NCBI GenBank assembly: GCA_051294375.1
Contig: CM119264.1
Span: forward strand, 16,217,245 to 16,281,244
Reading direction: 5' to 3'
Length of the DNA: 64,000 nt
Source: Paraspadella gotoi
Lineage: Eukaryota; Animalia; Chaetognatha
Position numbers and translations under genes: made by a program. Positions 1 through 64,000 of this stretch are shown piece after piece. Position 1 is the stretch's first letter. Each line of letters opens with the position of its first letter. Below the pieces are notes generated by a model. The model was not told where the DNA came from. It was given only the letters and a program-made list of their open reading frames with translations, and searched no databases.

Positions 1-13
1 TGCCTGGCCGAGA

Positions 14-319
14 TCAGGCGGACTGCAACAAACAGCGCGTATGATCGTGGAGGCCGAGCTGACTTAGAGGCACGTAAATGGAAGCAATTCTGTGCTGGCC
101 ATGGTAGGTGGCGGGCGAGATTGACAGAAAAGGCCGAGATGGCGGAAAATATCCGAGAGGGTGGTAATCTGCCGATGATTGTCCGGAGCGTCCTGGAAGC
201 GTTGGAGGCGTTGGCATCAACTCCAAGGTTTCCGACGGACGAAGCGTATAGATGCAATAGCCACGCCGATGAACGTGAGAGTCGTGCTGCAGAGACGGGA
301 CCTGATAGCCGCGCTGCAT
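14..319 (-). pseudogene. Possible apurinic-like endonuclease fragment of a non-LTR retrotransposon
   Basis: GC-rich island. The ORF has GY..., RRG.CIY.R and RIASIYVP segments loosely resembling LINE APE-endonuclease motifs. Weak. Confidence 0.25.
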
Positions 320-1029
320 TAAGGACAGTCTGAAGCACCGTCAATGGCGGGCGACATTTACTTCGCCGTCAAATCTTGTCTGTGTTGCGGCCGTCCCGAC
401 TGATTCGTTTTCTGTTGTGACTTAGGCCTTGACCATTGAGTTTGTCTTCCGTCGCACAAGCGCGTCGCTGCACTTAATAGCGAACTGGTGAGAGTGGAAG
501 GCGTTTTTGTAGTGACCAATTGGAAATTAGTTCGGTAGAGGCGGAACTATTGAAAGAGCGTTAGTGGAGGTTGAACGCTCTCTTGTTTCGTACGGTCCGC
601 CACCAGGAGGGGGGGGGGGCCCCCCCCTTTTTCCACAAAGGGGAACCCCTGATAAAAAATTTGGAAAAATGCCGCTTGTGGGGGGTTGGGCCCAAAGGTT
701 AAAACCGGAAAGAGGCGCCCGAATTTCTTATTGATTTTGCAAGATGACGTCATAAAAGTTATTCATTTCTTCCTCGAATTGATATGTAAAAACGTAAGTT
801 TATAGTCCCATCCAGCGTCTCTATGAATTTATAATATATATATATTATATATTATTTTTAAGAGCATTCGGATTCGCCTCGGAAAAAACTGAGAAAACTT
901 TGTAAAATTATGTTACATGATATTTTAGGTTAAAGCTTCAAAAACATTACCAAAACGTTTTATCAAAAAAGCCAGCAGAGCTTGCCGCCTGAAAGGAGAC
1001 CGGGTTTTGCAACGAGCGTACGCCAACCA

Positions 1030-2340
1030 ATTGGATGATATCATGGCATTGCTGCGGCTCGACCCTGGAAACTGGCGTACTCAGGGTTCGGATTGATCGT
1101 AACTATGCCAGCCTGGTGCTTAGGGAGGCAAGTCACTTCAAAGTCCTCTGGCAAGACTTTTATATGAGGACATGAGTGGAAGCTTTGGCTCTTATTCCGA
1201 TCTCCTGCATGGGGCAAGTGCAGTCCTCTCTGGTATCCGGAAAGCAGACGATACTATTCTGGCCGGAAAGGGGATGCTGCTGATACCCTTTTGACCCATT
1301 GGAACAGCATACGAAGCGATATCAAGTGAACTTGCGAAATAGGAGGAGAAATGTAAAAATTGCCAAATGCCCTCGATGCTATAAAGGCAAAGAGGGTGGC
1401 TCATTAGAATTTTCTGTTCTATCGCAAACCAACACATACGATCATACATTCCTTTCGATTTGTATGCTCCCTGCCTGTCGCACAATGCTTCGCCATGGTC
1501 AGATTCCCTTACCAGAAGAGCTCAGCTGATTTCCGTCAGACCCCCCGACTCCAGGCCCCGCCGAGCTTCGAGCATTCCAAAAGAGCCTTGGCGCCAACTG
1601 TTACCCTCTGTGGCTGTACGAGAAGGCAAGTTCCGGCTTGAACCTGGCTGAGGGGCATGGCCACCTAGGTGGCTGCCCCATAGTAACTTCTAAAGCAAAG
1701 TTCAACCTCCGCCCCCAGGAGGCACGAAACGAGACCTTGCTGCTAGACCGACCGCTGCCCACCACAGCGCAAGTGGAGATAAGCAGAAGCGTCTCAGGAG
1801 AACGTGGGTCATGTCTCCTCCCCTACCACCAGCGATTCACTGAAGAGCACTGGTGGCGGGTTGCTTGCAAATGCAGGGGATCCCAGTGCAGTGATGACCG
1901 CCCGCTGGCTCCCTACTGAAGCAATTGTTAAACCGAAAGACAAATCCCAACCGAAACACAGGAGCCGTCTACTGGTCGTCCTGTGCAGGAAGGGCAACCC
2001 AAAACCCTCACAGCACATAACGTGGGGCGAGACAGGAAAGTCGCTGACAGATCGTTCGAAAGCAGCAGCACAAAGCCATACGGTGACCCATCGGTAGGTC
2101 ATTGACTTAACCGGCCATTGCCGAGCACATCACGGCAATTCTGGCCATTTCGTTCCAGAGAAACTGACTGTCTCGTGCTGTCCCATGACCAAAACTGTTT
2201 TCCAGAGGTATTAGAGAGGCAAATCTATCATCAAAGCTCTCGAACCCTCTTCTGAACCATGATGGAGGACAATTTGACCTCCGCTCCAACTATGATTCGC
2301 TAGTCCAAATGGTGTGGAAAGGCCCAGGAGCCACCCAACC
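1030..2340 (+). mobile_element. Degraded or error-rich Penelope-like retroelement (RT + thumb + GIY-YIG endonuclease)
   Basis: Frameshifted RT pieces read DDIMALLRL, ..ADDTIL, LEFSV-YRKPTHT and ..YPLW..EK. From ~1620 the sequence is colinear with the element at 30.3-31.0 kb (VKPKDK, GETGKSL, AIAEH, RGIREA, LNHDGGQFDL). Ends at an N-gap. Confidence 0.85.
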
Positions 2341-2365
2341 NNNNNNNNNNNNNNNNNNNNNNNNN

Positions 2366-3075
2366 TCTATCTTCTTCAATAATTAAAAATTAATTAAGCA
2401 TATTAAGCAGCCAAATTTATCATACATATTGGCAAAAGATTGCTCTTTTGAAAAATCTTTTTGAAAATCATTGCTGTTGATAATGATGGTCTATTACAAT
2501 GAACAAGTTCAAATATAGATAAAAAAAAATTATTATGTAATTCTAGTATCATCATTCATTTGTATATTTTATACTATTCCCAGTTAAAAAATTATTTACT
2601 AATGGGTCTGAAATATTGCTCTTTTTCTGGAGATAATGAATATCTATTGTTAAAGCTCATTATGTATATTCGTAAGGTAACCAAGGCTCCTAACATAACG
2701 CTACTACAATTTTTTATAAGCATTTTTCTGGAATTTTTGTCAGATTTCTTCTTTTCCTGACCTTATTGCCTTTCTTGTAGGTGGTTAACACTCATGGAGA
2801 CACTACCTTAGGTCTCCGAGTACCCAAAAACAACTATAGCTAAAAGATTATGAATCAAATATGGCGACGAGTGAAGTAAAAATGATCATAAGTAGGGTGG
2901 GAAGCAAATTAAGCGTGATCTGTCTCTGCGTCATAAGCGCACGGAAGCATTTAAAGATTATTTTATTACTATATAAACTTGAAAATTTTAATTATCAGCA
3001 GATCCTGACTCTATAATTCTCTTTGTCGGTCCACCCCCTCAATATTGTCGGGCACTAATTTATACATCACGCATA
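2366..3075. repeat. ~710-bp direct duplicate of 6720-7440
   Basis: Near-identical sequence starting tctatcttcttcaataattaaaaattaattaagc. Differences are mostly single-base indels, and this copy begins right at a gap. Confidence 0.9.
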
Positions 3076-6000
3076 AGCACGTCGAGTCGGACGCGTTCTA
3101 TAATCGCGTGTTCAAGGGAAAAAAATATCTTGTCGAGTTTCTAGGTCAGTAAGGACATGTCGAGAGGAGTGGAGGAGAATTTTGTGCCGTCCAAGGAGAG
3201 CAGTTCGTATTGTGTTCTGGCTGTGTCAAGGATAAGCGCGGATTCGATTTGTGATAGTGGCAGAACAAGAGAAGAATAAGGCGGAGGCCCTTCAGATGCA
3301 ACAGGATGCGGAAGTGCTAGTGTTTACATCTATCTTTTTGTAAGGATATGTCGGCTTCGCGAAGAAAAAAAATTTCGAGCGGATCGAAATTTTTTTCCAG
3401 GCTTTTTTTGGTTCATGACGAAAGCTTGCACCAGTTAGCGCTTAAATACGTTCGCAACTAACGAATGCGTTTGATAGCTTACATGCGTGTTTTTTTGCAT
3501 GGTCTAAAGGTCTGGCTGGAACAAACATAAATCGACCAGAGAATAGCTTGTAGTAGGTATTTAAAGCCATTTTAAAACGGATTACTCCGCGAGCGCGTTT
3601 TCCTGTGGATTTGCTTCTTTTTCGTACTTTACTGTAAAAGTCCTTAAGGAAATTTGTTAGAATTATTACAAGTTTCCTAGCTCTAAAGGACAGATCGCTT
3701 GAAACTCATATTTTCATTAATGCCAAAAAAAAAATATAAATAATGGTCCTCGATACAATATTGAGCATTTATAAAACCGGTCTCTATCGAAAATTGTCCG
3801 TTCATTTGCTATATTTTACAATATTTGCACCTGCATCCCAACAAATAAAGTAAAAGTGTGATTCCAGTATTTGAACTCTAAAAGGTCCTACGGTCTCTTC
3901 CTTTGCGGAACAAAGAAAATTTGGCTAAGGTTCTTGGATATGAAACAAAGCCAGTTAAACATAATTACTACATTTAAGAATTTATGTCAAGTTTAAACTG
4001 CTCCCTCGTCTAGCGCTGATACTAAAAATGAGAACTCGTCCAAAGATACATTTATATTTCAGTTTTGTGTCTTTCGCAAGCGGCTAAGGCTATTTCGCTT
4101 GCCTTTAAAATTATCTCATTAAAAGTCCTAAACCACTGTTTAGTAGCAGGCTTTAAATTTGCCACCTGAAGACGACGTTAATTTTACCATTATTATTTGA
4201 TATATTGGTAGTTCAGTGTTTCTGAACTTCAAATCTGGGGAACAAAGGCGTAGTTTTCATGCGTCTTTCATCGTGAAATTTATTATTTAATGGAGCTGGC
4301 TTTCGCTTTTTTCGCTGTTTTTTCGCTGTTTCCCGTTACTTGTCGGCTCGTTCGTCGCTACTAGTCGCGTCTCGTAAATTCTTACACCGCCTAATCATTC
4401 TAATGCTGATCAGGTCCTCGTTCAAAACCAAATTTCTCGTGTTTTCGTGTCTCAATATCACTTTCTCTCAGTTGGCAGCGCTGTACTGCTGCCATCCAGC
4501 GGCGTAAGCAGCAGCAGCCCTTGCTCCCTCCAAAACTCGAGTTGCCATGGAAATGTGCTCAAACATCAACCTCCCACGTGTTTTTTTTAAGATTATGAAA
4601 TTTATTCGTAAGTATTAATTGGAATGTAAATTTATTTAATATTACTTTTTAATGAAGGTTTCTTAATAAAAATACTTACGTCCGTTTTTTCTGTGAGTCA
4701 GAATCGCGACCATGTTAAAAAATAATATAATAATTTTTCTGCTCGTGAAGACGTCGGCTCATTCGGGATCAGGCCGGACAAGGAAAAAATTCCACCTCAG
4801 AGGCTCATTGGCCGAGGTCCGAGGAAATAGGACAAATCATAACACGCGCGGACAAACTCCAAAGCTTTCGTTTCATAGAAATTTGATAGCGTTTTTTAGT
4901 ATTTACGTTTGAAATAATTTAATGTACAATATTTATCAATGTTATTGCTAGAAACTGCTCAATGTGTATATTGTAATGGTTTACTTGCATTTAGTCAATT
5001 GTTAAATGTAAGTTTGTACATTTTAAACAAACAACGGGGATCAGAGGTAGGGTGAAAGTAACAAATGCTTTCAACCAGCCGTCCGATCGCGATATATATC
5101 AAATTCTGTAACTTTTTCAATTGTCGCTTGTGATTATTACCAGATAATTAACTTTGTTACAATAAAAAGTGCCCCCTTTATGGTGAGCCCGACTTGACGA
5201 TTGTTCAGGAGCTCACGACGCCACGTTCTCTTCCACCGCGCTGGGCACGGCGTGGTTCATCACATCCGATCAAGGCCACCCGGTTTTCCGCGAGGGCACG
5301 ACTGCCGATTTGGCGGGCATGACGAACAGGTAAAAAACTAGAAGTTCTCTCAAATATAAAATAATGGTTAAGGGACTGTTAGAGAATATGAAAATAAAAT
5401 AAAATTTTTAAAATTTATCTTATTGATAAGACGCAGAGACAGATCCGCTTAATTTCATGTGCACGAAAAAAAATTATCGGTCATTGAATTTTACTTTGTC
5501 TGACCATTTTTATTAACAAGCCATCCCTTTCCTGACAGTTATGCTGCGACAAATAACATGCAAAATATGATTTGGCTAGAATGATACAGTAAAATACAGT
5601 GTAAAAGTTAAAATTTGGACTAGATACTTTATTTCTCTGAATTCTTAAACCATAAGCCATAAACGAGTAAGACGATGGGTACAACTGAAAGTATATGTCT
5701 CTAGCATGATTAAAAATTTTTATTTAGTTTTATTTTTGAAATTTACGGTATCTATACAAATAGGATAAATATAGATACTCCCACTTTTGCCGAAATTTTT
5801 ATTTAACAAAAGATTTGTACTGCGTAGTTCAAATCCTTAGTTCTTCACGATGATAAAAAAAGTTATTTTTTTTGCATAACTTTTAAAATAAAAGAGATAG
5901 CGGATGGTGGGCGAGGTATCAAAGTAAAGCCTTAATCATGGGGCACCTTTCTGAACTAGTTTCTATAAATTTTATCCAAAAATTTTAGACAGGATTTGTT

Positions 6001-8205
6001 TTAAAACCTAGTTAAAAGTATAACAGTTTCGGACGTTAAAAATTTTAATGAAGGCATATAAATTTTTTTGTTTTTCTTTCGGTATTTGAAAAAAAGGAAA
6101 GTACTTTAATTACATTTTTGATTACCAATTAAAGCTTTTTTTACTCCATAAATTTACATGTATTTTTTAGTTAAAGTAAAAAAACAAGCAAAATACATAT
6201 AGTAGCATGATAAAATGTTTATTTTTTAAATATGTAAAATTATAAATTAAAAGTTATTTTCAATTTAATATAAACAGTTTTGGTTGTCTACCTTTTTGTT
6301 CTGTGAAAAAATAATCATTTTTCATTTATTTTTAACTGGAAACAAAAAGCTTGACCCACTTGATTTGTTTTATCATATTACGAGTTTTAAAGTAGATATA
6401 GATACAGACATATGTTTTTTAAATTTTATTTTATTTTTAAGTTTTTTTCATTTTTTTATATAAAACATTTAATATTCTCAATTTAAGCAAAGCTTTACTT
6501 CTTTTAAAGGATTTTGGAAAAAAAATATTCGACTTGACCAATGGTCATTCAGAATTTTAGTTTTGCATAAAAATAGAGAATCAAAAAACGAAAAACATCA
6601 GATTGTTCCAAAATCGAATGCCTTGAATCTGATTTTTTTCAAAATGCAAAATTTTGGTTCATAGTCTAGATCTAAAAATTCTGAACACAAAAAATATTTT
6701 TTTTCAAATATTGAATTATTCTATCTTCTTCAATAATTAAAAATTAATTAAGCATATTAAGCAGCCCAAATTTATCATACATATTGGCAAAGATTGCTCT
6801 TTTGAAAAATCTTTTTGAAAATCATTTGCTGTTGATTAATTGCATGGTCTATTACAATGAACAAGTTCAAATATAGATAAAAAAAATTATTATGTAATTC
6901 TAGTATCATCAATTCATTTTATATTTTATACTATTCCAGTTAAAAAATTATTTACTAATGGGTCTGAAATTTTGCTCTTTTTCTGGAGATAATGAATATC
7001 TATTGTTAAAGCTCATTATGTATATTCGTAAGCGTAACCAAGAGGCTCCTAACATAACGCTACTACAATTTTTTAAAGCCATTTTCTGAATTTTTGTCAG
7101 ATTTCTTCTTTTCCTGACCTTATTGCCTTCTGTAGGTGTGGTTAACACTCATGAGACAGCTACCTTAGGTCTCCGAGTACCAAAAAACAACTATAGCTAA
7201 AAGATTATGAATCAAATATGGCGACGAGTGAAGGTAAAAATGATCATAAGTAGGTGGGAAGCAAATTAAGCGTGATCGTGTCTCTGCGTCATAAGCGCAC
7301 GGAAGCCATTTAAAGATTATTTTATTACTATATAAACTTGAAAATTTTAATTATCAGCAGATCCTCGACTCTATAATTCTCTTGTGTCGGTCTCCACCCC
7401 CTCAATATTGTTCGGGCACTAATTATACATCCACGCATTAAAACGCGGGTAAATTTTTTCGGCGAACCGAGTAAACAAAAAAGATTACGGACATCTTCTT
7501 TACCGTTTTTTTTTTTTAAATTTAAATTTTTTTTTTCAGGATTCTTTTTTTCTTTATTTTTTTTCCCCGAAATTTTTTTTTTCAAAGGAATTCATTCCTA
7601 AATTACTAAGGGCTTTTATTAAGATAATTCTATAACAAATACCGAAATTGGTTTATTTCTTTAAACGTTGCATTCAAAATTCAGTCATTGCTATGGTAAG
7701 AAAGAAAGAGTAAGAGGAGGGTGAAGCAGAAGTAGAAAGACTTCGTCGTCGTCTTGGTCGTTGTATTCGTCATCTTTGTTATCATCGTCGTTTTCGCCTG
7801 AGAGTATTTGAGCTTCCAAACCACCGTCAAACCAGAGGTCATCAGAATATTTCTGGAGAATCTAAAATTTATGATAAAAGTAAAAAAAAAGAAGTAAAAA
7901 CAGTAAATTCTTTCTTTAAGGATTTTCTGTAAAACTGTTCTCATTTCGTGCGGGGGCCATACCGTGAGACATATCCATGAATTTCAGTAACGGAGTTGAA
8001 AGGTCTTTTCATCCTCTTTGAATTCGCCGTATGCGAACGAAAAAATTTGTTCAGGGAAAATCAATTAAAACGAAGAAAAGATCACTGAAATCGCGAATTC
8101 CAACGCGGGTAAACGTTTTAAAAACTATTCCTTTTTTCGCGTTTATACCCAGTTTTATGCGTGATGATCATGTCAGACATNNNNNNNNNNNNNNNNNNNN
8201 NNNNN

Positions 8206-8700
8206 CGAATTATGATAAATTATGCAAAAAAAATGTCTGTCCATCCGTCCGTCCGTCCGTCCGTGCATACCACCTTAGCAAAAAACACCAATTACTCGTG
8301 ATTGGATGGATAGATTTGAATAAAATTTTGTGTGTGGGTAGGGAAGTGTGTGATTGAGCTGGATATGAAGTTTCGATGGAATCGTCCGAGTGGAACAAAC
8401 AAAAAAATATATTTCACGATTTGAACACCAATTACTCATGAGTGGATGGGGCGATTGACTTGAAATTTTGTATTTGGGTAGAAAGGTGTGTGATTAAACT
8501 GGAAATCAAGTTTCGATGGAATCGTTTGAGTAGAAATGAGTTTAAATGGAAAAAAACAAAAAACCTGTTTTACTAATTGATTATGCTTCTTTTTTCTTTT
8601 ATATTAAATGTAAATGCAGGATGTATTAATAAATCAAATAATCAATTAGTCAATTAATTAATCAATAATTAATTAATAAGTCAATCAATCAAGTCAATCG
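8206..8700 (+). mobile_element. Helentron/DINE-1 (HINE)-like non-autonomous repeat with (CCGT)n microsatellite
   Basis: tgtccatccgtccgtccgtccgtccg followed by aaattttgtgtgtgggtagg subrepeats. Reverse-complement relatives at ~15670-15760, 56530-56680 and 58790-59530. Confidence 0.6.
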
Positions 8701-9097
8701 TTATCGGCATTATTCTCATCATCGTCATTGCTTTTGTTGTGGTTTGTGACGAAAAGACCTAAAAACAAACATTTGGGATCAAATTAACTAATTAATTGCC
8801 TAATTAAATAATTAACTTGAATTATTTAATTATTAATTAATTAATTACCGATAATGATCATGGGCAGATCCGACATTGTTTGCTCAAACTTGTTTTTAAT
8901 AGATTTTAAAAGTTATGAAAAGGTTATTAATACAAAATCTTTTTGTTTTATTGATACAAATTTTAAAAAAACATAAAATTCAGCCAATGATGATGATAAT
9001 GTTAAGTGGTTTTTTCTATTTTTAACCATTTTATTGTCAAAATTTTTAAAAAAATTGTAGTACTAACGTTTCATTTAACTTTACAAGCTACAAGAAT

Positions 9098-9675
9098 CCG
9101 AGTGGAGTGGACGACGGAACGGACCGTCGCCTTCAACGCCGCCAAAGAAGCTCTCTCCTCCCGCGCCGACCGCTCTCACAGTCGACGCCTCTGTTGTCGC
9201 ACATCGGCGGCGTTTTGGAGCAAAACGTCGGCGGCCATTGGCGTACACTCCGCTTTTTCTCCAAGCCCCTGCAAGAAAAGACAGCAGCGTTATCCTCCTT
9301 ATGATCGGGAACTTCTGGCGGGCCATTTCCGAATACACGACCGATTTCCGCCACATCTCAGGACAAATGCGAACGTTTGAGGATGTCGCGGCGGCGTGGT
9401 CGGCTCAGGACGCCTTACATTTCGCCGCCCTCGCCAAACGACCAGAAGACGGATCCAGACGTTCAGCGCCTCCTCCGGACCGAGAAGACGGCGTTGATTA
9501 CTGAAAGAAGCATCTCTGGACGGCGTCGCAATCATTTACGATCTCGCAACCAGCGTCGCCCGTCCTTGGGTGCCTCGTCAATGGCGCCGGACATTTTTAA
9601 CGCGATCCACACCTGTCTCACCCTGGCATCAAGACGTGCAAGGCGCTGGTCTCTAGAAGATTCGTCTGGCCGCGG
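9098..9675 (+). mobile_element. Ty3/gypsy pol fragment (connection + RNase H + start of integrase Zn-binding region)
   Basis: Frameshifted EWTTERTVAFNAAKEAL, TVDAS, IGGVLEQ, FFSKPL, YDRELLA, FRH, IFNAIH and RFVWP. Confidence 0.85.
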
Positions 9676-9677
9676 AA

Positions 9678-10127
9678 GCCAGGTACTTTGGGAGTGAATA
9701 AATGAGACTGTGAGAGAGTCTTGATTAAAGACTTGTAGGACCTGCTATGTCATTATCTGTAATAGTGATGGAGGCCTTAAACCATCAAAGCCTGTCCAAA
9801 GTCTGGGGCAAGAAAGTGAAGAGACATGATATTTGTTATGTATTTAGTGACAGAACCGTTCAATGTAAGCAGTCCCTGAGCCTGTGGGATCAGGCTGTAA
9901 CACCATGTTACAGGCGGGTTAAGCGCCCCGTCCCTCTTAACTGCCAGACGACCACCGGGCTAGAACCCCGGACCTTTGGGTTGGGAGGCGAATGACTTGC
10001 CTCCGGCACCAATGGCCGCTGATGAACGTCGGCTTGGTGGATTTACTAGATCCACCATCATAAAGACATACGCTTATTTATTAAATGTAATTGGATAATT
10101 GTTATATTGGTTGTACCAATTTTATAG
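9678..10127 (+). repeat. Interspersed ~190-bp repeat family A, interrupted by a SINE
   Basis: gccaggtactttgggagtgaataa...aaagcctgtccaaagtc resumes at ~10072 (cttatttattaaatg...ttggttgtacc). Uninterrupted reverse copies at 17085-17281 and 62525-62715. Confidence 0.8.
9819..10062 (-). mobile_element. tRNA-derived SINE (family B)
   Basis: Minus strand reads gcggccattggtgccggaggcaagtcattcgcctcccaacccaaaggtccggggttctagcccggtggtcg: A/B-box-like head with a CCC anticodon-like loop. Second copy at 10991-11200. Confidence 0.65.
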
Positions 10128-10834
10128 GTTCTCCTCCGCGTTATTCACCACACAAATATTCACACGTCAAACCCCTTGATTAAAATCTGACTCAGCTGTG
10201 GAAGGCAGGTAATTTCTGTTGCGTTCCGAATTATGCAAATAACAGATATTTTGTAAAATATGATTAGCATTGTTAATGAGAAAAAAACCGATAATTAAAT
10301 ATATAAAATAAATGAATGTGAATAAGTACTATTTATTTAAGTTTCCTTTCTTTTTCCTCCAGATTTCGTGTTTGTCTGTATCAGAACACAATCGGATGGC
10401 TGTCTCATAGCAAGCATTTTTTATTTTATTGAAGTTATGTATTAATATTATGAAATTAAATATTGTTATTCCTAATTATTTGATATTAATAAATTTACCC
10501 TTAATTTGACTATATATTTGTCAATGTCAGAATTCCTAAGAGACAGTAAATAATCTCATACCCAAGAGTGGGCAATAGAGTGGAGCACTCGAGAAGAAAA
10601 AAATTATTTGAATGATCGAACAAGGATATTTAGCTGTAAAAGAGTATGATTAACTAGTACAAAAAATATTTTGTTCATATTGTTTCAGGAACAGAATAGT
10701 AAAATATAATATATTTGTAATAATATTCTTATTAAAAAAAATTTAAAAATATTTTTTTTTAAACTTTTAATAAAGATTCAGATTCCTCATAAAAAGTTGA
10801 ATTAAAAATATAAAACATGTTATCAAAAATTCTT

Positions 10835-10950
10835 TGCACCCTCAGCAGCAATGAAACGGGTCCTAGGCTTCGAACCAGGCGGTTTAGGGCTGTCCTCACG
10901 CTTCCCGTAGGTAGTGGAGATTGATCCCAGTACCTACTAGTATTGAGCTG
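10835..10950 (-). mobile_element. SINE family D fragment
   Basis: ccctcagcagcaatgaaacgggtc... matches 46940-47085 and overlaps the tRNA-like head at 15780-15860. Confidence 0.55.
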
Positions 10951-10990
10951 ATGTTTTTATGAAAAAAATTACATCTTTGGTTTTAGAATT

Positions 10991-11200
10991 GAAGAGACAG
11001 TAATAATTGTTATGTGTTAGTGACAGAACCGTTCAATATAAGCAGTCCCTGAGCTTCGGATCAGGCTGTAACACCGTGTTACAGGCGGGTTAAGCACCCT
11101 GTCCCTCTTAACTGCAAGGCGACCACCATTGGGAGGCGAATGACTTGCCTCCGGCACCAATGGCCGCTGATGAACGGTTGGTGGATTTTAGTCCACCATA
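10991..11200 (-). mobile_element. tRNA-derived SINE (family B), internally deleted copy
   Basis: Colinear with 9819-10062 but lacks the B-box segment. Confidence 0.65.
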
Positions 11201-11859
11201 GTATCATAAATTATAAATACTTATAATCTTATAATACTTAAATCTTATACTTGTAAGTACTGAATGCAATAAGTAAAAGCTTATCGGTATACTTATTAAA
11301 ATAAAATATTTAATCATGAATTATATTAAAAAAGATACAAGGCTCGAATATGTTCATTTTACGTCAGACGAAATAATTTAAAAAATAATTATTGAACCAT
11401 GGTTCAATTAACAGACCCTTAGCTTCTGAACAGACTATTTTTATAATATGTAACAATTAGCCAGAAGTCTTAAATAATAAATTTTAGGTCTAATGTCATT
11501 CCTTTCGTATATTTCAACAGACTTGTAAAATTTTTTTAATTTTTTTAATTTTAATTATTGCTTAACAGATAACCCTAGTCATAGGAGGTTCTTTAAATTT
11601 TTAATTATCAAAAAATAACATGAAAAAAATTAAATGGCTACAAAGTTTTTTAAAAGCATGTTTTGTAAATAGCCACAAAAAACGATGCCTTTATGCAGAT
11701 TAAATAATAGCCAAAGATACGTCATCGGCTTACTACACTGTTTCAAGAGTCTTTCAAGACGCATGAGCCAGTGGTAGGAGGAGAGGCGACTGCTGAAGCC
11801 TTCATCAGCGTTAATAAGCAGTCTACATAGGGCTGCTTCATCGTTCGAATCGGAAGTTC

Positions 11860-13030
11860 CGATCAAGTCCTAATTACTTCTTATTCAAAAATCTGCCATA
11901 GTCAAGGCCCATATAAATTATATCAATATGGGTAGATTTCGAAAGCTTGGCGTCTTGGGAAGCCAACGGAGGTAGAGCGCCGGATCGAAAATTCCCATTT
12001 TATCATGCCCAAAAATGGTATTTAAATGAACTGGTCAGGACCGTTTTTTCCCTTTTCCCAAATAACCTGCTTGATCTTTTGCTAAAATAGAACACAATCA
12101 TACATATTTCAGTACGGTTTTGGATAGCTTATTGTCTTCTCTACTAGATAAAAAAAGAAAAGTTTAAAATCTTGCAATCTTGCAAGCTTGATAAAGCAAT
12201 CAAATGAACTGGTTTTTTATGTTGAAAACTGCATAGTCAAGCCTTTCAATTTTTTTTTGTTCTAAGACCATCGAAAGAAACTGTATTGTTTTTTATCTAT
12301 CTGTTTCAAGGTAGAGCGCGGGGCGTAATTTAGAGAGTTTATTATTGAAATTTAGAGCAAATAGAAAGGATTATCAGTTTATTGCACGCTAAAAGCTTTT
12401 TTAAAGCGCGTTCCGGTCTGTATTGAAAATGGTTTTTGACCATCAATTAAAATAAGCAATTGTATCATGCGCGATCCCGGGCCAGATAAATACCATATTT
12501 CAACATGGCTTTACCGTATTTTTACGTTATTAGAACGCCCGGGTCTGCTATGAAATGTTTTTGAATTTTCACGCCCGTGATATTGGCGTTTTCTAAGCGT
12601 CGTTTGTCCCTTGTTAGTGTCTTTATCTTATCTCTTGAAGAGACATTAATTATTGTTATGTGATAGTTGACAAAAACCGTTCAATAAAATCTAAAAGCAA
12701 TAAAGGATCAGAGCCTACTTTTTGATGATAACCAAATATTGATGCGATGAAACCAAATATTGCATGCGATGATAACCAAATATTGATGCGATGATAACCG
12801 AAGTTGATGCGATGATAACCAAATGATGGATGCGATGATAGTCATTCATTGATGCGATGATAATCATTCATTTTAATGCGATTGCTAGTCCTTCACTTGA
12901 TCGGCATGATAATCATTCATTGATGACCGATGATAGTCATTCATTGATGCGATGATTGCATTCATTGATGCGATGCTAGTCATTCATTGACGTGACGTGA
13001 CTTTGAAAAAGTATTGCATATTTTTTTCAA
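11860..13030. repeat. ~1.15-kb direct duplicate of 18365-19500
   Basis: Colinear sequence with indel-type differences. Both copies run into the same 22-bp and 19-bp minisatellites. Confidence 0.9.
12720..12990. repeat. 22-bp minisatellite (gatgcgatgataaccaaatatt / gatgcgatgatagtcattcatt)
   Basis: Visible tandem units. The same unit occurs at 19270-19470, 48238-48390 and 55620-55945. Confidence 0.9.
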
Positions 13031-13405
13031 GTATGCATAACTTTTTTGAAGTATGCATTACTTTTTTTAAAATATGCATACTTTTTCAAGTATGCATACT
13101 TTTTTTCAAAGTATGCATACTTTTTTAAAAGTATGCAATACTTTTTTGAAGTATGCAATACTTTTTTTTTAAATATGCATAATTTTTCAAAGTATGCATA
13201 CTTTTTTTCAAAGTATGCATACTTTGAAAAAATCTGATGCCTACTTTTTTCAAAGTATGCATCTACTTTTTTTTGAAAAGTATGCATTACTTTTTTCAAA
13301 GTATGCCATACTTTTTTCAAAAGTATGGCATACTTTGGAAAAAAGTATGCATACTTTTTTCAATGTATGCATACTTTTTTTCAAAAAGTATGCATACTTT
13401 TTCCA
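13004..13405. repeat. Palindromic ~19-20-bp minisatellite (AAAGTATGCATACTTTTTTC)
   Basis: About 20 tandem units, each centred on the palindrome AAAGTATGCATACTTT. Confidence 0.95.
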
Positions 13406-14109
13406 ATTATGCATAGTTGCCATAAAAATCAATCGTACTGTCTTAATCCTACTTTTCTTCGTCAAAAAAGTTTTTAGATTTTTGAAAAAAAAAAGAGAAT
13501 TGGCGAAAGCGTTTGGAGAATAATAACCAACGTGCAATGAGGAAAGTGAATCAACACCAGTCAAGGTAGATAACAAACAAACATAATAAATAAGACAATG
13601 TAAAAATCGCCTTTTTAATTGTAATCATCGTATGACTGATCTCTTTGAGATCTGGCTGGATGACTCAGTGTCAGGATCGGGATCGACAAAAACGATGACG
13701 ATGACGGAAGCAAATGCGACGATGAGAGCGACGACAAAACGAGTGAGGCATAAGCGACGATTGAAGCAGCAAAAGAGAAGAGTATTGTGTGTCTGCTTGA
13801 GTCCGCTGCTTCAGGAGCTGCAGCAAGGGGGCTTCGATGAAAAAAGTGTCAAAAAAGCATAATCAAATAGTGAATCAATGAATTGTAAATCGCTTTAGCG
13901 ATTTAATTTACCCTTGAATTTTGGTCGTTTTTTTTCTGTCATTTTTTTCAATTATTTTTTTTCTTTTATTAAAAACTTTTTATTGATTTTTTTATTAACA
14001 GCAAGTTGAAAAAAAGTATGCAAGTTAAAAAAGTATGCAAGTTAAAAAAGTATGCAAGTTAAAAAAGTATGCAAGTTGGAAAANNNNNNNNNNNNNNNNN
14101 NNNNNNNNG

Positions 14110-14735
14110 AGGCTCTATCTTAACTGTCTTATGTTTTTTCACTTTAACAGGTGCAGCTTATCTACTCCACAAAAATGTATCATTTCACATTTAAAAACTT
14201 TCTTCCTTTCATTACTATCTATTTATTATTAGATTAATTGTTAATAATTCACTATTAGTTATAACTTATTCTTGTTGTACATTGCAGCAATGTTTATTTT
14301 TTTGTCTCTCTGTTTCCTCTCTCTGCTCTCTCCTTCTCTGCTCTGATTCTGTCATGCTGTGTCCTCTCTCTCTTTCACAATTGTTTACACACGTTCACTT
14401 CTTTGCACAACTGATCCCCTTTTTCTGTGCTCAACTTAACTGTATCATTCTTAAAACCACTATCTATCTGTGTTGGAAACATTTTTTGCCCGCTCTCGTC
14501 TTCTTCTCTTTCTTTCTATCTTTCTTTCTGCTTGCGTCGTCTCTGCTCTCTCTCTCTTCTTCGTTCTGTGCTCTCTACATCTCTCTCTCTCGTTCTCCTG
14601 CTTCTCTCTTATTCCTTTTTGCACAAATTTGTAGATGCTTTATTAACGCTGATGAAGGCTCGAAATAAAGAGTCGAAACATTTCCGTACACAAATAAAAA
14701 TCGTTGATGAAATTATTTTCAAACTTTTCTTAAAT
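14110..14735 (+). mobile_element. Solo Penelope-type pseudo-LTR ending in a hammerhead
   Basis: Pyrimidine/(CT)n-rich. Shares ttgtacattgc and accacta...tgttggaaac with the pLTR at 31.0-31.8 kb. Hammerhead near its 3' end; that 3' segment is repeated at 15381-15455. Confidence 0.65.
14643..14693 (+). ncRNA. Minimal type I hammerhead ribozyme (PLE type)
   Basis: CTGATGA-A-GGCTC-gaaataaa-GAGTC-GAAA-CATTTC. The partial copy at 15381-15404 shows the palindromic stem III form GAAACATGTC. Confidence 0.75.
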
Positions 14736-15779
14736 CTACTAAATCAACGAAGCTGAAAGGATTAATACAATGGCTAATAATAACTATAATAATCAGTAAT
14801 AGACTAAAAATAATTAATCTATCAATTAATTAAATAGTTAATTTATCACCTGATTGTGACTACACTTATCCAGAACAACTTACAGAACTTCATAATAATT
14901 TTTAATAATCATCTTTAATCATCTTTCGTTACTTTACTGCCTTAATCTCAGTGGTTTAAGGGTGGTTTAGGTTAGGTGTGATTAGAGTTAAGAGGGTTTA
15001 GGGTAATATAGGTAACATTTTTTTAAAAAAAATTAAAAAATCAATATTTTTAAACAGTTTTTCAAAATCCGCAAAACCGCAGTCGGCGAAAGTAAAATTT
15101 ACCCCTTTCGTTTTGTTGCATTTGAAATTAAAATTCAAGAAAAATTGTCAAGAAAATAAAAAACAAATTCAAATAAACAATTTTACTTAGTTCCAACAAA
15201 TTTATTAACATAAATATGTTGGATTAAACTTTCTACAGGCGTCAGTTTCTAAAAAACAGCATTGAAAAACTTATCTTAACCATATTTAGCTCCATGAGGC
15301 CTAAAAACATAGTTATCAAACTAATTAAATTAAATTATCTTTGCTTTAAACTGAGCGCTTTATCCTACTGATCCATCAGCCGAAATAAAGAGTCGAAACA
15401 TGTCCGTACACAAATAAAAATCGTCGATGAAATTATTTTCAAACTTTGCTTAAATATATTATTATTATAATAATAGATTAATTAATAATTATTATAAATA
15501 CATATATATATAAATAAAAATAATTAATATGCATGATTAATTAATTAATTAAATATTTAATAAATTAATAAATAGTTGTAACTTCTTCTTTCTATATAAA
15601 AGAGAAAAAAGGAAAATGAAATGGTAAAATGTATCTTTTTTTATTTAAACTTATGAAAAATTAATTATTAACACTATAAGCTAAGGGGGGATGGACGAAC
15701 GGATGCACAAGCAGATGAACATCTTTTGCTTTGCATAATTTTTGATAATTTGATGTTCCAAGATGACCGACTTAACGCA

Positions 15780-15860
15780 AGGTATGTACCGGGTTGGGAT
15801 TGAACCCAGTACCTAGTGGTCATGAGGTGATGGCTTTATTCAATGAGCCACCGGGTCACG
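15780..15860 (-). mobile_element. tRNA(Met-like)-derived SINE head (family D)
   Basis: Minus strand reads gacccggTGGCTCATTGaataaagccatcacctCATgaccactaggtactgGGTTCAATCCcaacccggt. A and B boxes present; anticodon stem does not pair. Confidence 0.6.
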
Positions 15861-16794
15861 ACTGAAGGTGTCGTGCTTATACTATAAGTTATAGGCGGGG
15901 TGAACTTACGCAATGCCCGACTACAGTTCGACCAATCAGAGACTCGTATTTTGTTTCCGGCGGATCATCCAAATTTTAAATTAAAAACCAAAATACATGT
16001 TTTTCTTTCATTTCCTTTGACGTCATAATTAATAATCTGATTTTAATATTGTTATATTTATATGTTTTCAAGACTATTGTTTATTTTATTATTGTTTTGG
16101 GTTTATGTAACGTTTGATAGAATGTACTCTAGTTTTGTTTGTAAACAAAGCTATTCAACGTTATTATTATTTTTAAGTAGTTATTATAAAATTAATCAAA
16201 GAATTAATAAAGAATTAATCAAAGAAAAAGGCATTTCTAAATTTTTTTTACTGTACGAACACTTGCGGGTTCGTGCGACTTCGAAATCGTGAATCTGATG
16301 ACACGCCGGCGATCAAATAATTTTGTTTCCAAATCTAAAACATATTCTGACTAAATCTTGCAGCCGTAAAATAAATCCACAAAAATCTTGAATGCAAATT
16401 TGGGATTTCGTATTGAGAAAAAAGCACAGAATAAATGGCGATAATAAAGGTTTTTAGAATGGAGAAAAATAATCAGAATTTTGCTTTTGTAGAAAAACTG
16501 GTAGAATATCGGCGACTATCTCTTGCTGAGCATAAAACGATCATGAATCTTTTCCTAAACTTCATATACAATTTGACGATGACCTGAGGGATGAAACTGG
16601 TAAATTGTTATGGTCAAGTTTGATTGAGGGAGGAAAAGAGAAAACAGCGATTGAGGGAGAGGAAAATGACCGACCGACCGAGATTTGTTTGAAAATAATT
16701 TATGATAATTTTTGCGATTCGGGTAAATTCTTCTACAAAAGAAAAGAATTAATTATTTGTGACGAGGTTTTTTTTTTCAACTGCTATTGAATTT

Positions 16795-17090
16795 TTTTTC
16801 AACTTGCATAATTTTTTCTCAACTTGCATAATTTTTTCAAACTTGCATAATTTTTCAATTGCTTTGCATAATTTTTCAACTTGCATAATTTTTCAACTTG
16901 CATAATTTTTCAACTTGCATAATTTTTCAACTTGCATAATTTTTCAACTTGCATAATTTTTCAACTTGGCATAATTTTTCAACTTGCATAATTTTTCAAC
17001 TTGCATTTAATTTTTTAACTTGCATAATTTTTTAACTTGCATAATTTTATTTTTTAACTTGCATAATTTTTTAACTTGCATAATTTTTTT
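16795..17090. repeat. 17-18-bp minisatellite (ttttcaacttgcataat)
   Basis: Tandem units. Related tracts at 14000-14083 (reverse), 20570-20675, 56140-56265 and 58250-58340. Confidence 0.95.
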
Positions 17091-17281
17091 ATGAAATGGT
17101 ACAACCAATATAAAAATTATCCATTCATTTAATAAATAAGCTATCTTGCCCTGACTTTGGACAGGCTTTGGTGGTTTAAAGCCTCCATCACTCTTACAAG
17201 ATAATGACATAGCAGGTCCATGCAAGCTTTCAATCAAGACTCTCTCACAGTCTCGTTTATTCACTCCCAGAGTACCTGGCT
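17085..17281 (-). repeat. Repeat family A, intact copy
   Basis: Reverse complement of 9678-9812 joined to 10072-10127. Confidence 0.8.
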
Positions 17282-19479
17282 TTTTATCAATGAAGTGGAA
17301 AATATTTCAAAGAATGTTTCAATTGTATGAAAAGACCACTCCCTTAAGTATTAGTATTTTTTATACTTGCATAATTTTTTTAACTTACATAATTTTTTTA
17401 ACTTGCAGCATTTTTTCGACTTTTAACTATCTAGTTATCGAGTTCATTAGTGAGGCAGTGAGGAAGTTGAAATGTGTGTCCATTTTCTTTGTTTCATATC
17501 GATTAAAATATTTTTTTTTGAATTTCCATTTAATTATGATTTACTGCAATATGCAAATTAGATTATGTAANNNNNNNNNNNNNNNNNNNNNNNNNGTCTA
17601 CAAAATATGTTTCTTGAACTTTAATTCCCATTCACATTTGATTTAATAGTTTAATTGATAATGTTGTGTTTTCCTCTTATTTTATCTTCAAATTCATTTA
17701 TTTTAAATTCGTTTTAAAAGAAAAAAATATAATTAGGACCCAAACGCGCATTTTTAGTTTACCGCCTTCTCCGCTCGATCGTCGCGGCTTAAATAAAAAG
17801 AACTACGAAGCGAGCGCTAGTTCAAACGTTTAGTGGAACCAAAAAAATTATTTTTCGATGCGAATCTGTTTTGCGAAGAGGGATGGAAAAAACGGCGGGT
17901 TTTTGCCTGCCATTTCTAAACGCGCGGCCGATTGACTTGAAATTTTGCATGCGCAATATTGACATATTTCCTACGATCGATATAAAAATATATAAGAAAA
18001 TGCCACGGACGGCGAAACTACATGCATATCTAGTTAGATGAAGGTTATTAATACAAATTTTTAAATTTTTTTGTTTTATTGATAAAAATTTTAAAAAACT
18101 ATAAAATTCAGCCAATGATGATGATGATGATGATTTTTAACGTTTTTCTGTTTTTAACCAATTTCTTGTCAAAATTTTTAAAAAATTGTAGTACTAACTT
18201 TCAATTTAACTTTCAAGCTCTATAGGAATCCGTTCTTAAAAACTAATTTTTAAAAAAAAATTTTTGTCATTTGTTATATATTAATAAATATTTAAAAGCT
18301 TCAGTGCAACAACCCAATGAACTAATTCAAAAAGTTACATTGAAAATCGATTTAGTAATAGAATAGGGCTGCGCATCGTTCGAATCGAAGTTCCGATCAA
18401 GATCCTTTATATTTTCACTTCTATTCAAAACTGCATAGTCAAAGCCCATACAAATTATATCAATATGGGATAGATTTCGAAAGCTTTGGCGTCTTGGAAG
18501 CCAACGGAGGTAGAGGCGCGATCGAAATACCCATTTTATCATGCCCAAAAAATGGTATTTAAATGAAACTGGTCAGGACCCGTTTTTTTCCCTTTTCCCA
18601 AAAAACCTGCTTGATCTTTTGTAAAATAGAACAAATCAATACATATCAGTAGGTTCCGGGATAGCTTATTGTCTTCTCTCTAGATAGAAAAAAAGAAAAG
18701 TTTAAATTCTTGCAATCTTGAATGCTTGAATAAAGCAATCAAAGAAACTGGTTTTTTAGGTGAAAACTGCATAGTCAAGCCTTCAATTTTTTTTTGTTCA
18801 AGATACCAATCGAAAGAAACTGTATTGTTTTTAACTATCTGTTTCAGGTAGAGCGGCGGGGGTAAATTTAGAGAGTTTTTATATTAAATTTAGAGCAAAT
18901 AGAAAGGATATCAAGTTTTTTGCACGATAAAAGCTTTTTTTAAGCGCGTTCCGGTCTGTATTGAAAATGGTTGACGTAGGTTATCCAATGAGGACAATCA
19001 ATTAAAAAATAAGCATTGATCATAGCGCGATCCGGGCCAGATAAATAGCCAGATATTCAACATGGAATTTACCGGTATTTTACGTTTTAGAACGCAGTCT
19101 GTATGAAATGTTTTGAATTTCACGCCTGTGATATAGGCGTTCTAGGCGTCGTTTGTCCCTTGTTAGTCTCTTATCTTATCTCTTGAAGAGACATTAATTA
19201 TGTTATGTGATAGTGACAAAAACCGTTCAATAAAATCTTAAAAAGCATAGGGATCGAGCTACTTTTAATGATAACCAATATTGATGCGATGATAACCAAA
19301 TATTGATGCGAAGATAACCGAAGGATGATGGCGATGATAACCAAATGATGGATGGCGATGATAGTCATTCATTGATGCGATGCATAACATTCATTGATGC
19401 GATGATAGTCCCTTCATTGATCGGATGATAATCATTCATTGATTGCGATGATAGTCATTCATTGACGTGACGTGACTTT

Positions 19480-20570
19480 GAAAAAAGTATGCATATTTTA
19501 AAAAGAAAAAAGTATGCATACTTTTTCACAAGTATGCATCTTTTTTGAAGTTGCATACTTTTTTGAAGTATGCATACATTTTTTTGAAGTATGCATACTT
19601 TTTTGAAAGTATGCATACTTTTTGAAGTATGCATACTTTTTTAAAATATGCTACTTTTTTTAAAGTATTTCATCTTTTTAAAATATGCATGCTTTTTTCA
19701 AAAGTAATGCATACTTTTTTTTAATATGCATACTTTTTTCAAAGTATGCATACTTTTTTTCAAAAGTATGGGCATACTTTTTTCAAAGTATGCATAACTT
19801 TTTCAAAGGTATGCATACTTTTTTCAGAAGTATGCCATACTTTTTTAAAGTATGGCAATACTTTTTTTAAAAATATGCATACTTTTTCAAAGGTTTGCAT
19901 ACTTTTTTCAAAGTATGCATACTTTTTTTAAGTATGCATACCTTTTTTTTAAAATATGCATACATTTTTCAAAGTTTGCATACTTTTTTCAAAGTATGCA
20001 TACTTTTTGAAGTATGCATAACTTTTTTTTAAAATATGCATACTTTTTCAAAGTATGCATACTTTTTTCAAAGTATGCTACTTTTTTTGAAGTATGGCAT
20101 ACTTTTTTTTTAAATATGCATACTTTTTTCAAAAGGTATGCATACTTTTTTCAAAAGTAATGCATACTTTTTCAAAGTATGCATAACTTTTTTAAAGTAA
20201 TGCATACTTTTTTAAAATATGCATACTTTTTTCAAAGTTTGCATCTTTTTTCAAAGTATGCATACTTTTTGAAAGTATGCATACTTTTTTTAAAATATTG
20301 CATACTTTTTCAAAGGTATGCATACTTTTTCAAAGGTATGCATACTTGTTTTGAAGTATGCATACTTTTTTTAAAATATGTATACTTTTTTAAAAGTATG
20401 CATACTTTTTTCAAAGTATGCATACTTTTTTGAAGTATGCATATTTTTTTAAAATATGCATACTTTTTTTAAAGTATGCATACTTTTTTCAAAGTATGCA
20501 TACTTTTTTGAAGTATGCATACTTTTTGAAGTATGCATACTTTGAAAAAAGTATGCATACTTTTTTGCAA
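19480..20570. repeat. Palindromic ~19-20-bp minisatellite array (AAAGTATGCATACTTTTTTC)
   Basis: About 1.1 kb of tandem units. Source of the spurious KYAYFF/MHTF ORFs. Confidence 0.95.
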
Positions 20571-21562
20571 TGCATAATTTTTTCAACTTGCATAATTTTT
20601 TCAAATTGCATAATTTTTAACTTGCATAATTTTTCAACTTGCATAATTTTTCAACTTGCATAATTTTTCAACTTGATTACCGCTAAATTATCTTAGTCAA
20701 ATCCGACATTGTTTGCTCAAACTTGTTCATAATAAAATAAACCGGATTCAGATATGACAAAATTTTAGATATAAACTATCGTCATCATCATTAGTTTAAT
20801 TAATTTTATTCATTGCATCAATTTACTTACCATTATCAATCATTATCTTTTAATTATAGTTTTATTGCTATCATAAAATTAAAATGATCAAAATGAAAAA
20901 TTAATCGTGAAAGTGACGATAGTGATTCTTAATCTTGAATTAATGATATTAAATTGAGTTAGTTTAATAGTAGTTTTGCTGGTAAGATCAGTCAATATAC
21001 TTTCAATTTATTACTTCTTTGGCTCTCTTGTCTTTTCCCTTTTTATTCTGTTATAATTATGTTATTTTTTGTGATTAATTTTGTAAGGATTCCTTTTTTT
21101 CCAGGGCTTCGCTTATTCTATTTTCTCTTATGAGGCCCGGTTCGCGCATAATCGCTATTATCGGTTTAAAGCTTAGTACTACAGTAGTTTCAAATCCTTA
21201 TTGGATCAAAACGAGTTCGATTTTAAGCGAAAGTTGATCGATTTGAAGCGCGATTTTCGCGACTGTTTTATTGCCATAACTTTTGAACGGATTATCCGAT
21301 TTTTATGAAATTTTGCATATAGATAGTATTTTAAATTTCCCTATCGATCGGTACCAAATTTATTTAAAAATACTCAATAGTTAGAAACGATGCACATCCC
21401 CAAATAGAAGGAAAAAAGGAATTTTTTTGAGAGAATTAAAAGTTATAAAAAGTGTTCAATTTTGACCCGCCTTAGTGTATATATATATACGTTGTGACAG
21501 ATGTTTACAACACAATGTTTAAATAGAGAATTATTTATTCACCAATGACAAGAACAATAACA

Positions 21563-22440
21563 ATGGAAGACATTAATAGGACAATCAAAGGACAACTACA
21601 ATTTCGGTGAAAGTCTCATCCAATCACGCCCCCATTTCAATCCCGCAGCCTCGTCATTTCCTGCGCCGAGTTCGTCAAAGTCGTCAGCTGAAGGAAGGGC
21701 CTCTCTTGACGAACATCTTCGTCATCGTCGACATCGCCTCCAACGTGATCCCTACCTTCATTTCCTCCAATCCTTTTCCTCTTCCATATTACGAATGGAA
21801 ACGTCTCCACATCCGCATCCTCCATCGACGCGGACGTCCCAGATCCACCTACTTCTGGGCGGGGCCGGAGCCCGACGACGACGGAAACTTTAAGATTCCG
21901 CCGAGGCCTTCGAGGAGTTCCCAACTCGAACCCATCCACGACCGGTCGGATCCCGAAGGGGCGCCTCCTCTTTTCTACGCCCCCAAGAACTTTGAGTATT
22001 TTCACTGGCAACGTGGGGCGTCAGAGTTTAAGGCCTGCGATAAAAATAGAGCGAGGCGTCGGGGACCCGGGCTCAAGAGTCGACGCTCAGGGACAACGGG
22101 AGATTTGGCCTTACATGAGAGCATCGTCGCTCTTGACAGCTGCTTAAGAGCATTCGGATCCGCCCCTGGCTCAACTGCGGGACGCTACTCGGCTGGTGGC
22201 GCCAGTGCAGTTCATTCCCCGCGACCCCGACGTGGATCTGCTGCAGTGGAACAGCATGGACCACTATCCTCGGATCATGAGGGAGATTTTGCGGCGGCCA
22301 CGCGAGTTTAGGATGCTCAAGCCAAATTGGACTACGGACCCTTCCCCAATCCATGGGAAGCAAGAAGGGTTTTATATCAAGGTGAGTGGAGAGAAGGACG
22401 TATTAGAAGAAGTGAAGGATGGTACTTTAAAGTCTGTGGG
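21563..22440 (+). pseudogene. GC-rich frameshifted coding-like segment, possibly gag-like ORF1 of a retroelement
   Basis: Overlapping long ORFs 21607-22311 and 22196-22516 in a GC island. No diagnostic motif recognised. Confidence 0.3.
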
Positions 22441-22678
22441 TATTAAATTAATATTGTGGAATGTTTTCTCTTTAATAGGCATTAGTCTAATAGTCATAAC
22501 ACCCAATAAGATATAAGGAGCTATTTTTCTTTCGATTTCGTATAAATGATAAAGTATTTTTTCGCTCCTCTAACTTTTTAAATAAAACCGTCAGGGTGCT
22601 TCAGCGACCTTCAGTTCTCCGCAGACAATAAATTTTCAACCAAAATCAAACGTAAAACAAAACAAACAATAAAAACAG

Positions 22679-22900
22679 GTCCCTCGTGAAAGGCGGGGAA
22701 AACGGTGGATCTTTACTTTAACTACGACGCAAGATCTACGACACGCGCCACCATCACGGCACCGTCGACTCAATGGACTTTACGACAACGTCTGCTCGGC
22801 CGACCTTCACGGATTCCTCGTCCACGTCCCCTGTTCCGACAAGAAGATCGACGAGTATCTCGGGCTATACTTTGGCGAAAGACTACATGAATCCGCGGTG
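22679..22900 (+). pseudogene. Fukutin/LicD-family C-terminal fragment (frameshifted exon)
   Basis: After a possible acceptor aaaacag: VDLYFNYD...CSADLHGFLVHVPCSDKKIDEYLGLYFG, then KDYMNP in another frame. Resembles the fukutin C-terminal D.FF.Y...C......VHVPC...EY....YG..W..P pattern. Confidence 0.5.
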
Positions 22901-25340
22901 ACAGAGAAAAGCGAGAAGAAATACTTTAGCGAGGAATTTCCTCAAAATAGATTGAGTACATAATTTTGATTGGTTAATTGATTGCTTCATTGAGTGATTG
23001 ATAGATGAGTTAAATAATTTATTTTTAATTTAGTTTCTGTTTATTAAATTTGTTTCTTAAAAATAAAATAAAAAACACGAACACAAATTTTTTTTTCACA
23101 TTCGAGTGTAAATTTTCAACTAATTCTGCACTGCTGTTATAAAAGCAGAGTTGTTGGATTCGTTTTTATTAAATCTAAAAAAACTAATAGCTCAATTAGA
23201 TAACAATTCCTTTTTATTTCTTAGCGTATGAAGTGTGAGTTAAAAAAGCGAATTGTAATACGACAGTGAAAAAAAAATCAATAGAAGCAAAAATTTAGGC
23301 CACGAAGTCCAAAGAGAGTTGCGCTCAATCTCGATTAATTACAGATGATACAAGGTCATGAAAATTATGAAAATCCTAAACCAGTAAAACAACCTAGGAT
23401 CATACTTTATTGTGCCAACTAAGTTTGAATAAACAAACACTAAATTACACTTAAAATTAACATATTGTAACAATATTAACACAAGAGGACCAGATTACAC
23501 GAAAACTATTTCATTCGGATGTATTTTGCTTGGAGCGCAAGCTTTCTCAACTTCCAAAAAAGTTTCCTAAAATATATTTCGTATATATTTTAGGTGTGTT
23601 TCAGTGGGTGTTAGATACCACGTTTGTCATACGAGAGATCACATGTCTTTGTAAGTATTAGCACAAGCCTTGTTAGTAATGATTTTCTGTTGGTTATGGC
23701 TGTTTCGTGAGTCAAGTAATCTCGTTTAGGGGGTGTGCAAAAAAGCAGTATTTCGTATAAAAGAGCGGGCAGTATTAATATAATATAAAAATGCTTCTGG
23801 CATTACTTTCTGAAAACCGTTTCCTTTATCTCTGCACATGACAAATTTCAAGGTGACTCCGAGAAATGGTATTTTCCTGGTAACTTCCCTAAATATTTGA
23901 CAAAAAACCTCATAGAATCACTAAACAATTTCCACTTCAAACGACCGTTAGAATTATTTTTTTTTTATTAAAAGGGCTCTTGCTCGTTTTCCCGCGCGAA
24001 CTCCTTCCACGCCACGAGTTCTTGCTCGCGGGTCTTCTCGACGCCAGCGGACAAGAAAATCGACATTTCTCACGACCACGCTCGTTTTTCACTTTCACAA
24101 AAAAACCGTGAAAAACGTCGGAATCATCAAAGTTCCGTTCGCAATGACGAAGTCGATCGCGATTCGAGGAAATCGGAATCTATCACAAGAAGTCTTGTTC
24201 TTCGAGAACCCTTTTTTCTTTGATAGTAAAAAAAGGCGAGATCACTATACTTTAAGATTTTTTTCCTTAAGGGAACCAAGTGACCAGGGGGGGTAAAAAG
24301 CTGAAAGTATAACGTTTGACCCTTTAACTTAAGCTGGTTCTGACTATATGATTCTTTTTTCTATAATCATTTTTAAAAATAAATTTTTAATTAAAAAAAA
24401 ACATATGTTCTTAACTAGGACAATTATAACTTGGAGGAAAAAAATTAAAAAGCAAAAAATGACCAAAACAAAGAAGCAACATAATTGTATCCAATTATCA
24501 TTAAGATATGGAGAATGTGAATTCATTTCTGTTTATTTTAAAATGATATTTTTGAAATTTAAATTTATTTTCGTTAACGTGATACTTATTTGTTAAAATT
24601 CTTGCCTAAGTTATATTGGCTAAGATATATTAAGGTATATGGACTTTGACATGAATTTCTTGTCCTTTTCCTGTCTGTCATTCTTATTCAGAATCATTCT
24701 CATATCATATTTCTTATCATCAGTTCCATTATCATCTTTATTAGCATTGCTTTTATCATGACAGCTAATTTATAGGGCTATAAAATTTTTTTGTGAAATG
24801 ACATAAGATAATTTTAAAACTGAAAAGCTGTAATGGAAACTATAAAAATTGAGATGCTCGGTTGATTCAATACAAAATGAATCAGCACTGGGGAAAAGAG
24901 AGAGAGAGAGCTACATATAATTAAAAGAGAGAGAGAGAAGGAAACATAAAAATAAAAGAGGAAATTTGTTTGTTTTGATAAAACGTAAACAAAACATATT
25001 TAATAACTGTCCCGACCCAATTTTAAGGACATCGATGATGAGAAGCTGTATATAAATTTTCAGCTTCATACACCCAAATTTAATCTTCAAAAAGGCGATC
25101 TATAAATTGGAACGCCGCCAACGACGACGACGCCACTTATTTGCAAAAGCGTTTATTTTGATGTTGATGATGATGATAAGCTGTATATAAATTTTCAGCT
25201 TCATACACCCAAATTTAATCATCAAAAAGGCGATCTATAATTTGGAACGTCGACGACGACGACACTTATGCGCAAAAGCGTTACAAGATCGTCGCAAACG
25301 CAGAGCGATTGCGACGATAAAAACACTTGCTCCGAATTAC

Positions 25341-28300
25341 CGTTCAAGAGCGTCCTTGTAGTTTTGATACTGTGGAAGAAGATGTGCCTTTGCAGCAAGG
25401 GCATGATTGAGGTCAAGAGAGGTTCGGGCTACCCGGGTTGCAGGTGCAAAGGCTTGAACGCTGCCCAACCGCCGAAAACCAGGTTGGACGAGACCGAGCT
25501 GTGGATAGGCGGACATTAAAGTTATAGGTTACGCGTTACAACTAGTTACTTATGGACCTATTATCGACATCCAATATGTAATAAAGTTACTAGAAATTAG
25601 ATTCACGAGATGATTCATAGGGCGAATAAGAATTTCCCAACGAGCAGCCAATACACTAATACTGTTAGTTCGAACAATCAGACACTTTGGTAACATACCG
25701 GCAATCGAGCGACTGTGAGCGAGGGTGGCTTTTGCTTAAGCGTAGTCGGGGGAGTGGGAGGTTCGTCGGCGTCATCATCGTCGGAACTGAGAACAATATC
25801 CCCATCGTCGTCGACTGGGCGAACTTTCCGAGAAGTTGGAGCGGAAGTGCCAGAGTTCACTGCGTCTCCACACGTCGACTCCTAAGAGAAAAAAATATTT
25901 TAAGGTCGGGAATTAAACGAGTAAATACGGTAAATACATGGTGACAATTAAGGGGTGAACTTAGGTAATATTTTACCTGATTAACTGAGCAAAGTGTTTC
26001 TGAAATTGCCTAGGTAAAGAAATGATTTTTCTTAATTAATATAGGCAATTTCTGAATCAAAATATTTTGCTTATATTTATTTTTAAAGATAAAAAAAACG
26101 ATATATTTTCTTTTGTTTTAATTTTGTTATCAACTATATTTTTAATTTGTTATTACGATATTTTAAGCCCAAAAATACTTTTCCCAGATGGTATGAAATA
26201 TTATTATCAATAGTAGCATGGCATTAAGTCTGTAATCTACTTGGCTACTACCAGAACCAGAACCAATAAAATTATTAAGGAAGATTAATTCATTGATATT
26301 AATTAATTAATTCATTAATTAACAGATAATAAAGAAATTAGTAATAATAATGAGGATGTATACATTTAAAGAGATTTGCAATGTACGTAATTCAGTTGTA
26401 TCCTGATATGATTGACAAGATTAAAACCTCGATCAAAGATGATGTAACAATGTACCCAAGACTCAAGTCGCCCAAAAATATTTTGTATCTTATTAAGAAT
26501 GACAAAGCTTACTAGAATTCTTTGCAGAATATGATATGGATTACTCAATACCTCCCAAGCTGATTATATTAAAAAATTCGAGCTCAATATAGAAAGTAAA
26601 TATCCTATGGATATAATTTTTAAATATTGTGTTATTTCTTTCTTTCGTTGTGTTTTTAAGATTTAGAGAGAAAAAGAATTTCTTTAACAACAACGACTTT
26701 TATTATGATTAAACATACATATTTCGACTTAATTTGTAAATCTTCATCAGTGCTTATTTAATTTTGATTTAAGTTTTTGTTTCACAAATAAACAGTAAGA
26801 AGGATGGAGGGAAAGAGAGAGAGAGAGAAATAAATGTTTCTAACAAAGAAATCAAAAAAGGACAGTGGTCAGTTTTGAGGACAGGGTAAGTTTGAGCAGA
26901 TAGAGAGAAGGTGGTGAGGAAAAGAAATTAAAATTTGGCAGAGAGAGAGAGGGAGATGCAGAGGTCAACAATTAGATCAATACATTATACATCTTATACA
27001 TTATACATCTTACTTTCTCTCTGCCAAATTTCAATTTCTTTTCCTCACCACCTTCTTTCTCTCTGCTCAAACTTACCCTGTCCTCAAAACTAACCACTGT
27101 CATTTTTTTAATTCTTTGTTGGAAACCTTTATTTCTCTCTCTCTCTCTTTCCCTCCATCCCTTTCACTGTTTACTTGCGAAACAAAAAATTATGTACTCT
27201 CAAAACTAAATAAGCACTGATAAAGACTTGCAAATTAAGTCGAAACATGTATGTTTAATCATAATAGAAAACATTTTTGTTAATTTTTTTTTTCTCTCTA
27301 AAAATCCAAAAAAGTTTTCCTTCTATTTTTTCATCATTAACAAAGATTTTAACTCAAAATAAAAAATGACATTTTTGAACATTCTGAAAAATGTTTATCT
27401 TTATTAAAATCAACTATATAATGGACTCCAACCCCTGTCACCAAACTTGGTTAAATCTGAATAAATATTTTTAGCTATTAATTTTTTTTTACAAAATTAT
27501 TTTGTCTTTTATTAAAAAAATTTCAATGTTGAGCAAATTAAAGTTTTATATTTGATAAAGATTTTGTTTAAAAATTAATACCAAAAAATAACCTATTTTG
27601 TTATTTTTTTAATTTTAAATTTAATTTAATATTATTTGGTTTTAAATTATTGAAGATAATATTTCCCTTTTAAATCTTAGCAAATTAGATCATAAGTTTG
27701 TCAGTTATATCTTAGTTTTAAAGCTCAATTAAAAATTGCCTACTTTTATTCAGTGAACTACTAGGTAAACCAAAAATTTGTCTATTACCTATTTAAGAAA
27801 AAAAATTTGCCCAAGTTCACCCCTTAGTCGGTTATTCATTTTTCGCTTATGTGAGATGTATAGAAATCTCGCTATGCAAAAACAAACAAAAGACACTGGT
27901 AAGGGTAAAAAAACTTTTTATTACAATTTTATATAAACTTCCCCTAACTACGACTAACCCCTAACCCTAACCACCAGTAATCCCTAACCAACCCTAACCA
28001 CCCCTAATCTCTAACCACCCATAACCAATTAACCATTATTGACCCAATTGCTAACCGTTTTAAAAAATATAATATAATTTTTTTTTTTTTTTTCATTTCG
28101 TTGCGTTATTTGTTTGAGGTAGAAAATTGATTATGTATAATGGCTTCATCAGCGCAAAAATTAATTGAAAGAGTCTGTGAAAATATTTGTTTCACAAATC
28201 AAGGATGTCCCAGGAGGGGTAATAAAACCGTAAATTCGACATACTACATAAGAAAACTGATTAAAGTGCAACATATTAAACCTCGTCGTGAGAAGTGGCC

Positions 28301-31300
28301 GTAGATTCTGAAAGGGGAGGAGGGACCGAGATGACTTTTGACTGGTTCACATCGGCCGGTCCAATCGCGGAAGCCGGAGTCGGAGATGAAGAAGGAGAAA
28401 CGCCCAAAAATGATTCCGCTGAGTGGATATAGATAATCCCATTCAACAATGAATTCAAAGATAAGTAAAACTTATGAATGAAGAATATGGAAGTTCGATC
28501 ACCATCGTCGTCGAATTCATCGTCGTCAAATTCTTCTTCGTCGAATTCATCGTCGTCAAATTCTTCTTCGTCGTCCACTTTTTTTTCGTCTCCACTCTCG
28601 ACATCGGTTGACTGTGTCGAACTCCGTTTTACTTTAACTGGTGTTACGATATTTTTCGTAGGTATTTCTGCGAACAAATTATTGCTTATTAGATATTACT
28701 TGATAACTTTAATAAAACACATTCGTGTTTTACCAGCGGGAGGATTCAAGTTAAGAAAATTATTCGCATTATTACAACAGCATTATAAACAATAAAATCA
28801 AATCATCCAGGAAGATAAATTTTAATTTGGAAATTATCCATTTGATCTAACCGGTTTCATGATCGTCGTCATTTTCTCCGAGAGCCGTCATTGTCGACGG
28901 ACTAGGTGTCCTCAGGCCGTCGGGCGGTTGAGGTGTTTCCGTCTCTTTCGCCTCATCCACTTCTTCCTTTACTGTCGGTATCGGTGTTTCGACCTCAGGT
29001 CCTGGGGCAGATCCTCCAAATTCCGCTGAGTTTAAAATAGCTTCCAAATCCTGAATACAAAATATACAGAAGGATTCATATTATAAAATATGGTACCCCT
29101 TTTTTGTGACCAGAACACGTTCCGAGAAAACTATTGAATAGATTTTAATGAAATTTGGTAGGAACGATCCCTATGTGAATACAAATAAAAATATCGAGGC
29201 GAATTTCAATATTTGACCCCTGAGCCGAGATATGGGGCCCAGTAGGGGTCACTCATGGGGGCAAAATATGGTCAAAATTTGTTTTTAATTTTTTTGGTTT
29301 TTTTTTTGTTTTGAACAGTTGCCCAGACGTTTACTCTTCCACAAAATGTATATATTTTCACAAAAATGTTAGTTTACCATAAGTTTCAGCTTCATGAACA
29401 TCAGCTGTTCAAGTCAGATTTAGAATAATTCTGTAGACATTGTATTTTGACTTTCTTTTTGTTATTTAAAATAGTTTAGAGATGAAACGAAAAATTCGTT
29501 GTAATAGCAATTTTATTTTATTATGTGTACATGTTTTGACTCTTAGTATTGCGAGTCTTCATCAGCAAGTGAGTTCAATAAACCAAATTTTTTAAAACAT
29601 TAATTTGAGAGAGAGAGAGAGAGTTTCCAACAAAGAATTGAGCAAGGATAGTGGTCAGATGTGAGGACAGGTGAAAGTAGGGAAAGAGAGAGCAAATGAT
29701 TTTTGAAATTGGTGAAAAGAAAGAGAGAGAGAGAGAGACACAGGGATCATACATTAGGCAATGTACAACAGTGAAATTTTTTTAGAAAAAACTAAATATT
29801 TAACAAAAGTGATAATAAATTAATTGTTAGCTGATGATTATTAGTAAGGGAAAATGAAATAGAGGAATAAGTCATGAGGGATAGATAAGTTAAAGATAAG
29901 TGAAATAGTAAGGTAAGAAAAGAGCTCAAAATGAGTTGGGGGCCCCCCCCCCGGCCGGGCAAAAGTGGGACGTTAATGATGTAGTCGGGTCATTGGCCTG
30001 TCATAGGCTGAGATGATATTGTGGTGGAATGGGACAGGGCTGGATCTGGTAATGATCCGGCTGGAAAAATGCTGAGTGCCACTCGAATATCTGACCTGAT
30101 AGGCCTGCCAAGGGCCCTCCTCTCACCTGACGGTGAGGTGGGCGATTGCCTGTTCAGGCCTGTTTGGGGACAGGTGATACAGACTACTCTCCCTCCTCTT
30201 GCAGCTGTCGTTTTGGGCGACGCTCAGCACGAGAAGAGTCGCGCCAAGTTGCTGCAAGCTCGGTTGAGGCATCGGACGTCCATTGCCTGCTGAGAGGCCT
30301 CCGCTGACCCGTTGAGTGAGGACAGGGGAATCACCATGTGGCTGAGGTGGGTGTGGGTGCTTCATTACAGCTTTGATAAGCGAATCATAGCTTGGAGGGA
30401 GTTCGAATTGTCCTCCATCACGGTTCAAAGAGGGTTCGAGGGCCTTGATGTAAATTGCCTCTCTAATACCTCTTGAGAACCAGTTTTGGTCATGGGACAG
30501 CACGAGACAGTCTTCCTCTCTAAACAGATGGTCCATAGTTGTTGCGTGCTCGGCAACTGCCGACAGATAGTGCACTCTAGAGTCGCGATAGGGCTTGATA
30601 TGTTGGAACTTATCTGATAGAGACTTTCCTGTCTCGCCCACATATGCTGCTGTGCGGGGTTGGTTGCTCGCTCCTGCACAGGCCGCACAATAGATGGCTC
30701 CTGTTGTTTTCGGTCTGGGGATTTTGTCTTTCGGTTTTACCAATTGCTCACGTAAAGAGCCGTTGGTCGTCACTGAACTGGAGATCCCCTGCTTTGCCAG
30801 CACCCGCACCAATGATTCAGTGATCCCCTGGTGGTAGGGGAGGGACAAGTGACCCACATTCTTGAGACGCTTCTATCTCCCGTTTGCGCTGTGGTGGGCG
30901 CGGTCGGTCCTTCAACAGCAAGGTCTCGTTCACCCTCCTGGGGGGTGGAGATTAAACTTGCGTCAGCGGTAACTTGGACAGCCCCTTGGTTGCCACCGTC
31001 CTCAGCCAAGTTCTGCCGAAACCTAGCCTTCTCGACAGCTGCAAGAGGGAGAGGAGTCTGTATCACCTGTCCCCAAACAGGCCCGAACAGGCAATCGCCC
31101 ACCTCACCGTCAGGTGAGAGGGCCCTCGGCAGGCCTATCAGGTCAGAGATATTCGAGAGGCACTCCGGCATTTTTCCAGCCGGATCATTACCAGATCAAG
31201 CCCTGTCCCATTCCACCACAATATCATCTCAGCCTATGACAGGCCAATGACCCGACTACATTGTTAACGTCCCACTTTTGCCCGGCCAGGGGGGCCCCCC

Positions 31301-33258
31301 CCCCAACTCATTTTGAGCTCTTTTCTTACCTTACTATTTCACTTAGCTTTAACTTATTTATCCTCATCACTTATTCCTCTATTTCATTTTCCCTTACTAA
31401 CAATCATCAGCTAACAATTAATTTATTATTACTTTTGTTAAATATTTAGATTTTTCTAAAAATTTTTCACTGTTGTACATTGCCTAATGTATTGATCACT
31501 GTGTCTCTCTCTCTCTCTCTTTCTTTTCACCAATTTCAAAAATCATTTGCTCTCTCTTTCCCTACTTTCACCTGTCCTCACATCTGACCACTATCCTTGC
31601 TCAATTCTTTGTTGGAAACTCTCTCTCTCTCTCTCTCTCTTCTCAAACTAATATTTTAAAAAATTTGGTTTATTGAACTCACTTGCTGATGAAGACTCGC
31701 AATACTAAGAGTCAAAACATGTACAATAATAAAATAAAATTGCTATTACAACGAATTTTTCGTTTCATCTCTAAAGAATAATTCTGGTAAATTTGGAGAA
31801 AAACGATGAACCATGCATCTTCAAACACCGATTAATTAGCAAAAAATTATTAATTTTAGTTGTAAAAATGTTTTTATATGTTCAAAACATCGATGAACCT
31901 GATTCTACTAAAAAAATTATAAAAAATGAAAAAAAAAAATTTTAGCCTTTTTTGGCCCCCCAGAGGTCCAGCCCCAGGGCCCTGTATCTTTTGTCAGGGG
32001 ATGAATATTAAAATTCGCCTCGATAGTTCCATTTATATTGTCATTAGAACTCTAAATGTAAAATTTCATGAAATTCGATCCAGTGGTTTGGTGGGAACAG
32101 ATTCTGGTCACAAAAAAGGGGTACGCCATTTTATAATATGAAGCCCTCTTGTATATGCGAGGAATTAAGTTAGCGTTTTATATTTAAGTGTCAGCGAAAA
32201 ATATCAACAAACAAAATTGTGGGAAAGGTTGCCTTGAGGGGATTGAAGGCGTGAGGAAATAGAGGGAGAATCGTATATTTTGCGAAGAGCAGAAACTAGA
32301 GAATGTATCGCTAGAGTAGAAAAAATTATACTGAGGGGCAGGAGGAGGAGGAAAGAAGAGGAAGAGGAGAATTGGACGGCAAGCCAAATCCTCCTCTGCT
32401 CTGGTTGCAAAAACTGTTGATATTGTTGATATTTACGTCTAAATAATTAAGATCAAAATGATAAATCTATAAATGGTTTTAGGTAAAATAAAATATTCCG
32501 GTCTATTATATTTTATAAAATTGAGGAAGGAAGATAATATCATCAAATTTCATCATGTACTAAATAAATGTTACTTTAGTTGAAGCTTAAAAATAAAAAA
32601 CACAAAAAAGCAAATTCGCAAAACCTTGTCGTCAGAAGTGTCAGCCTCCCTCAGTGCTATTTCCAACTGCGTCAATGCTTCCATCTCCTCTGCGGATATT
32701 TGCTCGCCCATTGCCTGGAGCGCTCGCATGCGCTTAAGTTTCTGCAACCTGACCATTTGCCAGGAAAAAATAAGTTATTCATGGCACGAAGGACATTTTT
32801 TGAGAAACAACTTACCTTTGTATCCTCTCGAACTCTGCCTGTTGGGCGTTAACCGTCTCTTCATCGAGATCGCTCTCATTCATGACGGACCTAATATTTT
32901 TTCTTTTATTTTTTTTCTTTTTTCTTCGCCCCGTCTTCGTCGTCTTCATCGCCCTCGGTTGTCTTCTTTCGCCTCCTCCTCTTGGGTTTCTCCTCGCCCG
33001 TTCCCTCTTCCTCCGCTTTCTCTTCGGCTTTTCTCCACCCAAATCGTTTCCCGCTTCTTTTTTTCCTCCGCCTTTTCTTCTTGGGTTTATCCTCTTTGGC
33101 AGCCTGGTCTGGCTCTATAAGTGAAGGGATTTCGTCGGCATTACCCGGTGGACCTTGGTCGATTATCGGCAATTCGCCGAAGAAGCCATCATCCTTGCTT
33201 CGTTTTCGTCCTCGGAGGACGGAGAAAGGAGGTTTGGCTTTCGGTGATTCGTGTCCAT
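25341..33258 (-). CDS. N-terminal exons of a probable SNF2-family remodeller (RAD54L2/ARIP4- or ATRX-like)
   Basis: Predicted exons ~33258-32816, 32748-32625, ~32400-32220 (noisy), 29050-28852, ~28670-28280, 25883-25698 and 25498-25341, mostly with GT-AG boundaries. KRKNIRSVMNESDLDEETVNAQQAEFERIQRLQK resembles the ARIP4/ATRX segment preceding the ATPase. DIVLSSDDD is a SIM-like acidic motif. No helicase exons seen. Confidence 0.6.
26710..26756 (-). ncRNA. Minimal hammerhead ribozyme
   Basis: taagca-CTGATGA-A-GATTT-acaaatt-AAGTC-GAAA-TATGTA-tgttta. Stem I taagca/tgttta; core intact. Confidence 0.75.
27211..27257 (+). ncRNA. Minimal hammerhead ribozyme, G8A core variant
   Basis: taagca-CTGATAA-A-GACTT-gcaaatt-AAGTC-GAAA-CATGTA-tgttta. 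Confidence 0.7.
27830..28200 (-). repeat. Repeat with degenerate (CCCTAA)-like tract and hammerhead remnant; related to 47860-48170
   Basis: ctaacccctaaccctaaccacc... tract, plus reverse-complement similarity to 48030-48170. cttcatcagcgcaaaaa at 28144 matches the 47.8-kb palindrome. Confidence 0.65.
29525..29568 (-). ncRNA. Hammerhead motif in 3' pLTR (G12A variant)
   Basis: ttg-CTGATGA-A-GACTC-gcaatactaa-GAGTC-AAAA-CATGTA-ca. Confidence 0.7.
30123..30857 (-). CDS. Penelope GIY-YIG endonuclease domain (C-terminal part of the PLE ORF; RT missing)
   Basis: LPY..GITE.L.RVL, LVKPKD, GAIYCAAC...YVGETGKSL, SAVAEH.....H (CCHH), REAIYI and PSLNRD.G. Confidence 0.92.
   Translation of the reverse strand: MGHLSLPYHQGITESLVRVLAKQGISSSVTTNGSLREQLVKPKDKIPRPKTTGAIYCAACAGASNQPRTAAYVGETGKSLSDKFQHIKPYRDSRVHYLSAVAEHATTMDHLFREEDCLVLSHDQNWFSRGIREAIYIKALEPSLNRDGGQFELPPSYDSLIKAVMKHPHPPQPHGDSPVLTQRVSGGLSAGNGRPMPQPSLQQLGATLLVLSVAQNDSCKRRESSLYHLSPNRPEQAIAHLTVR
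31683..31726 (+). ncRNA. Hammerhead motif in inverted 5' pLTR (G12A variant)
   Basis: ttg-CTGATGA-A-GACTC-gcaatactaa-GAGTC-AAAA-CATGTA-caa. Confidence 0.7.
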
Positions 33259-34564
33259 GTTGGAAACAGCTCGTTCAAAGAAAATATTTCGCGCCGAATG
33301 ACGGCTAGAATCAATTCAGTTCCATACCGTTTTTACAGATAAAAAGTGGGACCACATCAAGCATTAAAAATAGCTTTAGTTTAAAGGATGAATGTTTTTG
33401 AATTAGCTTTCTAAAAAGCTGAACCGATGAGAAAAGATGGGAAAATACTAAATAGAGAAGATTGAAATTTTCAATCAAATCTCGCAAATTCATAAGACTC
33501 AGTTAGGAAGACGAATTAAAAAAAAAATTAAAAAAAACATTCACAATCCAATCCATGGGCACTTAAAAGGTTTCGAGGGGTCTTAAAATTCAAAAAAAGT
33601 TAAATAGGTTTGAAAGTAGTCCTATAGTGTTAAAACTGGATAAAGAAGATTATTTCTGCAGATAGTTCGGAAACCAAAAAACTTCTTAATACAATTTCAT
33701 AATTCACAAATTTTAATAAAAACTGTAGTTTCCGTTTGTACTTAATCAGGCAATTCGATGGTTCGAAAATATCCAAGAAAACTTTTTTAATTGTAAAAAT
33801 ACTAATAGTATGATGAACTCCAATATAAACTATATCCGAGGCTTTCGAGCATGTTCCATTATAAAATTGTTAAAAAAAGTTAGATTTATTATGAAAATAT
33901 AATCAGGTGTTAAAAAAGAATAAGGGTGGTAAAATCAAAAGAGAAAAAAAATATTCAGTAGAGTATAGTGCGGGGTAATTCGGAACATTTGAAGTAAAAA
34001 AAATTTGCATAGAAAAAATAGATATTTTTATAATTTTTTCTGGTATATATCCAGGAAAGTGTCCTCACTACTGGTTTATGCCGTCTTTTTCCACAGGGGC
34101 CGCATTTTTAAAAAAATTGAAAGTGTTCTGTTTACCCCCACTGGGTACTTCGGAAGACTTAATATATATGTATATTTTTTATACAATCAAAAATATTAAC
34201 TAATGTTTTAAGTATGAAAAATTGTAAATCTTATATTCTTAACTTGGTAAAATAAATTTTAATATTGTTCTCACTTTTAAAAAAATATTGAATGACAATA
34301 AATATATATTTTTGTTAATAGTATTTTTGACACAGTTTTCCTTCCATTCCTGCATTTTGTCCCCATCTTCCTTTCCAATTAACATTGGTTTTCGGCCCAT
34401 TTTTTTTATTTCCAATGTTATTTTTATTATTCTTTTTATTAATCCTTTTTATTTAACCTTATTAAATTTAAATTTTTTCTTTCCAAATATTTTTATTTTA
34501 TTAATTTTATCTTAATTTTGTTTCAAACTAATTTTTAAACCTTATTGAGAGATTAAATTCCATT

Positions 34565-37500
34565 CACTCCATAATCGATATATGATTCTATTCTCATATA
34601 GCTGACAAATATACTATATTAATATTACATTTCTAATAATGAACTAATCGCTAACATTAGCCTAAATACATCCTAATAGCACTTTAATAATGTTTTTTGT
34701 CTAACTTTATTTCAACAAAATGTTATACTCACTGTTATTAATGTACATATAGTCAAATTATTTCTCACCTATCACGAACATTACTTCAGAAACAAGGGCC
34801 CTATGACCCCCGCGCAAAACATACGGAGACATAACACAGAACACTACTCTATTACAGGAATAAGTGAGTAGCACCCACCTCCCTCGACACCCATCACAAA
34901 TAGTGCTGATAGAGTAGCTCAACTAAAACAATCTCTACGCTCTACACGTTAACGCGCACCACTGCTCCATACAACGAAATATATTTAAACATTATTTAAG
35001 GATAAACTCACTTTCACCCATGCCGCCACAAAAAAAATCTGATAAGTTTCAAATATGGCCATCCAAATACTACCTCATATTTTACCTCAATCCATACTAA
35101 TAACATACTAGTACGAGGAAAACGCCAAACAAGTTCCTCTTCATCAATAGAACACTTCTTTAAACATTTTAATAAAGCTCACTAGATCAAGATAGCTGTA
35201 TATACTGACACAGCTATAGATTCTTATTTTTCAAAAATACTCTTAACTCTTACGAATAGTGTAATCAAAAAAATCCTACTAAAGAAATAAACCTTCACCA
35301 AAAATAATTCATCCTGAATCGATCATACATATTTTCGAATGATACCCTTTCAGCTTTTATCCTCTTACTCGCATCTACACTAGGCTCGTAAACGTGCACA
35401 AGAATTTTTTAAAGAAGCTCTCTAAAGATAAATCCCTATCTAATGCATTAAACCTATTTAAAATAGACTCATCTAATATCATCAGCCAACTCCATCAAAA
35501 CAAATATGTTCTCTCGCTCTCCAAAAATAACATCTCCATATGCTCCTATCACTACGCTAAAATAATAATATTTAATAAATAAATTCACGCGCCTAGCCCC
35601 CCAATACCCTCAGAGACCGAAAGAATTATTTTTGAACACCAATAAATATATAAAAAAATTAGCAAATAACTATAATACCGATCAGCTCCTGAATCAGATC
35701 ATATTTATATCTTGATGCCTCGCTTAAAATGAACACTCACCATCTCCAGCATTAAATTGTCAATCCACGCATAAAATAAGAGCTATTTACCGATCAAACT
35801 AGGTTACCGTTATACTCCCCAAACTTATAGTAAAATGTAATGATAAAAAATGAAGGATAAATTTAATAAATTAAATCTATACATTAACATATAAATTATA
35901 GATTAGAACATTGAACAAAAAGAGCCCAGAGCTAAGTAGAGTACTTATGCCAACACAGAGCTCCCACTACCTACCGCATTCTCCTCTGTGATCCCACTGC
36001 TACAGCCACGCAAATCGGTGAACGTGGACCTTCGTGGCTATAGACCAGATGCTTGGGAGTGATTCACATCGCCCCAAGGCAATAAGGCTTTACAGCACGT
36101 CTTCAACGCATTCACCAGATCCAAGTACCAGCTGATAAAATGATCACTCACGACGAGGTTGGGAATTCCAAGCCCAAAATAGAATAATAACACAGAAAAA
36201 GCCAACCGACAAAGACCACAACCCAATCCAATAATCGCAGATAAAAAACGTGTACCACCACCCACTAGAAAATACAAAACGATACCATCTCACTACCCTA
36301 AACAATAACCTAACCAACCGCCATAAAAAAACCGAAGAAAAACAAAGAAAAATCTAGTACAAAAATAATACCTAACTACTCAATGAGTACCTATCATTAA
36401 AAGCACATATTCCATAAAATCACTCACCGAATGCTACAAATACTCGCCATGTGACAGGGAATATGAAATACGATCAAAAAAACGAATACGAAAAAAAAAA
36501 TGAACCAACATGAGCATACATTTAAGAAAAATGCCAGATGACGAGCGGATGCCAACTCGACTAGTATAAAACTATTAATAAATGAGATCATGTGAAATTC
36601 ATTGTAATTCAGCCACTATAAAGAAACAACTATAAATTTTAATATAATATCTATTACCAATATACTCGATAATCCCAATAACTATTCCTAATGAGCGTGA
36701 GTTCGCACTTATTCACCCACAGCAACTTAACACACCTCTAGCCCTAATCGTAACCTGAGCAGCTACCTATCAGACAGTTACTCTGTATACTCTCCACGAC
36801 AACCAGGCTACCAGCACCTTTTCATTACACCGCTCTACACAACTAAATCACAACACCTTAAACTCATAATCGCCAGAAACACATAAATCTTGTAACAAGA
36901 CCATCATCAGCGAATCTACGCTCATCGATCTTCACTCATTGCCAAGACAGATACATACATACAAAATTTAAGTAAAACAAAAAAACACCAAGGCGACATG
37001 GACTATGATGCACCCGATACACTCAAAAGCGACCAAATACTTCGCATGTAATCAATACCAAATTCGCTCTAGACTGATCGACTCCTACCTAGTAATTGAG
37101 GCGATGAACTTACACCTATTCAACGTCCCAGCAACCGAACTAACACACCCGTAAAGCCCCTAGTCCTACCATCCCCAAGATACAGAGCTGCCCTGTATCC
37201 ATCCCACTCATTTCAGATAATTCTCACCGCTCACAAACCATACTAGCGTCGAGATCCTCAGTATGATTACAAATAAAATAATCCTCCTCTCTCTCATTCA
37301 ACCCCCAGTAGATAAACCACCCTCCTCCATTATAAATAAATAATAAAATAGTTCTCCAGATATCATTTTAACTTGTAAGCTACCCTTTTTAAAGCCTCTT
37401 CAATTGAGAAATGTATTACAAAGTATTAGAACTTTATTAATAGAAATGTATTTACGCGTCCATGAGTTTTTATAAAAAGGAAATACAAAAATAATGACAT

Positions 37501-40500
37501 GTTTACAGACGTTACAATGTAAGCTAATTTTAAGACAGCAATAAACTTCTAAGATTGAATTTGTGCAACCATAAAATATAATATCAAGATCAAATAATTA
37601 CATGCATTTTCAAACGGTCCAAACGATCTGTAATAAAAATATCTTATCACAAAAATCAATCTCCCCTCGTCTCCTTAGACTCGCTCGCCACTCGCTCACG
37701 GCTCTTACCAACAACTCCCGCAACGCCCGCTTCCAACACTCTTCGTCCACACATCCCGCTTCCTCTCACCATCAAACTCCGCTACAGGATACAACAACAC
37801 CACGAATAGCGACACCGAAAAAAAACTATTATTTATTTTATATTTAACAGTACGCAAATCTCGCGCTCGCCTCCACCAGCGCAATCTCCGCGCTCTCCAG
37901 GGCTAAATGCCGCCCACTCCCGCTTTCTAACAACACTCTCGTAATACACTAACAACAAGACTCTTTCTATACAACCTCCACCCAATTCGATCCGCTTTTC
38001 TCAACATATGACGCTATCACAGTATCCTAATACACAGATCGCCTCCGAGAAAAACACATACATATACACCGACGCATACGCACCAATCCCTGCTCCGGGC
38101 ACGTATGTCAAACTACAACGCCTGATTGCACATACTTTACATGCAGCCGACAGACCTAACCCAACCATATTGATGCGCAAACAGATAACCCAAACATTCA
38201 GCTGCCACAACCGATAACCGAATGATGATGGCTCGCACAATAGCCATTAACCAAATATGATAGGATAGCATGAGTAGAGCATTCATTGAATAGCAAACGA
38301 ATATCATCCGTCATCTCTATGTGATGATAGTCATTGAACGGACGCGAAGACGACCATATATCATCTAGACCCAACAGCAGAGCAGAATAACGATCGCATG
38401 CCGCCATATTAGACTAACTCACAAACTTGAACCCACGTCCCCCGACTCGACAGAGCCTGCACCTTCGCTCCTCCTGCCTACAAAACGAAAAAGACATGAG
38501 CTGCGTTTCTCGTCAAAAACCACACACAACAAGAGCTGGTAAGGACAACATGACACACTACTATAATCGACACATACGGATTGCTCGAAGGACCACTAGC
38601 CTCATCTAAATCATCCCGCAATCACCTCTCCATCTATGACACCCAACTGCGCCGCCGATAGACAGCCCCTGCTTCGCAGGACCGATTCTTCGCCAGGCTC
38701 TCAAATACAAACCCATGACCTCGACACTAACACCGCAAAACGTCTCACAGCGAGTACAGTGCCCCCAAAGGAGTCGCGCGGCCATCTCAGCCCGATCTAC
38801 GGCGACAGTAACTATCTCACTAGATATATGATATTATCTCTCGTCTCAAGAATCATCTGAACATACTCAAAACTAATCTAGACCCTACTCTCCCTAGAAC
38901 TTATTAAACCCCCGCCAAGCTACAGGGAATAGCAGGAACACGCACATTGCGCCGCAACTGGAGGATGGCTTCGGAAACGTGCCATCGCCGACTGCGAACA
39001 ACGACCGCAAAACGAGGAGAATCTCGGCGGCCATTGATGTAACGCAGTCATCGTTTGAATATTGTCGGTCACCAAATATATTATAGCACGCGCGCCTCTA
39101 TCGCCTCCAGCAATGCCAAGAATGCCACGATCCCTGTCTTCTGACTCCAACGACCTCGCGCCCGATCGTCGGCCTCGATACAAGGCGCGTGTTACAATGC
39201 CTACGCTTCCACGCGACCTCCGATGATGTGTGAAGAGAGAGTGAGACGGATACCGGGATCACCGAATCTACAAGCTGTCATTCTCCGAGTAAACATCCGA
39301 TTTAGATGTTCGAATAATGGAGCTGCACATTATAAGATACCCTACAAAATACCAGACAGAAGCAGATATATCATGATACAATATGTCTTATATTCACTTA
39401 ATTGGCGTGCAATAGGTTATAAACATATATCAGCCAGATACAAACTATTTTGTTAGAAATAAAACATAAAGTGATATCATATTAATAGACCTTCAGAAAA
39501 TAATATCATAGTAAATACTGAATCATCCACACACAAGCTGAACTTAACATACTAATGTATAGTAATATATGTGCACACATACACAATCCAACCCAATCTT
39601 TCCTAGTCCAATCACAAATTGTGTACACTTGAAAAGGAATGAGGAATCAACACGACACACAATCGACGATACGCGTCATCCTCACCAATCTCCGACTACA
39701 CAGCTCTAACGAACCTCCCCTCTCGCAGCGATTCCATGCCACCCCGACGCTCCGGCGTAAGCGCAAGTACACGAAGACTGTCCAACTGAGGGTCGTCGTC
39801 CATCTGTAGCCCTATCCACTGCACAAGAAGGTGAGATGCCCCAATCACCGCAGTGCTCCCTGCAGAATCAACGGCAACGCCGATCTGTTAAGCTATAAGT
39901 AGTCGACGTACCACTTATAACGTACTCTCGATCCCCAATAAACCTCCCGATCAAAAAACAAAATAGTGTACGCAGCTATACTGTAAGAACACCATCTTCC
40001 CACGCTCGTGCCGCAAATAAAGCCTCAGCAACCCAACACCCTCAAGACCACAAAATATTCTAATACATTCACTACACTCGTGCAGATCCAACCATCTCGC
40101 AGCATGAATCCGCGCACCTCACTCATCCAGCCGCAACAAAGGACTACTCGCTGCTGAAACCTCACTGCGTGACAACATTTACTCTACACCATAAAGAAAA
40201 ATCTTATTTGCCGCAATTTCTCCGCTCTCTACGCCCACTCTCTCAACATACTATCTCGACACAATGCAAGACATGGTATATGCACTCTTCCACTGCTTTC
40301 TATCGTAAACAGCAGATCTCGAAGACATCAGATGCGAACCAAATCATCCTATAGAAAGTTGATATAAGGAAACTTAATAACTCTTTTTAAAATATTTATA
40401 TTCTCATTTAAGTCGGGTCATAAAAATTCCACCTAAAAAAGTATAAATAATTATGACCATAACCGTGCGAATACAGTATAAAAATATAATTTTGAAATTT

Positions 40501-40792
40501 TGGCTAACTTAATGAAATAATTTTTGATTAGGACTTATATTTTCTTTATTCAACTTCCAATTCAAATTCAAATTCGCTTTTCAAAACTAGAACATTATTT
40601 TAAAATTTACATTTTTCTATGTATAAATATGGGGCATAATGCGAAATTGACTGTTCATTGATCAAACTATTTCGAATTTAATCTGCAAACTTTCACTACG
40701 CCTTTACTGGAGAACGTGAATAATTCTTGGCGACCTGAGACCCTTGTGGTGGTAAGTATTCACACTGCTCACATCCACCATTCCCGTTCAGC
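34565..40792. other. Insertion-inflated low-quality copy of 46035-50115 (probable raw long-read gap fill)
   Basis: Colinear anchors, e.g. 39120-39320 with 48900-49100 and 40370-40790 with 49710-50115. Pervasive extra C/A bases; ends at an N-gap. Confidence 0.85.
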
Positions 40793-40869
40793 NNNNNNNN
40801 NNNNNNNNNNNNNNNNNAGTTTCAGCTTCATGAACATCAGCTGTTCAAGTCAGATTTAGAATAATTCTG

Positions 40870-43053
40870 TAGACATTGTATTTTGACTTTCTTTTTGTTA
40901 TTTAAAATAGTTTAGAGATGAAACGAAAAATTCGTTGTAATAGCAATTTTATTTTATTATGTACATGTTTTGACTCTTAGTATTGCGAGTCTTCATCAGC
41001 AAGTGAGTTCAATAAACCAAATTTTTTTAAAACATTAATTTGAGAAGAGAGAGAAGAGAGTTTCCAACAAAGAATTGAGCAAGGATAGTGGTCAGATGTG
41101 AGGACAGGTGAAAGTAGGGAAAGAGAGAGCAAATGATTTTTGAAATTGGTGAAAAGAAAGAGAGAGAGAGAGAGACACAGGGATCATACATTAGGCAATG
41201 TACAACAGTGAAATTTTTTTAGAAAAAACTAAATATTTAACAAAAGTGATAATAAATTAATTGTTAGCTGATGATTATTAGTAAGGGAAAATGAAATAGA
41301 GGAATAAGTCATGAGGGATAGATAAGTTAAAGATAAGTGAAATAGTAAGGTAAGAAAAGAGCTCAAAATGAGTTGGGGGCCCCCCCCCCGGCCGGGCAAA
41401 AGTGGGACGTTAATGATGTAGTCGGGTCATTGGCCTGTCATAGGCTGAGATGATATTGTGGTGGAATGGGACAGGGCTGGATCTGGTAATGATCCGGCTG
41501 GAAAAATGCTGAGTGCCACTCGAATATCTGACCTGATAGGCCTGCCAAGGGCCCTCCTCTCACCTGACGGTGAGGTGGGCGATTGCCTGTTCAGGCCTGT
41601 TTGGGGACAGGTGATACAGACTACTCTCCCTCCTCTTGCAGCTGTCGTTTTGGGCGACGCTCAGCACGAGAAGAGTCGCGCCAAGTTGCTGCAAGCTCGG
41701 TTGAGGCATCGGACGTCCATTGCCTGCTGAGAGGCCTCCGCCTGACCCGTTGAGTGAGGACAGGGGAATCACCATGTGGCTGAGGTGGTGTTGGGTGCTT
41801 CATTACAGCTTTGATAAGCGAATCATAGCTTGGAGGGAGTTCGAATTGTCCTCCATCACGGTTCAAAGAGGGTTCGAGGGCCTTGATGTAAATTGCCTCT
41901 CTAATACCTCTTGAGAACCAGTTTTGGTCATGGGACAGCACGAGACAGTCTTCCTCTCTAAACAGATGGTCCATAGTTGTTGCGTGCTCGGCAACTGCCG
42001 ACAGATAGTGCACTCTAGAGTCGCGATAGGGCTTGATATGTTGGAACTTATCTGATAGAGACTTTCCTGTCTCGCCCACATATGCTGCTGTGCGGGGTTG
42101 GTTGCTCGCTCCTGCACAGGCCGCACAATAGATGGCTCCTGTTGTTTTCGGTCTGGGGATTTTGTCTTTCGGTTTTACCAATTGCTCACGTAAAGAGCCG
42201 TTGGTCGTCACTGAACTGGAGATCCCCTGCTTTGCCAGCACCCGCACCAATGATTCAGTGATCCCCTGGTGGTAGGGGAGGGACAAGTGACCCACATTCT
42301 TGAGACGCTTCTATCTCCCGTTTGCGCTGTGGTGGGCGCGGTCGGTCCTTCAACAGCAAGGTCTCGTTCACCCTCCTGGGGGGTGGAGATTAAACTTGCG
42401 TCAGCGGTAACTTGGACAGCCCCTTGGTTGCCACCGTCCTCAGCCAAGTTCTGCCGAAACCTAGCCTTCTCGACAGCTGCAAGAGGGAGAGGAGTCTGTA
42501 TCACCTGTCCCCAAACAGGCCCCGAACAGGCAATCGCCCACCTCACCGTCAGGTGAGAGGGCCCTCGGCAGGCCTATCAGGTCAGAGATATTCGAGAGGC
42601 ACTCGGCATTTTTCCAGCCGGATCATTACCAGATCAAGCCCTGTCCCATTCCCCACAATATCATCTCAGCCTATGACAGGCCAATGACCCGACTACATTG
42701 TTAACGTCCCACTTTTGCCCGGCCAGGGGGGGCCCCCCCCCCAACTCATTTTGAGCTCTTTTCTTACCTTACTATTTCACTTAGCTTTAACTTATTTATC
42801 CCTCATCACTTATTCCTCTATTTCATTTTCCCTTACTAACAATCATCAGCTAACAATTAATTTATTATTACTTTTGTTAAATATTTAGATTTTTCTAAAA
42901 ATTTTTCACTGTTGTACATTGCCTAATGTATTGATCACTGTGTCTCTCTCTCTCTCTCTTTCTTTTCACCAATTTCAAAAATCATTTGCTCTCTCTTTCC
43001 CTACTTTCACCTGTCCTCACATCTGACCACTATCCTTGCTCAATTCTTTGTTG

Positions 43054-43101
<48 letters not shown>

Positions 43102-43228
43102 CTAATATTTTAAAAAATTTGGTTTATTGAACTCACTTGCTGATGAAGACTCGCAATACTAAGAGTCAAAACATGTACAATAATAAAATAAAATTGCTAT
43201 TACAACGAATTTTTCGTTTCATCTCTAA
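40870..43228 (-). mobile_element. Second copy of the inverted-pLTR Penelope element (GIY-YIG ORF 41621-42295; hammerhead motifs ~40960-41003 and ~43137-43180)
   Basis: Same arms, tail, TSD (40858-40869 and 43229-43240) and flanks as 29434-31774. Confidence 0.93.
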
Positions 43229-44084
43229 AGAATAATTCTGGTAAATTTGGAGAAAAACGATGAACCATGCATCTTCAAACACCGATTAATTAGCAAAAAA
43301 TTATTAATTTTAGTTGTAAAAAATGTTTTTATATGTTCAAAACATCGATGAACCTGATTCTACTAAAAAAATTATAAAAAATGAAAAAAAAAAATTTTAG
43401 CCTTTTTTGGCCCCCCAGAGGTCCAGCCCCAGGGCCCTGTATCTTTTGTCAGGGGATGAATATTAAAATTCGCCTCGATAGTTCCATTTATATTGTCATT
43501 AGAACTCTAAATGTAAAATTTCATGAAATTCGATCCAGTGGTTTGGTGGGAACAGATTCTGGTCACAAAAAAGGGGTACCGCATTTTATAATATGAAGCC
43601 CTCTTGTATATGCGAGGAATTAAGTTAGCGTTTTATATTTAAGTGTCAGCTCGAAAAATATCAAGGCAAACAAACAATTGTGGGAAAGGTTGCCTTGAGG
43701 GGATTGAAGGCGTGAGGAAATAGAGGGAGAATCGTATATTTTGCGAAGAGCAGAAACTAGAGAATGTATCGCTAGAGTAGACAAATTATACTGAGGGGCA
43801 GGAGGAGGAGGAAAGAAGAGGAAGAGGAGAATTGGACGGCAAGCCAAATCCTCCTCTGCTCTGGTTGCAAAAACTGTTGATATTGTTGATATTTACGTCT
43901 AAATAATTAAGATCAAAATGATAAATCTATAAATGGTTTTAGGTAAAATAAAATATTCCGGTCTATTATATTTTATAAAATTGAGGAAGGAAGATAATAT
44001 CATCAAATTTCATCATGTACTAAATAAATGTTACTTTAGTTGAAGCTTAAAAATAAAAAACACAAAAAAGCAAATTCGCAAAAC

Positions 44085-44718
44085 CTTGTCGTCAGAAGTG
44101 TCAGCCTCCCTCAGTGCTATTTCCAACTGCGTCAATGCTTCCATCTCCTCTGCGGATATTTGCTCGCCCATTGCCTGGAGCGCTCGCATGCGCTTAAGTT
44201 TCTGCAACCTGACCATTTGCCAGGAAAAAATAAGTTATTCATGGCACGAAGGACATTTTTTGAGAAACAACTTACCTTTGTATCCTCTCGAACTCTGCCT
44301 GTTGGGCGTTAACCGTCTCTTCATCGAGATCGCTCTCATTCATGACGGACCTAATATTTTTTCTTTTATTTTTTTCTTTTTTCTTCGCCCCGTCTTCGTC
44401 GTCTTCATCGCCCTCGGTTGTCTTCTTTCGCCTCCTCCTCTTGGGTTTCTCCTCGCCCGGTTCCCTCTTCCTCCGCTTTCTCTTCGGCTTTTCTCCACCC
44501 AAATCGTTTCCCGCTTCTTTTTTCCTCCGCCTTTTCTTCTTGGGTTTATCCTCTTTGGCAGCCTGGTCTGGCTCTATAAGTGAAGGGATTTCGTCGGCAT
44601 TACCCGGTGGACCTTGGTCGATTATCGGCAATTCGCCGAAGGAAGCCATCATCCTTGCTTCGTTTTCGTCCTCGGAGGACGGAGAAAGGAGGTTTGGCTT
44701 TCGGTGATTCGTGTCCAT
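44085..44718 (-). CDS. Duplicate first two exons of the ARIP4/ATRX-like gene (44718-44276, 44208-44085)
   Basis: Open frame MDTNHRKP...KRKNIRSVMNESDLDEETVNAQQAEFERIQR, then LQKLKRMRALQ..; GTAAG donor. Confidence 0.6.
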
Positions 44719-45429
44719 GTTGGAAACAGCTCGTTCAAAGAAAATATTTCGCGCCGAATGACGGCTAGAATCAATTCAGTTCCATACCGTTTTTACAGAT
44801 AAAAAGTGGGACCCACATCAAGCATTAAAAATAGCTTTAGTTTAAAGGATGAATGTTTTTGAATTAGCTTTCTAAAAAGCTGAACCCCGATGAGAAAAGA
44901 TGGGAAAATACTAAATAGAGAAGATTGAAATTTTCAATCAAATCTCGCAAATTCAATAAGACTCAGTTAGGAAAGACGAATTAAAAAAAAATTAAAAAAA
45001 CATTCACAATCCAATCCATGGGCACTTAAAAGGTTTCGAGGGGTCTTAAAATTCAAAAAAAGTTAGAATAGGTTTGAAAGTAGTCCTATAGTGTTAAAAC
45101 TGGATAAAGAAGATTATTTCTGCAGATAGTTCGGAAACCAAAAAACTTCTTAATACAATTTCATAATTCACAAATTTTAATAAAAACTGTAGTTTCCGTT
45201 TGTACTTAATCAGGCAATTCGATGGTTCGAAAATATCCAAGAAAACTTTTTTAATTGTAAAAATACTAATAGTATGATGAACTCCAATATAAACTATATC
45301 CGAGGCTTTCGAGCATGTTCCATTATAAAATTGTTAAAAAAAGTTAGATTTATTATGAAAATATAATCAGGTGTTAAAAAAGAATAAGGGTGGTAAAATC
45401 AAAAGAGAAAAAAAATATTCAGTAGAGTA

Positions 45430-47305
45430 TAGTGCGGGGTAATTCGGAACATTTGAAGTAAAAAAAATTTGCATAGAAAATATAGATATTTTTATAATTT
45501 TTTCTGGTGATATATCCAGGAAAGTGTCCTCACTACTGGTTTATGCCGTCTTTTTCCACAGGGGCCGCATTTTTAAAAAAATTGAAAAGTGTTCTGTTTT
45601 ACCCCCACTGGGGTACTTCGGAAGACTTAATATATTATGTATAATTTTTTATACAATCAAAAATATTAACTAATGTTTTAAGTATGAAAAATTGTAAATC
45701 TTATATTCTTAACTTGGTAAAATAAATTTTAATATTGTTCTCACTTTTAAAAAAATATTGAATGACAATAAATATATATTTTTGTTAATAGTATTTTTGA
45801 CACAGTTTTCCTTCCATTCCTGCATTTTGTCCCCATCTTCCTTTCCAATTAACATTGGTTTTCGGCCCATTTTTTTTATTTCCAATGTTATTTTTATTAT
45901 TCTTTTTATTAATCCTTTTTATTTAACCTTATTAAATTTAAATTTTTTTTCTTTCCAAATATTTTTATTTATATTAATTTTATCTTAATTTTGTTTCAAA
46001 CTAATTTTTAAACCTTATTGAGAGATTAAATTCCATTTCAAACTTTTATATATTTTTTATTGCTAAAAATAATTTTTTTACTTTAATATGTATAGTATAA
46101 TAATTTTTTTTGTCTAATTATTTAACAAATGTTACTAACTGTTATTATTACTTAGTAAATTATCACTATCAAGTTATAAAAAGCATATGAGGTAACACAG
46201 AACACTTACTTTACAGGTAGGGGTAGCCGCACTCAATAGGGTGAGTCAAAAATTTAGAGTACATGCTCAAACGAATATTTAAACATTTTTAAGAATACTT
46301 TCAATGGACAAAAAATTTATAATATGGCTCTATACCCTAATTTTTTAATATTTATTTATAGATAGGAAAAGCCAAAAATTTTTTTAGAATTTTTAAATTT
46401 TAAAACCAGATTCAGATAGCTGTTAAAAAGTATGATTCTTTTTTAAATATTTTTACGATAAGTGTATCAAAAATAAGAAAAACCTTAAAAAATCATCATC
46501 ATCATCATTTTTCGATGATTTTATCAGCTTTTTTTATATTTTCACTTAGAAAACGTAAGAATTTTTAAAAGCTGTAATTATATTTCTTGTTTAACTTTTT
46601 ATGCTCTATCAGAATCCATCAAAAAATTTTTAAGATTTAAAAAAAAAATTCTTGCTCTATATAGTAATATAATATTTTTAATTAGGCTAGTACCCTCAGA
46701 AGAAAGTATTTTTGAAAAAAACTATTTTAATACCATAATCTATAGTCATGATAGATTATTTTAATGCTGTATACATTAGCATTTAAATTTCATCCGCTAT
46801 GGCTATTACAGGTGTTCCGTTTTACCCCAATTTATGTAAATGTAATGTAAAAATTGAGGTATTTTTTAAAAATAATCTATACAATAACTATAAATTTGTG
46901 GAAAAGGCGCTAAGTGGGCTGAAGACTACTATCCGCATCTTCTGTGCCCCCTCAGCAGCAATGGAACGGGTCGTGGGCTTTGAACCAGGCTTGGGAGTTT
47001 TCCACGCCCCCAAGGCGGTTTACGGCCGTCTTCACGTTTCCCGCAGGGTAGATACCGGGTTGGGATTAAACCCGGTACTCATTATTATTCCATAATCATT
47101 ACGTCAAATATGAATGTGACAGGCCTGAAAACGACAAAAACGACGAAAATTGACTAGCATCTTTGAAATTGCTGATGCAGCTGCAATGCTGTAACTTTAA
47201 TAATGGAATATTGGTGAAATATTTATTGCACTAAAAAAAATATAAAATTTTATTATATATAATTTTTTGTATATAATTTTATGTGTTCCGAATTACCCCG
47301 CACTA
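45430..47305. mobile_element. Non-autonomous DNA transposon with perfect 22-bp TIRs including TA (Tc1/mariner-pogo-like ends)
   Basis: tagtgcggggtaattcggaaca (45430-45451) and tgttccgaattaccccgcacta (47284-47305). Confidence 0.75.
46940..47085 (-). mobile_element. SINE family D body
   Basis: Matches 10835-10950 and 15780-15812. Confidence 0.55.
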
Positions 47306-47779
47306 CCCTGCTAATCGATGAGCATTCAACGTATCTGATTATCGAACGAACCGACTTTTCTACGCTCTAAATATAACCTAACTCATAAGGAAAAAAATCT
47401 TTAAAGTATAGTGATCTCGCCAGACGTTACTATCAAAGAAAATTAATAAAAAATTCTAAAAAAAAAACAACGAATGATTGATGCGATAACGAATTATTGA
47501 TGTAATAATAATTGATTGATGTAATAGTAATTGAGGGTAACTTAACTATTCAACGTCCGCAACCAACTTTAGGTACCACCAGTCGGTGCTTTGTTAATCC
47601 ATTTAATTTTGTTTCCCTCTAGCGTCGAGTCTCAGTTTGTACAATAATATATATTTTTTATTCAGTAATAAAATTTTATAATAAATAATAATAGTTTTAA
47701 ATTTATTTTAATTGCTATTTTTAAGTTTGATATAAAATGAATTATTTGTTTACGTATGAGTTTTATAAAGAAACAAATT

Positions 47780-47821
47780 TTTGACATGTTTCAGCTTCAA
47801 TGTAAGCTTTTATCAGCGCAA
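47780..47821 (-). ncRNA. Minimal hammerhead, G8A core variant
   Basis: ttgcg-CTGATAA-A-AGCTT-acattg-AAGCT-GAAA-CATGTC-aaa. Confidence 0.65.
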
Positions 47822-47916
47822 AAACAAATTGATTTGTGCAACAAATATTTTTACAGATTCTTTCTCTCTTTTCAAACTCCACAGTCGGTGAAAATACTTC
47901 ACAAATCAATTCGTTC

Positions 47917-47959
47917 TTGCGCTGATGAAGGTTTACATTGAAGCCGAAACATGTCCAAA
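47917..47959 (+). ncRNA. Minimal hammerhead ribozyme, intact core
   Basis: ttgcg-CTGATGA-A-GGTTT-acattg-AAGCC-GAAA-CATGTC-caa; GUC cleavage triplet at 47953-47955. Confidence 0.8.
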
Positions 47960-48916
47960 ATTTGTTTCTTAATAAAACTCGTAGGTAAACAAACAAAGAA
48001 AGGAAAGGAAAAAAAACTATTATTTTTATTTTATATTTTTTAAACAGTTAGCAATTGGGTTAAGGTTGGTTAGGGATAAAGGGCGGTTAAAAATTTGTAA
48101 TAAAAAGTTTTTTCACCCTTACCAATGTCCTTTTTTTAATTTTGCGTATCAAGATTTCTATACATCGCTCAACCGAAAAAAAAAATAACCTACCGCAAAA
48201 TCCCGGTCGGCATATGTAAAAATAAGCTGTAATTATTAATGCGACGATAACCAAATATTGATGCGACGATAACCAAATATTCATGCAACGATAACCAAAT
48301 GATGGATGCGATGATAACCAAATGATGGATGCGATGATAATCATTCATTGATGCAATGATAATCATTCATTTATGTGATGATAGTCATTGAGAGAGAGAG
48401 CGACATATAATTAGAAAGAGAGAGAAAAAGAGAGAGAAATAGAAAAAAACTGGACAGCCGCTGCAGAGCTGAACTTGTCTATGTATATAAAAATTGTTTT
48501 GTAAATAAAACAAACAAATGAGTGTAGGAATATGAAACATAATTTAAAAGACCTTAATGATAAGAAGCCATATCTAAATTTTCAGCTTCCTATGATTATC
48601 AATGTTAAAACAGCGTGACGACGATTTCGGTCAAAAAACGCAGAAACGAATTAACATCTCGCCCAAGTCGGGCATCAGCCCGTCTGGCGAGATATTCTAT
48701 TATATTTTTCTTCGTTTCAATTAATCTAAATATTAATATTAATCTTAATATTCCTAATTTTTAAGCAGTAAGGAATGTCGGACGAAATTCGAAATTGGAG
48801 GTGGTTCGGATGCAATCGCCGATCGAACAAAACGAAACGGAGGGATTCGGATTGATAACGATATGTTTTTGTTTGGTCTTGGTCATTATTAGAAGGTTAT
48901 CGTGTGCCGATGACGC

Positions 48917-51900
48917 TCACTGACTTTTGAGATGGGAGTTCTGCCTATCAAGGCGCGTGTTCTGCCTCTCCACGCGACTCCGTTGATTGTGAAGAGGGGG
49001 ACGGTCCGGATCACCCGAATCTCCAGCTTTTTCAGTCTCGTTGTTTCGGGTGGCATTATAGTCCATTATATCAGCGAGCGTTTCAGATACAAACGTCCTA
49101 TGGAGAGGCATTTAATAATTTATTTGTAGAAAAAATTATCTTTATAAAGTTCAGATAAATATAAAGTAAAATCATCAACTAATCTACTGTAGTATTGTGG
49201 CGCCTCACATCCACCATCTTTCAGTCAATCCTATTGGCTCAGAGGGGGAACGAACCATCCGAAGCGTTACATTCCATCCACAGTCCTAATGACTTCCCTC
49301 TGCGAGATCATCCTAGGGTAAGCGCACCAGTGACAGGAGTCGTCACTGAGGGTCTGTACTCTGTAGCCCCTAAAGCCAAAAGTGAGATGCCCCATCCCAA
49401 TGGGCATCACTGGCAACCCAGCTGTTGCTATAAGTAGTGCGTCTTATTATCTCTCTCCCACAAAGGTAGCAGTCTTGTAAGACACCTCTCAAGCCTGGAG
49501 AATAAAGCTAACAAAATATTAAAATCAAGTAGAATCAAAATCGCGAATAGTATATCACGAACAGGCTTGTACCTGTGAACATTTTTAAATAAAAAAAAAA
49601 TAATTTTTGTCAATTTTCGTATACGCCAATATTTATACATACTACTCACCATAGAAAATGTTAAAATTTTAACTTTTTCTAAAAGCAGATTCGAATTCCT
49701 AACGAAAAGTTGATATAAGGAAATATAACTCTTTTTAAAAATATTTTTCATTAAGTGGGTCAAAATCCCAAAAAAATTTATATTTGACCTATAATTGAAT
49801 TTTAGTATAAAAAATATAATTTTTTGAATTTTTGGCTAACTTAATGAAATAATTTTTGATTAGGACTTATATTTTCTTTTATCAACTTCAATTCAAATTC
49901 AAATTCGCTTTCAAAACTAAGAAAACATTATTTTAAAATTTTAACATTTTCTATGTATAAATATGGGCATATGCGAAAATTGACTGTTCATGATCAACTA
50001 TTCGAATTTTAATCTGCAACTTTCACTACGCCTTACTGGAGAACCTGAATAATGTCTTGGACCTGAGACCCTGTGGTGGTATATTCACACTGCCTCACAT
50101 CCACCATCGTTCAGCCAATCTCATTGACTCAGAGAGGGAATGCACCTTCCCAAGCGTTACGTTACATCCCTACTAACGACTTTCCTCTGCGTTAGTAAAG
50201 CGAGAATGTCCTTGGCTAACCGCGCCAGTGACAGGAGGCGTCACTGAGGGTCGGTAACCCCGAAAACCCCATCCGAATGGGCAAACCAAGCAACCCGACT
50301 GTTGATATAGTATACTATCTAGGAAAAAAGTATATCACATTTTTAGTAGAGGATATCTACTTGAAAACTTTCCTGATTTAAAAAAAAAAAATCAGAACGT
50401 TTCCGAATCTACACTGAATTTCCTTTCAGTAGCTTCCTTCCATTTTTTCCTACAAGGTGACACACGACAGCCCGCCGCTAACAAAAAATCGTTATTTGCA
50501 AACTTGTGAAGATTTTTTTAATCTGAAAGATTTTTTTTGTAGTAAAAACCTAAATCATTTATATATATAAATTTCATATTGATTGGTTATGATTTGACTT
50601 GGCAATGACCGGGAAAAAGTTGCTTTAAAAAACGTCATTTTAAAACAAATCTTTTTTTTTTCAATCTCCTTAACTTAATGAACATTTTTTAAAGAAATTT
50701 TACGTAAAAAGGTATCAATATTAATATCTTCTGAAAGCTCTTGAAAATTTGAAAAAAAAGATATATTTAAGAATATAGTAACATAAAAATGAGCCTAACC
50801 AGCTTTAGTTTAATCAAAATAATTTAAATTTAAATTAAAATAATAAAATCCTAAAATNNNNNNNNNNAGTTATTTTTTTTTTTAATTTGGTAATGCTAAA
50901 GGGATTTCACATCTTTTTGGTTAAAAAAAAAGGCCATTATAGCTGACAGAAAAGAGAAAAGAGGCGCAACATCAACATAGGGGCAGAAAAGAATTACATT
51001 AAAGGTGTGGAAAAACATTTCACTGTCATACCTCAATTCGCTGTACAAGAGCATACCCAGACGAATGCAGGCAGTAGTCGATGCCGAAGGAAAGTATTCC
51101 AAATATTGATAATGTTTTACCCATGTTTTGTATATTTTTTATTGAATAAATGAATTTTTAAACAATTATGTGATATACTTTTTTCGTAAATAGTAATAGT
51201 ATAAATCCTCTTTAAAATTTATTACAGACTCGCCTAATTAGCTTTCTGTAAAGCGGAGCGACGAAAACATCCCAAATGAAGTCGGCCGTCAAATCAATAT
51301 ACAATCCGGCATCGCGGAACTCCCCGCTGAAGCGGACGAAAGACCAAATGGAGAAGAGGATCATGTCAGTGTATAGAAGGATCGTAAACAGGTTTGCGAG
51401 AGAATAGACACGGCATAACCCGAGGAGGGAAGAGATCAGGTAAAGAAGGACCATCGTAGCAAAAAGTACGCCGGGTGTTCGAGCCGAGGAAAACACGTTC
51501 TTGCTGTCATTGTGTTTCTGAAAGCTGACCCAGAGTTCGTCCACGTCTTCATCGAGTTGGTCGCGAAAATTGCGACTAAAAGCTGCTCCACCCATCTTCG
51601 GGGTTTTCTCGAACAGCTCCTCAGCCTTCTTGCGAGCGGACTCGTGTTCCTTGGCTAGCGCTTCAGGATGCATGTACGATGTGCCGCCTCCACAAACGTC
51701 CTCCATTAGACGGGTGTAAAGAAGTTTGGCTTTGGCAACTGCTGCCAAGTTATTAGCTTCGGCGGTCGCCTGTAGCATAGATTTTGGTTCAGGAAGTGTG
51801 TCGCCCTGCATCGATGTGAACAAAATTAGATTTTGTGAAGTCTATTTCACGATTAATAATGCTAGTAAGCATTGTGAAAAATATTCTACCTGGTATATTT

Positions 51901-54900
51901 TGATGTAGGCTTTGAAATACTCAAGAAGCTCTGTGCAGGTAATTTTAACACCATTTATTTCCTTGACGACGAGGTTTTCCGGGGCCAGAAGGGCAGGAAC
52001 GTGATCGAGAAGCTGGGCCTTAAATTCATCTTCAATATCCTGAAAATAATCACCCTATGACTAATAAGATGAAATTTTGAGTTGTACCGTGAGTACTGTC
52101 ACTCTGGTGAGTCGGTATGTCTGGCCCACTTATGGTAGGGCCAAACTTTATCAATGGGGTGGGTCAGAAGTTTGATTTGGGAACCTTCCCAAATAAAATT
52201 TCATACATTTAAGTAGGGTTTTTTTCGCAACAAGTGAACAACTTTAAAAATTACATTCCGCGAAAAAAATTAAAAAAAAAAAAAATATTCAAATGACCAG
52301 AAATTCTATGCAGTGACCGTGTGGCGGTTTATTCACACCACCTCAGTGTTTATGCTAGCAAAATCCCACTTAACCAGCGTGACCGTGAGGGGATTGTACT
52401 CAGAACTCACGGCTGGTAAGCGAGTACTTCGCTGTCCAAGATACATGGGACAAGCTGAGTTTGACCAGACTATACGGGAAGCGAATTCAGGATTCGCCAC
52501 AAAGCCTTCTGTCATCTGTATTTTATTAACTCCCAGAGAACCTGACTTCCCACTTAATGAAGAGGTATTATATTTTTATTAACAGTTTTGTTTAAAAGAC
52601 CACTCCCAGAAATTTCTGATATACAGAGTTCGGTCTTGAATCTAACCCCCTTAATTGATCCTCCCCCACGCACGATTGTTTTACAAAATTGTTTATTTTT
52701 TATAGCTGACGAATCGTTAAAAATTTTTCTATCTTTTGGATTGTATTTAGTTTTGCTATGTCGAAAAACATTAGTATGGGAAGCAACCGAAAACCATTAG
52801 TCATGTTTGCTCCGCGCCCAAATAGTTAAAAATAAACTACATATAAATATTTGCACTCCTGTAAAAGTTACTATGATCAACCTTTTTTTATGATCAATCT
52901 AGTGGGTTTCTTTATGGTTATATTGAGCGATTACTGTTTATGGATTTCTCCAAAAAAAATATAATTTCTAGCAGAAGCCAAAATTGTATAACAAGCAATA
53001 TCAATCAGTTCGTACTTTAAAAATTTTATATCTTAAAAAAAATTGAAGCTGAGGTATGTTGAAGTAACTTCAAATACCGTACAATTACCGGGATTAGGTC
53101 CTTGACTTATAAACCATCGATCTATGTTATATATATGTTACTAGTATAAAGTAAGATTTCCTTTAATATAATTGCCTCAGGGCATTATGCCCCTTATAAG
53201 ACAGTATCTCATTTGGAATTTGCAGTATGGGACGAATTAAAAACACTAAACAGTACTTGTAACCGGAATTACATCATTCTCGGCACATTATTGAATACAG
53301 TGGTACCAAGAATGTAGACTTTTTCATATCGTCTACTCATCTTTGGAAGGGTCCTATGGAAGGTATACTTCATAAATGAGTACCTGACATGAGCTAAACA
53401 TGAAATAAAATAACCAATAAAATAATTGGTAAAACTAAATTTTGCAGATATATCATTAAGTTCAAATTATTAGGGGGATTAGTAATTTTTCTTATGGGGG
53501 TAAGTTTTAAGTGCGAACCCTATGAATTACTTATATTACTTATTGCGTGCCCAAAGTCAGGGGCTTATATATTAATTATTATTGTTATTATATAATTATT
53601 ATTATTGGTTGTACCAATTTTAATAATGTCAAAGATTAGAACTCGTTTCTGAACTGAGTGTAGAAGACATCTTAGACATCACCTTTAATTGTCCCTCAAA
53701 CTTTGGACTGGTCGCCACCTTCAAACCCGGATGAGGAAGCAGAAAGCAGGACACACTATCAAAGCATTCGCGAATGTGTGTCCTAACTTGTTGCAGTTCG
53801 ATGTGTTGCGAAGTCGAAACGCGCAAGCGACGCTCAAGCAGCTCTCCACCTCCGATAGCTCCCCACTCCGCTTCGTAGGGATAGCTCCAATCGCGAACTA
53901 AAAATTGGAGGACCTGTGCAAGGATATTAGAGCCTTAAGAAAAAGGGTCATTCAATTCAACTTCAAAATAGGCCAAAATGGAGTACAAATTCAGAAGGCT
54001 GAGCTCCTGCGGATTCCGAAAATGTATTCACTTTAAACATTTGATGCATTCTACGCCATTTTATATCGGTTTTAATTATAATATAAAATAAAAGAAACCT
54101 ATCTGAAGAGTTGCAGGTCAAACGAAAAAGCCAATCCATCTGATATTTTTTATGAATTTTTTATTAGTGAATTCGAAAAATGTAATAGAGAGACATTTTT
54201 AAATTTCAATTTGTATCATTGAAAATGAAACATTTTTAAACTTGAACCCTGAATTCTTCATAACTGGAACGCGTTTATCAAAATGTCTCTCTATTACATT
54301 TTTACAAATGTTTTTAAGATTGCTAATCATTTTTAAATCAATATTATTGCAGTCGTTTAGGCTGCAACTCGTCAAATTCAGTATAGATTCACTGTAGCTC
54401 AAATTTCTTTACCATCTATTTAACTGAAGATTTTGTTCATGACTGGAAAACCAACAGAGTAACAAGATTAATTGTTTAATTTCTCCCTTCTAAATTATCC
54501 CTTACCGTGTTTTAACTTCTTACCTAGAATTTTTTAACAATCAGATTGAAAAACTAATCTTTAAAAAATGTGCTTACCCATTTAACTTAACAATTTTGTT
54601 ATTTACCGATTTAAAAAAATGTTGAAAACAGAATGTTTACATATAAATAAAAACTTCTTTTTTTTTGTGATTACTGATGACTATAATGTATTTCTCGAAG
54701 TATTAGCTCTAATACATCAAAGATTACGCATATTTATCATCGAGATAGGTTGTAAAAGCAGTTGTAAAAAGTTGTTGAAGAGACATCACATGCACAGGAG
54801 ATAGTAGTTTAAATAAAAAAAAAAAACACTTGTAAATCCCACTACGAATTGCCTTATACTAAACAGCTGTAAAAAGGTTTTTAAAGTGCATTATACAATA

Positions 54901-57900
54901 TGATTTTTCTCGTTTGTAACATTTCGAGATAGTATATCTAACAGATATTAGATATTATCTATGCAACCGTAAAATTTAAAAAGATTAATGATAGTCGGTT
55001 TTGAAGGTCTCGGTTTGGTATTTTATATGATAATATAATACAACATACTTGTAATGAGTCTTCTTTATTTAGTGACTGTCTATTAAGTGGAGGTCAAATT
55101 TGAAACTTCAAGAATGCAATTTTCCAATTTTTTCTGATATCTTAAAAGTATAGTTATCTCGCCAGACGTTACTATCAAAGAAAATTAATAAAAAAATTTA
55201 AAAAATGATGAGCGGGGTTTTCCGTCAGTTGCTCACCCTTCTGAGAATATCTATATCGTAGGATTTAATGAGTCTTTAGAGATCAAGAACTGGAGGTAAG
55301 CAAAAGGCAAGCATCGGTTAACGATAGTAACAACAATGACCTCTCAGGTAAGCTCGGTTTAACCACTATTCAAACAACATAAAACCGTAATAATAAACTC
55401 TAAACATAAAAACCAATAACCATATATATAAAAACCCCGACGATGGCCAACTAACATTAATGCGATCTGTATGAAATAGATTAATCAGAGAAATGAAATA
55501 ACAATGAACTGTATTGTTTGTAAACAAATATTGATTGTTTATATTTTTAAACAGTTTTACAAAAGGCGAATAAGAACGACGAATTACGACGAGAGTTTAC
55601 GTCCAAAAAAAAAAAAGAATGATCTATGCGATAACGAAATATTGATGTAATAAAAATAATAATTGATTGATGCAATAGTAATTGATTATTGATGCGATGA
55701 TAAGTAAATATAGATGCGATTATAACCAAATGATTAATGTGACGATAACTAAATGATTAATGCGATGATAACCAAATGAAGGATACGATAAGCAATAATA
55801 ATTGATTGATGTAATAATAATTGATTGATATAACAGTAATTGATTATTGATGGTATTATAACCAAAGGAATGATGCGATGATAGTCATTAATAATCATTC
55901 ATTGACGCGATGATAGTCATTCATTGATGCGATGAGTCATTCATCAATAATTAAGCAGAAATAAGCTAATCCGAAGATGATAAATCACAGTAATTTTTTC
56001 TGATTTTCAATTTGTGATCTTAACAGATCATAACAAATTTTAATTAAAAATCATAACAGACTTTTTAAGAAATCAATAAAAAAAACCTATAAACCAATTA
56101 ATCTATCAATCATTAACAGTAGCTGCGCCATACCAACATGCATAATTTGGTCAACTTGCATTATTTGATCAACTGGCGTAATTTGATCAACTGGAAAATT
56201 TGGTAGACTGGTATAACTTTGTCAATTGACGTAATTTGGTCAACTGGCATAATTTGGTCAATCAATCAATCAGAGAGAAAGAAAGAAATTCAAATAAATG
56301 AGTAAATATGTTGGACATAAACTCGTTGTAATTTGTCGATCTTATTTGCTTTTTGTAAAAATGTTTGAAAATATAAACAATCGATATTTGTTTACAAACA
56401 ATACAGTTCGTTGTTAAATATATTGGTTATACTAATTTCATAAGTCAAAATACTTCAATTAAATATGACTTTTATTTTTTTCTATTTAAACTAATTTCCA
56501 AACGCACAATTTTATCAAAACTATGTCCAGCTCAATCACACACTTTCCTACCCACACACGAAAATTCATTCCAATCCATCCATCCAATCGCAAGTAATTG
56601 GAGTTTAATGCTAAGGGGGGACAACGGATGGACATTTTTTTTGCATAATTTATCATAATTCGATGTTCTGATATGATAATGATTTACCGACAAGGTTTTG
56701 GGGTGGGACCGACGGACCGACAAAGTGGAATATAGAGTTGGAATCTGTTGCTAAGCAGATCCATCTAATAACAAACAAATGCGTGTATGAGTGAGAGAAA
56801 AAAAATAAAGATAGAGAGAAGCTGGACAGCCTCTGCGACGGAAAAAGAGAGAGAAATAGAAGCTGGACAGCCGCTGCAGACCTGAACTCGTCTATGTATA
56901 TAAAAATTGTTAATAAAAACAAATGAGTGTAGGAATATGAAACAAAAATTTAAAAGACCTCAATGATGCGTGACGACTACGGTCAAAAGAAGCAAAAACA
57001 AATTAACATCTCGCCCAAGTCGGGCTGTCGCCCGTCTGGCGATGTAAAAAGCATTTAAAAATAAAGCAAAAATAAATATTAAGTAATGAACATGTAGCAT
57101 TTTTTTTCCTCTTTATGCACGAAAACAAAACCTGTACCAAGTTTTAAAGAATAAAAAAAAATTATTTTATGTTACCCATTTAATAAAATTCTTTAAATTT
57201 TATATTTTTTTAAATTAAAAAAAATCATTTAAACCAGCCAAGATTTTATAAAAAAAATCATATCATTATTTCAAAAATTTACTAAGCACCTAAGCATTAA
57301 AATAATATAATATTGAATAACAGGCAAAATACTACATATTAAAAGTAAAAAAAATCAAAAGTTGATCAACAAATAAGATGAATTCATTGGGGCAAAGAAG
57401 TTAATACGAAAGACTTATGTAAAAATTGATCGATTTAAGGCCTGGGATCACTCAAACAAGAATTGCATAAAGCTTTATACAAATTGTTTTTATGCAATTT
57501 GCAAAAGAAGTATATTTCCTTCGTGTTTCAAATAACAAAAACTTTAAATTTGACTAAGGTTCAGCTTCAAGAGCCACCCAAAAATCGGGCAATTTTTTTT
57601 ATCGGTAAACTTAAAAAATATAAACGTTTATGTAAAGAGAGTGCAGAATACATATTTAATGATGCCTAATACAATTTTTTTACTAAAAGAGTATTACAAA
57701 ATTGTACAATTTTTAAAGTCAAAGACAATTGTCCATTGGCATCTGCAGTTGGTCTCTAAGATAGAAACACTATGGTGCCATAGATGATTACTGATTCCAC
57801 AGATGGACAATCGTTATGCTCTCCTCTTGTCAATTAGTTTCTGTTCCCCACATTCAAAACTGGCTTTGAAGCTTGACCGTTTGCCACAGACGAAAATAAG

Positions 57901-60900
57901 TAAACCCCTTGAAGCATTCTCCTTGTTCACCGTCCGTGTTTCGGTATCACAGCATTTTTTAAATAAAAAAAATTTTAAAAATTTGGATAAAACTTCAGAG
58001 AACGGTAAAGCCATCATTTAAACTAGAAATGAAAATAGATTTTAAAAAGTTCTTTACTCGACTTTCAGTTTTGTAAAATCTACAGAAAAAAAAAAAAAAA
58101 TAAATAAAAAGAGTTGGAGCCAAATCGTTTAAAAAACAAGTTTGAGCAAACAATGTCGGATCTGCCTACAATAATTAAGCGGTTGTAGAAGACGAAAATA
58201 GTAGGTAATCAGCTAATCAGATGATAAATTCCAATTTTTAAAAAAAATTTTTTTAACTCGCATCATTTTTTCAATTTGCATCATTTCTTCAATTTGCATC
58301 ATTTTTACAATTCGCATCATTTTTTTAAACTTGCGCCATTTTTATGATCATTTTTAGTGCTGATTCACGGAAAAAAAACGAGTCTGCAGCTGGCTCTGCA
58401 GGGGCTTTTTCTTTTTCTCTCTTTTCTCCTGCTGCTTCTACTGCTGCCTTTTGATTTCTTTATTTTTTTCTGGCTGCCTCTGCTGCTGCCGCTCTCTCTC
58501 TCTCTGCGTTTTTATTTAAAAAAAAATTGAATTAGGATTGAACTCGTAAAATTAAGCATCGCATTTGTGCATGTTATCATTTTGCTATCGCAACATCATG
58601 TTTTATTTTCGTTTTTATCTCTCTCTGCAATTGCGACGATCCTTATGCTTTTAAGATTTTTTTCACCTTGCATCATTTTTTCAACTTGTATAATTTTTTA
58701 AATTGCATCATTTTTTCACATTATTAATTAATTAAAATATTTATTAGTAATCATAAATAATAAAGATTCAAGTAAAGGTGACTTATGTTTTTTCATTTAA
58801 ACTCATTTCCACTGGCACAATTTCGTCAAAACTTTATATCTAGCTTCTTCACACACTTTCCTACCCGCTCACAAAATTTCATCTCAATCTATTATGGGTT
58901 AAAATAAGTAAAAAGATTCAAGTAAATGTGACTCATATTTTTTTCATTTAAACTCATTTCCACTCGTAACGAAACTTTACATCAAGCTTCATCACACACT
59001 TTCCTACCCACACACAAATTTTTACTCAATCTATCCATCCAATTATGATTAAATAGAGTATTTATTGGTTAAAAAAAGTAAAAGATTTTAGTAAATGCGA
59101 CTTATGTTTTTTCCATTTAAACTCGTTTCCACTCACACGATTCCATCGAAACTTTCCTACCCACACACAAAATTTCATTCTAATCCAACCAGGTAATCAC
59201 GAGTTATTGGAGCTTTTGGCTAAGGTAGGACGGATGGACGGATGGACAGATTGATTGACTGATTAATTAATTGTTTAATTAGTTGACTAATTGATTAATT
59301 AACTGATTAATTATTTAATTTATTAATACATCCTGCATATACATTTAATATAAAAAGAAAAAGCAGCATAATCAATTTGTGAAACAGGTTTTTTTGTTTT
59401 TTTCCATTTAAACTCATTTCCACTCAAACTATTCCATCGAAACTTGATTTCCTGTTCAATCACACTCTTTTCTACCCACATACAAAATTTTTTTTGCATA
59501 ATTTATCATAATTTGATGTTCTGACATGATATAAGTTAGTGCCCTACAATATTGAGGGGGCGGACCGACAAAGTGAATTATAGAGTCGGGATCTGCTGAT
59601 AAGCAGTTCCGACTAAAAATCTTAAAAGGATCGTCGCAATCGCATGAGAAAAATCTGGATTGACGACAAATTTTGATACTAAAAAAATCAAATTTGAGAA
59701 AAATAAAAAAAATAAAAAAATAAAAATAATAAATAAAAAATAAAATAAAAAATAAATAAAATAAAGAATAATAAATATAAAACAGTAAAATAACTTTTTT
59801 TCGTGTTTAATTTTTAGCAAGTGCTCAGTCTGGAGAGACAATATTGAAGGTACTTTTGTTTTACTTTTAGCCTGCATAAGCGAACAGTTTGATCGAATGC
59901 GACCTCTCTAAACACTGTCAACATTCCCAGACAAGAGACAAAGAGAAACTTGAATCAGCTTGACGAAGTGAAGTAAAGACTAAAGTGAAGTAAAATAAAA
60001 TAATAAAGTAAATATATATTTAAAAAAAATACTATTCTGATTGATAGTCAGAATATTTAGGAAAAAAAATTCACAAAAATCTCGGATGTAAATTTGGGAA
60101 TAAATGGCGATAATAAAAGTTTTTAGAGGAAAAAAAAATAATCAGAGAGAGAGAAAGAGAGAGAGAAAGAAGCCAAATCGTTTTCAGCAGCAGAGGCACC
60201 CAGAAAAAAAAAAAAAAATCAAAAGGCAGAAGCAGCAGGAGAAAAGAGAGAAAAAGAAAGAGCCCCTGCAGAGCCAGCTGCAGAAAAAAAATCAAAAGGC
60301 AGCAGCAGAAGCAGCATGAGAAAAGAGATAAAGAATAAGCCCCTGCAGACCCGTTTTTTTTCCCTTTCTCTATGAATCAGTGACTAGGGAAAAGAGAGAG
60401 GGAGAGAGACATGTAATTAAAAGAGAAAAGAGAGAGAAATAGAAAAATAAAAGAGAGAAAATTTGTTTGTTTGATAAAACGTAAACAAAACATAATAACT
60501 GTCCAGACTCAATTTTAAGCACATCGATGATGAGAAGCTGTTTATAAATTTTCAGCTTCATACACCCAAATTTAATCATAAAAAAGGCGATCTATAATTT
60601 GGAACGCCGACAACGACGCCGACTACGCCACTTCTGCGCAAAAGTGTTACAATATCGTCGCAAACGCTAAGCGATTGCGACGATAAAAAAACTAAAATTA
60701 TTTTTCGTTAGTATGGAAATGTGGGAGAAATTCTATGAGAGGGATTTTGGAAATTGTTATTCGTTTTTAAGATATTTAGATTTTAACGCCAACATTTTAT
60801 TATTCTTTTTTTTTCCTATGAAGAAAAGTGAATTTGGAAAATCCTTCCCATAGAATTAGGGACCTTCACCTCAAATAAAATTATGTTAAATTTCATAAAA

Positions 60901-62075
60901 ATCCGCTTCGTCGTTTGGGCTGCAACGCTTCCGATAGGTTTCTTTTATTTTATATAGTAATATAAAATTCAAAAAAACACCAACGGGTTTGAAGAAATAA
61001 TAAAGCAAATACATTTTTGGAATCGTCTGGACATCTACTTTCCAAATCCAAGCTTTGTGTTACCCTATTTATAACTTTTGGCCTTAAAAATACAAGACGG
61101 CGGGCTACAAAATGAGCCAAACTATGTGTCTAGGGTGAAAGGACTCTGAGATATCGCCACAGTAAATGTTACAATTGAGAAAAATCATACTGTAATAATA
61201 AATATACCTGAAAGGGCTTGTGGTCACTGTCCTCCTTCAGCGCAAGCCTGCCGTAATCTGTAAAGAGTTGAAGATGTTGAAGGTCATCCTCTTGGATATT
61301 TTGCGAGATGTTGTAAACCATCACAGACGACGTCATCGTAGATAGTGCGAAGATTGTCGCGCAGTCCTTTACCGTTGACTGTTGGTCGAACGCCCCTATT
61401 AGAGAAGAAAAGCTTAATATTTTGGCTGCAATCACTTAGATCATCAAGGGCAAATGAATGACCCTGGGTGTCCATGAGTAAGACGGCAACTTCTTCCCCC
61501 GAAGGCTTGGCGACGATAAAGGGTTCGCTCCACATGAGGATTCCAGTGGTGTAGCGTTCGCTCCCGCCTTGCCAGGGGAAACCAGTAAGCTTTTCGTCCG
61601 GCGCGCCAAGCCAGTTGTCGCTACCCGCGTTGTTCAAATAGCGGAGGTAGAAGTCAAGGAGAAAGGACTTCCCTTTACGGAAGGCACCAGCGACAGAGAC
61701 GACGACGACTTGCTTGTCACGAATGTTAGGCTGGTATTCGAAATTGGGAGACCTTCTATAGGTCGTTTTCTACATCACATTTCTATCATAGAGTTAGCTT
61801 ATATTATTCCATCTCACCTTCAATAAAATCGAAGCTAAAAGGGCCTCGTCCAGTTCAAAGGTGTGGTCGTCTATGGTTTTGACGACGCAAAGGGGCCGAG
61901 GACCTGTTCCTTGATCCTCAAACCCGAGATCGGACGTGGGCGTGGTCGCGGCAGAATTGTTCGTTGACGCCTCGAGCAAAGACGAGGTCTCAAAGGTTCC
62001 GAGTCTTGAAGGGACGCGTTTCGAAGGAGGGGTCGTCGAATCCGCGGCGCGGGACGCCACTTCTTCGACCGCCAT
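48917..62075 (-). CDS. ATL: Atlastin (ER membrane-fusion GTPase), spliced
   Basis: Exons 62075-61818, 61730-61463, 61395-61208, 53913-53683, 52039-51890, 51805-51234 and probably 49097-48917. Motifs: [11 protein letters not shown] (P-loop), [47 protein letters not shown], two TM helices. Confidence 0.96.
49195..49435. repeat. Diverged ~230-bp GC-rich structured repeat (second copy 50090-50310)
   Basis: Both copies start cctcacatccaccatc and share the hairpins cagtgac..gtcactg and cccat..atggg. Confidence 0.75.
55145..57045 (-). mobile_element. Helentron/DINE-1-like element, sister of 47385-48695, in an atlastin intron
   Basis: Same termini (atctcgccagacgttactatcaaag ... atctcgcccaagtcgggctgtcgcccgtctggcga), same 22-bp minisatellite, and shared ctggacagccgctgcagac block. 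Confidence 0.65.
59610..60690 (-). mobile_element. Second DINE-1/HINE-like family with subTIR atcgtcgcaatcgc
   Basis: atcgtcgcaatcgc at ~59630 and gcgattgcgacgat at ~60671 within a terminal hairpin. Homologous end at 24870-25325; reverse fragment at 58360-58660. Confidence 0.6.
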
Positions 62076-62244
62076 TACATTCGGTTACGTGGTGCGTACC
62101 AAGAATGATATTACCAAGGAAGTGGAATTAAAACAGTCCCGAACAGATAAGACGCTAGGTTAGGATGGAGATGGGCATAGGTGATTTAAAAATAAATGAC
62201 TACTGAAAGATGTGAAAAGAAAAAGAAAATTTTAAAACCAGTAA

Positions 62245-63797
62245 ATTTCTAAGCTCTTTTTAACCAAAAAAGTTTTGTTTAAAAAAAATATTTTTTCTCC
62301 TGAGCCAGGGGTGTTGTAGAGTCAAAATATTGAATTTCCCCTTTTTTTAGTATTTTTTACCTTTTTTCAGTTAATTCTTTAATATACATTGTTATGATTC
62401 TTTCTTTTCGTTGTGTTTATAAATTAGGAAAAACAGTTTTTAAAGGTCAACAACGATGTTGAGCTTTAAAAACTGTTTTTCTTTAATATAATAATCTTTA
62501 ATCAAGTTAATTATCAAAGAAAAAGTTTTTATGAAATTGGTACAACCAATATAAAAATTATCCAATATCCATTCATTTAATAAATAAGCTATTTTGCCCC
62601 TGACTTTGGACAGGCTTTGGTGGTTTAAAGCCTCCATCACTCTTACAAGATAATGACATAGCTTTCAATCAAGACTCTCTTAGTCTTGTTTATTCACTCC
62701 CAGAGTACCTGGCTTCACTATCAATGAGGTGGTATATTATCATATTTAACTGTTTTTAAAACATTAATGAATAAAAAATATTAGTTTTTAGCTTAAGCCA
62801 GGGGTATTGAAGGACAAAAATATGTAGTTTTTCAGAGAGCTCATTCTGGCAAGATTTGGAGTTTGAATTTTTAATATTTTTAGTCTTTGCTTGCCATAAG
62901 GAAAAATAAAATTTTTAAATTAAAATTATTTTTTAAGAAAAATTACAATATTTGTATTTTAATTCTTCGTTTCTAAATCTTTCAAGAAAAAATTTTTTAT
63001 TCATATTTATACTTCAGAAATCTTCAAAATATGATTTTTCTCAATAAATAATTTTAATTTAAAACTTTCATTTTTCTTAATGGCAAGCAAAGATCAAAAA
63101 TATTAGAAATTCAAACTAAAATATCTGAATTATTTTTTAAAAATATTTACAAATCATGTTTTTTTTAAGGATAACATGTTTTAATCATAGTAATGAAAAT
63201 ATTTAATAATTTTAAATGGTTCTTAAGTTAATCAATTAATTGAATATTTCTTCTTAACTGAAAAGTTTTTATTTAACGATTCATCTTAAAAACAAAGCGA
63301 TTAATATAAATTTTTAATTACATATTAAAATTATTTAAATAAAGATAAAATTATTCAAATAATATTCAGTTATTATTATAAATTTTTTTTTCATTTTACA
63401 CTATTTAAAAATAGTTTTACTAAAAAACAAAATTTATTTTTGCATACGTTTCATCTGTGCTGATAAAAATAATAATTTTATCTAACTGTATATACAAATA
63501 TTTTGGTATTACATAAAATATTTTTTCTTTGAGATATAACAATTTTAATGAATTATATTAATTAATTGGTTTGACTTTTTTTTTATTAAAAATCGTTGTT
63601 TGCATAACAACTAAATATGATAAATTAAAATCGTTTTCTTTGATAATTACATTGATTAAAGATTAAAATAACTGAGAAAAGCTAAAAATCAATTAAATTA
63701 AAGGTGAATTTCAATATTTTGGCTTTTTAACACCCCTGGCTCGGGCAAAAAATTATTTTTTTAGAAAAAACTTTATTAGTTAAAAAGAGCTTAGAAA
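62245..63797. mobile_element. AT-rich fold-back/MITE with long imperfect inverted repeats, carrying a family A repeat (62525-62715)
   Basis: 62245-62337 mirrors 63708-63797; inner 62860-62942 mirrors 63036-63117. Confidence 0.65.
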
Positions 63798-63886
63798 AAC
63801 GAACAGAATGACACCCTGACTTGTTCCATAATCATAATATTGTCGGATTCAAATGTAAGTACCAGGTTAAACTAAAATTGAATGCG

Positions 63887-64000
63887 TTATTTTAATCCAT
63901 CATCGTCGTCTTCACTGTGGCCAGCGTCATTAAGCCCTTCGAGATAAGACTCGAAATCTTCGATAGCGATGCCGACAGAGAAATCGAGATCGAGCGGCCC
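63887..64000 (-). CDS. Possible terminal exon of an upstream gene (GPLDLDFSVGIAIEDFESYLEGLNDAGHSEDDDGLK*)
   Basis: GC-rich open frame running off the window edge and ending at TAA. Product unknown. Confidence 0.35.
   Translation of the reverse strand, partial: GPLDLDFSVGIAIEDFESYLEGLNDAGHSEDDDDGLK

What the first reader, a model, noticed from the sequence alone, without database searches (positions are those of the whole stretch)
47744..47996. Viroid-sized palindrome carrying a hammerhead ribozyme on each strand
Seen: ~95-bp inverted arms around a ~60-bp spacer, each arm holding a minimal hammerhead with palindromic stem III ACATGT. Stem II changes in a compensatory way between arms (GGTTT/AAGCC vs AGCTT/AAGCT). 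There is no ORF. Known: such minimal hammerheads mark Penelope pLTRs, and described retrozymes have direct, not inverted, repeats. Inference: this is a tiny non-autonomous fold-back retrozyme or MITE-like PLE derivative whose transcript of either polarity is a rod with a ribozyme.
Basis: partly seen in the sequence, partly recalled or inferred. Interest (0 to 1): 0.8.

Follow-up and report, generated by a model that had tools for sequence, protein, structure and literature searches.

The report
Head-to-head stub of Penelope retrotransposon
This 255-base mirror-image repeat is real, but it is likely an ordinary leftover of a Penelope-type jumping gene (two short copies of its ribozyme-bearing end joined head to head, a layout already published), with one ribozyme mutated at a key base and both predicted to be locked shut in the folded RNA, so it is unlikely to be a viroid-like element.

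Summary
The palindrome is real (97-nt arms, 89% complementary, z -20.6), with a minimal hammerhead (HHR) motif facing outward in each arm. The left core has G8A, stem I is weak, and in the full-length RNA both stem IIs have predicted pairing probability 0.

The arm is a repeat with roughly hundreds of copies; only about 2-12% of its contig depth continues into this spacer, and other inversion points exist. The window holds the same layout at 640 bp and at 2.3 kb, the latter around a PLE GIY-YIG fragment. Ten of 19 distinct similar motifs in unrelated metagenome contigs are also head-to-head. Opposite-strand min-HHR pairs 100-700 bp apart are in print (PMC4209133), and a word look-up returned 176 earlier notes of this scan, from at least 32 genomes, the eight shown describing this layout.

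Verdict: likely a short head-to-head Penelope pLTR insertion, not a retrozyme or viroid. One modest twist: it sits inside a roughly 695-bp dispersed element, and some other loci share its centre and flanks, so it was probably copied further as cargo. No autonomous parent, TSD, RNA or cleavage was shown.

The parts
47742..47861 (-). Left arm: inverted, 5'-truncated copy of the HHR-bearing repeat end (97 nt ungapped plus about 23 nt of inner extension)
47783..47816 (-). Left min-HHR-like motif, CUGAUAA (G8A at 47811), stem II with A10.1-U11.1; predicted inactive
   Evidence: G at this place in 85-97% of laid depth in 4 of 4 runs
47720..47741 (-). Probable one-sided tail of the left arm (about 20 nt more of the family 3' sequence); weak support
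   Evidence: loose-end consensus; alignment to the 28.1-kb copy is reached by 11 of 500 shuffles
47862..47881 (+). Unpaired centre: CT-rich tract plus TCAAACT, likely the upstream continuation of the right (longer) copy
   Evidence: similar (CT)n-TCAAACT upstream of the PLE-linked motif at 31686, but weak alone: 17 of 500 shuffles
47882..47996 (+). Right arm: direct copy of the HHR-bearing repeat end, with AATAAA at 47971-47976
47922..47955 (+). Right min-HHR motif: intact core, extra A between positions 9 and 10.1, 5-bp stem II (47930-34/47941-45), palindromic stem III, predicted cut after C47955; stem I weak
47535..48228 (.). Roughly 695-bp dispersed, unclassified element that contains the palindrome, inserted in a host minisatellite repeat
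   Evidence: mixed-flank loose ends at 47535 (23 contigs, X4) and 48227 (22 contigs, X1); uninterrupted host analogue at about 55605-55820
27827..28202 (-). Decayed paralog with the same centre junction, part of the HHR arm and the right flank (to 48193)
   Evidence: 0 of 500 shuffles
26662..27302 (.). Second, 640-bp head-to-head palindrome with outward HHR-like motifs (27217 +, G8A; 26750 -); arms homologous to the PLE 3' end
29475..31775 (.). 2.3-kb head-to-head PLE insertion: GIY-YIG fragment (30123-30872, -) between inverted 3' ends with outward HHR-like motifs (29565 -, 31686 +; G12A) followed by AATAAA; duplicated at 40911-43229

Best explanation
The palindrome is likely a very short head-to-head insertion of a Penelope-like element (PLE): two 5'-truncated copies of the element's hammerhead-bearing end, one inverted, that would have been made by a PLE reverse transcriptase/endonuclease encoded elsewhere. 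Shown: the anatomy, the multi-copy arm, several inversion points, and the same layout at 255 bp, 640 bp and 2.3 kb in this window, the largest around a PLE endonuclease fragment. Inferred: the PLE enzyme nicked AT-rich DNA and copied only about 100-140 nt of the element's end on each side, so the two hammerheads are inherited parts of the pLTR and do no work here; the left one has since lost G8. Also inferred: this stub landed in, or was captured by, a roughly 695-bp non-coding mobile element and was copied with it to some further loci, which would explain the shared centre and flanks. If transcribed, it would give a long double-stranded hairpin (a likely small-RNA substrate), not a self-cleaving circle.
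For: Same layout around a PLE endonuclease fragment at 29475-31775. That ORF hits 5 proteins, all with RT annotation; 2 of the 3 scanned have RVT_1 plus a C-terminal GIY-YIG. The 640-bp palindrome matches that PLE end even without the HHR (0 of 500 shuffles), and this element matches the 640-bp one (0 of 500). Summed contig depth in X1 peaks at 16,861 over the arm against about 26-40 for single contigs, then falls to 1,219 at 47865-71, 348 at 47872-78 and 105 at 47893-99. Different inversion joints at 47840/47922 and 47814/47867, plus a shorter-centre fold-back in 6 contigs at 47857. Stem II pairing probability is 0.0 on both strands in the whole element against 0.69-0.99 in isolated arms. 10 of 19 distinct similar motifs in unrelated metagenome contigs have a head-to-head copy, spans 226-831 nt. 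Papers: PMC4209133, PMC3846280, PMC8557442; G8 substitution (G8C) kills a PLE HHR and cleavage is not needed for insertion in vitro, PMC11167929. Cargo step: paralog at 27827-28202; a 217-218-nt contig in X1 and X4 spans the same centre with 13-14 differences and then leaves the locus; joints link the left flank to the arm.
Against: No autonomous parent of this arm family was found: the direct match to the window's PLE end is weak (1 of 500 shuffles, mostly HHR core and CT tract; 383 of 500 downstream of the cut), so the link is indirect. No convincing TSD flanks the palindrome. Some loci share the centre, which is also what a unit mobilised on its own would give. Summed contig depth is not a copy number, and contigs break in repeats, so shared centres may be undercounted. 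The metagenome palindromes had no tblastn hit to three PLE proteins within 700 nt.
Confidence: 0.76

Rival explanations
1. The palindrome is a non-autonomous mini-PLE that is transcribed and retrotransposed as a unit; its flanks travel along as read-through.
For: Same centre at other loci: paralog at 28.1 kb, a spanning contig in X1 and X4, loose ends at 47865-47870 in X7 and X9 that continue CT-rich then TCAAACT-like. The G8A variant is 3-15% of depth, so it may have been copied more than once. pLTRs alone can mobilise sequence in trans (PMC3846280).
Against: Depth over the centre is about 2-12% of arm depth; other junctions exist. The loci seen to share the centre that could be followed also share up to 200 nt of flank, and the ends with mixed flanks lie at 47535 and 48227, not at the arm ends. 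No TSD. Recurrent truncation at one CT tract or RNA start could give similar centres independently (inference).
Confidence: 0.12
2. The whole 695-bp unit is a DNA-transposon- or Helitron-like element of which the hairpin is a structural part, and the hammerhead motif is not of PLE origin.
For: Sharp ends with mixed flanks at 47535 and 48227; end depth (10,000-18,000 in X1) is of the same order as arm depth; possible imperfect 6-8-bp duplication at the ends.
Against: The motif has the min-HHR traits of PLEs and is homologous to the 640-bp palindrome, which is homologous to a PLE end. Depth between arms and unit ends drops to about 750-4,000, and weak joints skip the palindrome (47711 to 48103, 47723 to 48090; sides 24-25 nt), which points to unit variants without it. 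No terminal inverted repeat was found.
Confidence: 0.07
3. A viroid-like or retrozyme-like element: transcripts of both polarities self-cleave and circularise as a rod.
For: Size (255 nt), rod fold and one HHR-like motif per strand; 3 of 10 metagenome palindromes keep both cores by a strict pattern.
Against: Left core G8A; stem II pairing probability 0 in the rod on both strands; stem I of 1 bp. One HHR per polarity gives one cut, not a unit-length monomer; no tandem copy. The rod is an intramolecular inverted duplication. Single metazoan min-HHRs did not cleave in vitro (PMC4209133).
Confidence: 0.03
4. Assembly artefact or chance.
For: The window has a 5.2-kb duplicate at 98.8% identity that may be a haplotype duplication; X1 shows no exact contig over 47900-47908.
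Against: Arms differ at 11 of 97 sites; contigs with 0 differences span the centre in X4 (47809-47943) and X5/X6 (47812-47931); z -20.55.
Confidence: 0.02

Closest known systems
Dual opposite-strand min-HHRs of truncated PLEs (Cervera and De la Pena 2014, PMC4209133; abstract, Results and Discussion read)
   Same: Minimal type I HHR with an unpaired base between positions 9 and 10.1, G10.1-C11.1 and a small palindromic helix III; two motifs about 100-700 bp apart on opposite strands, no ORF
   Different: Helix II is 5 bp (7-8 in S. mansoni); helix I is 1 bp or offset by 2 nt (4-5 bp there); left core is C3-A8, not their covarying U3-A8
EN+ Penelope-like insertions with inverted pLTR and one-sided tail (PMC3846280 and PMC8557442; passages read)
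   Same: Head-to-head inverted 5'-truncated copy, HHR near the 3' ends, probable tail at one end
   Different: No ORF or internal sequence; no clear TSD; parent ORF not identified; lies inside another dispersed element
Metazoan non-LTR retrozymes (PMC7229834, passages read; bioRxiv 10.64898/2026.07.22.740005, first fifth read)
   Same: Small, non-coding, low GC, type I HHR, PLE-related
   Different: Those are direct tandem repeats with at least two HHRs in the same sense and circular RNAs; this is inverted, one HHR per strand, one mutated
Hammerhead viroids and viroid-like circular RNAs with ribozymes in both polarities (recalled; only search listings seen)
   Same: Size, rod-like fold, a motif on each strand
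   Different: Genomic DNA; the rod is a near-perfect duplication that blocks both ribozymes; no circle or multimer shown

Membership tests
PLE min-HHR | Conserved core CUGANGA ... GAAA ... UH | tested here: met
   Right arm only (47922-47955); the left arm fails with G8A
PLE min-HHR | Unpaired base at 9/10.1, G10.1-C11.1, palindromic helix III | tested here: met
   Right arm meets all three; left arm has A-U at 10.1-11.1
PLE min-HHR | Helix I of about 4-5 bp next to the core | tested here: inconclusive
   1 bp adjacent, or 5 bp after a 2-nt offset; a 2-bp helix I is reported for D. virilis
PLE min-HHR | Self-cleavage as a dimer | not testable with these tools
   Needs an in vitro assay
EN+ PLE head-to-head insertion | Inverted 5'-truncated copy, head to head, HHRs outward | tested here: met
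   same at 26662-27302 and 29475-31775
EN+ PLE head-to-head insertion | Arm is the pLTR of an RT plus GIY-YIG ORF | tested here: inconclusive
   Indirect chain is significant (0 of 500 twice); the direct match is weak (1 of 500); no genome held to find the parent
EN+ PLE head-to-head insertion | Tail at one end | tested here: inconclusive
   About 20 nt extra on the left by loose-end consensus; 11 of 500 shuffles
EN+ PLE head-to-head insertion | Target-site duplication (optional in PLEs) | tested here: inconclusive
   Only AT-rich 6-8-mers at non-matching offsets
Non-LTR retrozyme | Direct tandem repeats with two or more same-sense HHRs | tested here: not met
   No tandem or direct copy
Non-LTR retrozyme | Abundant linear and circular monomer RNA | not testable with these tools
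   No run on record as RNA was listed
Viroid-like RNA with ribozymes in both polarities | A foldable, intact ribozyme in each polarity | tested here: not met
   G8A; stem II probability 0 in the full element
MITE-like unit | Many copies with the same ends, same centre and a TSD | tested here: inconclusive
   Centre depth about 2-12% of arm depth, several junctions, a few shared centres, no TSD; contigs undercount palindrome centres

The most novel reading that the evidence does not exclude
A Penelope head-to-head stub has become a fixed module that spreads as a unit, as cargo of a roughly 695-bp unclassified DNA element or by PLE enzymes in trans. It would seed tens of loci with a 250-nt hairpin whose ribozymes are disabled (family-wide offset stem I, G8A sub-branch) and which could feed double-stranded RNA against the parent PLE family.
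Probability: 0.3. Interest if true: 0.4.

Novelty: new member of a known kind. Interest (0 to 1): 0.2.

Why it matters
Mostly as a calibration case. Viroid-sized palindromes with a hammerhead on each strand are a routine by-product of Penelope-like elements and can mislead searches for ambisense-ribozyme, viroid-like RNAs in animal data. The 255-bp / 640-bp / 2.3-kb series in one window is a clear example of the still unexplained inverted PLE ends. If the capture by a second mobile element is confirmed, it would be a small new route by which ribozyme-derived hairpins spread.

Tried and rejected
No whole genome is held, so copies could not be counted or aligned directly. Rfam found no hammerhead; the MIR1444 match was rejected as a generic hairpin. 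The family-specific pattern found 0 matches in metagenome contigs. The look-up by sequence found no look-alike window; the look-up in this genome returned 6 notes, all on twister elements and not used. No RNA holder listed; X5 is only guessed to be RNA and gives the same depths as X6, so the two were treated as one data set and not as expression evidence. Pfam on 6 window ORFs gave one hit, GBP/atlastin, and none on the endonuclease ORF itself. Host phylum not resolved: best named atlastin hits are about 53% identical, to a nemertean, a chiton and a bivalve. TSD and terminal-inverted-repeat scans were negative or weak. A telomeric EN-minus PLE (Athena/Terminon) reading was considered because of TTAGGG-like repeats at 48058-48085 and set aside: they are G-rich on the HHR strand, interstitial and belong to the flank; not tested further. 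In some searches, 83 of 110 metagenome matches were dropped for lacking a 4-bp stem II or H17 (8 of those 83 also had an inverted copy), and 27 were reduced to 19 distinct motifs. PMC5785218 (dimer cleavage of PLE HHR variants) is not held; only its title and a review's summary were seen. Literature searches showed no listing on a PLE palindrome carried by another element; most subscription papers are not covered, and no supplements were read (the S. mansoni alignments in PMC4209133 could bear on helix I).

Full report
Observation. The palindrome is there: arms 47742-47838 and 47900-47996, 97 nt, 89% complementary, 61 nt apart, 11 mismatches, MFE -124.7 kcal/mol, z -20.55, 0 of 200 shuffles as good. 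Pairing continues inward with a 4-nt gap, leaving a CT-rich loop of about 23 nt. Contigs with no differences span the centre in X4 (47809-47943) and X5/X6 (47812-47931), so it is not an assembly artefact. The host is an AT-rich invertebrate animal; atlastin exons lie at 51.2 and 61.5 kb, and the phylum was not resolved.

The ribozymes. The right arm (+, 47922-47955) has an intact core, an unpaired A before a 5-bp stem II, G10.1-C11.1 and palindromic ACAUGU. These match traits described for PLE min-HHRs (PMC4209133, Results and Discussion read). The left arm (-, 47816-47783) reads CUGAUAA: G8A with C3 retained. Of the laid family depth, 88%, 85%, 97% and 91% has G there in X1, X4, X7 and X9. 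A G8 substitution (G8C) abolishes cleavage of a PLE HHR (PMC11167929, parts 1-2 of 4 read); that G8A does the same here is inferred. Stem I is poor in both arms: 1 bp next to the core or 5 bp after a 2-nt offset. The offset appears family-wide, since no deletion there is listed. Stem II forms in isolated arms (P 0.86-0.99 right, 0.69-0.79 left) but has P 0.0 in the whole element on either strand. The compensatory stem II change is real but is a family variant: at 47808, 37% of X1 depth has the left-arm base, and at 47793, 71% (both subject to reference bias). Rfam does not detect the motifs.

The arm is a repeat; the centre mostly is not. No genome is held, so I laid Logan contigs of 6 of the 9 holder runs. 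With 47725-47908 as target, summed depth in X1 peaks at 16,861 against about 26-40 for single contigs. That suggests hundreds of copies, though the tool warns that summed depth is no copy number. Depth falls from 9,446 (47844-50) to 2,874 (47858-64), 1,219 (47865-71), 348 (47872-78) and 105 (47893-99); X4, X7 and X9 show the same shape. Almost all copies therefore end near the centre, but few continue with this spacer. Other inversion points are seen: opposite-strand joints 47840/47922 and 47814/47867, and 6 X1 contigs that turn back into the arm after 47857. The tables were cut (15 of 54 joints shown; 24 of 152 loose-end rows).

Some centres are shared. A 217-218-nt contig in X1 and X4 spans 47836-47963 with 13-14 differences and 12 gap letters and then leaves the locus. 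Loose ends at 47865-47870 in X7 and X9 continue with a CT tract and TCAAACT-like sequence. In the window, 27827-28202 (-) is a decayed paralog with the same junction, part of the arm and the right flank to 48193 (0 of 500 shuffles).

An outer element. Contigs with long, mixed flanks end at 47535 (23 contigs, X4, agreement 0.45) and 48227 (22 contigs, X1, agreement 0.48). The host minisatellite on both sides is continuous at about 55605-55820. So 47535-48228 is a dispersed insertion that contains the palindrome. Joints and diverged contigs link its left part to the arm at other loci (47604 to 47746, 47618 to 47740), and weak joints skip the palindrome (47711 to 48103, 47723 to 48090; sides 24-25 nt). 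No terminal inverted repeat and only an imperfect 6-8-bp duplication were found, so its class is open. I infer that the palindrome is cargo in a subfamily of it.

The PLE link. The window holds the same layout twice more. 26662-27302 is a 640-bp palindrome with outward HHR-like motifs. 29475-31775 (duplicated at 40911-43229) has inverted 3' ends with outward HHR-like motifs (G12A) and AATAAA around an ORF fragment. That fragment hits 5 proteins, all RT-annotated; of the 3 scanned, 2 have RVT_1 plus a C-terminal GIY-YIG, and tblastn maps their C-terminal parts to 30869-30360 (E 9e-28). The 640-bp arms match this PLE end even without the HHR (0 of 500 shuffles), and the 255-bp element matches the 640-bp one (0 of 500), but its direct match to the PLE end is weak (1 of 500). 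It therefore likely comes from a related PLE family whose ORF is not in the window.

Generality. A relaxed motif scan of metagenome contigs (half the collection scanned) gave 110 loci. 27 had a stem II of at least 4 bp and H17, and 18 of those had an upstream inverted copy. After merging duplicates, 10 of 19 distinct motifs were head-to-head, spanning 226-831 nt, 3 with both cores intact; none of the 110 loci hit three PLE proteins by tblastn. In print: dual min-HHRs about 100-700 bp apart on opposite strands (PMC4209133); head-to-head inverted pLTRs with a one-sided tail as the typical Penelope structure (PMC3846280, passages; PMC8557442, passages). Retrozymes are direct tandem repeats (PMC7229834, passages; bioRxiv 10.64898/2026.07.22.740005, part 1 of 5). 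PLE HHRs likely need dimers (PMC6765202, passages). A word look-up in this scan's notes returned 176 findings in at least 32 genomes; the 8 shown describe the same kind of palindrome (unchecked AI notes, used only as leads).

Mechanism. Shown: anatomy, multi-copy arm, several junctions, size series, G8A. Predicted: both ribozymes masked in the rod. Inferred: a PLE RT/endonuclease made two short cDNA copies of the element's end and joined them head to head. Whether by self-priming fold-back (proposed in PMC3846280) or by two primers was not resolved; the arms differ at sites that are polymorphic in the family, which fits either two templates or later copying of diverged arms. HHR cleavage is not needed for PLE insertion in vitro, so disabled ribozymes are no obstacle. 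Further copying as cargo of the outer element is inferred from shared flanks.

Verdict. A new member of a known kind, interest 0.2. The retrozyme or viroid reading gets about 0.03. Spread of the palindrome as a unit (as cargo or by PLE enzymes in trans) into tens of loci gets about 0.3 and would merit about 0.4.

Noticed in passing
window 47535-48228: Dispersed roughly 695-bp element with sharp ends, no clear terminal inverted repeats and an internal TTAGGG-like tract (48058-48085), inserted in a minisatellite repeat; class unknown
   Followed up: partly
window 26662-27302: 640-bp head-to-head palindrome whose arms derive from a PLE 3' end; one of its two HHR-like cores also has G8A
   Followed up: partly
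window 29475-31775 and 40911-43229: PLE endonuclease fragment between inverted 3' ends; all four HHR-like motifs have G12A
   Followed up: partly
window 14649-14690 (+), about 15381-15461 (+), 11797-11827 (-): A third min-HHR family: one near-complete motif with a 3-bp stem I and two fragments
   Followed up: partly
window 29382-34564 and 40818-46037: 5.2-kb direct duplicate at 98.8% identity, including a coding exon; recent duplication or haplotype duplication in the assembly
   Followed up: no
window 13007-13418 and 19475-20671: Arrays of a self-complementary 20-bp unit next to a 22-bp minisatellite, within a repeat shared between 11827-13415 and 18363-19940
   Followed up: no
window 62860-63117 and 49609-49984: Two more AT-rich inverted repeats without a hammerhead core; possibly MITEs
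   Followed up: no
window 51212-51841 and 61284-61769 (-): Exons of an atlastin gene; the palindrome lies about 3.2 kb downstream of the last coding exon seen
   Followed up: partly
L003, L022, L043: Head-to-head palindromes of 317-707 nt with both hammerhead cores intact in unrelated metagenome contigs
   Followed up: partly
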